64,000 bases of DNA. Origin: Escherichia phage ELT1. This document shows, in pieces, positions 1 through 64,000 of this stretch. Location: the sequence record MZ892903.1; one strand, 5' to 3'. Position numbers and translations under genes: made by a program. The notes beneath the pieces are model-generated. The model saw only the letters and a program-made list of their open reading frames with translations, was not told the DNA's origin and ran no database searches. The number at the start of each line of letters is the position of its first letter. The stretch's first letter is position 1.

Positions 1-57
1 TCTAACCGAGAAAAGTCAAAAAGAAATAGTGTAGATCTTTGGGATTTACTAGAATGA
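1..57 (+). CDS. 18: 3' end of tail sheath gene (partial, runs off window start)
   Basis: Open frame from window edge ending in TGA at 55-57, directly upstream of gene 19 as in the T4 tail module; identity inferred from position only. Confidence 0.4.
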   Translation, partial: SNREKSKRNSVDLWDLLE

Positions 58-64
58 TTCTAAA

Positions 65-82
65 GGCCTGTTTCGGCAGGCC
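65..82. terminator. GC stem-loop (ggcctg/caggcc) after gene 18
   Basis: Perfect 6-bp inverted repeat read in sequence. Confidence 0.35.
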
Positions 83-83
83 A

Positions 84-91
84 TATAAATA
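84..91 (+). promoter_or_regulatory. T4-type late promoter core TATAAATA
   Basis: Exact TATAAATA upstream of gene 19. Confidence 0.4.
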
Positions 92-142
92 CACTATATC
101 CTTAATTCTTTAATTCTATATGCCCTAGGTTAAACATAGGGA

Positions 143-150
143 TATAAATA
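143..150 (+). promoter_or_regulatory. T4-type late promoter core TATAAATA
   Basis: Exact TATAAATA 15 bp upstream of gene 19 ATG. Confidence 0.5.
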
Positions 151-164
151 CTACAGAGGCTAAT

Positions 165-656
165 ATGTTTGTAGATGATGTAACACGAGCGTTTGAATCT
201 GGTGATTTTGCTCGACCTAACTTATTCCAAGTAGAAATTTCTTATCTTGGACAAAATTTTACGTTTCAATGTAAAGCCACTGCTTTACCAGCTGGTATTG
301 TAGAAAAAATTCCAGTCGGATTTATGAACCGTAAAATTAACGTAGCAGGCGATCGTACATTCGATGACTGGACTGTTACAGTAATGAACGATGAGGCACA
401 TGATGCTCGCCAGAAGTTTGTTGATTGGCAAAGCATTGCTGCTGGGCAAGGGAACGAAATTACTGGTGGAAAACCAGCAGAGTATAAAAAGAGCGCTGTT
501 GTTCGCCAATATGCTCGTGACGCTAAAACTGTAACAAAAGAAGTCGAAATTAAAGGTCTGTGGCCTACTAACGTGGGTGAACTTCAATTAGATTGGGATT
601 CAAACAATGAAATCCAAACGTTTGAAGTAACTCTCGCTCTCGATTATTGGGAATAA
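165..656 (+). CDS. 19: Tail tube protein gp19
   Basis: 163-aa ORF; length and sequence match T4 gp19 as recalled. Confidence 0.95.
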   Translation: MFVDDVTRAFESGDFARPNLFQVEISYLGQNFTFQCKATALPAGIVEKIPVGFMNRKINVAGDRTFDDWTVTVMNDEAHDARQKFVDWQSIAAGQGNEITGGKPAEYKKSAVVRQYARDAKTVTKEVEIKGLWPTNVGELQLDWDSNNEIQTFEVTLALDYWE

Positions 657-663
657 AATGAAT

Positions 664-677
664 GGGGAGAAATCCCC
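664..677. terminator. Short stem-loop with GAAA loop after gene 19
   Basis: gggga-gaaa-tcccc inverted repeat. Confidence 0.3.
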
Positions 678-688
678 ATCCTGCTTAA

Positions 689-2313
<1,625 letters not shown>

Positions 2314-2314
<1 letters not shown>

Positions 2315-2553
2315 TGGAAGGTTTAATTGAAGCTATTAAATCAAACGACCTCGTAGCCGCTCGTAAATTATTTGCTGAAGCCATGGCTGCAAGAACGACT
2401 GATTTAATTAAAGAAGAAAAAATCGCTATCGCTCGTAATTTCTTAATCGAAGGTGAAGAACCTGATGACGAGGATGATGACGAAGACGAAGATAGTGATG
2501 ATAAAGACGACAAAAAAGACAAAGACTCTGACGAAGACGAGGATGATGAATAA
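2314..2553 (+). CDS. 67: Prohead core protein gp67 (acidic C-terminal tail)
   Basis: 79-aa ORF with poly-Asp/Glu tail; position between 20 and 68. Confidence 0.8.
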
Positions 2554-2978
2554 TGCTTCTGATCCCTGAAACTCATGAATTAGTTCTCGAGAATGTCGAA
2601 GCACTTATTCCTGAAGCACAGGGTCGCTTTGACGAATTGTCTTCTGCTTTAAATAAAGACGATATAAATACAATTGTCGAGAATATGCTTGATGATGAAA
2701 CTGATTTAGCGGTTGCATTAGCTTCTATTAATGAAAATATGCCGTTAAATGAATTTATCGTTAAACATGTTTCTGCCCGTGGTGAAATTACTCGCACTAA
2801 AGATCGCAAAACCCGCGAACGTAATGCATTTCAAACTACCGGGTTGTCTAAAGCAAAACGTAGACAAATTGCTCGTAAAGCTACCAAAACGAAGATTGCC
2901 AATCCAGCAGGTCAATCTCGTGCTCAGCGTAAGCGTAAAAAAGCTCTTAAACGCCGTAAAGCATTAGGATTAAGCTAA
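2553..2978 (+). CDS. 68: Prohead core protein gp68
   Basis: 141-aa ORF; position and length as in T4. Confidence 0.8.
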
Positions 2979-3616
2979 TGAATGAACCCCAATTACTAAT
3001 TGAAACTTGGGGTCAACCTGGCGAAATTATTGATGGCGTACCAATGCTTGAATCTCATGATGGAAAAGACTTAGGTTTAAAACCGGGTTTATACATCGAA
3101 GGAATATTCATGCAAGCGGAAGTCGTCAATAGAAATAAACGTCTTTATCCAAAACGTATATTAGAAAAAGCGGTAAAAGACTATATTAATGAGCAAGTTT
3201 TAACTAAACAAGCTCTCGGAGAATTAAATCATCCTCCACGCGCTAATGTTGACCCGATGCAAGCCGCTATCATTATAGAAGATATGTGGTGGAAAGGAAA
3301 TGACGTATACGGACGAGCTCGTGTTATTGAAGGTGACCACGGTCCTGGAGATAAATTAGCAGCTAATATTCGTGCCGGATGGATTCCAGGAGTTTCTTCT
3401 CGTGGATTAGGTTCATTGACTGACACAAATAAAGGTTATCGTATCGTAAACGAAGGATTCAAATTAACTGTAGGTGTTGATGCAGTATGGGGTCCAAGTG
3501 CTCCAGATGCATGGGTAACTCCTAAGGAAATTACAGAATCACAGACGGCGGAAGCCGATACAAGTGCCGATGACGCCTATATGGCTCTCGCAGAGGCCAT
3601 GAAAAAAGCGTTATAA
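2978..3616 (+). CDS. 21: Prohead core protease gp21
   Basis: 212-aa ORF; position and length match T4 gp21. Confidence 0.9.
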   Translation: MNEPQLLIETWGQPGEIIDGVPMLESHDGKDLGLKPGLYIEGIFMQAEVVNRNKRLYPKRILEKAVKDYINEQVLTKQALGELNHPPRANVDPMQAAIIIEDMWWKGNDVYGRARVIEGDHGPGDKLAANIRAGWIPGVSSRGLGSLTDTNKGYRIVNEGFKLTVGVDAVWGPSAPDAWVTPKEITESQTAEADTSADDAYMALAEAMKKAL

Positions 3617-3619
3617 ATA
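3612..3619 (+). promoter_or_regulatory. T4-type late promoter core TATAAATA
   Basis: Exact TATAAATA about 30 bp upstream of gene 22. Confidence 0.45.
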
Positions 3620-3646
3620 TTATTATCTAAACAACAGGACTACAAA

Positions 3647-4456
3647 ATGCTTAAAGAACAACTGATTGCCGAAGCGCAGAAAATTGATGCTTCCGTTGCT
3701 CTTGATAGTATTTTCGAATCAGTTAATATTTCTCCGGAAGCAAAAGAAACTTTCGGCACTGTATTCGAAGCTACCGTCAAGCAGCACGCCGTTAAATTAG
3801 CTGAATCTCATATCGCTAAAATTGCTGAAAAAGCAGAAGAAGAAGTAGAAAAAAATAAAGAAGAAGCAGAAGAAAAAGCTGAGAAGAAAATCGCTGAGCA
3901 AGCTTCTAAATTCCTTGACCATCTTGCAAAAGAATGGCTCACTGAAAATAAATTAGCAGTAGATAAAGGTATCAAAGCCGAACTGTTTGAATCCATGCTT
4001 GGTGGATTGAAAGAGCTCTTCGTTGAACACAACGTTGTTGTTCCAGAAGAATCAGTTGATGTTGTAGCTGAAATGGAAGAAGAACTGCAAGAACATAAAG
4101 AAGAATCAGCTCGTCTGTTCGAAGAACTCAATAAGCGTGACGCATATATCAATTATGTGCAGCGTGAAGTGGCATTGAGCGAAAGTACTAAAGATCTGAC
4201 TGAGTCTCAAAAAGAAAAAGTCTCTGCTCTGGTCGAAGGTATGGATTATTCAGATGCATTCTCAAGTAAATTGAGTGCAATCGTAGAAATGGTGAAGAAA
4301 TCTAATAAAGATGAAAGCACTATTACTGAGAGTATAAATACTCCTGATACTGAAGCAGCCGGACTGAATTTCGTCACTGAAGCTGTAGAAGATAAATCTG
4401 CACAAGGTGCAGAAGATATTGTAAGTGTATATGCGAAAGTCGCATCTCGTTTCTAA
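3647..4456 (+). CDS. 22: Prohead scaffold protein gp22
   Basis: 269-aa ORF, Glu/Lys/Ala-rich coiled-coil composition; position and length match T4 gp22. Confidence 0.9.
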   Translation: MLKEQLIAEAQKIDASVALDSIFESVNISPEAKETFGTVFEATVKQHAVKLAESHIAKIAEKAEEEVEKNKEEAEEKAEKKIAEQASKFLDHLAKEWLTENKLAVDKGIKAELFESMLGGLKELFVEHNVVVPEESVDVVAEMEEELQEHKEESARLFEELNKRDAYINYVQREVALSESTKDLTESQKEKVSALVEGMDYSDAFSSKLSAIVEMVKKSNKDESTITESINTPDTEAAGLNFVTEAVEDKSAQGAEDIVSVYAKVASRF

Positions 4457-4474
4457 TTTTAAAGGTTAACACAA

Positions 4475-6040
4475 ATGACTATCAAAACTAAAGCTGAACT
4501 TTTGAACAAATGGAAGCCATTACTGGAAGGTGAAGGTTTACCGGAAATTGCTAATAGCAAACAAGCGATTATCGCTAAAATCTTTGAAAACCAGGAAAAA
4601 GATTTCCAGACAGCTCCGGAATATAAAGACGAAAAAATTGCTCAGGCATTCGGTTCTTTCTTAACAGAAGCTGAAATCGGTGGTGACCACGGTTACAATG
4701 CTACCAACATCGCCGCAGGTCAGACTTCTGGCGCAGTAACTCAGATTGGCCCAGCTGTTATGGGTATGGTACGTCGTGCTATTCCTAACCTGATTGCTTT
4801 CGATATTTGTGGTGTTCAGCCAATGAACAGCCCGACTGGCCAGGTATTCGCGCTGCGCGCAGTATATGGTAAAGATCCAATCGCTTCCGGCGCTAAAGAA
4901 GCATTCCACCCAATGTATGGTCCAGATGCAATGTTCTCTGGTCAGGGTGCTGCTAAGAAATTCGCTGCTTTGAAAGCAAGTGATACTCTTGAAGTCGGAA
5001 CTATTTACACTCACTTCTTCCAGGAAACTGGTACAGTATATCTGCAAGCTACAGCAGCTAAACAAATTGGTTCAGGCGCATCTGACGCAGACAAATTAGA
5101 TGCTGAAATTAAGAAACAAATGGAAGCTGGTGTACTGGTAGAAATCGCTGAAGGTATGGCTACTTCTATCGCTGAACTTCAGGAAGGTTTCAACGGTTCT
5201 ACCGATAACCCATGGAATGAAATGGGCTTCCGTATCGATAAACAAGTTATCGAAGCTAAATCTCGTCAGCTGAAAGCTGCTTACTCTATTGAATTAGCAC
5301 AAGACCTCCGCGCTGTTCATGGTATGGATGCTGATGCTGAACTGTCTGGTATTCTGGCTACAGAAATTATGCTGGAAATCAACCGCGAAGTTGTTGATTG
5401 GATTAACTACTCCGCTCAGGTTGGTAAATCTGGTATGACCCTGACTCCGGGTTCTAAAGCTGGTGTATTTGACTTCCAGGACCCAATCGATATTCGTGGT
5501 GCTCGCTGGGCAGGTGAATCCTTTAAAGCTCTGTTGTTCCAGATTGACAAAGAAGCAGTTGAAATTGCTCGTCAGACTGGTCGCGGCGAAGGTAACTTCA
5601 TTATCGCTTCCCGTAACGTAGTTAACGTTCTGGCTTCAGTTGATACCGGCATTTCTTATGCTGCACAGGGTCTGGCTACCGGCTTTAACACTGATACTAC
5701 CAAGTCAGTATTTGCTGGTGTTCTGGGTGGTAAATACCGTGTATATATCGACCAGTATGCTAAACAGGATTATTTCACTGTAGGTTATAAAGGTCCGAAC
5801 GAAATGGATGCTGGTATTTACTATGCTCCATATGTAGCTCTGACTCCGCTGCGTGGTTCCGATCCGAAGAACTTCCAACCAGTAATGGGATTCAAAACTC
5901 GTTACGGTATCGGTATCAACCCATTTGCAGAATCCGCTGCTCAGGCTCCGGCTTCTCGCATCCAGAGCGGTATGCCTTCTATTCTGAATAGCCTTGGTAA
6001 AAACGCTTACTTTAGACGTGTATATGTTAAAGGTATCTAA
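4475..6040 (+). CDS. 23: Major capsid protein gp23
   Basis: 521-aa ORF; N-terminus MTIKTKAELLNKWKPLLEGEG matches T4 gp23 as recalled. Confidence 0.98.
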   Translation: MTIKTKAELLNKWKPLLEGEGLPEIANSKQAIIAKIFENQEKDFQTAPEYKDEKIAQAFGSFLTEAEIGGDHGYNATNIAAGQTSGAVTQIGPAVMGMVRRAIPNLIAFDICGVQPMNSPTGQVFALRAVYGKDPIASGAKEAFHPMYGPDAMFSGQGAAKKFAALKASDTLEVGTIYTHFFQETGTVYLQATAAKQIGSGASDADKLDAEIKKQMEAGVLVEIAEGMATSIAELQEGFNGSTDNPWNEMGFRIDKQVIEAKSRQLKAAYSIELAQDLRAVHGMDADAELSGILATEIMLEINREVVDWINYSAQVGKSGMTLTPGSKAGVFDFQDPIDIRGARWAGESFKALLFQIDKEAVEIARQTGRGEGNFIIASRNVVNVLASVDTGISYAAQGLATGFNTDTTKSVFAGVLGGKYRVYIDQYAKQDYFTVGYKGPNEMDAGIYYAPYVALTPLRGSDPKNFQPVMGFKTRYGIGINPFAESAAQAPASRIQSGMPSILNSLGKNAYFRRVYVKGI

Positions 6041-6055
6041 TCTTTGACGATTTAA

Positions 6056-6071
6056 GGGACCTTCGGGTCCC
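6056..6071. terminator. Stem-loop gggacc-TTCG-ggtccc followed by T-rich tract
   Basis: Perfect 6-bp stem with UUCG loop 16 bp after gene 23 stop. Confidence 0.55.
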
Positions 6072-6088
6072 TTTAGTTGTTTTTATGG

Positions 6089-6096
6089 TATAAATA
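6089..6096 (+). promoter_or_regulatory. T4-type late promoter core TATAAATA
   Basis: Exact TATAAATA about 28 bp upstream of gene 24. Confidence 0.5.
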
Positions 6097-6123
6097 AATC
6101 ATATAAACCAAAAGGAAAGCGCA

Positions 6124-7407
6124 ATGGCTAAAATCAACGAACTTCTGCGCGAATCAACCACAACGAATAGCAACTCAATCGGTCGCCCAAATCTCGTTGC
6201 TTTGACTCGCGCTACCACTAAATTAATATATTCTGACATTGTAGCAACGCAAAGAACTAATCAACCTGTTGCTGCTTTTTATGGTATCAAATACCTTAAT
6301 CCAGATAACGAATTTACATTTAAAACTGGTGCTACTTACGCTGGCGAAGCTGGATATGTAGACCGAGAACAAATCACAGAATTAACAGAAGAGTCTAAAT
6401 TAACTCTCAATAAAGGCGATTTATTCAAATATAATAATATCGTTTATAAAGTATTAGAAGATACACCATTTGCTACCATTGAAGAAAGTGATTTAGAATT
6501 AGCTCTTCAGATTGCAATTGTTCTTTTAAAGGTTCGTCTATTTTCTGATGCTGCAGTAACAAGCAAATTTGAAAGCTCTGATAGCGAAATTGCGGATGCT
6601 AGATTCCAGATTAATAAATGGCAAACCGCAGTTAAATCTCGTAAACTTAAAACTGGCATTACAGTTGAATTAGCGCAAGATTTAGAAGCAAATGGATTCG
6701 ATGCTCCTAATTTCTTGGAAGATTTGCTTGCAACTGAAATGGCGGATGAAATCAATAAAGATATTCTGCAATCTTTGATTACAGTATCAAAACGCTATAA
6801 AGTTACAGGAATTACTGATACTGGATTCATTGATTTGAGTTATGCATCTGCACCTGAAGCTGGTCGTTCATTATACCGAATGGTATGTGAAATGGTTTCG
6901 CATATCCAAAAAGAATCAACTTATACAGCAACGTTCTGTGTTGCTTCTGCTCGTGCCGCTGCGATTCTTGCTGCATCAGGTTGGTTAAAACATAAACCAG
7001 AAGATGACAAATATCTTTCACAAAATGCCTATGGGTTTTTAGCTAATGGTTTACCACTTTATTGCGATACTAACAGCCCATTAGATTATGTAATCGTTGG
7101 CGTAGTAGAAAATATCGGTGAAAAAGAAATTGTTGGATCAATTTTCTATGCTCCGTATACAGAAGGTCTCGACTTAGATGACCCTGAACATGTAGGTGCA
7201 TTTAAAGTTGTTGTTGATCCAGAAAGCTTACAGCCGTCTATCGGTTTATTAGTTAGATATGCTTTATCTGCAAATCCTTACACTGTAGCAAAAGATGAAA
7301 AAGAAGCAAGAATAATTGATGGTGGAGACATGGATAAAATGGCGGGTCGTTCAGATTTGTCTGTTTTATTAGGTGTTAAGCTACCAAAAATTATTGTTGA
7401 TGAATAA
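6124..7407 (+). CDS. 24: Capsid vertex protein gp24
   Basis: 427-aa ORF; length matches T4 gp24; gp23-like fold inferred from position. Confidence 0.93.
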   Translation: MAKINELLRESTTTNSNSIGRPNLVALTRATTKLIYSDIVATQRTNQPVAAFYGIKYLNPDNEFTFKTGATYAGEAGYVDREQITELTEESKLTLNKGDLFKYNNIVYKVLEDTPFATIEESDLELALQIAIVLLKVRLFSDAAVTSKFESSDSEIADARFQINKWQTAVKSRKLKTGITVELAQDLEANGFDAPNFLEDLLATEMADEINKDILQSLITVSKRYKVTGITDTGFIDLSYASAPEAGRSLYRMVCEMVSHIQKESTYTATFCVASARAAAILAASGWLKHKPEDDKYLSQNAYGFLANGLPLYCDTNSPLDYVIVGVVENIGEKEIVGSIFYAPYTEGLDLDDPEHVGAFKVVVDPESLQPSIGLLVRYALSANPYTVAKDEKEARIIDGGDMDKMAGRSDLSVLLGVKLPKIIVDE

Positions 7408-7413
7408 AACAAA

Positions 7414-7429
7414 GGGACCGAAAGGTCCC
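7414..7429. terminator. Bidirectional stem-loop gggacc-GAAA-ggtccc flanked by A/T runs
   Basis: Sits between convergent genes 24 (+) and rnlB (-). Confidence 0.55.
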
Positions 7430-7437
7430 TTTTTTAT

Positions 7438-8442
7438 TTAACTTACCAATTCAATCCAAGTCGGACGAAGTACATCTTGTACCATTTTAACTAATTCCTT
7501 TTTAATCAAAGAAGGATTATCCGCTTGAGTTAAAGTAATACCTTCACGAGAAGTTTCTTCCAAAATATCTTGAACAGTTAGTCCCATCACCTTTCCAAAA
7601 TCTTTTGGACCAATTTCGCCAATTTTAGAAATAACGTTATTTACTCGGTTCAGTGTAACGTAACAAGCTAAAATTCCCAGCAATTTATTATCAGCTTCTG
7701 ACAGTTCAACTTTAGCTTTAATAGGCTTATCAGACTTTTTCTTTTCGCTAAATTTAGAGTTCTTGCATTTAATCGCTACACGATTGCCATTAGGCATCCA
7801 AAAAGGATAACAAGGTTTCAATACATATCCTTCAGCAGTAAATACTTCGCCTTTTGCTTCGGCATTCCAAACGCATTTATTTGCATCAACTAATCCAGCG
7901 TGGTCTACCGTAAAATTATAATCCTGGACGACAGAATCTAAATCATTTGGCAATTTAATAAGTTCTTCAAATTTACCACGACCCAAAAGTGGAGCCATTT
8001 TAAATTTGAATGTATTACAGAATGATTCCATCATATAATCATCGACATAAGTCACATCACCACTTTCTGTAGTAACAATAATGTCAAATACATAAAAATC
8101 TTTATCACCATAATCAACATTCTTCTGAATGCCAGGTCCAGCGAATTCGCCGAAGACTTGATAAGATACAACTGCCGAAGTTTCCATAATATCTTGTACT
8201 GCTTTAATGGAATCAGCGTAATTCTTCAAAATAATTTCATACCCAAAGAAATCTTCAGCAGGAAGAATCGGTCCAGTACGTTTAGCACAAGTTGCTTTAT
8301 CGCGTTCAATAATCAGTGAGAAATTTGTGCCATGAATCTTTTCACGAGCTACCCATTCGCCGCCAGTCAATCCTAAACTGTAAAGTTTTTCAATGAATTT
8401 AGAATTGTAATGATTTTCAAGACTGCTATACTTTTTAAACAT
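7438..8442 (-). CDS. rnlB: RNA ligase 2
   Basis: 334-aa ORF; N-terminus [25 protein letters not shown] and KIHGTN ligase motif match T4 Rnl2. Confidence 0.95.
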
Positions 8443-8451
8443 AATTAATCC

Positions 8452-8730
8452 TCAAAATGTAATTTCTAACCAATCACCATCACGCTGATCACTATTGACT
8501 TTAAAGCTAAATCCTTCTTTTCTCAGCCAATCACCAATTTCTTCAGTAATCAATTTATCGCGAGCGGTACAATAATAACTAAAATATGTTTTACCTTGTT
8601 CAGCTGCTTTATTAGCAAGTTCCGAAAAATCTTTAATAAAACACTCTAGTTTAAACTGTTTACTTTTAAGTGCTTTTTCGCGTAATTGATTAGCGAAAGA
8701 TTCATTTTCATAAAGATCATACTGTTCCAT
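8452..8730 (-). CDS. Hypothetical protein (24.2 position)
   Basis: 92-aa ORF, start tightly spaced after upstream gene. Confidence 0.6.
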   Translation of the reverse strand: MEQYDLYENESFANQLREKALKSKQFKLECFIKDFSELANKAAEQGKTYFSYYCTARDKLITEEIGDWLRKEGFSFKVNSDQRDGDWLEITF

Positions 8731-8932
8731 TTTTCACCTTTTTATTAATATGTCTTTTTCTATAGACAACTTTTTCTCGAGTCTCAAATTTATTCTTAGC
8801 AGTCATAGCTCGAGCCCATAATACAGCCACTTCTTTCGCCTGTAAGTTCAATTCACGAGCAATTTCAATGAATGACTTTCCAGACTCATGAAGAGTAAAC
8901 ACCACAACCTCAGTTCTCATAATCAATCTCAT
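8717..8932 (-). CDS. Hypothetical protein (24.3 position)
   Basis: 71-aa ORF overlapping downstream ORF by 14 nt. Confidence 0.5.
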   Translation of the reverse strand: MRLIMRTEVVVFTLHESGKSFIEIARELNLQAKEVAVLWARAMTAKNKFETREKVVYRKRHINKKVKNGTV

Positions 8933-9001
8933 GTTATCGAGTTGGTGCCATTATATACATCATTTTCTGAGTGTGTTTTGTGTGCTTTCAAAATGAAGAA
9001 A

Positions 9002-9015
9002 GGGGCCGAAGCCCC
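9002..9015. terminator. Stem-loop ggggc-cgaa-gcccc
   Basis: Inverted repeat between hoc start and upstream gene. Confidence 0.4.
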
Positions 9016-9020
9016 TAAGA

Positions 9021-10151
9021 TTATGGATAGGTATAGATGATACCAGTTTCTAAAGCAGTTTTATGAATGATGTATCCATTACGTGATTCTTGAACATCAA
9101 CTTCTGGATAATCTTGCAACATCTTCTGAAGAGTGTAACGATGCAAGTAATATTTACTATCTGGATCTTCAGTTTTCCAATCTTTACCTTCTTCGGTCAT
9201 TTTTTGGATTTCATCCATAACCCACCAACCGCACCAGATATAAGCTGAAGTACGATGTGGAAGAGGATGAACATAAGGCAATTCACCTTCTGGTTCTGGA
9301 GCAACTTTATCAGTTACCTGAACTTGACCTTCTGCTGTGATAGTTTTGCTATCATAATCAGTAGCGGTAACAGTTGCAGTAACTTCAATAGTTTGACTTC
9401 CAATAGATGATGTATCAACGGTGTATACATTAGTTGACCCTTCTACAGGAGAAGAATCTTTCTTCCATGAATACGTAATTTGCGCTTCTTCCGGGGCATC
9501 AGTGACATTAGCAGTAAATGTAGCCGAAGCATCTTGCTGAACGTTAATAGAAGGAGGAGTCAATGTAACCTGTGGATTCATTGTCTTCTTATTAACAGTC
9601 AGTGATACTTCATTAGAAGTAACTTCCTTTGCATCATAATCTGTCGCGGTTACTTGAGCTACACACTTAATTGTTTTAACTCCACTTGTAGTTGGAGTAT
9701 AGCTAAATGTAGCGGAAGTTGCTTCACTAACAGGAGAATCATCTACATGCCACTGATACGTAGCAGATGCGCCTGGTGGTTGAGAAGCTAAAGCAGCGGT
9801 AAATTCAACAGCTGTTCCGATTACTCCAGCATCAGGGCTACCAGGAGTTACTGCCAAGGTAGTTGTTTGTGTCTTATTTTGAACTGTGATAGTTGTACTA
9901 ATTTCAGCTGTTTCGGGACTACTATCGGCAACTTGATTGGTTGCAACTACTTTAATAGTCTTTTGACCGGCAGGTCCTTTTAGTACATAACTAAAAGTTG
10001 CTTCAGCTCCATCCTGTGGAACATCGTCTACAGTCCAAGCATAGGTAATAGTTCCACCTCCAGTTTCACCACTGGGTGTAGCAGTAAACTGCTGAGTCTG
10101 ATCTATAACTCCAGTAGGTGTTTTAGGAGTTATATCAACTGTAAAAGCCAT
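9021..10151 (-). CDS. hoc: Highly immunogenic outer capsid protein Hoc
   Basis: 376-aa ORF, Thr/Val-rich repeated beta-strand segments; length and position match T4 Hoc. Confidence 0.88.
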   Translation of the reverse strand: MAFTVDITPKTPTGVIDQTQQFTATPSGETGGGTITYAWTVDDVPQDGAEATFSYVLKGPAGQKTIKVVATNQVADSSPETAEISTTITVQNKTQTTTLAVTPGSPDAGVIGTAVEFTAALASQPPGASATYQWHVDDSPVSEATSATFSYTPTTSGVKTIKCVAQVTATDYDAKEVTSNEVSLTVNKKTMNPQVTLTPPSINVQQDASATFTANVTDAPEEAQITYSWKKDSSPVEGSTNVYTVDTSSIGSQTIEVTATVTATDYDSKTITAEGQVQVTDKVAPEPEGELPYVHPLPHRTSAYIWCGWWVMDEIQKMTEEGKDWKTEDPDSKYYLHRYTLQKMLQDYPEVDVQESRNGYIIHKTALETGIIYTYP

Positions 10152-10160
10152 AAGTTATCC

Positions 10161-10841
10161 TTATTTTAATGTTACGAAAGAAGAGTTGCGTGTTTCACGA
10201 ATTAGAACTGATCCGTCACGGTTAATGTAGTAAATTAAGCTAAATAAAGTTTGATGTGCCGACGCGTGTTCAAAACTAGTTGGGTGAGATTTCCAATCCG
10301 GAGTTTCAGCAATCCACTGGTAAATCCACCAAGGAACAGTACAGAATCCTGGATTTTTTCCAATCAGCTGAAGATTCGGACTAAAGTTTTCCGGAAGAGT
10401 AAATACAGACGGCTTTTCAGATTCAATAATCTCAGCTACAGCCTGTTCAAATTTTTCTTCAACAAAAGGAGTATCTTCAATCAAAACATCGGTATTTTCG
10501 GGAATTTTATCCATTTCTACTACTTCAATTTTAATGTCAGATTTAACCGGAGAATCAATCAGAAGTGCTGCCTCTGGATTGACTTCTTCATCGTCATATT
10601 TTAACCCCTCTGCAGCATCAGCAGCATCAATTAAGTCTTTAATAGATAACCCATCAGTCTCTGGCATAGGTTCACTAGCGAGCTTCTGGAGGGCTTCTTC
10701 AATATCATTAACGATATTATCAAAAGATTTATTCTTTTTGACCTTTATACCAAACTGTTCAGCATATTCAGCTAATTTAGCCTTAGCTTCTTTATTATCA
10801 TCAAGAGCCTTCAGCTCTGCAATATAATCTTTATCTATCAT
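10161..10841 (-). CDS. inh: Inh, inhibitor of prohead protease
   Basis: 226-aa ORF in the T4 inh position. Confidence 0.8.
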   Translation of the reverse strand: MIDKDYIAELKALDDNKEAKAKLAEYAEQFGIKVKKNKSFDNIVNDIEEALQKLASEPMPETDGLSIKDLIDAADAAEGLKYDDEEVNPEAALLIDSPVKSDIKIEVVEMDKIPENTDVLIEDTPFVEEKFEQAVAEIIESEKPSVFTLPENFSPNLQLIGKNPGFCTVPWWIYQWIAETPDWKSHPTSFEHASAHQTLFSLIYYINRDGSVLIRETRNSSFVTLK

Positions 10842-10854
10842 AATATTTCCTCAG

Positions 10855-10862
10855 TATAAATA
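10855..10862 (+). promoter_or_regulatory. TATAAATA late-promoter-like core upstream of segE
   Basis: Exact TATAAATA 28 bp before the segE ATG. Confidence 0.35.
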
Positions 10863-10890
10863 TAGATATATTTATTACTCGGAAAATAGT

Positions 10891-11508
10891 ATGTACCACT
10901 TTGTATATGAAACAACAAATCTAATAAACGGTAAAAAGTATATAGGAAAGCATTCTACTGACGACTTGAATGATGGTTACCTTGGTTCCGGTAAGGCAAT
11001 TCAGCAGGCTATAAAGAAATATGGTGAAAACAATTTCTCTAGAAAAATACTAAAAGAGTTTAAAACTTCCGAAGAAGCGTACATGTATGAAGAAGAAATT
11101 ATAACTCCTGAACTAATAAAAAGCAAAAATTATTATAATATGAAACCCGGTGGAATTGGTGGAATTGTTATGACTACAGAGGTTATAGCAAAGATGAAAG
11201 AATCTTCCGCTAAAAGATTTGAAAACTCACCAGGCACGGTATTAGGTAAAACTTGTTACACTAATGGAACTAAAAATATTTTTATTAAACCTGGAGAACT
11301 TGTTCCAGAAGGATTTGTAAAAGGGATGGTTCATCCTAATAGAAAGTCTAGAAAAGGATGTAAAGTTAAACCGACTACCACAGGAACTTTTTGGGTCAAT
11401 AATGGCGTAATAAATAAATTAATACAACCAGACGGTATTATTCCCGACGGATTTATTAAAGGTCGTCTCATGAAAAGAGACTCTAAAGGCAAATTTAGTA
11501 AGGCATAA
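10891..11508 (+). CDS. segE: Free-standing GIY-YIG homing endonuclease
   Basis: 205-aa ORF with N-terminal GIY-YIG-type motif (YHFVYETTNLINGKKYIGKH); position between inh and uvsW as for T4 segE. Confidence 0.8.
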   Translation: MYHFVYETTNLINGKKYIGKHSTDDLNDGYLGSGKAIQQAIKKYGENNFSRKILKEFKTSEEAYMYEEEIITPELIKSKNYYNMKPGGIGGIVMTTEVIAKMKESSAKRFENSPGTVLGKTCYTNGTKNIFIKPGELVPEGFVKGMVHPNRKSRKGCKVKPTTTGTFWVNNGVINKLIQPDGIIPDGFIKGRLMKRDSKGKFSKA

Positions 11509-11510
11509 TT

Positions 11511-13019
11511 ATGGATATTAAAGTACATTTTCACGACTTCAGTCATGTACGCATCGATTGTGAAGAGAGCACGTTCCACGAATTAAGAGATTTCTTTTCG
11601 TTTGAGGCCGATGGATATAGGTTTAATCCTCGCTTCAGATATGGCAACTGGGATGGACGAATCCGTCTTTTAGATTATAATCGCCTTCTTCCATTCGGTT
11701 TAGTCGGGCAAATTAAAAAGTTCTGCGATAACTTTGGCTATAAAGCCTGGATTGACCCACAAATTAACGAAAAAGAAGAATTATCAAGAAAAGATTTTGA
11801 TGAATGGCTTTCTAAATTAGAAATCTATTCAGGAAATAAAAGAATTGAACCGCACTGGTATCAAAAAGATGCAGTGTTCGAAGGATTAGTTAATCGTCGT
11901 AGAATTCTTAATCTTCCAACATCCGCTGGTAAATCTTTAATTCAAGCTTTGCTTGCGCGTTATTATTTGGAAAATTATGAAGGTAAAATTCTTATCATTG
12001 TTCCAACAACTGCTTTAACAACTCAGATGGCTGATGACTTTGTTGACTATCGTTTATTCAGTCATGCAATGATAAAGAAAATCGGTGGTGGAGCATCAAA
12101 AGATGATAAATATAAAAATGATGCACCGGTAATTGTTGGTACATGGCAAACTGTAGTAAAACAACCGAAAGAATGGTTCTCACAGTTTGGAATGATGATG
12201 AATGATGAATGCCATCTTGCTACAGGAAAAAGTATTTCATCCATCATATCAGGTTTAAATAACTGCATGTTCAAATTCGGTTTGTCTGGTTCATTACGTG
12301 ATGGAAAAGCCAATATCATGCAGTATGTTGGAATGTTTGGTGAAATATTTAAGCCAGTAACGACTTCTAAATTAATGGAAGATGGGCAAGTAACTGAGCT
12401 AAAAATTAATAGTATTTTTCTTCGCTATCCTGATGAGTTCACTACTAAATTAAAGGGAAAAACTTACCAAGAAGAAATAAAAATTATTACTGGACTCAGT
12501 AAAAGAAATAAATGGATTGCTAAATTAGCTATTAAACTTGCACAAAAAGATGAAAACGCTTTTGTCATGTTTAAGCATGTATCACATGGTAAAGCTATTT
12601 TCGATTTAATTAAAAATGAATACGATAAAGTTTATTACGTATCAGGGGAAGTTGATACCGAAACACGCAACGTAATGAAAACCTTAGCTGAAAACGGTAA
12701 AGGAATAATTATAGTAGCTAGTTATGGTGTATTTTCTACTGGTATTTCAGTTAAAAATCTGCATCACGTTGTTTTAGCGCACGGCGTTAAATCAAAAATC
12801 ATTGTATTACAAACAATCGGTCGTGTATTACGTAAGCATGGTTCTAAAACAATCGCAACAGTCTGGGACCTCATAGATGACGCGGGCGTCAAGCCAAAAT
12901 CTGCTAATACGAAAAAGAAATATGTTCATTTGAACTATCTTTTAAAACACGGCATTGATCGTATTCAGCGCTACGCAGATGAAAAATTTAATTACGTAAT
13001 GAAAACAGTTAATTTATAA
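11511..13019 (+). CDS. uvsW: UvsW DNA/RNA helicase
   Basis: 502-aa ORF; Walker A-like PTSAGKS and helicase motifs; length matches T4 UvsW. Confidence 0.95.
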   Translation: MDIKVHFHDFSHVRIDCEESTFHELRDFFSFEADGYRFNPRFRYGNWDGRIRLLDYNRLLPFGLVGQIKKFCDNFGYKAWIDPQINEKEELSRKDFDEWLSKLEIYSGNKRIEPHWYQKDAVFEGLVNRRRILNLPTSAGKSLIQALLARYYLENYEGKILIIVPTTALTTQMADDFVDYRLFSHAMIKKIGGGASKDDKYKNDAPVIVGTWQTVVKQPKEWFSQFGMMMNDECHLATGKSISSIISGLNNCMFKFGLSGSLRDGKANIMQYVGMFGEIFKPVTTSKLMEDGQVTELKINSIFLRYPDEFTTKLKGKTYQEEIKIITGLSKRNKWIAKLAIKLAQKDENAFVMFKHVSHGKAIFDLIKNEYDKVYYVSGEVDTETRNVMKTLAENGKGIIIVASYGVFSTGISVKNLHHVVLAHGVKSKIIVLQTIGRVLRKHGSKTIATVWDLIDDAGVKPKSANTKKKYVHLNYLLKHGIDRIQRYADEKFNYVMKTVNL

Positions 13020-13031
13020 GGGCTTCGGCCC
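13020..13031. terminator. Stem-loop gggc-TTCG-gccc
   Basis: Immediately after uvsW stop. Confidence 0.4.
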
Positions 13032-13044
13032 TTTGGAGAAAAAG

Positions 13045-13275
13045 ATGTTACTAGGATTTAAACAATTTCTTTATGAAGCTTCTATTGATGAATTTATGGG
13101 TAAAATTGCCTCTTGTCAAACATTAGAAGGTTTAGAAGAACTTGAAGCTTATTACAAGAAAAGAGTCAAAGAAACTGAATTAAAAGATACTGATGACATC
13201 TCAGTCAGAGATGCTTTGGCAGGAAAAAGAGCTGAATTAGAAGATTCAGACGATGAAGTAGAAGAAAGCTTTTAA
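13045..13275 (+). CDS. uvsW.1: UvsW.1 small acidic protein
   Basis: 76 aa from ATG at 13045 with GGAG ribosome-binding site (track start 13033 is TTG). Confidence 0.7.
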   Translation: MLLGFKQFLYEASIDEFMGKIASCQTLEGLEELEAYYKKRVKETELKDTDDISVRDALAGKRAELEDSDDEVEESF

Positions 13276-13331
13276 ATTAAAAAAAGGCCCAACCAAAAAG
13301 GAAGGGCCAAAACTATAGACTAAAGGTCACA

Positions 13332-13499
13332 CTATAGCAAAAGTTGTGTTTCATTTAATTGTTCTTCCGAACTTTCTGAAACTGGTAGTTCTTTAATGTA
13401 ATTATAGCAAGGCCCAGGATGTACAGGACCTTTGTCTGTTTCAACAACCAATGCAGAATCGATTGGAGTTTTACAGACAACACAAATCTTATCTGACAT
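13332..13499 (-). CDS. Small Cys-containing protein (uvsY.-2 position), 55 aa
   Basis: ORF below the track's 60-aa cutoff, translated by hand: MSDKICVVCKTPIDSALVVETDKGPVHPGPCYNY...; CxxC plus His/Cys suggests a small zinc-binding fold. Confidence 0.5.
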   Translation of the reverse strand: MSDKICVVCKTPIDSALVVETDKGPVHPGPCYNYIKELPVSESSEEQLNETQLLL

Positions 13500-13527
13500 G
13501 ATTGTCTCCTCTAAATTATATATCTAT

Positions 13528-13752
13528 TTATATAACTCTCATATGCATATCAATGCCCATATCTTTAGAATAAAAATATTCATCAAGATATCCGGCAAAT
13601 TTTCCTTTAATATAAAGTACATCTTCACCGCATGGGTGGTCGGCCAGGATACGAATATCCTGACGCTTGAGATTATACTTTTTCATTAAGAATTGAATTT
13701 CCGTTTCGAATTCTTCTTCATAATTAAAAGCATCATCAATGCTATATCTCAT
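13528..13752 (-). CDS. Hypothetical protein (uvsY.-1 position)
   Basis: 74-aa ORF; its start overlaps the uvsY stop. Confidence 0.6.
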   Translation of the reverse strand: MRYSIDDAFNYEEEFETEIQFLMKKYNLKRQDIRILADHPCGEDVLYIKGKFAGYLDEYFYSKDMGIDMHMRVI

Positions 13753-14165
13753 TATTTTCCAGCCTCAAATGCTCGCATGTCTTGAATATGCTTAATAGCA
13801 AATCCACGTGATTTTATAGCATCAAGAGCTCCGCTACAAAAATCCAATAAAATTCCCCAATATTGTAATGAAGTATCAACTTTTAAAACATCCTTATCAG
13901 CTGATAGAACTGTCTTCATTTCTGATTTCTCATAACGATCCATACTAAATTCATCACCATCTCCTCGTCCCGAGTAGTAGTCTAATTTAGCTTTAAGAGC
14001 AACTTTTTTCTGTGCGTCAATTCTAAGCATTTCCTTTTTAATACTTGAATGCTTATTAAGCCATTTACTATATAACATCACATTATTAGCTGCTTCATAC
14101 TGTAATTTAGTCGAATCTATAAACACATCTTTCTTCAATTCTTCTTGAAGATCTTCTAATTTCAT
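13752..14165 (-). CDS. uvsY: UvsY recombination mediator
   Basis: 137-aa ORF; length and position match T4 UvsY. Confidence 0.9.
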   Translation of the reverse strand: MKLEDLQEELKKDVFIDSTKLQYEAANNVMLYSKWLNKHSSIKKEMLRIDAQKKVALKAKLDYYSGRGDGDEFSMDRYEKSEMKTVLSADKDVLKVDTSLQYWGILLDFCSGALDAIKSRGFAIKHIQDMRAFEAGK

Positions 14166-14231
14166 ATTGTTCTCTATTCAATTGTTATTGGATGGACTTA
14201 GATTCATTATACCACGTTTATACGTGAAGCA

Positions 14232-14630
14232 TTATACTCTGTTACTGGAAGCCAGTTGTAGTTTTATCTGCTCAATATCATCAGGGTTATCGATGACCGA
14301 AAAGCGTATTTCTACTATCAGAGTATAATCATCATAAACTGGTATTACATTAACTGCTAATTTATCAATACGTGGCTCGTAGTTTCTTACTGCGCTTTCA
14401 ATGTTACGCTCAACAGTATCAGCAGTAAGAGGAGTCATATTCTCAAAAAGCTGATCAGATAAATCACATCCAAATTCCGGGTCAAATGGTCTCGACCCTT
14501 TTCTGGTTGTAATAATTCCCAAAAGGCTATTTTTAATTGACCTTAATCCAAGAGATCTAGAAACATCTTTGTCCCAATCCATTTTCATTTCTGGGTCAAT
14601 GTCAGAATAAAGTTTATTGATATTTGCCAT
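14232..14630 (-). CDS. 25: Baseplate wedge protein gp25
   Basis: 132-aa ORF; length and position match T4 gp25. Confidence 0.9.
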   Translation of the reverse strand: MANINKLYSDIDPEMKMDWDKDVSRSLGLRSIKNSLLGIITTRKGSRPFDPEFGCDLSDQLFENMTPLTADTVERNIESAVRNYEPRIDKLAVNVIPVYDDYTLIVEIRFSVIDNPDDIEQIKLQLASSNRV

Positions 14631-15256
14631 TACAATAGCTCAAAGAATTCTTTGAGTCCTCTTATTACATGAGCGTGAGATTTTCCACACTCTGGACATT
14701 TAATTGGAACAGCCAAATAAACAGTAGGCTTTAAAAGCATATCTTTTATAGCTACAATATCTGACTCTGTGATGATAGAATATAAATCTTCCAACTCTTT
14801 TTCATTCAAGTCTTCAATTGGAATGCTTTCACCGTTAGCATGAATCGTTTCTATACATGATACTATCATGTGGGCTATATTTTTATCATCAAAAATTTTA
14901 GGGTATCGGAACTTAATTTTAATGTCACCCAGTGTATACCAGAGGTCTTCTGGTGCATCTATTTGTGTATGTAATAGATTTATATGGGTTGGTATTTCAG
15001 TTCCACAGGTGCACTTCCAGGAGTTTTCGTGATTAACTTCACCGAGAGAATGTGCCCATAAATGAATCAGCAGTAGTTCTGATTCTTGGCGGTTTAAATC
15101 TTTTGCATTTGTGCAGTCTTTGATTAGCTTTTTAACAATTACTTCTACAGAACCATTATTTTTGGCAGTAATAAGTTCTAGATATTCTTTAAGTGTGAAT
15201 GCGCGACAATTGATTATTTTAGAACCAACTCTCACATCAAATTTGTATTCATACAT
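14630..15256 (-). CDS. 26: Baseplate hub protein gp26
   Basis: 208-aa ORF; position matches T4 gp26. Confidence 0.85.
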
Positions 15257-15281
15257 ATTTAGCTCCTTTATTTATCATATT

Positions 15282-15289
15282 TATAAATA
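15282..15289 (+). promoter_or_regulatory. T4-type late promoter core TATAAATA
   Basis: Exact TATAAATA 18 bp upstream of gene 51. Confidence 0.5.
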
Positions 15290-15306
15290 GAATAAAAGGA
15301 GCATCT

Positions 15307-16056
15307 ATGGCAAACATTATTCGTTGTAAATTACCAGATGGTGTTCATCGTTTTAAACCATTTACGGTAGAAGATTATCGAGATTTTTTGTTAGTTCGAA
15401 ACGATATAGAACATCGGTCACCACAAGAACAAAAAGAAATAATTGCTGATTTAATTGCCGATTATTTTGGAGACTATCCGAAGACTTGGCAACCATTTAT
15501 ATTTTTGCAGGTATTTGTAGGGTCAATAGGTAAAACTAAAGTACCGGTCACATTTGTATGTCCAAAATGTAAAAAAGAAAAGACAGTTCCATTTGAAATA
15601 TATCAAAAAGAATTAAAGGAACCTGTTTTTGATGTAGCTAATGTTAAAATTAAATTAAAGTTTCCTTCTGAGTTTTATGAAAATAAAGCAAAGATGATTA
15701 CTGAAAATATTCATTCCGTTCAAGTAGATGAAATGTGGTATGATTGGAATGAAATTAGCGAATCAAGTCAAATAGAACTTGTTGATGCCATCGAGATAGA
15801 AACATTAGAAAAAATTCTCGATGCAATGAATCCTATTAATTTAACATTGCATATGTCATGTTGTAATAAGTATGTAAAAAAATACACTGATATAGTAGAT
15901 GTGTTTAAGCTATTAGTTAACCCAGATGAAATATTTACTTTTTATCAAATTAATCACACACTCGTAAAAAGTAATTATAGCTTAAATTCAATAATGAAAA
16001 TGATTCCTGCTGAGCGCGGATTCGTATTAAAACTGATTGAGAAGGATAAACAATAA
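15307..16056 (+). CDS. 51: Baseplate hub assembly protein gp51
   Basis: 249-aa ORF; length and position match T4 gp51. Confidence 0.85.
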
Positions 16057-17231
16057 TGAGTATGTTGCAACGCCCAGGATATCCAAATCTCAGCGTTAAA
16101 TTGTTTGATAGCTATGACGCTTGGAGTAATAATAGATTTGTTGAATTAGCTGCTACTATTACTACATTAACTATGCGGGATTCTCTTTATGGCCGAAATG
16201 AAGGAATGCTGCAGTTTTATGATTCTAAAAACATCCATACAAAAATGGATGGAAATGAAATAATTCAGATTTCTGTAGCTAATGCAAATGATATTAATAA
16301 TGTTAAAACACGAATTTATGGATGTAAGCATTTTTCCGTGTCAGTAGATTCAAAAGGTGATAACATCATTGCTATTGAATTGGGAACTATTCATTCTATA
16401 GAAAATCTTAAATTTGGTAGACCATTTTTCCCTGATGCAGGTGAATCTATAAAAGAAATGCTTGGCGTCATTTATCAAGATCGCACATTATTAACTCCAG
16501 CGATAAATGCTATAAATGCTTATGTTCCTGATATTCCATGGACTAGTACATTTGAAAACTATTTGTCATATGTCAGAGAAGTTGCTCTAGCTGTAGGAAG
16601 TGACAAATTTGTATTTGTGTGGCAAGACATCATGGGAGTTAACATGATGGACTATGATATGATGATAAATCAAGAACCGTATCCAATGATTGTCGGTGAG
16701 CCATCTTTAATAGGTCAATTCATCCAAGAATTAAAATATCCATTAGCATATGATTTCGTTTGGTTGACTAAATCGAATCCTCACAAACGTGACCCAATGA
16801 AAAATGCTACTATCTATGCGCATTCATTTTTAGATTCTTCATTGCCAATGATTACTACAGGAAAGGGCGAAAACTCTATTGTAGTGTCAAGGTCAGGTGC
16901 TTATTCTGAAATGACTTATAGGAATGGATATGAAGAAGCTATTCGTCTTCAAACTATGGCACAATATGACGGCTATGCTAAATGTTCTACTGTCGGTAAT
17001 TTTAACTTGACTCCTGGTGTTAAAATTATTTTTAATGATAGTAAAAACCAATTTAAAACAGAATTTTACGTTGATGAAGTTATCCATGAATTATCCAATA
17101 ATAATTCAGTAACTCATCTATATATGTTCACTAATGCAACGAAACTGGAAACAATAGACCCAGTTAAGGTTAAAAATGAATTTAAATCTGATACTACCAC
17201 TGAAGAAAGTAGTTCTTCCAATAAGCAATAA
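16056..17231 (+). CDS. 27: Baseplate hub protein gp27
   Basis: 391-aa ORF; length matches T4 gp27. Confidence 0.9.
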
Positions 17232-17709
17232 AGAAGTTTCTATTCCTAAAATGGGTCTTAAACATTATAACATTTTAAAGGATGTTAAAGGTCCTGATGA
17301 AAATTTAAAACTTCTTATTGATTCTATTTGTCCGAATTTATCACCGGCAGAAGTTGATTTCGTTTCTATTCATTTATTGGAATTTAATGGAAAGATTAAA
17401 TCTCGTAAAGAAATAGATGGCTATACTTATGACATTAATGATGTTTATGTATGCCAAAGATTGGAATTTCAATACCAAGGAAATACATTTTATTTTAGAC
17501 CGCCTGGAAAATTTGAACAATTTTTAACTGTGAGCGATATGTTATCTAAATGCTTGCTTAAGGTCAATGATGAAGTTAAAGAAATTAATTTTCTTGAGAT
17601 GCCAGCATTCGTTTTAAAATGGGCAAATGATATTTTTACAACTTTAGCAATTCCTGGCCCTAATGGTCCAATAACTGGAATTGGCAATATTATTGGATTA
17701 TTTGAATGA
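17176..17709 (+). CDS. 28: Baseplate hub distal subunit gp28
   Basis: 177-aa ORF overlapping the 3' end of gene 27 in another frame; length matches T4 gp28. Confidence 0.8.
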
Positions 17710-19478
17710 AAAAGCCACAAGAAATGCAAACGATGCGTAGAAAAGTTATTTCAGATAATAAACCAACACAGGAAGCGGCTAAATCCGCTTCCAACACTTT
17801 ATCTGGACTTAATGATATATCTACGAAATTGGATGATGCTCAAGCTGCTTCTGAACTAATTGCTCAAACTGTCGAAGAAAAATCGAATGAAATAATTGGA
17901 GCAATTGATAACGTAGAAAGCGCAGTGAGTGATACTACTGCTGGTTCTGAGTTAATTGCTGAAACTGTCGAAATTGGCAACAATATTAATAAAGAAATTG
18001 GTGAATCACTCGGAAGCAAATTAGATAAATTAACAAGTTTACTGGAGCAAAAAATCCAGACAGCCGGAATTCAACAAACAGGAACTAGTTTAGCCACGGT
18101 TGAAAGCGCTATTCCTGTTAAAGTTGTTGAGGACGATACAGCTGAATCTGTGGGTCCTTTATTACCGGCTCCTGAAGCAGTTAATAATGATCCTGATGCT
18201 GATTTTTTCCCTACCCCTCAGCCAGTTGAACCTAAACAAGAATCGCCAGAAGAAAAACAGAAAAAAGACGCATTTAACTTAAAATTATCTCAAGCTTTAG
18301 ATAAATTAACAAAGACTGTTGATTTCGGATTTAAGAAATCTATTTCAATTACTGATAAAATATCAAGCATGCTATTTAAGTATACCGTCAGTGCTGCTAT
18401 TGAAGCTGCTAAAATGACTGCAATGATATTGGCTGTTGTTGTTGGAATAGACCTGTTGATGGTTCACTTTAAATATTGGTCAGATAAATTTTCGCAGGCT
18501 TGGGATTTGTTTAGTACAGACTTTACTAAATTCTCTAGCGAAACCGGAACATGGGGTCCTTTATTACAGAGCATCTTTAGTTCTATTGATGAAATTAAAA
18601 AGTTCTGGGAAGCGGGAGATTGGGGTGGATTGACGGTAGCTATTGTAGAAGGGCTTGGAAAGGTTCTTTATAATTTAGGAGAACTTATTCAGCTTGGAAT
18701 GGCTAAATTATCTGCTGCAATTCTTCGAGTCATTCCTGGCATGAAGGATACCGCTGATGAAGTAGAAGGAAGAGCACTAGAAAATTTCCAAAATTCTACT
18801 GGAGCATCTCTCAATAAAGAAGACCAGGAAAAAGTTGCAAATTATCAAGATAAACGAATGAACGGAGACCTTGGTCCGATAGCAAAAGGATTAGATAAAA
18901 TTGCTAATTGGAAAACTCGTGCATCTAACTGGATTCGTGGCGTTGATAATAAAGAATCACTAACTACCGACGAAGAACGCGCAGCAGAAGAAGAAAAATT
19001 AAAGCAACTTTCACCAGAAGAAAGAAAAAATGCTTTAATGAAGGCTAATGAAGCTCGGGCCGCGATGATTCGTTTTGAAAAATATGCTGATTCAGCTGAT
19101 ATGAGTAAAGACTCAACGGTTAAATCAGTTGAAGCTGCCTATGAAGACCTTAAAAAACGAATGGATGACCCGGATTTAAACAATTCACCGGCAGTTAAAA
19201 AAGAACTTGCTGCTAGATTTTCTAAAATTGATGCTACTTATCAAGAGCTCAAGAAAAATCAGCCTAATGCCAAACCTGAAACTTCTGCTAAATCGCCAGA
19301 AGCAAAACAAGTCCAGGTAATAGAAAAGAACGAAGCGCAGCAAGCTCCTGTTCAGCAAGCATCTCCTTCAATCAATAATACTAATAATGTTGTTAAGAAA
19401 AATACTGTCGTTCATAATATGACACCTGTCACAAGCACAACTGCTCCTGGTGTATTTGATGCGACTGGAGTTAATTAA
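17706..19478 (+). CDS. 29: Tail tape-measure / baseplate hub protein gp29
   Basis: 590-aa ORF; length and position match T4 gp29. Confidence 0.9.
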   Translation: MKKPQEMQTMRRKVISDNKPTQEAAKSASNTLSGLNDISTKLDDAQAASELIAQTVEEKSNEIIGAIDNVESAVSDTTAGSELIAETVEIGNNINKEIGESLGSKLDKLTSLLEQKIQTAGIQQTGTSLATVESAIPVKVVEDDTAESVGPLLPAPEAVNNDPDADFFPTPQPVEPKQESPEEKQKKDAFNLKLSQALDKLTKTVDFGFKKSISITDKISSMLFKYTVSAAIEAAKMTAMILAVVVGIDLLMVHFKYWSDKFSQAWDLFSTDFTKFSSETGTWGPLLQSIFSSIDEIKKFWEAGDWGGLTVAIVEGLGKVLYNLGELIQLGMAKLSAAILRVIPGMKDTADEVEGRALENFQNSTGASLNKEDQEKVANYQDKRMNGDLGPIAKGLDKIANWKTRASNWIRGVDNKESLTTDEERAAEEEKLKQLSPEERKNALMKANEARAAMIRFEKYADSADMSKDSTVKSVEAAYEDLKKRMDDPDLNNSPAVKKELAARFSKIDATYQELKKNQPNAKPETSAKSPEAKQVQVIEKNEAQQAPVQQASPSINNTNNVVKKNTVVHNMTPVTSTTAPGVFDATGVN

Positions 19479-19486
19479 GGAATAAT

Positions 19487-20581
19487 ATGGCAATTGTTAA
19501 AGAAATAACTGCTGATTTAATTAAAAAGTCCGGTGAGAAAATTTCAGCCGGACAGAGTACTAAATCAGAAGTAGCAACTAAAACATACACTGCCCAGTTT
19601 CCAACTGGGCGTGCTAGTGGTAATGACACTACAGGGGACTTCCAGGTAACAGATCTATATAAGAATGGATTATTATTTACTGCATACAATATGTCATCTA
19701 GGGATTCTGGAAGTCTTAGATCGATGAGATCTAACTACTCTTCTTCATCTTCGAGTATTTTAAGTACAGCTAGAAACACTATTAGTAGTACAGTATCAAA
19801 ACTATCAAATGGATTAATATCAAACAATAATTCAGGAACAATAAGTAAAGCTCCTGTGGCAAATATTCTTTTACCGAGATCTAAATCTGACGTTGATACA
19901 TCATCACATAGATTTAATGATGTTCAAGAAAGCCTTATCAGTAGAGGCGGAGGTACTGCTACTGGTGTGCTAAGTAATATTGCTTCAACCGCAGTATTTG
20001 GGGCACTGGAAAGTATAACACAAGGTATAATGGCTGATAATAATGAACAGATTTATACGACAGCCAGAAGTATGTATGGTGGTGCTGAAAATAGAACTAA
20101 AGTGTTTACATGGGATTTGACTCCACGTTCAACAGAAGATTTAATGGCTATTATTAATATCTATCAATATTTTAACTATTTTTCTTATGGTGAAACAGGT
20201 AAATCTCAATACGCTGCTGAAATAAAGGGGTATTTAGATGATTGGTATCGTTCTACGTTAATTGAACCTTTATCTCCGGAAGACGCAGCTAAAAATAAAA
20301 CACTATTTGAGAAAATGACAGCAAGTTTAACGAACGTTCTTGTAGTTTCAAACCCGACAGTTTGGATGGTGAAAAACTTTGGTGCAACATCTAAGTTTGA
20401 TGGAAAAACGGAAATATTTGGTCCATGCCAAATACAGAGCATTAGATTTGATAAAACACCTAATGGTAACTTTAATGGATTAGCTATTGCTCCAAACCTC
20501 CCTAGTACATTTACTCTCGAGATTACTATGAGAGAAATTATCACGTTAAACCGTGCTTCTTTATATGCGGGGACTTTTTAA
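19487..20581 (+). CDS. 48: Baseplate tail-tube junction protein gp48
   Basis: 364-aa ORF; length matches T4 gp48. Confidence 0.9.
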   Translation: MAIVKEITADLIKKSGEKISAGQSTKSEVATKTYTAQFPTGRASGNDTTGDFQVTDLYKNGLLFTAYNMSSRDSGSLRSMRSNYSSSSSSILSTARNTISSTVSKLSNGLISNNNSGTISKAPVANILLPRSKSDVDTSSHRFNDVQESLISRGGGTATGVLSNIASTAVFGALESITQGIMADNNEQIYTTARSMYGGAENRTKVFTWDLTPRSTEDLMAIINIYQYFNYFSYGETGKSQYAAEIKGYLDDWYRSTLIEPLSPEDAAKNKTLFEKMTASLTNVLVVSNPTVWMVKNFGATSKFDGKTEIFGPCQIQSIRFDKTPNGNFNGLAIAPNLPSTFTLEITMREIITLNRASLYAGTF

Positions 20582-21546
20582 TGTATTCTTTAGAGGAATT
20601 TAATAATCAAGCAATAAACGCAGATTTCCAACGTAATAATATGTTTAGCTGCGTTTTTGCAACAACTCCATCAACTAAAAGCTCTTCGTTGATAAGTTCA
20701 ATTAGCAACTTTTCTTATAATAACTTGGGCCTAAATTCAAATTGGTTAGGATTAACCCAAGGTGATATTAATCAGGGAATTACCACGCTAATTACAGCTG
20801 GCACACAAAAACTGATAAGAAAATCAGGGGTTAGTAAATATCTTATTGGTGCCATGAGTCAACGTACTGTCCAGAGTTTATTAGGCTCATTTACAGTTGG
20901 TACATATTTAATTGACTTCTTTAACATGGCATATAACTCATCTGGATTGATGATATACTCTGTAAAAATGCCAGAGAATAGATTATCCTATGAAACTGAC
21001 TGGAACTATAATTCTCCTAATATTCGTATAACTGGGAGAGAATTAGACCCTTTGGTTATTTCATTTAGGATGGATTCAGAAGCTTGTAACTATCGTGCGA
21101 TGCAAGACTGGGTTAACGCTGTTCAAGACCCAGTAACTGGATTGCGTGCTTTACCACAAGATGTCGAGGCAGATATTCAGGTTAATCTTCATGCTCGTAA
21201 TGGATTACCTCATACTGCTGTGATGTTCACCGGATGCATTCCAGTGTCAGTGAGCGCTCCTGAGTTATCATATGATGGAGATAACCAAATAACTACATTT
21301 GATGTTACTTTTGCGTATAGAGTCATGCAGTCTGGGTCGGTTGATAGACAAGCTGCGCTTGAATGGCTTGAATCTGCTGCCATAAACGGTATTCAAAGCG
21401 TTCTCGGAAATAGTGGAGGTGTTACTGGACTATCTAATTCGCTTTCACGACTTAGTAGACTAGGAGGAACCTCAGGAAGCATTTCAAACATTAATACTAT
21501 GACGGGAATTGTCAACTCGCAAAGTAAAATATTAGGAGCAATATAA
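20581..21546 (+). CDS. 54: Baseplate tail-tube initiator gp54
   Basis: 321-aa ORF; start overlaps gene 48 stop (ATGT...TAATG context). Confidence 0.9.
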   Translation: MYSLEEFNNQAINADFQRNNMFSCVFATTPSTKSSSLISSISNFSYNNLGLNSNWLGLTQGDINQGITTLITAGTQKLIRKSGVSKYLIGAMSQRTVQSLLGSFTVGTYLIDFFNMAYNSSGLMIYSVKMPENRLSYETDWNYNSPNIRITGRELDPLVISFRMDSEACNYRAMQDWVNAVQDPVTGLRALPQDVEADIQVNLHARNGLPHTAVMFTGCIPVSVSAPELSYDGDNQITTFDVTFAYRVMQSGSVDRQAALEWLESAAINGIQSVLGNSGGVTGLSNSLSRLSRLGGTSGSISNINTMTGIVNSQSKILGAI

Positions 21547-21550
21547 CAAT

Positions 21551-21568
21551 GGGGACCGAAAGGTCCCC
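21551..21568. terminator. Bidirectional stem-loop ggggacc-GAAA-ggtcccc
   Basis: 7-bp perfect stem between convergent genes 54 (+) and the 96-aa ORF (-). Confidence 0.55.
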
Positions 21569-21574
21569 ATATTT

Positions 21575-21865
21575 TTATTTACGGAATGAAATAAAAGCAG
21601 CAACTGAAGCAACTAAACTGTCTTCAATATAAACTTCAATTTTTACCGGAGCTTCTGACTCAAATTTACCTGTTACTACACCCTGAAAAATAATTTCAGT
21701 CTGTTCTGGCTTTGAAAAATTTTCAGAAGGAAAAATTCCGAACTTTTTATCTGTTCCAAAAATTTTAATAAATTCATCGTAAACCGCTTCGTTAAAAGCA
21801 TTATCAGCAGGAATAACGCCTTCAACTACAAGTTCTTGACCTAAAAAGCGTAAAGAAGATTTCAT
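21575..21865 (-). CDS. Hypothetical protein (alt.-3 position)
   Basis: 96-aa ORF; GAGGA ribosome-binding site and early-promoter cassette immediately upstream. Confidence 0.6.
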   Translation of the reverse strand: MKSSLRFLGQELVVEGVIPADNAFNEAVYDEFIKIFGTDKKFGIFPSENFSKPEQTEIIFQGVVTGKFESEAPVKIEVYIEDSLVASVAAFISFRK

Positions 21866-21872
21866 TTTGTGT

Positions 21873-21926
21873 TCCTCATGTTATGTCAGTAAGTCTACTA
21901 TAACACAACACGAGGGACTTGTAAAC
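21873..21926 (-). repeat. 54-bp early-promoter/5'UTR cassette, copy 1 (identical to 35691..35744)
   Basis: Exact 54-bp match; minus strand reads GTTTAC (-35) ... TATAGT (-10) ... GAGGA. Confidence 0.7.
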
Positions 21927-22286
21927 TACATTTTGAACTTTTTAGTACGCGTAATAGGCATGCGTCGATTTTATACTGTTTCATTGTTTGAAGAGCAGTA
22001 TCAAAAACAGCATTAATGACACCAATTGGATTTCCACCCAAGTTTTTAAGTTTAACTAATGATAGTTTCTCATTAACACCTATCATTACGATATGCATCA
22101 TTTTATCGCCTGGCTTAACGTTTTATCTGTATCATCGCCAGAGGTGTATGTACAAAATCTAAATCCAGGAAGCACGCTTTCTTCGCCGGCTTGAATAGCA
22201 AAAATTTGTGGTATTTTATGCTTAGGATTTAAGTTAACAACCGGCGCCGAAGCGCCGTCAAATAATTATGTAATAAGTTCCATGAT
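21898..22286 (-). pseudogene. Decayed partial duplicate of the alt 5' region
   Basis: Nucleotide and protein similarity to alt N-terminal region; initial frame stops after 5 codons (MELIT*); a residual 67-aa ORF (21898..22101) aligns to Alt about residues 64-128. Confidence 0.6.
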
Positions 22287-24383
22287 TTATCCTTGAACGA
22301 ACTTGTAAGGCATGTTTGCAATATCTATGCAAGATGCAATAATTCCAAGAGATGATTCTACTTTTTGTTTAACATTTGATGAAACAAATGATGCAAAGTC
22401 AACTCTGTCTTCTATTTCAATATCACCTGTCATTGCAACTACTTCACCAGTTTCCATTAGACGGTCACCGTCATAAATGACTGATTCGGTGAGTTCTTCC
22501 GTAGTCATAACTTCAGCTTGAATGAGTTTTGTATTATTAGATGTTGTTCCGTCATTATTAGAAGCATCAGTTATTTTATTAACTTTGACCATCAATCCAC
22601 GTGGTAGAATAACTTCAGCTTCTGTTGCTATTCCGAGACTTCCTGGATATACAACATTAACTTTATGAGCTCCATCAATTGCCCATCCTATTTGAACTTT
22701 AACGTATTCAGGATTTTCTTTATACGCTCTTATTTCGTTTGGATTAATAGTTATTCCTTCTTCATTTTTATCAACTGTCAATTCATTACGAGCTTCTGGT
22801 TCTAAAAGACCGATACCAGCATGTGTAATTCCAAAACGTCCAAAAATGATAGGAGTTAAAGAAGTAGATACAAAATTTCTGAAATAGAACACTTTATTTT
22901 TAACTAGCGCTTCGTATATAGGAGCAGTCATACTTTGAGCACGATAAACTGTAATGCCTTCTGGTATACGGTCACCATTTTCAAAAGCTGAATCTAAATT
23001 ATTTATCGCAGATTCAATTTCTTTTTCACTCATTACATCATATCGTGCTGGATTGTAGCGGCCTAAAAGAAGATTATTGATGTCAGTATATCCTGAACCG
23101 CAATATTCTCTAATGCCACGCTTTTGTGATGGAGTATATTTAGAACCATCGCGGGCAATAGTAATATCAATCATTGGACCAGCACCAATTCCAGAAAAGC
23201 TATAAATCATTCGTTTGAGGAATTTAGTTTTTGCTGCATTCCAGGCATTTTTAGTTATTTCTCCCCAGACTTCATCTGATTGCCCTTTACGAGTTTTATT
23301 ATGTTTATCAAGCCAAGTATCTTTATATTCTTCAAAGAATTTATTAATAGCTGCTGCATACTTCTCTAAACATTTTATTGAAGTAGTTGGTTCATTTTTA
23401 ATCGCATTAAGAATTACATCTTTAATTTTTTCAGAAACTTCACCAACCTCACTCATTGGAAAGAATTTATAGTCATAATGAAGTTCATCTGCAGTTCCTT
23501 CAGCAATAATTTTTGCTGCCTTAGTTTTAGAAGCTAATGAATTAATTCCAAGCTTCATTTCTTCTGCTTCGGGAATTAAAGGAGCTGTAGCAGGTTTATT
23601 GAAATTAGCTGCGGTAGATTCATATTTCTGGAATAATTCGCTTTCATTACGATAAGATTCTAACGATTGACTTGCCGCAATTGCTCTACGTGAAATTTTA
23701 ACTTTAACGATTACAGCTTGGTCAGAACGTTTATCATTTTCTTGCGCAATAGATGCTGCAATTGCCTCATTTTTAGTTACTTGAGCTCCAGTATCTTTAT
23801 TGATATAAACATCACCGACCTTCGATTCAACCTTAGTAAAGAGCTCGGTACTAATTTCCGGAACTCCTGGAATGTCTTCTAGTGATACATTTTTGCGATG
23901 TATAAGAATATATGCATACTTTTTATCATAATCCCAGAGTTCCTTAAGAAGGACGTATCTGCCACCTGAACGACTACGGATAAGTCTATCAGCAATAACT
24001 TGAATTTGTCGAGCTTGACCAGCGGTTTTAGACTTAAGAATACGAAGCATACAAGCATCAATTTTATACTGACGCATCGTTTGCATTGCAACAGTAAAAA
24101 CCGAATTGATATAATTAATTGGGCTTGGACCAAGACCTTTCAATTTAGCAATTGAACCTTTAGCGGTTAATGTAAAAGGAACAATATGCATCATTTTATC
24201 GCCCATCTTTAAATCACGATTAGTATCACCTCCAGATGTATAGGTACATAAACGAAAGCCCGGTTGTTCAATTGCATCATCAACATGAACTGAAAAAATT
24301 TGCGGTATTTTCTTCTTTGGATTTAAGTTTGTAATTGGAAGAGTAGTATCTTCGTCAAATAATTCTGTAATTAGTTCCATCAT
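22287..24383 (-). CDS. alt: Alt ADP-ribosyltransferase (virion-packaged)
   Basis: 698-aa ORF; N-terminus MMELITELFDE and overall sequence match T4 Alt as recalled (T4 about 682 aa). Confidence 0.9.
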   Translation of the reverse strand: MMELITELFDEDTTLPITNLNPKKKIPQIFSVHVDDAIEQPGFRLCTYTSGGDTNRDLKMGDKMMHIVPFTLTAKGSIAKLKGLGPSPINYINSVFTVAMQTMRQYKIDACMLRILKSKTAGQARQIQVIADRLIRSRSGGRYVLLKELWDYDKKYAYILIHRKNVSLEDIPGVPEISTELFTKVESKVGDVYINKDTGAQVTKNEAIAASIAQENDKRSDQAVIVKVKISRRAIAASQSLESYRNESELFQKYESTAANFNKPATAPLIPEAEEMKLGINSLASKTKAAKIIAEGTADELHYDYKFFPMSEVGEVSEKIKDVILNAIKNEPTTSIKCLEKYAAAINKFFEEYKDTWLDKHNKTRKGQSDEVWGEITKNAWNAAKTKFLKRMIYSFSGIGAGPMIDITIARDGSKYTPSQKRGIREYCGSGYTDINNLLLGRYNPARYDVMSEKEIESAINNLDSAFENGDRIPEGITVYRAQSMTAPIYEALVKNKVFYFRNFVSTSLTPIIFGRFGITHAGIGLLEPEARNELTVDKNEEGITINPNEIRAYKENPEYVKVQIGWAIDGAHKVNVVYPGSLGIATEAEVILPRGLMVKVNKITDASNNDGTTSNNTKLIQAEVMTTEELTESVIYDGDRLMETGEVVAMTGDIEIEDRVDFASFVSSNVKQKVESSLGIIASCIDIANMPYKFVQG

Positions 24384-24403
24384 ATCCTCTCTAGTGTTTA
24401 TTC

Positions 24404-24411
24404 TATTTATA
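24404..24411 (-). promoter_or_regulatory. T4-type late promoter core (TATAAATA on minus strand) upstream of alt
   Basis: Plus-strand tatttata about 20 bp upstream of alt ATG. Confidence 0.5.
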
Positions 24412-24417
24412 AATTAA

Positions 24418-24431
24418 AGGCCCGAAGGCCT
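24418..24431. terminator. Stem-loop aggcc-cgaa-ggcct
   Basis: Perfect inverted repeat just downstream of the 62-aa ORF. Confidence 0.45.
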
Positions 24432-24620
24432 TTAATAATCTAATGGTAAGAGAGTACGATATATTTCAAACTTTGGCCCTTTTTCATAGGCATCAAATGT
24501 TTCTGTAAATTTATTATAAGCGTATGCATCTACAAATTCGAGAATGACTTGTGATACAGAAGTAGAAACATCTCCACCTTCTTTTTGAGCAATGACAATT
24601 GTTTCTAAGTAAGCTTTCAT
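24432..24620 (-). CDS. Hypothetical protein
   Basis: 62-aa ORF; start overlaps DNA ligase stop. Confidence 0.5.
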   Translation of the reverse strand: MKAYLETIVIAQKEGGDVSTSVSQVILEFVDAYAYNKFTETFDAYEKGPKFEIYRTLLPLDY

Positions 24621-26080
24621 AGACCAGTTACCTCATGAAAATCACCAAATACATCCTCGAACGTATTAGCTTTAGTTTTATCTTCGCGTAAACGAATCGC
24701 AATCGGAAGAAATAATTTAACGTAATCAGTGCGGCCATCAGATTTTAACCAACCGTTGCATTCGCACTCTAGAATTTTTCCAATATAATAATTTTGGTTT
24801 TCCATAATGCGAGTACGGTCAAGTTCATGCGATTTTACACCGGCTTTATCTTTTAAGCCTGAACCAGCATTTACCTTAATTTTTCCACACTCTGACTCAA
24901 GAATAAATCCACCTGCTTTAGTAGGGTCTTTACGGTGAGGATAAATTCCTACAATTTTTAAATCAACATCAATTACTTCTTTAAATTTATAAAGATTTTT
25001 TGAACGGGCATTTTCCCATAACCCATCAACGTTTTTGAGAATAATACCTTCAAGACCTTGGTCAATATACTTTTTATAAATTACCTTGGCTTCGTCTAGG
25101 TTATTTACTACCTGGTTTTCAATTAAAATTACTTTATCATATCCTGATGTCATTTGTTCTAGTTTAGAAAAACGTACATCATATTTTAAACGAAACGTCG
25201 GAAGACCGTATATTTCTACCAACGGAACATAATCCCAGACCTGAAACTTCATGCATTGAGCTTCTTTTTCAGAAATGGTTCCCTTTAAAGATTTATTAGC
25301 GATTCCATTAGAAGTAGTACGTGATTCAGCTACTTCGGCGAATTCTTTGGCTTTACTAATTTCAGGATAAGCATCAAAAAGAAAATCTAGGCCTTCTGGC
25401 TCCTTTTTAACTTGCTCATGGTATACCAATTCGCCATCAATTAACACGCCTTCTGGATGAATCTGGCGGGCTTCTGCAGTCATTTTGATTAATTCTTCCT
25501 TAAGAAGATCTAATCCTAGATATTCATTACCGGCTCGTGATAAAAGACGAACATCATCTAATTCATCACCTCTGACTTCGGCAAAGCACCGAGCCCCATC
25601 AGCTTTTAACTGGGCAAAGGCTGGAAACTTGATATTCTTACTAATGCCTTTTTCATCATAAGAACTTGCCAGCATTTGAGGTTGTTCAGGAATTAAACCT
25701 GGCCAAACTTTGTTTGCAATAGATACTGAAGCACCGCATTCAAGGTCTCGCATCATCACCCGACGCAAAACTTCAACATCATCTTTTTTACCATCGGTGA
25801 TATATCCAGTTAATTCCTCAATTGCTGCATTTCCAGTCAATTTCCGAGTAGCTAATGTGAATTCAATGAAGTCAAGCATATCGGTAAGAGTCAACATTCC
25901 AAAACTCTGGGTAGCAATACCAGGTTTAGGCCATTTCTTGATATAATACTGCAGCCCACGAGAATAAGTCAGACGATATACTCGTTTAAGCAATTCATTA
26001 TCTTTATTCTTTTCAAGAATTGCTTGCTTCTGCTTAGTTGAACCAATAGATGCTATTTCGTTCAGAATTTTAAGAATCAT
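24617..26080 (-). CDS. 30: ATP-dependent DNA ligase
   Basis: 487-aa ORF; KxDG adenylation motif (LKADGARC); length matches T4 DNA ligase. Confidence 0.95.
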   Translation of the reverse strand: MILKILNEIASIGSTKQKQAILEKNKDNELLKRVYRLTYSRGLQYYIKKWPKPGIATQSFGMLTLTDMLDFIEFTLATRKLTGNAAIEELTGYITDGKKDDVEVLRRVMMRDLECGASVSIANKVWPGLIPEQPQMLASSYDEKGISKNIKFPAFAQLKADGARCFAEVRGDELDDVRLLSRAGNEYLGLDLLKEELIKMTAEARQIHPEGVLIDGELVYHEQVKKEPEGLDFLFDAYPEISKAKEFAEVAESRTTSNGIANKSLKGTISEKEAQCMKFQVWDYVPLVEIYGLPTFRLKYDVRFSKLEQMTSGYDKVILIENQVVNNLDEAKVIYKKYIDQGLEGIILKNVDGLWENARSKNLYKFKEVIDVDLKIVGIYPHRKDPTKAGGFILESECGKIKVNAGSGLKDKAGVKSHELDRTRIMENQNYYIGKILECECNGWLKSDGRTDYVKLFLPIAIRLREDKTKANTFEDVFGDFHEVTGL

Positions 26081-26346
26081 TGTTCATCCTTCAGAGTTTG
26101 GTTTACAGCTCTATTATAAATCAATTCATCATTAAGCTCAGTCAAAGACTTATGATATGTGGTTCTAACTTTATTTCCTTGCATCCAGTGCTTGATATAA
26201 ATGAAACCTTGCTCTACGCATTTTTTAAAAATTCGTTCGTCTTTTTGAGCTCGGAATTCTGGATTGCATCTAAAAAATTGATTTACGTGACCGTAATCAC
26301 GTGTAGTATTACCTTCATTTTCATAAATAGTGTGAACAACAAACAT
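26077..26346 (-). CDS. Hypothetical protein (30.1 position)
   Basis: 89-aa ORF, overlaps neighbours by 4 nt. Confidence 0.5.
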   Translation of the reverse strand: MFVVHTIYENEGNTTRDYGHVNQFFRCNPEFRAQKDERIFKKCVEQGFIYIKHWMQGNKVRTTYHKSLTELNDELIYNRAVNQTLKDEQ

Positions 26347-27185
26347 TAGAATGCTCCTTGGAAAATATTATCACCACAAGTAGGTCTATTATACAAATAC
26401 TCTATACCGCCGGGTTTAATATAGTTCCATGTCTGAAACGGATGTGTCTGATATGGATGATATAGATGATTATAAGGATTTAATCCAGGCGTTCTCCAGG
26501 TAGTGTTCCAAGGAAAAGAATCGTTTTTAACCATCTTCTCAATTAAATCTTTTATAGCTTTTTCACTATCAAAACTTTCTTTATTTTCCTTCGGCGAAAA
26601 AAGCTTATTTTCTACATCATTCCATGTATAAACTCGCTGCGCAGTTTTTGGAATACTGTCACGTTCCCCTCGAGCCATCCAATAAACTGGAACATTTAAT
26701 ATTTCACTCGCATGATCGCAGTGATGAGCGAGATCGTCAATATAACAAATTACGTTATATTTCTCTTTTGCCTTTTTGAACAGCTCTTCTTTTGAAGAAT
26801 CATGACCACACATCATTACTTCTGAGAAGGCACCAGGAAAAAGAGCATTCAAATTAAATTGACGATTCAACAGAGCGTCAATAGAATCACCCAGTGCTGT
26901 AACAGCTACAAAATTATAATCTTCTTTTAATTTGTTAATTACACACAGAGCATCTTTATATGGAGACAAGTAACGAATAAAATCTGAACGATTGTATTTT
27001 TCAATTAACTTGACACCAAGTTCTTCATCACAATTAAAGAGTTTACCTGGAGAAATAAATTTCTCATCTTGGATCATTTTTAAAATATGTTCTAATGGAA
27101 GATTATATTTCTGAGCAAAATAAGGAAGACCTGATTGCCAGCTTAAACATACTCCATCAATATCAGTTAAAATAGTAGGCTTCAT
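26346..27185 (-). CDS. HAD-superfamily hydrolase-like protein (30.2 position)
   Basis: 279-aa ORF with N-terminal DxDGV motif (LTDIDGV), typical of HAD phosphatase motif I. Confidence 0.6.
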   Translation of the reverse strand: MKPTILTDIDGVCLSWQSGLPYFAQKYNLPLEHILKMIQDEKFISPGKLFNCDEELGVKLIEKYNRSDFIRYLSPYKDALCVINKLKEDYNFVAVTALGDSIDALLNRQFNLNALFPGAFSEVMMCGHDSSKEELFKKAKEKYNVICYIDDLAHHCDHASEILNVPVYWMARGERDSIPKTAQRVYTWNDVENKLFSPKENKESFDSEKAIKDLIEKMVKNDSFPWNTTWRTPGLNPYNHLYHPYQTHPFQTWNYIKPGGIEYLYNRPTCGDNIFQGAF

Positions 27186-27646
27186 AGAGAGTCTCTTAAT
27201 AGGTTTAACACATCAATAAATTCAGCTTCGGTTAGTATTGTATCATCTTTTGTTAGACCACTAGCCATGCTGTGCTTCAAAACTTTTCCTTTCGAGGCTT
27301 GTAATGCATCACGAAAGCCCTTGTTTTGAATCGCTGCTTCAAAATATGCATTTGTGTATAATTCTTTCCACGCCGGGGAGTATCTTGAAAACGGAACTCC
27401 AAGCCAGAAGAGGGTCCCACGGTCCTGAGCTCTAGCATAAGACCTTCCAGCTTGTTGAGCGGCAAGCCCGGATAACCCAAATATACGACGTTGTTGTTCA
27501 ACATTTTTCACCTTGCACCCTTGGAGGAATCCTTCAAGACCTCCAAATTGAATACCATCCATAACGAAAGGCCATTGGGCGAAATTACTTAATGCACATG
27601 ATGGCCACCTAAAATTGCTTCTAATCTCTAACTCAGACATTTTCAA
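27182..27646 (-). CDS. NADAR/YbiA-like (DUF1768-type) protein (30.3 position)
   Basis: 154-aa ORF with LSNF...E..LQ..K pattern resembling the NADAR family; assignment from motif recall, not a search. Confidence 0.55.
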   Translation of the reverse strand: MKMSELEIRSNFRWPSCALSNFAQWPFVMDGIQFGGLEGFLQGCKVKNVEQQRRIFGLSGLAAQQAGRSYARAQDRGTLFWLGVPFSRYSPAWKELYTNAYFEAAIQNKGFRDALQASKGKVLKHSMASGLTKDDTILTEAEFIDVLNLLRDSL

Positions 27647-27839
27647 TGCTTATAATTTCAACATCAGCCCAATGACCATAGCAAGGAAGACGAAATTCAA
27701 CTGGCCAGTTAGGGTCCTTTTCTAATATAATAGACTCAACTCGTGGTTCTTCATGTTCATCAGTATATGGATTTTTATCCGTTACTTTATATGTGACCTT
27801 AATGTACTGAATTCCAAAAATCTTATTAATTATATTCAT
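27633..27839 (-). CDS. Hypothetical protein
   Basis: 68-aa ORF in operon context. Confidence 0.45.
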   Translation of the reverse strand: MNIINKIFGIQYIKVTYKVTDKNPYTDEHEEPRVESIILEKDPNWPVEFRLPCYGHWADVEIISIENV

Positions 27840-28033
27840 ACTAATTCCTTTAATCCGTAAATAGGAGATAATTCATCACCCATACGAAGGTCTTCATTTC
27901 CATCTACCCAGGAAACAATATAAGCCTCTTTTATTTGAATACCACTCCATTTAAATGGAGGTAGAACCTTAGAAATTAATCCAGGTATACCAACTCCCTT
28001 TAATTCAACAGTTTGACCTAAAAAGAATTTCAT
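27836..28033 (-). CDS. Hypothetical protein
   Basis: 65-aa ORF, 4-nt overlaps with neighbours. Confidence 0.45.
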   Translation of the reverse strand: MKFFLGQTVELKGVGIPGLISKVLPPFKWSGIQIKEAYIVSWVDGNEDLRMGDELSPIYGLKELV

Positions 28034-28320
28034 TAGAACCTCATCTGAAAGCCATGTGATTTAACATTACCGCCGCCAATATCAGAAATGTTAATTTCAC
28101 GCGCAATTGAAGGGTCAATGTCAATTTCACGATTGAGTTTAGCGATAGCTAAAGTATCGCGCCCATTTACAGTACGGAACTCTAAAGGACAGACTACATT
28201 AACATAGTTTTTAATCGATTCACTGGTAGGTTGCAAATGAGCAGGAAGGTCTTTAGGCGCCTTTGAGAAAACCACTTCACAGAAATTTTTGCGGGTGTCA
28301 AAATAAGTAGTCATAAACAT
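28033..28320 (-). CDS. Hypothetical protein
   Basis: 95-aa ORF. Confidence 0.5.
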   Translation of the reverse strand: MFMTTYFDTRKNFCEVVFSKAPKDLPAHLQPTSESIKNYVNVVCPLEFRTVNGRDTLAIAKLNREIDIDPSIAREINISDIGGGNVKSHGFQMRF

Positions 28321-28359
28321 AGTATTTTCCTCAATAGGGGCCGAAGACCCTGTTTTATT

Positions 28360-28725
28360 TTAAATATCAAATTCGTTAAGAACTACATCAAAGATTGCTT
28401 CAAGATGCTCAGGTTTAGCTCTGTTACTCAAAATATGACGAATCCAAGTTTTAACCAGAAGCTTACGATTGACGCCATTCCAGCAAGGATGAGTACCTAA
28501 ATCGCGTTGACGGAAATCATCATCTAATGCGATTTTAAAAGAAGAACCTTCTTTCGTGATTGAAACCGTGATGCCATTTTCAAATCGCATATAAACGTAA
28601 TTAGGAGTCATATACTGTTCAATTTCGCATACTGATCCATTTTGATGTTTCCAAAGGCAGATAGTATCAATAGAACCTGCAATACCGTTAGAAACATATT
28701 TACGTTCAAAGTTGATGTAGTTCAT
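28360..28725 (-). CDS. Hypothetical protein
   Basis: 121-aa ORF. Confidence 0.55.
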   Translation of the reverse strand: MNYINFERKYVSNGIAGSIDTICLWKHQNGSVCEIEQYMTPNYVYMRFENGITVSITKEGSSFKIALDDDFRQRDLGTHPCWNGVNRKLLVKTWIRHILSNRAKPEHLEAIFDVVLNEFDI

Positions 28726-28793
28726 TTTTATTCTCCGAGATGTTTAATTGCGGTACAGGTATATAATATCATATCCTGTACCAAAGTAAACAA

Positions 28794-29126
28794 TTATTTT
28801 ACTACTTTCCAGTGCTGCATGTCAAGTTTACCAACTTTTTTCATCTTCTCAATTAAGCGTTCGGCACGTTGGCGCGCTGTAACATAATACCATTCACCTA
28901 ATTCATTTTGTTCAATTTTTCCAACGATTACTGTATTCAATTCATAAATCCAACCAGTAAAGAAATTATGAACTTGAATTGTAAAGGTGAAATCTGTTCC
29001 CATACCTTCTGTTGTTTCCACTTCAATAATATCACCTTCAACTGCCATTAAGAACCACATAGTTTCATCATATTTACCATTGAAACATTTAGTTTTAACT
29101 GTAGCGTTCAGATTAATCGTTTTCAT
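28794..29126 (-). CDS. Hypothetical protein
   Basis: 110-aa ORF. Confidence 0.55.
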   Translation of the reverse strand: MKTINLNATVKTKCFNGKYDETMWFLMAVEGDIIEVETTEGMGTDFTFTIQVHNFFTGWIYELNTVIVGKIEQNELGEWYYVTARQRAERLIEKMKKVGKLDMQHWKVVK

Positions 29127-29212
29127 TTTATTCTCCTTTGTTTGTGTAAGATAATACTATCACAAAGGAACCATACTGTAAACAACTTTGTGCAATCTTT
29201 GGAAAATAAAAA

Positions 29213-29232
29213 AGGACTCCCGAAGGAGTCCT
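29213..29232. terminator. Stem-loop aggactcc-cgaa-ggagtcct
   Basis: 8-bp perfect stem just downstream of the small basic ORF. Confidence 0.5.
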
Positions 29233-29236
29233 CAAC

Positions 29237-29413
29237 TTATGCTTTCTGCTTACCAAAACGAGAAGCATCATCTCGAAGAACCGCACGTGCTCGGCGCATG
29301 ATCTTCTCAACAGTTTGATTGATACGAGAGTTCGACCCACGCTTGTAACCAGCGCGTTTAGAATCACCAACTTTCTTTTCAACTGCTTTCTTTGCTTTAG
29401 CTTGTTTTGCCAT
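29237..29413 (-). CDS. Small basic protein, 58 aa (30.9 position)
   Basis: MAKQAKAKKAVEKK...; start chosen at the ATG after an AT-rich leader (track start 29455 is further upstream). Confidence 0.5.
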   Translation of the reverse strand: MAKQAKAKKAVEKKVGDSKRAGYKRGSNSRINQTVEKIMRRARAVLRDDASRFGKQKA

Positions 29414-29701
29414 TATAAATTCTCTTTTAAATGAAAATGCAGGACTTATTGGCATTGCCTGCGAAAGCCCTCAAGGGGTACTTAGGTTTTGAATATTTAC
29501 CGACAGGATAACCATAAACCTCGTCAACATACCACCAAGACTTACACAGATAACACTTTTCTGACGCATGATAGTAACATTCAAGAGGTACACCGTAAAA
29601 CTGCCGGGGTCTTAAAACTATAATGATTCGCAAATCATCAATCAGACAGTTCGACGGCTCCTCGATTTTAGCTCACACTAAGGCAGTGAATCTCCAGTAA
29701 A

Positions 29702-29950
29702 TTACTTCAGTGTTACCACAAAGTGACGAACTGCTTTTCGTGCAGCAGAAGCCAGAGGCTTAGCATATTTAAGTTCATCTTTTTCCTGAAGCTCAGCAGC
29801 TAATGCAGTTTGAGCAGGATTCAGATGTTTGAAATAACGCAGGATTTCAAGAGCTTCGGCTTCAACATCAATAGATGCGCCATAGTTTTCGTGACCATTA
29901 TTCCATGCGTTTCGTTGCAGTTCAAGAGCGTGTTGTAGTTGTTTAATCAT
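29702..29950 (-). CDS. rIII: rIII lysis-inhibition accessory protein
   Basis: 82-aa ORF; length and position between 30-region ORFs and gene 31 match T4 rIII. Confidence 0.8.
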   Translation of the reverse strand: MIKQLQHALELQRNAWNNGHENYGASIDVEAEALEILRYFKHLNPAQTALAAELQEKDELKYAKPLASAARKAVRHFVVTLK

Positions 29951-30089
29951 TTAAAAATTCTCGTTAGAGATTAAAACTCGGTAGTCACGTTCTTCTGAAT
30001 TTCATCTTCTTTCGACAGATCTCTCAGTTGTAGACTACCACGTAGAATTGTTCGGTTAACTTATTATTCCGACACCCAATTCATATTAT

Positions 30090-30097
30090 TATTTATA
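30090..30097 (-). promoter_or_regulatory. Late-promoter-like TATAAATA on minus strand upstream of rIII
   Basis: Plus-strand tatttata. Confidence 0.35.
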
Positions 30098-30433
30098 TCA
30101 CTTATAAAGACACGGAATAGCTTTATAGTGACAAGTGACGAATTTTTGTTTAATTTCTTTTGGCTGCTTAAGACCCAGAGCTACAAAAGGATGCGGAACG
30201 TTTCGAATTTGACCAACTGGCAGAGAAGTCAAATCACCAACTTCGCAGAAACCTTCAGGAACATCAGGACCAACAGAGTGAACTACACACAGTTCAGGAA
30301 CTTCACCTTGAACACGTTTACCGATAATAAGTCCTGATTCTGTAACTTCTTCATCACCGGCTTGTGCAGGTTCAGAAACTAAAATAACATATTCACCGAC
30401 AGCACGAATTGGTAGCTGTTGTACTTCAGACAT
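30098..30433 (-). CDS. 31: gp31 co-chaperonin (GroES-like)
   Basis: 111-aa ORF; length matches T4 gp31. Confidence 0.9.
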
Positions 30434-30489
30434 CGTTTTTCCTTTTTGTTAACAGATGAATTAATAATAACAAATAATTCTTAAAGCAT

Positions 30490-30798
30490 TTATTTACCAA
30501 TAAATTGAAGCAAATGCTCAACTTTCATACCATTAACGGAAATCAATTTATCAATAGAAAAACCTCGCCATGCACCGAGTTCAACATCAAATACCGGAAT
30601 CATATCAGTAGATTCTTTCCGAGCACATTCAGTCAATTTACCAGTTTGCATGGTTGGCATAAAGTCCGCATCACGAGTGCCTTTCATAGTACGAATAGTA
30701 CCATCAGACTTTTCAAAAACTACGTTTGAAACCCCCATGGACAATTTAGTTTTCAAAATTTCACGAATTGCTACTTTTTGTTCAGTTGTCAGTTTCAT
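30490..30798 (-). CDS. Hypothetical protein (31.1 position)
   Basis: 102-aa ORF. Confidence 0.55.
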   Translation of the reverse strand: MKLTTEQKVAIREILKTKLSMGVSNVVFEKSDGTIRTMKGTRDADFMPTMQTGKLTECARKESTDMIPVFDVELGAWRGFSIDKLISVNGMKVEHLLQFIGK

Positions 30799-31035
30799 TT
30801 ATTTACCTATTACAGTTTTAATATGAGTTGTTCCACGTTCTTTAAGAGTGGAAAGCAATTTTTGACATTTTTCTAAATCAGATTTCCAACTATACGGCCT
30901 ATCAATGCAAACCCATTCTGACTTATAATACTGTTTCCATTTAGAGAAAAAATATTTCTTATACTCTACAGCAAATGAAATGTTCTCGTTAGAATAAGAA
31001 CTAATTGCTGTGAGCTGTACCAAACGAAATTTCAT
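30799..31035 (-). CDS. Hypothetical protein (31.2 position)
   Basis: 78-aa ORF. Confidence 0.5.
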   Translation of the reverse strand: MKFRLVQLTAISSYSNENISFAVEYKKYFFSKWKQYYKSEWVCIDRPYSWKSDLEKCQKLLSTLKERGTTHIKTVIGK

Positions 31036-31616
31036 TATTCACCACAGAATTCGTTGATATTTTCCCAGTTTAACTTATTCAAGTTTTTCTTAGGAACATT
31101 AAACACTTCAATACCCGCATTTCGCAGAATATCATCCCAGCCAGGTTTATTTTTATCGTATGTTTCGCAATAAACCAGCTTTTTAATTCCAGATTGAGCT
31201 ATTGCTTTTGCACAATCTGGGCAAGGAGAAAGTGTTACATACATAGTAGCACCTTCAATTGAAGAACCGTTTCGTGCAGCAAACAAAATCGCATTTAGTT
31301 CAGCATGAATTTCATTTTTAGACGACCATTCAGAGTGAGCGCTACGGTGTTCTTTCGCCAAGACAAAACGATCAGTTGAACCAAATGATACGCATTCAGG
31401 CTTATGACCTTGAATGATAGTATGTTTAGGCTTATTCAACAACCAACCTTGCTCAGCAGCATAATCACAACAGTTCACTCCCCCTGCGGGTGAACCATTA
31501 TACCCAGTAGAAATAATACGTCCATTCTTTTCAATTACTGCTCCGACCTTCCAGGAGCAACATTTTGATTCCTGCGATACTAAATATGCAATTTGAAGTA
31601 CTGTACTCGCTTTCAT
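31035..31616 (-). CDS. cd: dCMP deaminase
   Basis: 193-aa ORF; zinc-binding HAE and PCxxC deaminase motifs; length matches T4 Cd. Confidence 0.9.
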   Translation of the reverse strand: MKASTVLQIAYLVSQESKCCSWKVGAVIEKNGRIISTGYNGSPAGGVNCCDYAAEQGWLLNKPKHTIIQGHKPECVSFGSTDRFVLAKEHRSAHSEWSSKNEIHAELNAILFAARNGSSIEGATMYVTLSPCPDCAKAIAQSGIKKLVYCETYDKNKPGWDDILRNAGIEVFNVPKKNLNKLNWENINEFCGE

Positions 31617-31951
31617 TTCATAATCACCAGATAAGCAGATTTAGCAGTTTCAACACGATAAATTTCGTGACGAAGTTTAGTTATACTTTTAATAACAGAA
31701 CTAATTATATTCTGCCCGTCTTTAAAGCGGTTTTTCTTATCAATAAAAACTGCGCCAGTCATCTTTTTGTGAAGCTCAACTGGATACTTCGTCACAATAA
31801 TAGCATCATACACAGAAGGATGAATACTATTCACCAGAGTATCATTCATTAAAGTTATTCTAATGAACTTTGCTGTTTCAGAATCAAGCGCTCTATGATC
31901 ACCAGTATCATTTTCAAGACAATTATCAATTATATCAGTTAAATTCATCAT
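31613..31951 (-). CDS. Hypothetical protein
   Basis: 112-aa ORF. Confidence 0.5.
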   Translation of the reverse strand: MMNLTDIIDNCLENDTGDHRALDSETAKFIRITLMNDTLVNSIHPSVYDAIIVTKYPVELHKKMTGAVFIDKKNRFKDGQNIISSVIKSITKLRHEIYRVETAKSAYLVIMK

Positions 31952-32184
31952 AGTACGCCATACACCCTTTGTGCTTCAACTAATCCATCAAAATCCAGTT
32001 TAAGATGCGATATTTGATCGCCATCACCTGGATTCACAATTACTAATACTGAACGAGGAGTTTCGGTAATAACACGAACCGATGTTTCAGGAAATCGTTC
32101 AGAAACCTTATTTACCAATTCCTGAGCAAATAGTTTAACTTTTTCTTGGAATTCTTTAACAGTAATTGGTTTTTCGCTTAGCAT
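31948..32184 (-). CDS. Hypothetical protein
   Basis: 78-aa ORF. Confidence 0.5.
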   Translation of the reverse strand: MLSEKPITVKEFQEKVKLFAQELVNKVSERFPETSVRVITETPRSVLVIVNPGDGDQISHLKLDFDGLVEAQRVYGVL

Positions 32185-32705
32185 GTTGATCCCAGCTCCA
32201 TACTTTCAACGTTTTTAACTAATTTGACAGAAACTAATTCGGCATCTTGAGTAATCATTACCGGACCTTCTTCATACTCTTCAAGATATTCTAGAGCTTT
32301 CTTTTTAGCTTCTTCCTTCGTATCAGTTTGAGCATAGATATAGAACATACAACCAGTAATACCTACTACTTTCCATTTAATTTCTTTATCAGCTTTAATT
32401 TCAAATTTACTGACAGAATCATCTTTTTGAACTTCTTCGAAAAAAGAATATTCTAACATATAAGCAATTGAAAATAACGGGCTATCTTTATAGGATTCGC
32501 CCATTACATCAATAGCTTTATACCAGCAGTCATCAATTTTGCGTTTAATGCTAATAACATTCTTTGCAGGGTCAATTTTTACTTTAAATGAATTTTCCCC
32601 AATAAACTGGGAAATTCGTTTATTAGCCCCGCAAGTTTCATTAAAAATATCTTTATATCCAGTTTTAAAGCGATAAACCTTATCTTCTTCAAACCATTCG
32701 CTCAT
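32178..32705 (-). CDS. Hypothetical protein
   Basis: 175-aa ORF. Confidence 0.55.
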   Translation of the reverse strand: MSEWFEEDKVYRFKTGYKDIFNETCGANKRISQFIGENSFKVKIDPAKNVISIKRKIDDCWYKAIDVMGESYKDSPLFSIAYMLEYSFFEEVQKDDSVSKFEIKADKEIKWKVVGITGCMFYIYAQTDTKEEAKKKALEYLEEYEEGPVMITQDAELVSVKLVKNVESMELGSTC

Positions 32706-32767
32706 TTCAATTTCCTCATTTGTTTTGGTAGAGCTATAATATCACAACTCTACCATAAAGTAAACCA

Positions 32768-33073
32768 TTAAATTGCTTTGAATTCTGATGTCTGTGATTC
32801 AAAGCGAATATCGCCTTTGATGACTAGCTCAGCATCAAGACCGAATACAACAATGATATGCGCGGAACCTGGATACAACGTGATGGCAACAGAATCCACC
32901 TGGTCTGGAAGCAAAGTATTCAATACATGAGTCACTTGAGCGTGGATTCGAAGCTCAGCTGCGTTATCAAGTTTTTCAAACATATTATTAGCGATAATTT
33001 GACTAAACACTACTTCTACGATTTTAGAGTAAGTCGGAAACATATTTACCTCACATAATTTTCTTCGAGCCAA
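32768..33073 (-). CDS. Hypothetical protein
   Basis: 101-aa ORF. Confidence 0.5.
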   Translation of the reverse strand: MARRKLCEVNMFPTYSKIVEVVFSQIIANNMFEKLDNAAELRIHAQVTHVLNTLLPDQVDSVAITLYPGSAHIIVVFGLDAELVIKGDIRFESQTSEFKAI

Positions 33074-33107
33074 TTAATAATAGTCCAAGTTTCATGGTGC
33101 CAAGCCA

Positions 33108-34315
<1,208 letters not shown>

Positions 34316-34543
34316 TTATTTTTTCTCAACCAATGATTGAATATAATCATGTAGGTCTTTAGATGCTTTACCCCACTTATTTTGATATTCATTTTTAAGA
34401 TTAGCCCGAGATTGAGCTAATAAAACATCATTAGTTGGAGGTAAAGATTCTAATCGTTGAATCTGGCGCCCATAAATCATTGCAGCCATCTCGGATTCAT
34501 AAATCAATCCTTTGAGATGTTCAAATTGATGCCATGAAATCAT
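34316..34543 (-). CDS. Hypothetical protein
   Basis: 75-aa ORF. Confidence 0.5.
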   Translation of the reverse strand: MISWHQFEHLKGLIYESEMAAMIYGRQIQRLESLPPTNDVLLAQSRANLKNEYQNKWGKASKDLHDYIQSLVEKK

Positions 34544-34839
34544 TTACATTTATCCTCTTTTAGCTCTTGACGATAATAACATATCATAGTTTTCTGGTCA
34601 TGTACATATCGTTTTACATCATTAAGCCAAATGCGAAATTCCTGGGAATCTTCAAATGGCATACCGACCCAAGCTTTACCATCAATAACTTTAACTTGCC
34701 AAGATAGTTTAGCTTCGTCATATGACTTTATTTGCACAGGCCAATTAGGATGAACTGTTTCTTTCTTTACTTCTAGAGGCTTTGTCGAACAACCAACTAG
34801 AAGACCAATAGATAATATTACTGCTGATAGTTTAATCAT
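34540..34839 (-). CDS. Putative outer-membrane spanin (lipoprotein, Rz1-like)
   Basis: 99-aa ORF with signal peptide ending in lipobox LVGC; adjacent to inner-membrane spanin candidate. Confidence 0.65.
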   Translation of the reverse strand: MIKLSAVILSIGLLVGCSTKPLEVKKETVHPNWPVQIKSYDEAKLSWQVKVIDGKAWVGMPFEDSQEFRIWLNDVKRYVHDQKTMICYYRQELKEDKCK

Positions 34840-35189
34840 TTAGAAAGGTCCTGGATGTCTTCTGCGAACTTGTTGAAGGAGTTGTTGATTTGTTTTTCAA
34901 CCAATCCTGGCTTATGAGCCACCACATCCGCCTTCTTTGCGTCTTTGCGCAGTTTTTCATTTTCACGCTCAATAGCAGCAATTGCCTCACGATTTTTATT
35001 ATTCATCGCATCAATATAATTATACTGAATTCGCAAATTATTTAATGCTAAGGCGTTTTCATTGGACGTTTTTGTAATTTCTACAACAGACGTTTCTAAT
35101 CTTTCTACCTTATTTTTTAAAATAATAGATGTTCCGCCAAATGCTATTACAAGTAATAGCAATCCAGCTGTAAAATTACTTACATGCAT
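34836..35189 (-). CDS. Putative inner-membrane spanin (Rz-like)
   Basis: 117-aa ORF with N-terminal transmembrane helix followed by charged coiled-coil region. Confidence 0.65.
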   Translation of the reverse strand: MHVSNFTAGLLLLVIAFGGTSIILKNKVERLETSVVEITKTSNENALALNNLRIQYNYIDAMNNKNREAIAAIERENEKLRKDAKKADVVAHKPGLVEKQINNSFNKFAEDIQDLSK

Positions 35190-35686
35190 AAAGTTTTAAT
35201 AACCTCTACAATATCGTCTTGAGAAAGACCGTTAATTAAAATATGATGTTCAGCTGGAGATTTAGAAATTTTAAAGCATGCCTCAACATCTTCTGCCATA
35301 TCCGATGCACTACGATTTGGATTACTAACCCCAAGGCGGTGTTTTCCAGTCAAAGGATTAACGATGATGTAGCATTTGCAATTATTGATATGAACATTAG
35401 GTTGAGTCTGATTAATGAACACTTCACAATCATATTTCGCAAGCTGATTTTCTAAAAAGACTTTCATCTCTTCAACCGCATCAGGAAGCATATCACGGGC
35501 TTGCTCAAGACGACGATTTCGATATTCTTTAATGGTCGTTTTCCGCTTGACTTGCTTTGCTAAATCTTTCTTAAGATCGGTGATATATCCAACTCGACGA
35601 TTTCCTTTGAATACAGAAATCCCATCTGTAGTATCACCGTATGCTTCAACGACCATTTCAGTAGTAATAAGTTGTAAATCCATCAT
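35180..35686 (-). CDS. alc: Alc, host transcription unfolding/termination protein
   Basis: 168-aa ORF, N-terminus MMDLQLITTE; position between pseT cluster and rnlA as in T4. Confidence 0.75.
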   Translation of the reverse strand: MMDLQLITTEMVVEAYGDTTDGISVFKGNRRVGYITDLKKDLAKQVKRKTTIKEYRNRRLEQARDMLPDAVEEMKVFLENQLAKYDCEVFINQTQPNVHINNCKCYIIVNPLTGKHRLGVSNPNRSASDMAEDVEACFKISKSPAEHHILINGLSQDDIVEVIKTLCM

Positions 35687-35690
35687 AAAG

Positions 35691-35744
35691 TCCTCATGTT
35701 ATGTCAGTAAGTCTACTATAACACAACACGAGGGACTTGTAAAC
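35691..35744 (-). repeat. 54-bp early-promoter/5'UTR cassette, copy 2 (identical to 21873..21926)
   Basis: Exact 54-bp match immediately upstream of alc. Confidence 0.7.
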
Positions 35745-35747
35745 AGC

Positions 35748-37335
<1,588 letters not shown>

Positions 37336-37343
37336 AATAAAAT

Positions 37344-37357
37344 GGGCCTTGCGGCCC
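37344..37357. terminator. Stem-loop gggcc-ttgc-ggccc
   Basis: Perfect 5-bp stem between denA start and nrdB stop. Confidence 0.4.
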
Positions 37358-37362
37358 ACTCC

Positions 37363-37865
37363 TTAAAAATATTTTTTAAAACTCATCATAACTTTATCAT
37401 CAACATCATTATCAATCTGTGCTACAAGGTAAGATGACAGTTCTACTTCTTGTGGCGCGGATTGAACATTATCAGAATTAAGATATTCACGAATCCAAGG
37501 ATACGGATGTTTAACCGGAGCATCAGTAATTGGGCATGGAAGACCACACTGTTTCATACGAGATACAGTTAAGTAATCAATAAAGCTCCACATGCTATTT
37601 GTATTTAATCCAGGAACATCACCATCTTTAAATAAATGAACTGCCCAGTCTTTTTCTTGGCGGTTGACTTCCATAAAAATATCAACTGCTTCTTGTTCAC
37701 ACTCTTGGGCAATTTTAACCCATTCATCACCATCAGTGCCAAGTTGAAGTTGACGAATAATATATTGGGTGCCTTTAAGGTGAAGCTGCTCGTCACGAGC
37801 AATGAACTTCATAATCTTGGCATTACCTTCCATGATTTCCATATTCTTGTGGAAGTTAAAGGTAC
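37363..37865 (-). CDS. nrdB: Ribonucleotide reductase small subunit, exon 2
   Basis: Continues exon 1 after splicing to give ...FYVSFA-C-TFNFHKNMEIMEGNAK..., aligning with E. coli NrdB [22 protein letters not shown]; 3' splice site follows intron-terminal G. Confidence 0.8.
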
Positions 37866-38956
37866 CGTTATGTTCGATTGAGCTCGCTAATTCTCAACCC
37901 GTTCTCTTATGAACTGCTACATATTACTATGCAGACCAGACTATATCACAATCCCAGAGGGATTCTCCCCATTTCGAGTCGCTTGACCCTACGTCCGAAG
38001 ACTAGTCGTTGAACCTTGCTTTGCAATTGTCGCCGTGCCATCGTTTATATGTTGATGGTGATAAATCTTTCTTATCACAATATGGACAATTCAATTGAAT
38101 TCTATTTGGATTTAATTTACATCTGTCATTATGTTTTAGATAAAATCCAGGACCTTTACCAATGTGACCGCAGAAATCACATGTGATTTCTTTTTGTGCA
38201 GGATGGGTCCCGTTCTTAACCATTTCTAATGTTTTTGCTGATGTTCTTTTCTTATGGTCTTCTGACAAGAAATGATGTGAACCATCATTTACCCGTTTTG
38301 ATTGAGTTTCTGACTGCATTTTACCACCGCAAAATACATGAGTACCTTCTTTTATAGCTGCAATATTGCGTTCTTTAACTTTTGCAATATGCTCAGCTTG
38401 TTGAAAATTATGTATACCTAATGCAACTCTATTTAAATTAGATTTACGCTGTATTTCACCGTCTAAAAGATGAAATGTACCATTTTCTATCTTAGATTTA
38501 ATAGAGGCAATATTTTTAGCTCGTACTTCAGGGATATTAAAAATCTGGATTTCTCTAGATTTTGCAGCTTTAGAAGCTAATTCAGAAATTTCTTCAGGAG
38601 AATATTTCATTCTAAGCTTTATAGCATGACAAGCCTGGTAATCTTTTTGAGCTAAATGTATATCATAATGTTCCTGTATAGAAAGGCACATCAAATTATC
38701 TAAATCATTATTTTCACGGTTACCGTCTTTATGATGGATTTCGTATGTTCTTCCATCAGAATCTTTAGGTATAGGTCCGTTAGCATCTATCCAAATTTTT
38801 CTATAGTTCAATTGTGCATCCTCTTAAAAGTATAATCATATTTATATTATACTAATTAAAGGTGCAAGCAAAACCTTGGCTGCTAGTTTTCCTATAAAGG
38901 ACTTTCCAGCAATTAAAGGAGTTTTCGATAAACGTTACCGTTTAAAGGCGCATTTT
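37866..38956 (-). mobile_element. Group I intron in nrdB (about 1091 nt) carrying an HNH endonuclease ORF
   Basis: Interrupts a conserved NrdB segment; 5' exon ends in U, intron ends in G; intron 5' sequence aaaatgcgccttta; contains ORF 38002..38811. Confidence 0.8.
38002..38811 (-). CDS. I-TevIII: Intron-encoded HNH homing endonuclease (full-length I-TevIII-like)
   Basis: 269-aa ORF; HNH region (YEIHHKDGNRENNDLDNLMCLSIQEHYDIH), repeated DNA-binding modules and C-terminal Cys-x2-Cys...His...Cys fingers. Confidence 0.8.
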   Translation of the reverse strand: MNYRKIWIDANGPIPKDSDGRTYEIHHKDGNRENNDLDNLMCLSIQEHYDIHLAQKDYQACHAIKLRMKYSPEEISELASKAAKSREIQIFNIPEVRAKNIASIKSKIENGTFHLLDGEIQRKSNLNRVALGIHNFQQAEHIAKVKERNIAAIKEGTHVFCGGKMQSETQSKRVNDGSHHFLSEDHKKRTSAKTLEMVKNGTHPAQKEITCDFCGHIGKGPGFYLKHNDRCKLNPNRIQLNCPYCDKKDLSPSTYKRWHGDNCKARFND

Positions 38957-39632
38957 ACGCAAAAGATACATAAAAACGAATAGCTTCTAAGGCATTAATA
39001 ACGTGTAAACAGAGGTAAAGAGACTTCATTAAAGCACGTTTAGCTTCGGCTTCTTGTTTAATAGCTCGGTTTAAACGAAAGTCGGCATCAGGAGATTCTT
39101 TAGCTAGTTCTACAAATTCTTTAGCATTTTCCCATTCACGGGTTTTAACCAAGACATCATCATAATAGCGACCGATAGATTCAGCACGTTTCATGATAGC
39201 TTCATCTAATACAATCTCATCAAATACCTTCGATGGATCAGTATAAAGATTTCGCATGATATGAGTATATGAACGGCTGTGAATAGTTTCACTAAAAGTC
39301 CATGTAGCAACCCATGTATCAAGACTTGGGTCTGAAATTAATGACATAAGTACTGCAGACGGTGCACGACCCTGAATGCTATCTAGAAGTGATTGATACT
39401 TCAGGTTATTAGTAAAAATATCTTGCTGATATTGAGGAAGCTTGTTAAATTGTGCAGCATCCATCATCAAGTTTACTTCTTCAGGACGCCAGAAAAAACT
39501 GATCTGCCGCTCAATGAGTTCTTCAAATACTCGATGTCGTTGAATATCATATCGAGCTAAACCTAATCCAGAACCAAAGAACATCGGTTCATTCAAAACA
39601 TCAACTGGATTTGTATTAAAAACTGTACTCAT
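38957..39632 (-). CDS. nrdB: Ribonucleotide reductase small subunit, exon 1
   Basis: 225 codons plus 1 nt; di-iron ligand region and IRFYVSFA segment conserved with class Ia NrdB. Confidence 0.85.
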
Positions 39633-40327
39633 TTAGAATCCTTAAATTTACATTTATCATAATGCCATCTTAAAGCATTGCCTTTATTAACTTTCTTACC
39701 ACAGTGCGGGCAAGGTGGATACTCTGCTCCTTGTTTAGTTCTCAAAGAAATCAAATCACGGGTTTCTTTAGTATGAGGAACATCTCTTGTCGGAGAAATT
39801 GTACCATACATTGGATTAAGCACGCCGACTTTAGCAGCAGCTATATTCTTTTTAGCTTCTTCAGTTTTAGGCTTTCTCATCTTTTTCTTAGTTTCTTCGC
39901 TTTTAGCCCTTCCTTTGGTTGCCGCCGATATTTTGTGTTTGGTTTCTTCTGTTAAACGCAGACCTGTTTTCGCTTTTGACATTTTCAGTCTCGTTTCTTC
40001 AGAAATGACCGTACCTTTGCGAAATTGTGAATTTAACTTCTTTGCATGGGCATATATCTTAGAATGAACTTTATAATGACGTTTCTTAGTTCCTTTCATA
40101 TTGCACATCATGAAAAATGCGAATATAACAGATTTTACCGGATAAATCTTTGATAAAATAGCATGCGCTATAAAATGTTCTCTGGCTGTTAATTCAACTA
40201 AATTTTCCTTATCATCAGAACCTCCCATACATCTAGGGATTATATGATGTGTCTCTTTATATTCTGATAAAGATTCCCGAGCCTGAGCTCGGGAAATTAG
40301 GTCATTATAGATTTTTTGATAATTCAT
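39629..40327 (-). CDS. mobE: Free-standing HNH endonuclease (mobE-like) between nrdA and nrdB
   Basis: 232-aa ORF; HNH motif (HHIIPRCMGGSDDKENLVELTAREHFIAH), repeated NUMOD3-like ETRxKMSxAK modules, C-terminal CPHCGKK...H..C finger. Confidence 0.75.
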   Translation of the reverse strand: MNYQKIYNDLISRAQARESLSEYKETHHIIPRCMGGSDDKENLVELTAREHFIAHAILSKIYPVKSVIFAFFMMCNMKGTKKRHYKVHSKIYAHAKKLNSQFRKGTVISEETRLKMSKAKTGLRLTEETKHKISAATKGRAKSEETKKKMRKPKTEEAKKNIAAAKVGVLNPMYGTISPTRDVPHTKETRDLISLRTKQGAEYPPCPHCGKKVNKGNALRWHYDKCKFKDSK

Positions 40328-42591
40328 TACAATTTACACGCTGCGCAATCATCGGCTTTTGGAGTTTCTATTTCGTAATCATCAGTACCGGAACCATCAC
40401 GAGTATTATGATAATAGAAGCTTTTAATGCCATAATACCATCCGTATAGCATGTCATCAATCATTACAGACATTGGAACCTTTCCTTTTGGAAAAATCTG
40501 CGGGTCATAATATGTATTCGCTGAAGCTGATTGACATACCCATTTCAGCATAATAGCTACTTGCGTAAGATAAGGTTTATTACCTTTTTTAGCTAATTTC
40601 CACGTATAATCATACAGGTCTATGTTATGCTCAATATTGGGCACGACTTGATTAAAGGAGCCCTCTTTTGATTCTTTAACAGAGACTGGTCCACGTGGAG
40701 GCTCGATACCGTTTGTACTGTTAGAAACTTGGGAAGATGACTCACATGGCATAAGTGCTGATAATGTGCTATTACGGATGCCAAAGAGCTTAAGGTCTTC
40801 CCGCAGCGACGACCAGTCACAAACGTATTTTGGAGCTGCGATTTGGTCAATCTTTTTATTGTACCAGTCGATAGGTAATTCGCCTCGAGACCAACGAGTG
40901 TCTGAATAATATTCGCAAGGTCCTTTTTCTTTGGCGAGCTTAATGGATGCTTTAATGAGTCCATACTGTAATCTCTCAAATAGTTCATGTGTTAAATCGT
41001 TAGCATCTTCATAAGAAGCAAAATTACTTGCCAGCCAAGCTGCATAGTTAGTAACACCTACGCCAAGGTTTCGACGCTTTTTAGCTTTTTCTGCTTCAGG
41101 AACTGGATATCCTTGGTAGTCCAAAAGATTATCAAGAGCACGAACTTGGACTTCTGCCAATTCATTAATTTTATCTTGGTCTTGCCAATCGAAGTTATCC
41201 AACACAAATGCGCTAAGGGTACACAATCCAATTTCAGCATCAGGGCTATTCACATCATTTGTTGGAATAGCAATTTCACAGCACAAGTTACTCTGACGAA
41301 TAGGTGCCTTTTCACGAATAAACGGAGTATAGTTATTCGTATTATCAATGAACTGTACATAAATCCTTGCTGTTCCTGATCGTTCAGTCATGAGCAATTC
41401 AAATAGTTCACGGGCTTTAATACGCTTTTTACGAATATTAGGATCTTTTTCTGCTGCTTCGTATAATTCACGGAAACGGTCTTGGTCTTTAAAATAAGAA
41501 TAATAAAGTTCGCCACCCATTTCATGTGGACTAAACAAAGTAATGTAATCGTTCTTTCCAAAACGTTCCATCATCAAATCATTCAGTTGAACGCCATAAT
41601 CCATATGACGGATACGGTTTTCTTCTACGCCTTTGTTATTTTTCAAAACGAGAAGATTTTCAACTTCCAAATGCCAAATAGGATAATAAGCAGTAGCAGC
41701 GCCGCCACGAATTCCACCCTGTGAGCATGATTTAACAGCAGTCTGAAAATGTTTCCAAAAAGGAATAACACCAGTATGGCGTACTTCACCCATGCCAATC
41801 TTAGAACCTTCGGCACGAATCATACCAACGTTAATACCAATTCCAGCGCGTTTGGAGATATATTCAACAATTGAAGCGGAAGCCTTATTGATAGACTTTA
41901 ATGAATCACCTGCCTCAATAACAACGCATGAACTAAACTGTCGAGTCGGAGTACGACAGCCAGCCATAATAGGAGTTGGCAATGAAATCTGTCGAGTAGA
42001 TACTGCTTCATAAAAACGAATAACATGTTTTAATCTATCAACAGGTTCATCTTGATGCAATGCCATTCCAATAGTCATAAATGCAAACTGTGGAGTTTCA
42101 TAAATTTGACCAGTGGTTTTATCTTTAACTAGATATTTTTCTTTTAATTGCATCGCCCCGGAATAAGTAAATTCCATATCCCGCTCGTGCTTAATTTTTG
42201 ATTCTAAAAATGTAATTTCTTCTGCTGAATATTTTGACAGCAGTTCAGGGTCATATTTACCTTCATTTACACAGTAAGAAATATGGTCAATAAATGAACG
42301 TGGTTCATACTGCCCATAAACATGCTTACGAAGAGCGAACATTAAACAGCGAGCGGCTACATATTGGTAATCAGGCTCTTCAACCGAAATAGAATTCGCA
42401 GCAGCCTTAATGACAATAGTCTGAATATCATCAGTTGTCATTCCATCACGGAGATAAGATTTAATATTTTCATATAATTCATAAGGATCTACTGATGTTC
42501 CTTCAGCTGCCCAAGATAAAACTTTAATAATTTTTTGCGGGTCAAAGCTCTGAGAAACACCACTACTTTTGATAACATTAATTAATTGCAT
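40327..42591 (-). CDS. nrdA: Ribonucleotide reductase large subunit
   Basis: 754-aa ORF; catalytic NxCxE (SNLCCEI) region; length matches T4 NrdA. Confidence 0.95.
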   Translation of the reverse strand: MQLINVIKSSGVSQSFDPQKIIKVLSWAAEGTSVDPYELYENIKSYLRDGMTTDDIQTIVIKAAANSISVEEPDYQYVAARCLMFALRKHVYGQYEPRSFIDHISYCVNEGKYDPELLSKYSAEEITFLESKIKHERDMEFTYSGAMQLKEKYLVKDKTTGQIYETPQFAFMTIGMALHQDEPVDRLKHVIRFYEAVSTRQISLPTPIMAGCRTPTRQFSSCVVIEAGDSLKSINKASASIVEYISKRAGIGINVGMIRAEGSKIGMGEVRHTGVIPFWKHFQTAVKSCSQGGIRGGAATAYYPIWHLEVENLLVLKNNKGVEENRIRHMDYGVQLNDLMMERFGKNDYITLFSPHEMGGELYYSYFKDQDRFRELYEAAEKDPNIRKKRIKARELFELLMTERSGTARIYVQFIDNTNNYTPFIREKAPIRQSNLCCEIAIPTNDVNSPDAEIGLCTLSAFVLDNFDWQDQDKINELAEVQVRALDNLLDYQGYPVPEAEKAKKRRNLGVGVTNYAAWLASNFASYEDANDLTHELFERLQYGLIKASIKLAKEKGPCEYYSDTRWSRGELPIDWYNKKIDQIAAPKYVCDWSSLREDLKLFGIRNSTLSALMPCESSSQVSNSTNGIEPPRGPVSVKESKEGSFNQVVPNIEHNIDLYDYTWKLAKKGNKPYLTQVAIMLKWVCQSASANTYYDPQIFPKGKVPMSVMIDDMLYGWYYGIKSFYYHNTRDGSGTDDYEIETPKADDCAACKL

Positions 42592-42815
42592 AAGTCCTCA
42601 ACTTGAAAATCGTCTTTAAACAGTCGGTTAACTATATGAGCTATTATATCACCATGACACGGCTTTGGTTTACATGTGCATCCTAGCCTCATTCCACGTA
42701 AAGGCTCTAAATGTGCTTTAGTTATTTCTCCGGATTTAATTCGACGTATAAAATCTTTTTTGAATAATTCAATGGCAGCCTCCCGGCTGCCAGCATCTTT
42801 ACCGACGTAAAGGCT
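42582..42815 (-). pseudogene. ATG-less reading frame with Cys-x-Cys...Cys-His motif; likely distal part of a frame-disrupted small gene
   Basis: 77 sense codons ...[56 protein letters not shown]... with no ATG/GTG/TTG until an internal Met; stop overlaps nrdA ATG. Confidence 0.35.
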
Positions 42816-42907
42816 CTAAATGTACCACGGTGAATATTAACATCAAAGTCGGATTTGTATTTATTCACTACCTGACATAGACGGCCCGCGCGGTAATAAT
42901 TCGTCAT
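42722..42907 (-). CDS. Hypothetical protein; possible N-terminal part of the frame-disrupted gene
   Basis: 61-aa ORF ending 93 nt inside the region also covered by the ATG-less frame. Confidence 0.4.
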
Positions 42908-43136
42908 ATTGTTGTTCCGTTAAAACAGTAATATCATAGTAACAATCTGAAGAAGTTTTAACTGTAGAAATTTTATTATCAAAATACTCACGAGTCATTT
43001 TATGAGTATAATATTTTTTGCCATAAATGATAATAGGCTGATTTGGTCCTGGAACTTCTAACTCACTTGGATTAGGAAGTGTAAAAAGAACTACACCAGA
43101 AGTATCTTTAAATCGTAAAATCATATATCCTCGCAA
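42861..43136 (-). CDS. Hypothetical protein
   Basis: 91-aa ORF directly downstream of td exon 2. Confidence 0.5.
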
Positions 43137-43147
43137 TTAAATTAAAA

Positions 43148-43459
43148 TTACACCGCCATTTTTCCTTTCAAGACACCGTGGGATTGATAATCTTTGAGAA
43201 CGAAATCTTTAGGCCTGAGTTTAAGAATGTATTCCAATTGTTCTTTAGTAGAAAGATAGCGGAATTTATAAGGCAATCCGCCTATTACCAGTTCACATAG
43301 TTCTTTAGGCTCACGACGCAAAATTTCTTTACATTGTTCTACGTGATTCATATAGATATGAGTATTACCACCAGAAAATATCAAATCTCCTGGAATAAGA
43401 TTACACATCTTAGCTACAATATGAACTAACGCAGCATATGATGCAATGTTGAACGGTAG
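43148..43459 (-). CDS. td: Thymidylate synthase, exon 2
   Basis: Begins LPFNIASYA...; exon junction ...ttcttgggt|ctaccgttc... matches the T4 td splice context as recalled. Confidence 0.9.
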   Translation of the reverse strand, partial: LPFNIASYAALVHIVAKMCNLIPGDLIFSGGNTHIYMNHVEQCKEILRREPKELCELVIGGLPYKFRYLSTKEQLEYILKLRPKDFVLKDYQSHGVLKGKMAV

Positions 43460-44475
43460 CATTATGTTCAGATAAGGTCGTTAATCTTACCCCGGAATTA
43501 TATCCAGCTGCATGTCACCATGCAGATCAGACTATATCTCCAACTTGTTAAAGCAAGTTGTCTATCGTTTCGAGTCACTTGACCCTACTCCCCAAAGGGA
43601 TAGTCGTTAGGCATTTATGTAGAACCAATTCCATTTATCAGATTTTACACGATAAGTAACTAATCCAGACGAAATTTTAAAATGTCTAGCTGCATCTGCT
43701 GCACAATCAAAAATAACCCCATCACATGAAATCTTTTTAATATTACTAGGCTTTTTACCTTTCATCTTTTCTGATATTTTAGATTTAGTTATGTCTGAAT
43801 GCTTATGATTAAAGAATGAATTATTTTCACCTGAACGATTTCTGCATTTACTACAAGTATAAGCAGAAGTTTGTATGCGAACACCGCACTTACAAAACTT
43901 ATGGGTTTCTGGATTCCAACGCCCGTTTTTACTTCCGGGTTTACTGTAAAGAGCTTTCCGACCATCAGGTCCAAGTTTAAGCATCTTAGCTTTAACAGTT
44001 TCAGAACGTTTCTTAATAATTTCTTCTTTTAATGGATGCGTAGAACATGTATCACCAAACGTTGCATCAGCAATATTGTATCCATTAATTTTAGAATTAA
44101 GCTCTTTAATCCAAAAATTTTCTCGTTCAATAATCAAATCTTTCTCATATGGAATTTCTTCCAAAATAGAACATTCAAACACATTACCATGTTTGTTAAA
44201 AGACCTCTGAAGCTTTATAGAAGAATGGCATCCTTTTTCTAAATCTTTAAAATGCCTCTTCCATCTCTTTTCAAAATCTTTAGCACTTCCTACATATACT
44301 TTATTGTTTAAAGTATTTTTAATCTGATAAATTCCGCTTTTCATAAATACCTCTTTAAATATAGAAGTATTTATTAAAGGGCAGTCCTACAATTTAGCAC
44401 GGGATTGTCTACTAGAGAGGTTCCCCGTTTAGATAGATTACAAGTATAAGTCACCTTATACTCAGGCCTCAATTA
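43460..44475 (-). mobile_element. Group I intron in td (1016 nt) carrying I-TevI
   Basis: Intron starts taattgaggcctgagtataaggtgac..., ends ...ataatg; length 1016 nt equals the T4 td intron. Confidence 0.9.
43607..44344 (-). CDS. I-TevI: Intron-encoded GIY-YIG homing endonuclease I-TevI
   Basis: 245-aa ORF; N-terminal GIY-YIG (MKSGIYQIKNTLNNKVYVGSA), zinc finger CKCGVRIQTSAYTCSKC, C-terminal DNA-binding region. Confidence 0.92.
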   Translation of the reverse strand: MKSGIYQIKNTLNNKVYVGSAKDFEKRWKRHFKDLEKGCHSSIKLQRSFNKHGNVFECSILEEIPYEKDLIIERENFWIKELNSKINGYNIADATFGDTCSTHPLKEEIIKKRSETVKAKMLKLGPDGRKALYSKPGSKNGRWNPETHKFCKCGVRIQTSAYTCSKCRNRSGENNSFFNHKHSDITKSKISEKMKGKKPSNIKKISCDGVIFDCAADAARHFKISSGLVTYRVKSDKWNWFYINA

Positions 44476-45023
44476 ACCCAAGAAAACATCTACTGATCGT
44501 TGATACCACTGCAAATCCAAATATCCATTACGCACATTAAACTGATAAAACATATGACAAGGCGGTAATGACATATATTTAAGTTCAGCTGGATTCCACG
44601 CAGAAACAATTTGACGCCTATCATTCGGCAGTTTTTTAATACGATCAACAACTTCTACAATTTGGTCTACACCGCCAAAATCACGCCATTGTTTTCCATA
44701 AATTGGACCAAGTTCACCGCTATGGTATCCTAAATCTTTTGCTTGATTTTCGTAATTTTCATCCCAGACTGTTTTGCCTTGAATTAATGAATCATGCTGA
44801 ATTAATCGCAAATCATTGACATTTGTGCTTCCCGATAAAAACCATATTAGCTCAGCAATGCAAGCTTTCCAGGCGAGCTTCTTAGTCGTTACTGCAGGAA
44901 AACCTTTAGTTAAATCCCAGCGTAATTTAGTACCGAACAAAGCAATTGTTCCTGTGCCTGTTCGGTCATCGGTTTCATAACCGTTTTCCAGGATATCTTT
45001 AATTAAAAATTGGTATTGTTTCA

Positions 45024-45024
<1 letters not shown>
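44476..45024 (-). CDS. td: Thymidylate synthase, exon 1
   Basis: Starts MKQYQFLIKDILENGYETDDRTGTGT (T4 TS N-terminus as recalled); 183 codons; exon 1 plus exon 2 = 286 aa. Confidence 0.9.
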
Positions 45025-46056
<1,032 letters not shown>

Positions 46057-46066
46057 ATTATTTTCC

Positions 46067-46309
46067 TTAAACAGACTTTTTCACAATTTTCCAATCAGCT
46101 TTAAACTGTTCAACGTCAGAATGGTAAATCCAGAATCCTGCGCTTTCTCCGTCTTCATAAAGAGGACATCCATCGCATTCATCTTCCCATCCCATATCAC
46201 GTAAAAGATGTTCAGCTTTTTCAACAAGTTCAGAATCTTTACCGATGATATTAAAATACCATTTACCTCTAACTTCTGAATCTTTGATGCTCTGGCGTTG
46301 TAATCTCAT
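46067..46309 (-). CDS. Hypothetical protein
   Basis: 80-aa ORF. Confidence 0.5.
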   Translation of the reverse strand: MRLQRQSIKDSEVRGKWYFNIIGKDSELVEKAEHLLRDMGWEDECDGCPLYEDGESAGFWIYHSDVEQFKADWKIVKKSV

Positions 46310-46369
46310 TTTATTCTCCTCAGTAGTTGATAGGGTAATAGTATCACACTACTACCCTGCTGTAAACAA

Positions 46370-46663
46370 TTATTTTTGAATTTTATCGAGCCACTTACCA
46401 AGCTTAATCATTTCTTTAGTAGCCTTTTCCATACTTCTGAACTTAACCAATAGAGGATAGGTATCGACACCCATAACTAAACTGGTTACAAGACTGTGTT
46501 CACCCACAAGCCATAACGAATACGTTTGAATATCGAGTCCGTAATTTCTGTCTTTATGGACCCGTACACCCATCACTTCAAATTTCTCACTAGCTTTTTC
46601 TACCGCATCCAGGAAATCATCTTTAGTCATATTAGGCCTTAAAAGTTTTTCGCAAAAGTTCAA
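46370..46663 (-). CDS. Hypothetical protein (start uncertain)
   Basis: 97-aa ORF overlapping upstream ORF by 32 nt; an internal Met may be the true start. Confidence 0.45.
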   Translation of the reverse strand: MNFCEKLLRPNMTKDDFLDAVEKASEKFEVMGVRVHKDRNYGLDIQTYSLWLVGEHSLVTSLVMGVDTYPLLVKFRSMEKATKEMIKLGKWLDKIQK

Positions 46664-47018
46664 TGATTTCGTCTACATTATTTTCGTCAACAATGCAGTG
46701 AATTTTTGTTACGCCAGAAACTATACCTTCATTAGCGGATTGAGGCTTTTCTAAAGTTACCTCAGTAAAGTATTTGAATTCTTCAGAGTAAATCTCAAAA
46801 TACGTCTCAAGTGGGCCACCCGCCATGTATTCAGTACCATCTTCCATAGTTACACGTACCACACATTCACCAGCACAATCATCACTTTCCATTTCATCTA
46901 CAACAAAACTAGGTCCGTGCTTCTCTATTAAATTTAGCATCATTACATTGCAACGGCACTCGTTAGCAAAGTCATTTTTAAATAAAGGGTTAATGATATA
47001 AGTTTTTCCAACTTCCAC
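46632..47018 (-). CDS. Hypothetical protein
   Basis: 128-aa ORF. Confidence 0.5.
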   Translation of the reverse strand: MEVGKTYIINPLFKNDFANECRCNVMMLNLIEKHGPSFVVDEMESDDCAGECVVRVTMEDGTEYMAGGPLETYFEIYSEEFKYFTEVTLEKPQSANEGIVSGVTKIHCIVDENNVDEIIELLRKTFKA

Positions 47019-47038
47019 TTTGATTTCCTCATTTTAAC

Positions 47039-47057
47039 GGGGCTATCAAATAGCCCC
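47039..47057. terminator. Stem-loop ggggctat-caa-atagcccc
   Basis: 8-bp perfect stem. Confidence 0.45.
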
Positions 47058-47064
47058 TTGATAA

Positions 47065-47292
47065 TTATTGTTCAATCAGTCCCATGTAAAATTCTGCGTC
47101 TTCAGAATCCATGCCATCGCAATATTCATTAGCCATAAAGAGGGTGAGGTCTTCAAGAGGACCTTTAATAACGATTTGAATACTCCAAAACTTAGAATCT
47201 TGCACGCTTGTGATACTAAGTTCAGGATAACGATTACGAATAATCTCTTCAATATATTCAAAATCAACGATGTCAATATCAACTTTAGCCAT
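47065..47292 (-). CDS. Hypothetical protein, 75 aa
   Basis: Start placed at MAKVDIDIV preceded by AAAGAGGA ribosome-binding site; track ORF extends to 47355. Confidence 0.5.
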
Positions 47293-47396
47293 ATTATTTT
47301 CCTCTTTAATCATCAGCAGTATTGCCGATAGTTGTATAGTACCATGGAAGGACAAGGATGTAAACAGTTTTGTGAAAAAATTTTTGAAATAAAAAA

Positions 47397-47415
47397 GGGG
47401 ACCTCTAGGGTCCCC
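47397..47415. terminator. Stem-loop ggggaccc-tag-gggtcccc
   Basis: Just downstream of gene 32 stop; T-run follows on minus strand. Confidence 0.5.
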
Positions 47416-47437
47416 AATTAATTAGTAATATAATCTA

Positions 47438-48343
47438 TTAAAGGTCATTCAAAAGGTCATCCAGGTCCGTGTCATCAGCACTAGATGAACTGCCAGAGCT
47501 TGAGCTCATAAAATCATCTTCAGTTTTTGTTTTGAAGTCATCAACATTGAATGCATCCAAATCATCAGCAACTTTATCAGCTTTCTTAGCGGCAGTCGCT
47601 GCGGCACCACCCATAGCAGCAGTTCCCATAACTTGACTGAACTTAGTGCTCAGTTCTTCGAACGATTTGAATTTATCTTTAGAAGTCATTTCAGAAAGGT
47701 CAACCATTTGTTCGAACAGTTCTTTCTGGAAAGATTCATCATCAATGTTTGGAATCGCAGATTGATTCAGGAATTTAGATTCGTCGTAGTTACTAAAACC
47801 AGAAACTTGTTTAACTTTCAGTACAAAGTTAGCACCTTCCCACGGACAAGTTACATCAACCGGAGTTTCACCCATTTCAACATCAACCGCAATCATCGCG
47901 TTGATTTTATCCCAGATTTTCTTACCGAAACGGTATTTAAATACTTTACCTTCGTTTTCTGGAGCAGCCGGGTCTTTTACAACAAGAATATTAGCCCAGT
48001 AAGAAGTTTTACGTTTAACAAGACTGTACTCTTTATTGTCAGTGTTGTACAAATCATTTTTACTGATGTATTGACATACTGGGCAAGAATCGTAATCACC
48101 GTGGGTAGATGAACATGTTTCAATATACCATTTACCATTTTTCTTGAAACCGTGATTTACAAGAATTGCGAATGGTGCTTGTTCATCATTTTTAGACGGA
48201 AGAAAACGAATTACTGCTTGACCGTTACCCGCATTATCGAGTTTCAGTTTCCACTCGCCTTTATCTTCAGAAGAAAAACCTTTATTGCCATTCAGTTTAG
48301 CCATTTGTGCAGCGAGTTCAGCAGTAGATTTACGTTTAAACAT
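47438..48343 (-). CDS. 32: Single-stranded DNA-binding protein gp32
   Basis: 301-aa ORF; N-terminus [23 protein letters not shown] and acidic Ser/Asp-rich C-terminus match T4 gp32. Confidence 0.97.
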
Positions 48344-48410
48344 TTTTATTTCCTTTTTAATTTAATTAACAGTTGGTGCTATGACGATGTATGACCTCAT
48401 AGCTGGTCAG
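48344..48410 (-). promoter_or_regulatory. Gene 32 translational operator (pseudoknot plus unstructured UUAAA-rich gp32-binding leader)
   Basis: Minus strand reads ...agctatgaggtcatacatcgtcatagcac...gttaattaaattaaaaaggaaataaaaATG, as recalled for the T4 gene 32 autoregulatory leader. Confidence 0.6.
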
Positions 48411-48426
48411 TGAGATAATTATAATT

Positions 48427-48434
48427 TATTTATA
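48427..48434 (-). promoter_or_regulatory. T4-type late promoter core (minus strand) for gene 32
   Basis: Plus-strand tatttata. Confidence 0.45.
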
Positions 48435-48442
48435 ATAAGCAA

Positions 48443-49096
48443 TTAATACTTGCAAGATTTCACAGTTTCAATAAAAACACTTTTAGCTTTCTGTGAATCA
48501 ATATTTAAAATTTTTCTATAAGCCTTTAACTTTATAGAATAATTATTCCAGACTAAATTATCAGTCTGTTCATCGTGTTTATCAATTATATTTAAAAACG
48601 AATCAAGCAAGATAAACGTCTCAAACGAAATTATGTTCGATTGCAGAAGTTTAAAAATATAACTTGATTGAACTTTTGGATTATATTCAAAAATTTCTTT
48701 AAAAGCAGAAACTTCAACTTTTTTACTGAAATAGTAAATGTTGCGAATATCTTCTTCAAACTTAAATTTAATTTGCTTTAAGCGTCCGATATATTCACGA
48801 TAAAACACAAGTGCATCAGCGTCAGAGATGTCACCAATCCAAGCATCTTGGTTAGCAACCAAATTACTTATAAAGATTAAAGCAAGTTCCTTTAATTTAT
48901 ATTTTTCTGATAACTTCTGAAAAAAATACTTATCCCTTCGCTTTTGATAAGCGGCATCAGACACCCGCATGCACCAATTATACTTAATAACATCATACTT
49001 TCCATTCATATGTTGTTTTATCATTAAGTATAATTTATAAACTGATTTACCATCAATATATCTTTCACCACCAGCAGGCATGCGGAGTTTAATCAT
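48443..49096 (-). CDS. 59: gp59 helicase loader
   Basis: 217-aa ORF; length and position match T4 gp59. Confidence 0.9.
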   Translation of the reverse strand: MIKLRMPAGGERYIDGKSVYKLYLMIKQHMNGKYDVIKYNWCMRVSDAAYQKRRDKYFFQKLSEKYKLKELALIFISNLVANQDAWIGDISDADALVFYREYIGRLKQIKFKFEEDIRNIYYFSKKVEVSAFKEIFEYNPKVQSSYIFKLLQSNIISFETFILLDSFLNIIDKHDEQTDNLVWNNYSIKLKAYRKILNIDSQKAKSVFIETVKSCKY

Positions 49097-49431
49097 AGTA
49101 GAAAATCTAATGTATTAGTTTTTTCACAACGAACAACAGAAGGACGTAAAAGATTTTCGTCGATAGCTTCTGACTGAATTTTTTCAATTATACCCGAAGG
49201 AATAAATTTAGCAAATTGAGTTTCAGGAATAGAGTTTTCTTCCAAGAATGCTGTCGTAGCTTCAAGATAACTCATTCCAAACTCTTCTACCATTTTTTCA
49301 ATAATAAATCCATTTTCTTGGCGGTCAAGAAGCTTTGCAATTTCATCCTTTTCTTTCTTAATTGAAAGTTCTTTTTCTGAAAGACCGGTCTCATCGACCG
49401 GACGAATATCATTTAGAGAAAACTGTGTCAT
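49093..49431 (-). CDS. 33: gp33 late-transcription co-activator
   Basis: 112 aa from MTQFSLNDIRPV; matches T4 gp33 length. Confidence 0.85.
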   Translation of the reverse strand: MTQFSLNDIRPVDETGLSEKELSIKKEKDEIAKLLDRQENGFIIEKMVEEFGMSYLEATTAFLEENSIPETQFAKFIPSGIIEKIQSEAIDENLLRPSVVRCEKTNTLDFLL

Positions 49432-49678
49432 AAAGTTCAACTACCTCTTCAGTTTCAGCTTCAAACACATCACGGTTATCTTTATGATACAAAGCTAACA
49501 GACGATTAAACATCTTACCATCAACGCCAAGTTCATCTTTGGCACGAATTCGAATATCTTTAATCAATTCATTATAACCAGAAATTTTCAGTTTATGATC
49601 AGATGCTTCTTTAATAAATTTAGCCAAATCTTCGCCATGGATAGCTTCATCAAATTCAACCATTTCTTTTTTAGCCAT
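49409..49678 (-). CDS. dsbA: DsbA double-stranded DNA-binding protein
   Basis: 89-aa ORF; length and position match T4 DsbA. Confidence 0.8.
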   Translation of the reverse strand: MAKKEMVEFDEAIHGEDLAKFIKEASDHKLKISGYNELIKDIRIRAKDELGVDGKMFNRLLALYHKDNRDVFEAETEEVVELYDTVFSK

Positions 49679-49686
49679 TATTCACC

Positions 49687-50604
49687 TCAAAATTCATTAA
49701 TGCTATTAGTTAATTTAGAAAGACCCGCTTTTACAAAATATGAATAAATTTTGCCACGTGGTGGTAATTTATATGAATTATAGTAATTCACGATGTTTGA
49801 AGCAATATTATCAGGAATATAATCAAAATCAATTAGAACTAAATTTTCTTTATAACGATTATATTCAGATTCTGTGAGAAGCACCTTAGCTTGCTCACGG
49901 TCATTAGCAATAGCTTCGACAATAGAGGTTTTCATTGAAGGAGTTCGTTCACCTTCAACTCTAGTAAACCAAAAGTCAGACCGTACTTTAACTGAAGCAA
50001 CGTTATCCTTTTTGTCACCTTTAAGGATTTTAGTCATACAGTCAATTTCAGCAGAACCGCTTTTAATTTTAACCCATTTCTTGTGCATCGGTGACCATTG
50101 CTTAACATTTGGGTATTTGTGAAGTTGAGTAAAGTCACCATCCGACGAAATGATTAAAATCTTATGTCCTTCTAAAGAGAACTTTTTAACAAGAACAGCA
50201 ATATGGTCATCTGCTTCATACTTATCAATATCCATAACGATGTATGGCATATAAGCTTTCAGTTCATCTATAACTTTATGACTGGATTCAAAATAACCTT
50301 CCCAATCCCAAGTAGATTCTTCTCGTGCTTTTCCACGGTTTTTCTTATAATAATAAGCAAAATCACGACGCCAGTATCCAGATTTCGCGTTATCAATACA
50401 CAGTACAATTTTAGTGTATCCAAGAGTTTTTGCTTTTTTGACATTAAACTTAATTGAGTTCAATATCAAATGACGAACCATTGATAAATTAATTTTTTCT
50501 TTATCTGGAAAGTTTACCAAAGCAGTTGAAAGCGCAATCTGACTAAAGTCAATTAAGCAGATTCCTTCTTTGTAATCTTCATCCAGCATCATTTCTAAAT
50601 CCAT
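49687..50604 (-). CDS. rnh: RNase H (5'-3' exonuclease)
   Basis: 305 aa from MDLEMMLDEDYKEGICLIDF; matches T4 RNase H as recalled. Confidence 0.9.
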   Translation of the reverse strand: MDLEMMLDEDYKEGICLIDFSQIALSTALVNFPDKEKINLSMVRHLILNSIKFNVKKAKTLGYTKIVLCIDNAKSGYWRRDFAYYYKKNRGKAREESTWDWEGYFESSHKVIDELKAYMPYIVMDIDKYEADDHIAVLVKKFSLEGHKILIISSDGDFTQLHKYPNVKQWSPMHKKWVKIKSGSAEIDCMTKILKGDKKDNVASVKVRSDFWFTRVEGERTPSMKTSIVEAIANDREQAKVLLTESEYNRYKENLVLIDFDYIPDNIASNIVNYYNSYKLPPRGKIYSYFVKAGLSKLTNSINEF

Positions 50605-50708
50605 ATGAACCTCGTTCAATTAGTGAGATTTCTATTATATACTATCCAAATCTTAAAGTAAACAAGTATAAATACTTATTATTGAAAACACAATAGGAGC
50701 CCGGGAGA

Positions 50709-53700
50709 ATGGCCGAGATTAAAAGAAAGTTCAGAGCAGAAGATGGTCTGGACGCAGGTGGCGATAAAATAATCAACGTAGCTTTAGCTGATCGTGCCGT
50801 AGGAACTGACGGTGTTAACGTTGATTACCTAATTCAAGAAAACACAGTTCAACAATATGATCCAACTCGTGGATATTTAAAAGATTTTGTAATCATTTAT
50901 GATAACCGCTTTTGGGCTGCTATAAATGATATTCCAAAACCGGCAGGAGCTTTTAATAGCGTGCGCTGGAGAGCATTACGTACTGATGCAAACTGGACAA
51001 CTGTTTCGTCAGGACCTTATCAATTAAAGTCAGGTGAATCAATTTCAGTTAATACTGCAGCAGGAAATGATATCACATTTACTTTGCCAACTTCTCCAAT
51101 TGATGGAGATACTATCGTTCTTCAAGATATTGGTGGAAAACCTGGAGTTAACCAAGTTTTAATTGTAGCTCCAGTGCAAAGTATTGTAAACTTTAGAGGC
51201 GAACAAGTACGATCAGTACTAATGACCCATCCAAAATCACAGATAGTTTTAATTTTTAGTAATCGTCTGTGGCAAATGTATGTGGCTGATTATAGCAGAG
51301 AAGCGGTAGTTGTGACGCCAGCAAGTCTCTACCAGGCGCAGTCAAACGATTTTATCGTACGCAGATTTACTTCTGCTGCACCGATAAATATTAAACTTCC
51401 GAGATTTGCTAATCATGGCGATATTATTAATTTCGTTGATTTAGATAAATTAAATCCTCTTTATCATACAATTGTTACTACATATGATGAAACTACATCA
51501 GTACAAGAAGATGGAACTCATTCCATTGAAGGCCGTACATCTATTGATGGTTTCTTGATGTATGATGATAATGAGAAATTATGGAGATTATTTGACGGGG
51601 ATAGTAAAGCACGTTTACGCGTTATAACAACTAATTCTAATATTCGTCCAAACGAAGAAGTTATGGTATTTGGTGCGAATAATGGAACAACTCAAACAAT
51701 TGAACTTCAGCTTCCGACCGATATTTCCATTGGCGATACTGTTAAAATTTCCATGAATTACATGAGAAAAGGCCAAACAGTTAAAATCAAAGCTGCCGGT
51801 GAAGATAAAATTGCTTCTTCAGTTCAATTGCTGCAATTCCCAAAACGTTCAGAATATCCACCTGAAGCTGAATGGGTGACTGTTCAAGAATTAGTTTTTA
51901 ACGGTGAAACTAATTATGTTCCAGTTTTACAACTTGCTTATATCGAAGATTCTGACGGAAAATACTGGGTTGTACAGCAAAACGTTCCAACAGTTGAAAG
52001 AGTCGATTCTTTAAATAATTCTACTAGAGCAAGATTAGGCGTAATTGCTTTAGCTACACAAGCTCAAGCTAACGTCGATTTAGAAAATTCTCCACAAAAA
52101 GAATTGGCAATTACTCCAGAAACGTTAGCTAACCGTACTGCTACAGAAACTCGTAGAGGTATTGCAAGAATAGCAACCACTGCTCAAGTGAACCAGGACA
52201 CTACATTCTCTTTTGCTGATGATATTATCATCACTCCTAAAAAGCTGAATGAAAGAACTGCTACAGAAACTCGTAGAGGTGTTGCTGAAATTGCTACACA
52301 GCAAGAAACTAACGCAGGTACTGATGATGCTACAATCATCACTCCTAAAAAGCTTCAAGCTCGTCAAGGTTCTGAATCATTATCTGGTATTGTAACCTTT
52401 GTATCTACCGCAGGAGCTACTCCAGCTTCTAGTCGTGAATTAAATGGTACGAATGTTTATAATAAAAACACTGATAATTTAGTTGTTTCACCTAAAGCTT
52501 TGGATCAGTATAAAGCTACTCCAACACAACAAGGTGCGGTAATTTTAGCAGTTGAAAGTGAAGTAATTGCTGGACAGAGCCAAGAAGGATGGGCAAATGC
52601 GGTTGTAACGCCAGAAACGTTACATAAAAAGACATCAACTGATGCAAGAATTGGTTTAATTGAAATTGCTACGCAAAGTGAAGTTAATACAGGAACTGAT
52701 TATACCCGTGCAGTCACTCCTAAAACTTTAAATGACCGTAAAGCAACTGAAAGTTTAAGTGGTATAGCTGAAATTGCTACGCAAGTTGAATTCGACGCAG
52801 GCGTCGACGATACTCGTATCTCTACACCATTAAAAATTAAAACCAGATTTAACAGTACTGATCGTACTTCTGTTGTTGCTCTATCTGGATTAGTTGAATC
52901 AGGAACTCTCTGGGACCATTATACCCTTAATATTCTTGAAGCAAATGAGACACAACGTGGTACACTTCGTGTAGCTACGCAAGTTGAAGCTGCTGCAGGA
53001 ACATTAGATAATGTTCTAATAACTCCTAAAAAGCTTTTAGGTACTAAATCTACTGAAGCGCAGGAAGGCGTTATTAAAGTTGCAACTCAGTCTGAAACTG
53101 TAACTGGAACGTCAGCAAATACTGCTGTATCTCCAAAAAATTTAAAATGGATTGTGCAGAGTGAACCTACCTGGGCAGCTACTACTGCAATAAGAGGTTT
53201 TGTTAAAACTTCATCTGGTTCAATTACATTCGTTGGTAATGATACAGTCGGTTCTACCCAAGATTTAGAACTGTATGAGAAAAATAGCTATGCGGTATCA
53301 CCATATGAATTAAACCGTGTATTAGCAAATTATTTGCCATTAAAAGCAAAAGCTGTAGATAGTAATTTATTGGATGGTCTAGATTCATCTCAGTTCATTC
53401 GTAGGGATATTGCACAGACGGTTAATGGTTCACTAACCTTAACCCAACAAACGAATCTGAGTGCCCCTCTTGTATCATCTAGTACTGCTACGTTTGGTGG
53501 TTCAGTTTCGGCAAATAGTACATTAACTATTTCTAATACTGGAACGGCAACTCGTCTGATTTTTGAGAAAGGACCTCAAACTGGAACTAACCCAGCGCAG
53601 ACGATGACTATCAGAGTTTGGGGAAATCAGTTTGGTGGTGGATCAGATACAACACGTTCTACTGTATTTGAAGTTGGTGATGAAACATCTAATCACTTTT

Positions 53701-54578
53701 ATTCTCAACGTAATAAAGCTGGTAATATTACGTTTAGCATTAATGGTACTGTGATGCCAATAAATGTTAACGCTTCCGGTTCATTGAATGCGAATGGCGC
53801 AGCAACATTTGGTAGTTCAGTTACAGCCAATGGTGAATTCATTAGCAAGTCTGCAAATGCTTTCAGAGCAATAAACGGTGATTATGGATTCTTTATTCGC
53901 AACGATGCTGCTAACACCTATTTCATGCTTACTGCATCGGGTGATCAGACTGGCGGATTTAATGGATTACGTCCTTTAGCTATTAACAATCAGTCCGGTC
54001 AAGTAACGATTGGTGAAAGCTTAATCATTGCCAAAGGTGCTACTATAAATTCAGGTGGTTTAACTGTTAACTCGAGAATTCGTTCTCAGGGCACTAAAAC
54101 TTCTGACTTATATACCCGTGCGCCAACATCTGATACTGTAGGATTCTGGTCAATCGATATTAATGATTCAGCCACTTATAATCAGTTCCCAGGTTATTTT
54201 AAAATGGTTGAAAAAACTAATGAAGTGACTGGGCTTCCGTACTTAGAACGCGGTGAAGAAGTTAAATCTCCTGGTACATTGACTCAGTTTGGTAACACAC
54301 TTGATTCGCTTTACCAAGATTGGATTACTTATCCAACGACTCCAGAAGCACGTACCACTCGCTGGACACGTACATGGCAGAAAACCAAAAATTCTTGGTC
54401 GAGTTTTGTTCAGGTATTTGATGGAGGTAACCCTCCTCAGCCGTCTGATATCGGTGCTTTGCCATCTGATAATGCTACAATGGGGAATCTTACTATTCGT
54501 GATTTCTTACGAATTGGTAATGTTCGCATTATTCCTGACCCAGTGAATAAATCTGTTAAATTTGAATGGATTGAATAA
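50709..54578 (+). CDS. 34: Long tail fibre proximal subunit gp34
   Basis: 1289-aa ORF with internal sequence repeats; length equals T4 gp34. Confidence 0.95.
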   Translation: MAEIKRKFRAEDGLDAGGDKIINVALADRAVGTDGVNVDYLIQENTVQQYDPTRGYLKDFVIIYDNRFWAAINDIPKPAGAFNSVRWRALRTDANWTTVSSGPYQLKSGESISVNTAAGNDITFTLPTSPIDGDTIVLQDIGGKPGVNQVLIVAPVQSIVNFRGEQVRSVLMTHPKSQIVLIFSNRLWQMYVADYSREAVVVTPASLYQAQSNDFIVRRFTSAAPINIKLPRFANHGDIINFVDLDKLNPLYHTIVTTYDETTSVQEDGTHSIEGRTSIDGFLMYDDNEKLWRLFDGDSKARLRVITTNSNIRPNEEVMVFGANNGTTQTIELQLPTDISIGDTVKISMNYMRKGQTVKIKAAGEDKIASSVQLLQFPKRSEYPPEAEWVTVQELVFNGETNYVPVLQLAYIEDSDGKYWVVQQNVPTVERVDSLNNSTRARLGVIALATQAQANVDLENSPQKELAITPETLANRTATETRRGIARIATTAQVNQDTTFSFADDIIITPKKLNERTATETRRGVAEIATQQETNAGTDDATIITPKKLQARQGSESLSGIVTFVSTAGATPASSRELNGTNVYNKNTDNLVVSPKALDQYKATPTQQGAVILAVESEVIAGQSQEGWANAVVTPETLHKKTSTDARIGLIEIATQSEVNTGTDYTRAVTPKTLNDRKATESLSGIAEIATQVEFDAGVDDTRISTPLKIKTRFNSTDRTSVVALSGLVESGTLWDHYTLNILEANETQRGTLRVATQVEAAAGTLDNVLITPKKLLGTKSTEAQEGVIKVATQSETVTGTSANTAVSPKNLKWIVQSEPTWAATTAIRGFVKTSSGSITFVGNDTVGSTQDLELYEKNSYAVSPYELNRVLANYLPLKAKAVDSNLLDGLDSSQFIRRDIAQTVNGSLTLTQQTNLSAPLVSSSTATFGGSVSANSTLTISNTGTATRLIFEKGPQTGTNPAQTMTIRVWGNQFGGGSDTTRSTVFEVGDETSNHFYSQRNKAGNITFSINGTVMPINVNASGSLNANGAATFGSSVTANGEFISKSANAFRAINGDYGFFIRNDAANTYFMLTASGDQTGGFNGLRPLAINNQSGQVTIGESLIIAKGATINSGGLTVNSRIRSQGTKTSDLYTRAPTSDTVGFWSIDINDSATYNQFPGYFKMVEKTNEVTGLPYLERGEEVKSPGTLTQFGNTLDSLYQDWITYPTTPEARTTRWTRTWQKTKNSWSSFVQVFDGGNPPQPSDIGALPSDNATMGNLTIRDFLRIGNVRIIPDPVNKSVKFEWIE

Positions 54579-54586
54579 GAGGTATT

Positions 54587-55702
54587 ATGGAAAAATTTAT
54601 GGCAGAGTTTGGACAAGGATATGTCCAAACGCCATTTTTATCGGAAAGTAATTCAGTAAGATACAAAATAAGTATAGCGGGTTCTTGCCCGCTTTCTACT
54701 GCAGGACCATACGTTAAATTTCAGGATAATCCTGTTGGAAGTCAAACATTTAGCGCAGGTCTTCATCTAAGAGTTTTTGACCCTTCCACCGGAGCATTAG
54801 TTGATAGTAAGTCATATGCTTTTTCGACTTCAAATGATACTACATCAGCTGCTTTTGTTAGTTTCATGAATTCTTTGGCGAATAATAGACTTGTTGCTAT
54901 ATTAACTAGCGGAAAGGTTAATTTTCCTCCTGAAGTAGTATCTTGGTTAAGAACCGCAGGAACGTCTGCTTTTCCATCTGATTCTTTATTGTCAAGATTT
55001 GACGTATCATATGCTGCCTTTTATACTTCTTCTAAAAGAGCTATTGCATTAGAACATGTTAAACTAAGTAATAGAAAAAGCACAGATGATTATCAAACTA
55101 TTTTAGATGTTGTATTTGACAGTTTAGAGGACGTTGGAGCCACAGGATTTCCTAAAAGAACATACGAAAGCGTTGAGCAATTTATGTCAGCGGTTGGTGG
55201 AACTAATAACGAAATTGCACGTTTACCAACTTCATCCGCGATAAGTAAACTCTCTGATTATAATTTAATTCCTGGCGATGTTCTTTATCTTAAAGCACAG
55301 CTATATGCTGATGCCGATTTACTTGCGCTTGGAACTACAAATATATCTATCCGTTTTTATGATGAATCGAATGGATATATTTCTTCAACACATGCTGAGT
55401 TTACTGGACAAGCTGGGTCATGGGAATTAAAGGAAGATTATGTAGTTGTTCCAGAAAATGCAGTAGGATTTACGATATACGCGCAAAGGACTGCACAAGC
55501 TGGTCAAGGTGGCATGAGGAATTTAAGCTTTTCGGAAGTGTCAAGAAATGGCGGAATTTCAAAACCTGCTGAATTTGGCGTCAATGGTATTCGAGTTAAT
55601 TATATCTGTGAATCTGCTTCACCTCCGGATATAATGGTACTTCCTACGCAAGCATCGTCTAAAGCTGGTAAAGTATTTGGGCAAGAATTTAGAGAAGTAT
55701 AA
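54587..55702 (+). CDS. 35: Long tail fibre hinge protein gp35
   Basis: 371-aa ORF; position and length match T4 gp35. Confidence 0.9.
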   Translation: MEKFMAEFGQGYVQTPFLSESNSVRYKISIAGSCPLSTAGPYVKFQDNPVGSQTFSAGLHLRVFDPSTGALVDSKSYAFSTSNDTTSAAFVSFMNSLANNRLVAILTSGKVNFPPEVVSWLRTAGTSAFPSDSLLSRFDVSYAAFYTSSKRAIALEHVKLSNRKSTDDYQTILDVVFDSLEDVGATGFPKRTYESVEQFMSAVGGTNNEIARLPTSSAISKLSDYNLIPGDVLYLKAQLYADADLLALGTTNISIRFYDESNGYISSTHAEFTGQAGSWELKEDYVVVPENAVGFTIYAQRTAQAGQGGMRNLSFSEVSRNGGISKPAEFGVNGIRVNYICESASPPDIMVLPTQASSKAGKVFGQEFREV

Positions 55703-55707
55703 ATTGA

Positions 55708-55725
55708 GGGAGCCTTCGGGTTCCC
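55708..55725 (+). terminator. Stem-loop gggagcc-ttcg-ggttccc followed by T-run
   Basis: Immediately after gene 35 stop. Confidence 0.5.
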
Positions 55726-55764
55726 TTTTTCTTTATAAATACTATTAAAATAAAGGGGCATACA

Positions 55765-56421
55765 ATGGCTGATTTAAAAGTAGGTTCAACAACTGGAGGC
55801 TCTGTCATTTGGCATCAAGGAAATTTTCCATTGAATCCAGCCGGTGACGATGTACTCTATAAATCATTTAAAATATATTCAGAATATAATAAGCCACAGG
55901 CAACTGATAACGATTTCGTTTCTAAAGCTAATGGCGGTACGTATTTAAATAAAGTAATTTTTAATAAAGGAATGACTGTTCCTGGTGCAGGGTCAGGTGA
56001 CAATGGTATTTTTGCTGGTCCTGGTGATAATGCCACGTATGATACTACAAATATGGATATCGTTTCGTGGTATGGTATTGGTTTTAAATCATCACAAGGA
56101 ACAGCAGGTAGAACTGTAGTAATTAACACGCGAAATGGAGATATTAGCTCAAAGGGCGTAATTGAAGCATCACAAATACGCGCAACTTCATTATCACCAG
56201 TAAATAATTATGACCTTACACGGAAAGATTATGTTGATGGAGCAATAAATATTGTTACAGCAAACGCAAACTCTAGAGTATTACGCTCTGGAGACACTAT
56301 GACGGGAAATTTGACTGCGCCAAACCTTTTTTCACAGAATCCTGCATCTCAACCCTCACATGTTCCACGATTTGATCAAATTGTTATTAAGGATTCTGTT
56401 CAAGATTTCGGCTATTATTAA
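55765..56421 (+). CDS. 36: Long tail fibre distal connector gp36
   Basis: 218-aa ORF; position matches T4 gp36. Confidence 0.9.
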   Translation: MADLKVGSTTGGSVIWHQGNFPLNPAGDDVLYKSFKIYSEYNKPQATDNDFVSKANGGTYLNKVIFNKGMTVPGAGSGDNGIFAGPGDNATYDTTNMDIVSWYGIGFKSSQGTAGRTVVINTRNGDISSKGVIEASQIRATSLSPVNNYDLTRKDYVDGAINIVTANANSRVLRSGDTMTGNLTAPNLFSQNPASQPSHVPRFDQIVIKDSVQDFGYY

Positions 56422-56429
56422 GAGGACTT

Positions 56430-59400
56430 ATGGCTACTTTAAAACAAATACAATTTAAAAGAAGCAAAACTGCAGGAGCACGTCCTGCCGCTTCAGTATT
56501 AGCCGAAGGTGAATTGGCTATAAACTTAAAAGACCGTGTACTTTTTACTAAAGATGACCAAGGAAATATTATTGATCTGGGTTTTGCTAAAGGCGGTAGT
56601 ATTGACGGGAATGTTATTCATACAGGCAATTATAACCAAACTGGCGATTATACTTTAAATGGCGTCTTCACTCAGACTGGTAATTTTAATTTAACTGGTA
56701 TTGCTCGAGTAACTCGCGATATTATTGCCGCCGGGCAGATTATGACTGAAGGCGGAGAACTTATTACAAAAAGTTCAGGTACAGCGCATGTTCGTTTTTT
56801 CGATGGCAATAGTCGCGAACGTGGAATCATTTATGCCCCGGCTAATGATGGTTTAACTACACAAGTACTTAATATCAGGGTTCAAGACTACGCCGCTGGT
56901 AACGAAAGCATTTATGCATTTTCAGGCAGTGGCCTATTTACTTCACCTGAAGTATCAGCATGGAAATCTATTTCGTCTCCACAAATTCTGACCAACAAAG
57001 TCATTACTAATAATAAATCTACGGGTGATTATGACATCTATTCGATGGCAGACAATGTTCCAATATCTGAAAGCACTACTGCTATTAATCGTCTCCGTGT
57101 CATGCGTAATGCAGTCGGTTCTGGCATTTTCCATGAAGTTAAAGATAATGATGGAATAACTTGGTACAGCGGAGATGGGCTAGACGCTTATCTTTGGTCA
57201 TTTACATGGAGCGGCGGAATTAAATCGAGTCACTCAATTTCTATCGGTTTAACACCTGGCAATAAAGATTATTCAATACTAGGACCATCTAGTATTGCTT
57301 TAGGGGATAATGATACTGGATTTAAATGGCACCAGGATGGATATTATTTCAGCGTCAATAATGGAACGAAAACATTTTTATTTAGCCCTAGCGAAACAAC
57401 TAGCCTAAGAAAATTTGTAGCTGGATATTCTACCAATGGAACCGATTTAACTACTCCTCCTACTGAAAATTATGCTCTCGCTACTGTTGTTACATATCAT
57501 GATAATAACGCGTTTGGAGATGGTCAGACTCTTTTAGGATATTATCAAGGCGGTAGATATCATCATTATTTTCGTGGAAGAGGAACAACTAATATTAATA
57601 CCGCTGGAGGATTATTAGTTACTCCTGGTAATATTGATGTTATTGGTGGTTCTGTTAATATCGATGGTAGAAATAATGCTTCTACATTGATGTTTAAAGG
57701 TAACACAACTGGTAGTAGTTCAGTTGATAATATGACAATTTCCGTGTGGGGTAATACGTTTATTAATCCTAGCGAAGGCACCCGTAAAAACGTAATGGAA
57801 ATATCTGATGCTACTAGCTGGATGCAATATATTCAACGAACAACTGCTGGTAAAGTCGAATCGGTTCTAAATGGCACCCAGATTGTTAATGAAAACTTGA
57901 CAGTAGTAAAAAATGCTACATTTGACGGTACAATCAGCGCAGCCGGTGAAATCGCGACAAATGCTGTAAATGGTCTTCGTATTTGGAACAATGATTACGG
58001 TGCCATTTTTAGACGTTCAGAAGGAAGTCTTCATATTATTCCTACAGCATTTGGCGAAGGACAGAATGGTGATATCGGCCCACTTCGTCCATTTAGTATA
58101 TCTTTAGATACAGGTAAGGTTGTTATTCCTGACTTGGATTTGAGTTATGCTTCTTTTGCAGCAAATGGCTATATTAAATTTGCTGGTCATGGAGCTGGGG
58201 CTGGAGGTTATGCCGTTCAATATGCTCAAGCGGCTCCTATTTTCCAGGAAATTGATGATGATGCTGTAAGCAAATATTATCCTATTGTTAAACAGAAATT
58301 CTTAAACGGTAAAGCAGTTTGGTCTTTAGGTACTGAAATTAATTCTGGTACATTCGTTATTCATCATCTGAAAGAAGATGGTTCACAAGGCCATACGTCT
58401 CGTTTTAATCAAGACGGTACTGTTAACTTCCCAGATAACGTTTCTGTCGGCGGCGGCGAAGCTACTATTGCTCGCAATGGTAACATCTGGTCTGATATCT
58501 GGAAACCGTTTACTTCAGCAGGCGACGTAACTAATATTCGCGATGCTATTGCGACTCGTGTTTCGAAAGAAGGCGATACAATGACAGGCCGTTTAACTCT
58601 TAATGCCAACTCGGATGTTATTGTTATTAATAGTGCTGCAAGCGAATCCGGTTATATGAAAGGACAAAAAGCAGGCGTTGATAACTGGTATGTTGGTAAC
58701 GGCGGCACCGATAATACTATATCATTTTACAGTTTCCAAACTAACAGCGGTATTAACATTAATGATGTCGGAGAAATTGCTTTATCTCCTCAAGGGTCTG
58801 CTACTTTTAATTTTAATAGGGATCGTCTTTATATAAATGGAGCATACTGGACTGCGCACCAAGCTGGCGATTGGAGAAGTCAATGGCGTCAAGAAGCTCC
58901 GATATTTGTAGATTTTGGCTACGTAGGTAATGATAGTTATTATCCAATTATCAAAGGAAAATCTGTCATTACTAACGAAGGATACGTATCTGGTGTTGAT
59001 TTCGGTATGCGACGCAGTGCGAATAACTGGGCGCAAGGTATTATTCGTGTAGGTAACCAGGAAAATGGTTCTGACCCACAAGCTATCTTCGAATTCCACC
59101 ATAATGGAAACATGTACGTTCCTGACATGGTTAAAGCTGGAGTAAGATTATCAGCTGGTGGAGGTGACCCTGCATGGACAGGCGCATGTGTTGTTATTGG
59201 TGATAATGATACCGGATTAGTTCATGGTGGTGATGGCCGAATCAATATGGTTGCCAATGGTGTGCATATTGCATCTTGGTCCGACTCTTACCATATCCAT
59301 GAAGGTCTTTGGGATACACATGGTGCTTTGTGGACTGAAACAGGAAAAGCTATTATTTCTTTTGGTCATTTAGTCCAACAAAACGATAGCTATTCAACAT

Positions 59401-59759
59401 TTGTTCGTGACGTTTATGTTCGTTCTGATATCCGTGTTAAAAAAGACCTTGTTAAATTTGAAAATGCTTCACAAACACTTTCAAAAATTAACGGTTACAC
59501 TTATATGCAGAAACGTGGCCTGGATGAAGAAGGTAATCAGAAATGGGAACCTAATGCCGGTTTAATTGCTCAAGAAGTTCAAGCTATTTTGCCTGAATTA
59601 GTTGAAGGTGACCCGGATGGTGAAGCTTTACTTCGTTTGAACTATAACGGTGTAATTGGTTTAAATACAGCTGCAATCAATGAGCATACTGCAGAAATTG
59701 CAGAACTTAAATCAGAAATCGAAGAACTTAAAGCATTAGTTAAATCGTTGTTAAAATAA
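56430..59759 (+). CDS. 37: Long tail fibre distal subunit gp37 (T2-type, with C-terminal intramolecular chaperone domain)
   Basis: 1109-aa ORF; N-terminus conserved with gp37; C-terminal about 111 aa begins SDIRVKKDL, typical of self-cleaving chaperone domains. Confidence 0.9.
59424..59756 (+). other. Predicted intramolecular chaperone (peptidase S74-like) domain of gp37, released by autocleavage before the Ser of SDIRVKK
   Basis: Motif R|SD(I)R(V)KK plus coiled-coil C-terminus resembling endosialidase / T5 L-shaped fibre chaperone domains. Confidence 0.6.
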
Positions 59760-59762
59760 TAA

Positions 59763-59778
59763 GAGGGGCTTCGGCCCC
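59763..59778 (+). terminator. Stem-loop aggggc-ttcg-gcccct
   Basis: Immediately after gene 37 stop. Confidence 0.45.
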
Positions 59779-59790
59779 TTGGAGGTTTAT

Positions 59791-60585
59791 ATGGCAGTAA
59801 CAGGACCGTGGGTAGGATCGTCTGCAGTAGTTAATACAGGACAAAATTGGATGGGTGGCGCGGCCCAACGATTAAGAATGGGCATTCCGTTCTGGATGAG
59901 TAATATGATAGGTCGATCTGTTGAAGTAATTCATACACTTGGAGCAGACCATAACTTTAATGGTCAATGGTTCCGAGATAGATGTTTTGAGGCAGGTAGT
60001 GCACCTATAGTGTTTAATATCACAGGAAATTTGGTATCATATTCTAGAGATGTTCCTTTATTCTTCATGTATGGAGATACACCAAATGAATATGTTCAGT
60101 TGAATATTAGCGGTGGAGCTCATATGTGGGGCAGAGGTGGACAAGGTGGATGGACTCATTCTGGTGGAGATGGTAATGGTCAACAGGGTGGACATTGTAT
60201 TCAAAATGACATTGGTGGTCGATTAAGAATTAATAATGGTGGAGTAATTTGTGGCGGTGGTGGCGGTGGTGGCGGTATCGCTTATCGTCCTCACTCTGGC
60301 GCAAGGTGGCAAGATATTGGTGGCGGTGGAGGAAGACCATTTGGCCCAGGAGGAGGCGGAGGTTATTCCGGTGGCGCAGCTTCTTATGATGGCCCAGGAG
60401 GTGGTTATAATTATGGTAATGCTCACTCTGGCCAGGGTGGTGATGCTGGCGCAAATGGACAAAATGCCTGGCATGATGGCGGTAAAGTTCTAAAAGTTGG
60501 AGCTGGTGGCGCTGCCGGATATGCTGTTATAGGATCAGCTCCAACATGGCAAAATGTTGGAGCAATATATGGTCCAAGAGTATAA
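59791..60585 (+). CDS. 38: gp38 receptor-recognising adhesin (T2/T6-type, glycine-rich motifs)
   Basis: 264 aa from ATG at 59791 with GGAGG ribosome-binding site; conserved N-terminal gp37-attachment region followed by poly-Gly motifs separating variable segments. Confidence 0.85.
60254..60277 (+). repeat. GGY-codon microsatellite (ggcggtggt)n inside gene 38
   Basis: 24 bp of perfect GGC/GGT triplet repeats encoding GGGGGGGG. Confidence 0.8.
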
Positions 60586-60615
60586 TTTGAATAAATATCC
60601 TTAAAAGGAGGGTCT

Positions 60616-61272
60616 ATGGCAGCACCTAGAATATCATTTTCGCCCTCTGATATTCTGTTGGGTGTTCTAGATCGCTTGTTCAAAGATAACGCTACCGGGA
60701 AGGTTCTTGCTTCCCGAGTAGCTGTCGTAATTCTTTTATTTATGATGGCGATTGTTTGGTATAGGGGAGATAGTTTCTTTGAGTACTATAAGCAATCAAA
60801 GTATGAAACATACAGTGAAATTATTGAAAAGGAAAGAAATGCACGCTTTGAATCTGTCGCCCTGGAACAACTCCAGATAGTTCATATATCATCTGAGGCA
60901 GACTTTAGTGCGGTGTATTCTTTCCGCCCTAAAAACTTAAACTATTTTGTTGATATTATAGCATACGAAGGAAAATTACCTTCAACAATAAATGAAAAAT
61001 CACTTGGAGGATATCCTGTTGATAAAACTATGGATGAATATACAGTTCATTTAAATGGACGTCATTATTATTCCGACTCAAAATTTGCTTTTTTACCAAC
61101 TAAAAAGCCTACTCCAGAAATAAACTACATGTACAGTTGTCCATATTTTAATTTGGATAATATCTATGCTGGAACAATAACCATGTACTGGTATAGAAAT
61201 GATCATATAAGTAATGACCGCCTTGAATCAATATGTGCACAGGCGGCCAGAATATTAGGAAGGGCTAAATAA
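60616..61272 (+). CDS. t: Holin T
   Basis: 218-aa ORF; N-terminal TM segment and large periplasmic domain; matches T4 holin as recalled. Confidence 0.93.
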   Translation: MAAPRISFSPSDILLGVLDRLFKDNATGKVLASRVAVVILLFMMAIVWYRGDSFFEYYKQSKYETYSEIIEKERNARFESVALEQLQIVHISSEADFSAVYSFRPKNLNYFVDIIAYEGKLPSTINEKSLGGYPVDKTMDEYTVHLNGRHYYSDSKFAFLPTKKPTPEINYMYSCPYFNLDNIYAGTITMYWYRNDHISNDRLESICAQAARILGRAK

Positions 61273-61545
61273 TTATTTGTTCGTATACATCTCTAGATAT
61301 CGATATACACCCTCAAAACCCTCGTTGAATTCGTCGATGAGGGTTTTCTTATCTTCTTGAGTTAATTCAGAAACAATTTTACGGAATGAATTCTGATTTA
61401 ACTTTCTACCTTCATATGTTACTCCAATCTCATTCAGAAATGCAATAAAATTAGCACGATTCTCAACAATATCTTCTCTGGAAAATTTAATCAAAATAGA
61501 CGCAACAGTAATAATTTCACGAACTGTATCAATATTTTTATTCAT
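61273..61545 (-). CDS. asiA: AsiA anti-sigma-70 factor
   Basis: 90-aa ORF; MNKNIDTVREIITVASILIKFSREDIVENRANFIAFLNEIG matches T4 AsiA as recalled. Confidence 0.93.
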   Translation of the reverse strand: MNKNIDTVREIITVASILIKFSREDIVENRANFIAFLNEIGVTYEGRKLNQNSFRKIVSELTQEDKKTLIDEFNEGFEGVYRYLEMYTNK

Positions 61546-61557
61546 TAACTATACCAC

Positions 61558-61710
61558 TCAATTAGTTGACTTTGTTATAATATCATCAGACGCTTGATTT
61601 GTAAACTGGTCTGTGTTATTTTCTTCAAAAATTTTTTCTACGAATTCCTTGAACGATTCACGTTCCTGAGCTACATTATGCTCGATTACCATTTCAAGAT
61701 TATGACTCAT
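61558..61710 (-). CDS. Small acidic hypothetical protein, 50 aa (not in ORF track)
   Basis: Hand-translated: MSHNLEMVIEHNVAQERESFKEFVEKIFEENNTDQFTNQASDDIITKSTN; ATG overlaps stop of upstream gene (ATGA); region also contains an early-promoter-like GTTTAC-18-TATTAT for asiA. Confidence 0.4.
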   Translation of the reverse strand: MSHNLEMVIEHNVAQERESFKEFVEKIFEENNTDQFTNQASDDIITKSTN

Positions 61711-61985
61711 TCGAAATAATCTTCAATTTCGTAATCATGGACATAAAACATTATAGTTTTTAATACATCATCAATACTTTTTCCTGGAGCTGGAATTACG
61801 TAAAAATATCCCGCCTTTGAGTTATCTTTATAAGTTCCAACCAAGAAATCATTATTCTCAAGATGTAGTTCTTCAACTAATTCATTAACAATTGAATGGT
61901 ATAGGTTTGGTAGAAACTTATATAGCTTTTCTAGAATGTCAATTTTGATTGTATATTGAACCACAGATTGAGAATCAATAATCAT
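61707..61985 (-). CDS. arn: Arn-like anti-restriction protein (92 aa, acidic)
   Basis: 92-aa ORF in the position between asiA and motA; assignment by length and position, moderate. Confidence 0.6.
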   Translation of the reverse strand: MIIDSQSVVQYTIKIDILEKLYKFLPNLYHSIVNELVEELHLENNDFLVGTYKDNSKAGYFYVIPAPGKSIDDVLKTIMFYVHDYEIEDYFE

Positions 61986-62094
61986 AGACCTTCCCCTTAT
62001 GTTTCTGTTTGCGATTAGATTCTTTAAACGCTTTCTTCTTATCTTTATGAACAGAAGCTTTATTAAAATTATGTTTTGCTACTAAATTGTTCAT
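61975..62094 (-). CDS. Small highly basic hypothetical protein, 39 aa (not in ORF track)
   Basis: Hand-translated: MNNLVAKHNFNKASVHKDKKKAFKESNRKQKHKGKVYDY; stop overlaps arn start (ATGATTATTGA). Confidence 0.35.
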   Translation of the reverse strand: MNNLVAKHNFNKASVHKDKKKAFKESNRKQKHKGKVYDY

Positions 62095-62287
62095 AGTGCT
62101 GAATTACCTCTCTTAAACATTTGCATGTGAATGAAAACTTTTTAGCTACACCACATTCAAATATATGTTCTCTTAAATCACGTGTATCAGTATATCCCAT
62201 CTCAACGATAAAATGCCGTATTAGATTTTTATCTTTATCATTGAGAGAATTAAAATAATCGGATTTTGAATTAATTTCCCTGGCCAA
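62069..62287 (-). CDS. Hypothetical protein
   Basis: 72-aa ORF. Confidence 0.5.
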   Translation of the reverse strand: MAREINSKSDYFNSLNDKDKNLIRHFIVEMGYTDTRDLREHIFECGVAKKFSFTCKCLREVIQHYEQFSSKT

Positions 62288-62567
62288 ATTGAATCACCTT
62301 CAGTTGACGTTTTAGTTCTTTTATCATTTCTTCGTTCATCGCAATATAAAGATCGCGTAAAGCAGGTTTTATCATTCCATTTATTGGGGAACTAAATGGA
62401 CATACATAATCTTTTCCTACGAGCTTTTTAGTTAATTCCATATCACAAAACTGAAATGCAGGTTCATTAGCATAAATTCCCCAATTAGTTGACATCATTT
62501 TATTGGCATATTCCAATGCCTGGATTTGATTCATAATTCCATCAATTTGAAATTTTTTAATATTCAT
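62271..62567 (-). CDS. Hypothetical protein
   Basis: 98-aa ORF. Confidence 0.5.
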   Translation of the reverse strand: MNIKKFQIDGIMNQIQALEYANKMMSTNWGIYANEPAFQFCDMELTKKLVGKDYVCPFSSPINGMIKPALRDLYIAMNEEMIKELKRQLKVIQFGQGN

Positions 62568-63028
62568 TAGTAAAGGTCCTCAGAGTAAAGTTCTTTTTCA
62601 CTACCGCCGCGTTCAATACGTACTTGTCCAGCGTAAGTTGCAATAATCATTGCTTCTTCACGTGTCCAATAATTACTATATTGGTCAATAAACCCTTGGT
62701 CATCATCACAAACTTGCTGAGTAACTAATTGGGGTTTAACTACATCTAAAACTTCGGCCATATCTTTAGAATAATGACGAGCACCCGGAATAATAAGAGT
62801 TCGTCCATCTTTTAATTTAAAACGGTTGGCTGCGCAAACAATCCGTCGTTGGTACTTTTGGTTTTCATCCCAGTATGCGGTCTGCCAACAGATTTCAGGA
62901 ACTTCTTTCAGAATATCTTCTTCTGTACATTTATAACCATGTGCTTTAAATTTTTGAACAAGACTTTCTGGAGTCTCACGAGATAAAGGAACATTCAGCA
63001 TTTTTAAACGATTAATAAATGGGTTCAT
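62567..63028 (-). CDS. Hypothetical protein
   Basis: 153-aa ORF. Confidence 0.55.
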
Positions 63029-63354
63029 TTAAACCATCCTTTAATACGTTGCCACAAAGTTTTCTGCTGAGTTTTGTTAACACCAATTGAACGAATAACT
63101 GGTTGAGATTCCTGGAATTCTTTATAATCAGCAAGGTAAATTTCGTAAGCTGCATCCGTAAATGAACTTATCGCCGCCATAAAATTATTGCGAATACCTA
63201 CTGGAGCATCTTTACTTTCACGAATAATCATGTATTTACCAGTCTTAATCTTTACGATAGTTCCAAGATAAGCTCCATGATACCAGATATCCCACCCCTC
63301 TTGAGTGGGTTCTGCACAACGACGAAGTTCATTAACAATTTCTAACTTGTTCAT
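63025..63354 (-). CDS. Hypothetical protein (motA.1 position)
   Basis: 109-aa ORF. Confidence 0.5.
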
Positions 63355-63364
63355 TATTTATTCC

Positions 63365-64000
63365 TCACAGTTCAGATGCTACGGTGATTACTGCTTCAAT
63401 GTTTTCTGCCGAGCGTTTAATGTCAAGATACACATTGCCGTTTTTAGCGATTTTACATGACATTCCAATATCAGTAAATTTCTGAATATGGTGTTCCATC
63501 ATTTTGTATCCAAAAATTCGCATATTTCCATTGTTGTTAATTTCAAAATTACGAATTCCGTGAGTGCGTTTTTCTAAAATAGCGAGATAGTTACTGCGGT
63601 AAGTTTCAACCTTTTTAAGAACAAATCCATTTTCATCTAAAAGTTTTAACATGAAGTCTTTATCTTCTTCCATATCAGAAGTAATTTCGCGAGCTTTACG
63701 AGTTGCTCGTTTTTTCAGCAGTTCCGGAGCGTTTTCCTGTGCGTATAAAGTTGCTGCATTTGAAATAATATCCTGAGCTTCACCAGTAATGATTAATCCA
63801 TCACCAGATTTCTCCACCAGGCCTTTTTTAATCAATACCCCAATATTACTATTAACTACTGCATTACCTAAATCTGGATGCACCTCACGAACTTCTGCGG
63901 CTGTAATGAAATCTTTCTTAGCAATGGTAATTAAAATCGCAGCAGTTTTTTCATTCAGAACATCGTTAGAAGCTTTGATGATGTAAGTTACTTTAGACAT
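63365..64000 (-). CDS. motA: MotA middle-transcription activator
   Basis: 211-aa ORF, complete, ATG at the last 3 nt of the window; MSKVTYIIKASNDVLNEKTAAILITIAKKDF matches T4 MotA as recalled. Confidence 0.93.
   Translation of the reverse strand: MSKVTYIIKASNDVLNEKTAAILITIAKKDFITAAEVREVHPDLGNAVVNSNIGVLIKKGLVEKSGDGLIITGEAQDIISNAATLYAQENAPELLKKRATRKAREITSDMEEDKDFMLKLLDENGFVLKKVETYRSNYLAILEKRTHGIRNFEINNNGNMRIFGYKMMEHHIQKFTDIGMSCKIAKNGNVYLDIKRSAENIEAVITVASEL

Follow-up and report, generated by a model that had tools for sequence, protein, structure and literature searches.

Genes 37 and 38 of Escherichia phage ELT1 (MZ892903.1) very probably make up the distal module of the long tail fibre in a Tequatrovirus of the T2/T6 type, in which an autocleaving gp37 carries a gp38 adhesin whose likely receptor is OmpA, and we give this reading a probability of about 0.9. 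The combination of an autocleaving gp37 with a polyglycine gp38 adhesin has been described in genetic work from the 1980s on and in structural work from 2018 on. In this regard, the locus is an ordinary, well-described tail-fibre tip of T2/T6-like E. coli phages and is already known.

The mechanism that we propose takes self-cleavage, the stoichiometry and docking of gp38, and the receptor from homologues. gp37 would be synthesised as a precursor of 1109 aa, whose C-terminal 111 residues would act as an S74-type intramolecular chaperone that makes the beta-structured tip of the fibre trimerise and fold. The Ser999/Lys1004 dyad would then cleave the R998/S999 bond, and release of the chaperone domain would uncover a tip that is flat and trimeric and has ...DVYVR at its end. 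A single copy of gp38 would dock on this tip via its aa 1-40 (W7/W20/W35), and the five Gly-rich motifs of gp38 would build a polyglycine-II sandwich presenting four hypervariable loops. These loops would bind the outer-membrane receptor of the host and thereby determine host range.

Organization of the gene 37-38 locus

We analysed a window of 64,000 nt, to which all coordinates refer; unless otherwise stated, the features described here lie on its plus strand. Genes 37 and 38 are part of the Tequatrovirus long-tail-fibre operon, with the order 34-35-36-37-38-t-asiA, and the layout is identical in HY03 (NC_031047), vB_EcoM_F1 (F1, NC_054912), FL08 (PP400785), T2, T6 and S16. Gene 37 (56430..59759) starts at an ATG and encodes the 1109-aa precursor of the long tail fibre distal subunit, while gene 38 (59791..60585), also with an ATG start, encodes a 264-aa protein that we assign by its family and structure matches to the T2-type tail-fibre tip adhesins. 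Against the PHROG profiles, gp37 matched the long tail fiber distal subunit (phrog_1699) over aa 1-1108 with E=0, and gp38 matched 'tail fiber protein; host specificity' with an E-value of 3e-111. In Pfam, gp38 matched PF21721 (Gp38_N) at aa 1-40 (76.9 bits vs a cut-off of 25, 1e-21) and PF05268 (GP38) at aa 45-264 (231.4 bits vs a cut-off of 25, 1.5e-68). Since the Pfam matches of both proteins exceed the curated cut-offs and the PHROG matches agree, genes 37 and 38 are not chance reading frames. The highest DNA identity reached by the locus was 93.3%, to HY03. Between 60223 and 60683, short ORFs that lie on the minus strand or in another frame were rejected as by-products of GGN-rich, stop-poor coding sequence.

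An exact-motif scan placed the closest T4-type late promoter motif upstream of genes 36-37-38, TATAAATA, at 55734..55741, upstream of gene 36, and found no further TATAAATA before gene 37 or gene 38. The sigma-70 promoter scan remained at background (24 found vs 20.6 expected), and scanning all of the window for Rfam families and tRNAs gave no matches.

The spacer between the two genes holds a hairpin with a C(UUCG)G tetraloop (GAGGGGC-UUCG-GCCCCUU, 59763..59780), which appears in the centroid fold at -13 kcal/mol and immediately precedes GGAGG (59781-59785), the Shine-Dalgarno sequence of gene 38. The core of this hairpin also occurs in the 37-38 spacer of T4, T2, FL08, AV119, HY03 and F1; the 66-nt segment folded is, as a whole, no more stable than its shuffles (z -0.78; 36/200 shuffles at least as good). 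In the mechanical ORF list, gp38 began at a TTG at 59779 and measured 268 aa. This start was rejected because it falls inside the 3' arm of the hairpin and overlaps the GGAGG, and because the annotated start in most homologues is the ATG of MAV..., as in the records of FL08, AV119, HY03, F1, T2, S16 and RB32; in the T6 record the start is annotated four codons further upstream.

Domain architecture of gp38

Among solved structures, gp38 matched 9V85, the receptor-binding domain of PP01 gp38 (1.7e-73), and 6F45_D, the gp38 of S16 (4.8e-52, aa 1-261). Judged by sequence, it is a T2-type adhesin over its full length. Glycine accounts for 26.5% of its residues, with runs of G8 (155-162), G5 (177-181), G5 (187-191) and G3 (203-205) and the further Gly-rich motifs GRGGQGG, GQGGDAG and GAGGAAG, which confirms the 264-aa reading frame with four or more poly-Gly motifs of an earlier note on this DNA.

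The N-terminal attachment domain (Gp38_N, aa 1-40; 59791..59910) contains W7, W20 and W35, which are invariant in an alignment of eight gp38 sequences, among them those of T2, T6 and S16. Trp residues of gp38 have been described as 'prongs' into gp37 (PMC7917993). The receptor-binding region, delimited by per-segment conservation, extends over aa 114-264 (60130..60582). Following the published scheme of Gly-rich motifs (GRM) and hypervariable segments (HVS) for gp38 (PMC3157838, PMC12032242), we placed five GRMs at aa 114-120, 133-162, 177-191, 214-223 and 238-264, with approximate boundaries, and they frame four HVS. When gp38 was compared with T2, T6 and S16, the GRMs were 56-100% identical and the HVS 0-36%. 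The variation is thus concentrated between the conserved Gly-rich motifs, as had been claimed from the sequence before. By analogy with its homologues, gp38 would sit at the tip of the virion and bind the receptor.

Receptor specificity

The four HVS of ELT1 are near-identical to those of OmpA-dependent phages. HVS1 (aa 121-132; 60151..60186) is 12/12 identical to RB32, FL08 and AV119 and 2/12 to T6, T2 and S16. For HVS2 (aa 163-176; 60277..60318), the identity is 13/14 to RB32, 11-12/14 to FL08 and AV119, and 0-3/14 to T6, T2 and S16; for HVS3 (aa 192-213; 60364..60429), the corresponding values are 22/22, 19/22 and 6-8/22, and for HVS4 (aa 224-237; 60460..60501), 14/14, 13/14 and 1-3/14. In total, 61 of the 62 HVS residues are shared with RB32, 55/62 with FL08 and 56/62 with AV119, against 11-14/62 for T6 (14/62), T2 and S16.

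The receptors of these relatives have been reported. The gp38 of RB32 uses OmpA and LPS, and its HVS block alone moved OmpA/LPS dependence to RB5 chimeras. FL08 and AV119 ('type 1') are OmpA-dependent and fail on ompA deletions, while T6 uses Tsx, T2 uses FadL/OmpF and S16 uses Salmonella OmpC. Because HVS1-4 are near-identical to the segments of RB32, FL08 and AV119, OmpA is, on this comparison, the most likely receptor of ELT1 gp38, and adsorption would depend to some extent on the LPS core, as in these three phages. The earlier note had proposed OmpC, FadL and Tsx as candidates and omitted OmpA, yet it is OmpA to which the HVS point.

Compared with RB32, the HVS differ at one position (R172 vs K), and compared with FL08 at P167/V, R172/N, D200/V, G201/A, N206/Q and H228/S. 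HVS2 includes the counterpart of FL08 R165-A170, a stretch reported to be in contact with OmpA loops. Single HVS substitutions can switch the receptor of gp38, and R172 (relative to RB32) and these FL08 differences could affect receptor use. It is therefore conceivable, but rather unlikely, that the T2-type architecture serves another receptor, namely Tsx, OmpC, OmpF, FadL or LPS alone. This alternative draws on the very few HVS substitutions needed to alter specificity, on the phylogenetic proximity of the type 1 OmpA binders to Tsx binders, and on the near gp38 relatives from O157:H7, Shigella and Salmonella hosts. It is opposed by the near-complete match to RB32, whose HVS block was sufficient for the transfer described above, and by the much higher HVS identity to FL08 and AV119 than to the Tsx-dependent T6.

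Shaft and distal tip of gp37

In the shaft, gp37 aa 418-568 (57681..58133) is homologous to the C-terminal trimerisation region of gp34, with matches to Pfam PF21446 (Gp34_trimer, 1.5e-7) and to the T4 gp34 structures 5NXF, 4UXE, 5NXH and 9X3R (~3e-16). Relative to HY03, F1 and FL08, gp37 is a mosaic: aa 700-800 are 97% identical to HY03 and 59% to F1, and aa 900-1000 reach only 80-88% identity to any of the three. The distal shaft before the docking tip (aa ~900-998) reaches at most 80-88% identity to any database relative. That this part bears a second, lateral contact with a receptor or LPS seems improbable; if it did, ELT1, with its RB32-type OmpA cassette, its attachment domain of the FL08 type and its partly new shaft, would have a host range not predictable from gp38 alone.

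The putative distal tip of the mature fibre, aa 917-998 (59178..59423), ends in ...RDVYVR and aligns, from residue 24 onwards, with 6F45_A, the S16 gp37 construct used for crystallisation. We predict that it serves as the docking platform for gp38 after the chaperone domain departs, a role described for the gp37 tip of S16 (PMC7917993).

C-terminal chaperone domain of gp37

Profile matches assign the last 111 residues of gp37 (aa 999-1109; 59424..59756) to the intramolecular chaperone (Peptidase_S74 / ICA) domains. Pfam PF13884 (Peptidase_S74) matched with 45.5 bits vs a cut-off of 22 (E 9.3e-12), with aa 999-1058 covering profile positions 1-57 of 58, and the match begins exactly at Ser999. 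A profile search of the domain against solved structures returned S16 gp37 (6F45_A, 5.7e-55), the ICA domain of MyRF (7DC3, 2.1e-10), a tail fibre (8JOV, 1.3e-6) and the chaperone domain of the GA-1 neck appendage (3GUD, 1.7e-3), in which the first residue of the chain aligns with Ser999. Together with Lys1004 (codon 59439-59441), Ser999 (codon 59424-59426) forms a Ser-x4-Lys pair at the N-terminal domain boundary, and both residues are invariant in alignments of ELT1, F1, HY03, FL08, AV119, T2, T6, S16, RB32 and database homologues. In domains of this family, cleavage takes place at this boundary, with the Ser and Lys reportedly acting as a dyad.

The self-cleavage site reported for S16 gp37, DLNVS^SDRRIKK (PMC7917993), aligns exactly with DVYVR^SDIRVKK of ELT1, and R998/S999 is the predicted scissile bond. 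Cleavage of the chaperone domain has been reported in S16 (PMC7917993) and also in T2 and T6; by analogy, gp37 of ELT1 would release its own domain autoproteolytically. Both statements of the earlier note about gp37 held up: the 1109-aa reading frame contains ...VYVR/SDIRVKKDL with the Ser at aa 999 (nt 59424), and the PF13884 match, the matches to solved chaperone domains and the alignment with the S16 site bear out an S74-like intramolecular chaperone at the C-terminus.

An AlphaFold2 monomer of gp37 aa 985-1109, based on a 9-sequence alignment, had low confidence (pLDDT 61.8, pTM 0.36), which a shallow alignment and the modelling of a single chain of an intertwined trimer would lead one to expect. 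In a Foldseek search with this model, the only non-trivial PDB matches were to the MyRF ICA domain and were weak, the best three being 7DC3 chains (probability 0.96-0.99, E 8e-3, TM 0.37-0.38, rmsd ~16 A). The model and the Foldseek matches are consistent with the chaperone fold and are not a confirmation of it. What the earlier note called a coiled coil is the long C-terminal helix at aa 1072-1108 (59643..59753). In the model this helix occupies residues 88-124, where the pLDDT, averaged over blocks of 10 residues, climbs from ~66 to 94; going by solved homologous chaperone domains, it would pack as a trimeric coiled coil. A homologous-protein search with the domain found only 10 proteins, the majority of them short fragments named 'tail fiber domain-containing protein'.

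It is very improbable that the S74-like domain is retained, inactive or uncleaved, with gp38 binding elsewhere or acting mainly as an assembly factor. The poor structural model would fit such a case, but S16, T2, T6 and RB32 share the Ser/Lys pair and the motif around it, the domain is reported as cleaved in the first three of these, and there is no variation in the Trp 'prongs' by which gp38 would attach to the surface that cleavage exposes. The T4-type arrangement, with the receptor-binding tip on gp37 and gp38 as a folding chaperone absent from the virion, is already refuted by sequence comparisons and has next to no chance of being correct: it has in its favour only the gene order, which is common to both arrangements, whereas gp38 has no similarity to T4 gp38 (best BLASTP E = 0.81, over 20 aa) and matches adhesin families and structures (9V85, 6F45_D), as the earlier note had anticipated, and the His-rich needle tip of T4 is missing from gp37, which in its last two 100-aa bins is only 1-11% identical to T4 gp37.

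Comparison with related phages

Among the closest relatives, HY03, F1 and FL08 have the same gp37 length (1109 aa), chaperone domain and cleavage motif, and 108/111 residues of the FL08 chaperone domain are identical to ELT1. Their gp38 proteins are 98.5% (HY03), 98.9% (F1) and 95.1% (FL08) identical to that of ELT1; those of HY03 and F1 measure 264 aa, as in ELT1, and that of FL08 measures 263 aa. O157:H7 was the isolation host of HY03 and of several relatives whose gp38 is 95-98% identical.

In RB32 (Trojet et al. 2011, PMC3157838), GRM1-5 of gp38 are essentially identical to ELT1, whereas the tip and chaperone domain of its 1027-aa gp37 are T6-like, the chaperone domain being only ~32% identical to that of ELT1. 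Since the gp37 of RB32 differs while the HVS are shared, one specificity cassette appears on different fibres. In S16 (PDB 6F45; Dunne et al. 2018), too, a chaperone domain follows the gp37 tip; it is autocleaving and shares 63/111 residues with that of ELT1, and S16 gp38 has the same domain order (51% identity) and the same short N-terminus, MAVxGPWVGSS. However, S16 gp37 is far shorter (749 aa), Ser rather than Arg precedes the scissile bond, and the HVS are unrelated (11/62 identical). T2 and T6 share with ELT1 the R/SDxRxK motif and a C-terminal S74 domain of ~100-113 aa, which is ~30% identical, as well as a gp38 with five GRMs and four HVS, at 46% (T2) and 69% (T6) identity. The domains of endosialidase, the GA-1 neck appendage and MyRF ICA also have profile homology and a Ser-x4-Lys pair at the N-terminal boundary, but they are of low identity and are found on tailspikes, appendages and a eukaryotic transcription factor instead of a T-even long tail fibre.

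The architecture of this locus is textbook, and it raises no new biological question. The practical outcome is a specific prediction, namely that a fibre of the HY03/FL08 type bears an OmpA-type adhesin cassette like that of RB32 and FL08. As the locus would determine host range, its typing would be useful for phage-therapy and biocontrol cocktails and for host-range engineering.

Organization of the long-tail-fibre locus

The window is a segment of a Tequatrovirus (T4-like) genome, with phage HY03 as the top match for nt 30000-50000 (96.5% identity). On the plus strand, genes 34 (50709-54578, 1289 aa), 35 (54587-55702) and 36 (55765-56421) of the long-tail-fibre operon are followed by gene 37 (56430-59759, 1109 aa), gene 38 (59791-60585, 264 aa) and holin gene t (60616-61272), after which asiA and the subsequent genes lie on the minus strand. 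The coordinates, both protein lengths and the SDIRVKK motif quoted in the earlier note were all right. A motif scan located the T4-type late-promoter motif TATAAATA at 50667 and 55734, an arrangement suggesting that a single late transcript probably covers genes 36-38. For the locus as a whole, DNA identity to records in the phage collection reached at most 93.3%.

Gene 37 ends in tandem stop codons (TAA TAA, 59757-59762), and a C(UUCG)G tetraloop hairpin (59763-59780) lies between these and the gene 38 Shine-Dalgarno sequence. This hairpin core recurs in the 37-38 spacer of T2, FL08, AV119, HY03 and F1, and even in that of T4, whose gene 38 is unrelated. Another UUCG hairpin (55706-55727), followed by a T-run, is directly 5' of the gene 36 late promoter, and CTTCGG shows about a twofold excess in the window over shuffles (32 vs 15). 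Stable intercistronic CUUCGG hairpins were reportedly described in T4 by Tuerk et al. in 1988, and we take those of the window to match them. In gp35, aa 58-127 matched the Pfam family ILEI ('Interleukin-like EMT inducer', PF15711; 34.3 bits vs a cut-off of 27), an unexpected name for a fibre hinge protein, which probably reflects a shared small beta-rich domain.

The C-terminal chaperone domain of gp37

The SDIRVKK motif begins at gp37 aa 999 (nt 59424), leaving a C-terminal fragment of 111 residues. Pfam Peptidase_S74 ('chaperone of endosialidase') matched aa 999-1058 from profile position 1, scoring 45.5 bits where the curated cut-off is 22, and aa 917-1109 aligned with the S16 gp37 construct (PDB 6F45) at E 1.6e-43. 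A profile of the chaperone region, built from ELT1, F1, HY03, FL08, AV119, T2, T6 and S16, retrieved 6F45_A (5.7e-55), the MyRF intramolecular chaperone (ICA) domain 7DC3 (2.1e-10), the tail fibre 8JOV (1.3e-6) and 3GUD, the chaperone domain of the GA-1 neck appendage (1.7e-3); the first residue of the 3GUD chain aligns with Ser999. These matches bear out the earlier claim of an S74-like chaperone domain. The Ser-x4-Lys motif (Ser999, Lys1004) was invariant in the same eight phages and in database homologues. S16 gp37 trimerises and then autocleaves between both serines of DLNVS^SDRRIKK, exposing the gp38 docking surface (PMC7917993). Since DVYVR^SDIRVKK of ELT1 aligns column for column with this site, self-cleavage at R998|S999 is predicted by homology. 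The chaperone domain shares 63 of 111 residues with its S16 counterpart, whereas those of T2, T6 and RB32 are only about 30% identical.

AlphaFold modelling, which the earlier note had suggested, of aa 985-1109 as a monomer with a shallow alignment gave low confidence (pLDDT 61.8, pTM 0.36), higher only in the long C-terminal helix (aa 1072-1108, pLDDT rising from ~66 to 94); the model is a single chain and the domain an intertwined trimer. The only Foldseek matches in the PDB with E <1 were three MyRF ICA chains (probability 0.96-0.99, but TM only 0.37-0.38). This outcome is consistent with a chaperone fold without being independent proof, and the assignment is based on the sequence-level evidence.

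gp38 belongs to the adhesin family

Pfam Gp38_N (aa 1-40, 1.1e-21) and GP38 (aa 45-264, 1.5e-68) together span the entire gp38, which also matched the solved adhesins of PP01 (9V85, 1.7e-73) and S16 (6F45_D, aa 1-261, 4.8e-52). These matches support the earlier note, which placed the protein among the adhesins; a T4-type chaperone was ruled out, as no similarity to T4 gp38 was found (best E 0.81). Glycine makes up 26.5% of gp38, with runs of G8, G5, G5 and G3 and further Gly-rich motifs. Alignment with F1, HY03, FL08, AV119, RB32, T6, T2 and S16 delimited, as had been proposed, four hypervariable segments between Gly-rich motifs; the five motifs and the C-terminal tail were conserved, reproducing the published GRM1-5/HVS1-4 scheme (PMC3157838, PMC12032242). 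In the attachment domain W7, W20 and W35 were invariant, and by analogy would be the tryptophan 'prongs' described for S16 (PMC7917993).

Over the Gly-rich part of gene 38 (60223-60683; GC 0.47, GC skew +0.37), alternative frames and the minus strand contain several 74-86-aa ORFs, which are most simply explained as stop-poor GGN-repeat artefacts rather than genes.

Modularity of the fibre tip

The specificity cassette of ELT1 gp38 is RB32-like, with an attachment domain of the FL08 type (40/40 identical) rather than the RB32/T6 type (24/42). In its tip and chaperone domain, gp37 is FL08/HY03-like, with S16 closer than either T6 or RB32. Therefore, one adhesin cassette occurs on different fibres. 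The attachment domain tracks the gp37 tip, which fits a report that T2 gp37 is compatible with PP01 gp38 only after the N-terminus of gp38 has been exchanged.

Different segments of gp37 match different relatives, at 59-100% identity, so the protein is mosaic. Residues 700-800 are 97% identical to HY03 vs 58-59% to F1 and AV119. Identity to all close relatives is only 80-88% over the ~100 aa immediately N-terminal to the cleavage site, against 95-100% in the chaperone domain. Residues 418-568 (57681-58133) are homologous to the gp34 C-terminal trimerisation region (Pfam Gp34_trimer; T4 gp34 structures at about 3e-16), and are a fibre module common to the proximal and distal half-fibres.

Receptor prediction

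Across the 62 residues of HVS1-4, ELT1 gp38 shares 61 with RB32 (OmpA + LPS), 56 with AV119 and 55 with FL08 (both OmpA, type 1), compared with 14 for T6 (Tsx) and 11 each for T2 (FadL/OmpF) and S16 (OmpC). RB32 requires OmpA, with LPS composition also having an effect, and RB5 chimeras gained the RB32 specificity from the HVS block alone (PMC3157838). Neither FL08 nor AV119 plates on ompA deletions, and R165-V-H-S-G-A of FL08, predicted to contact OmpA loops (PMC12032242), has its counterpart in R166-P-H-S-G-A of ELT1 HVS2. Because of this near-identity to OmpA-dependent phages, we predict OmpA, with LPS-core dependence, as the gp38 receptor, at a probability of roughly 0.75-0.8; since few HVS substitutions can switch receptors, the call stays a prediction.

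Overall, what the earlier note observed was confirmed and its interpretation supported. With gp38 98-99% identical to those of F1 and HY03 and 643 phage records matching the locus, every architectural feature of the ELT1 tip system is already known, and near-identical relatives exist. The receptor call is our main addition, and the value of the locus is practical, in host-range typing.
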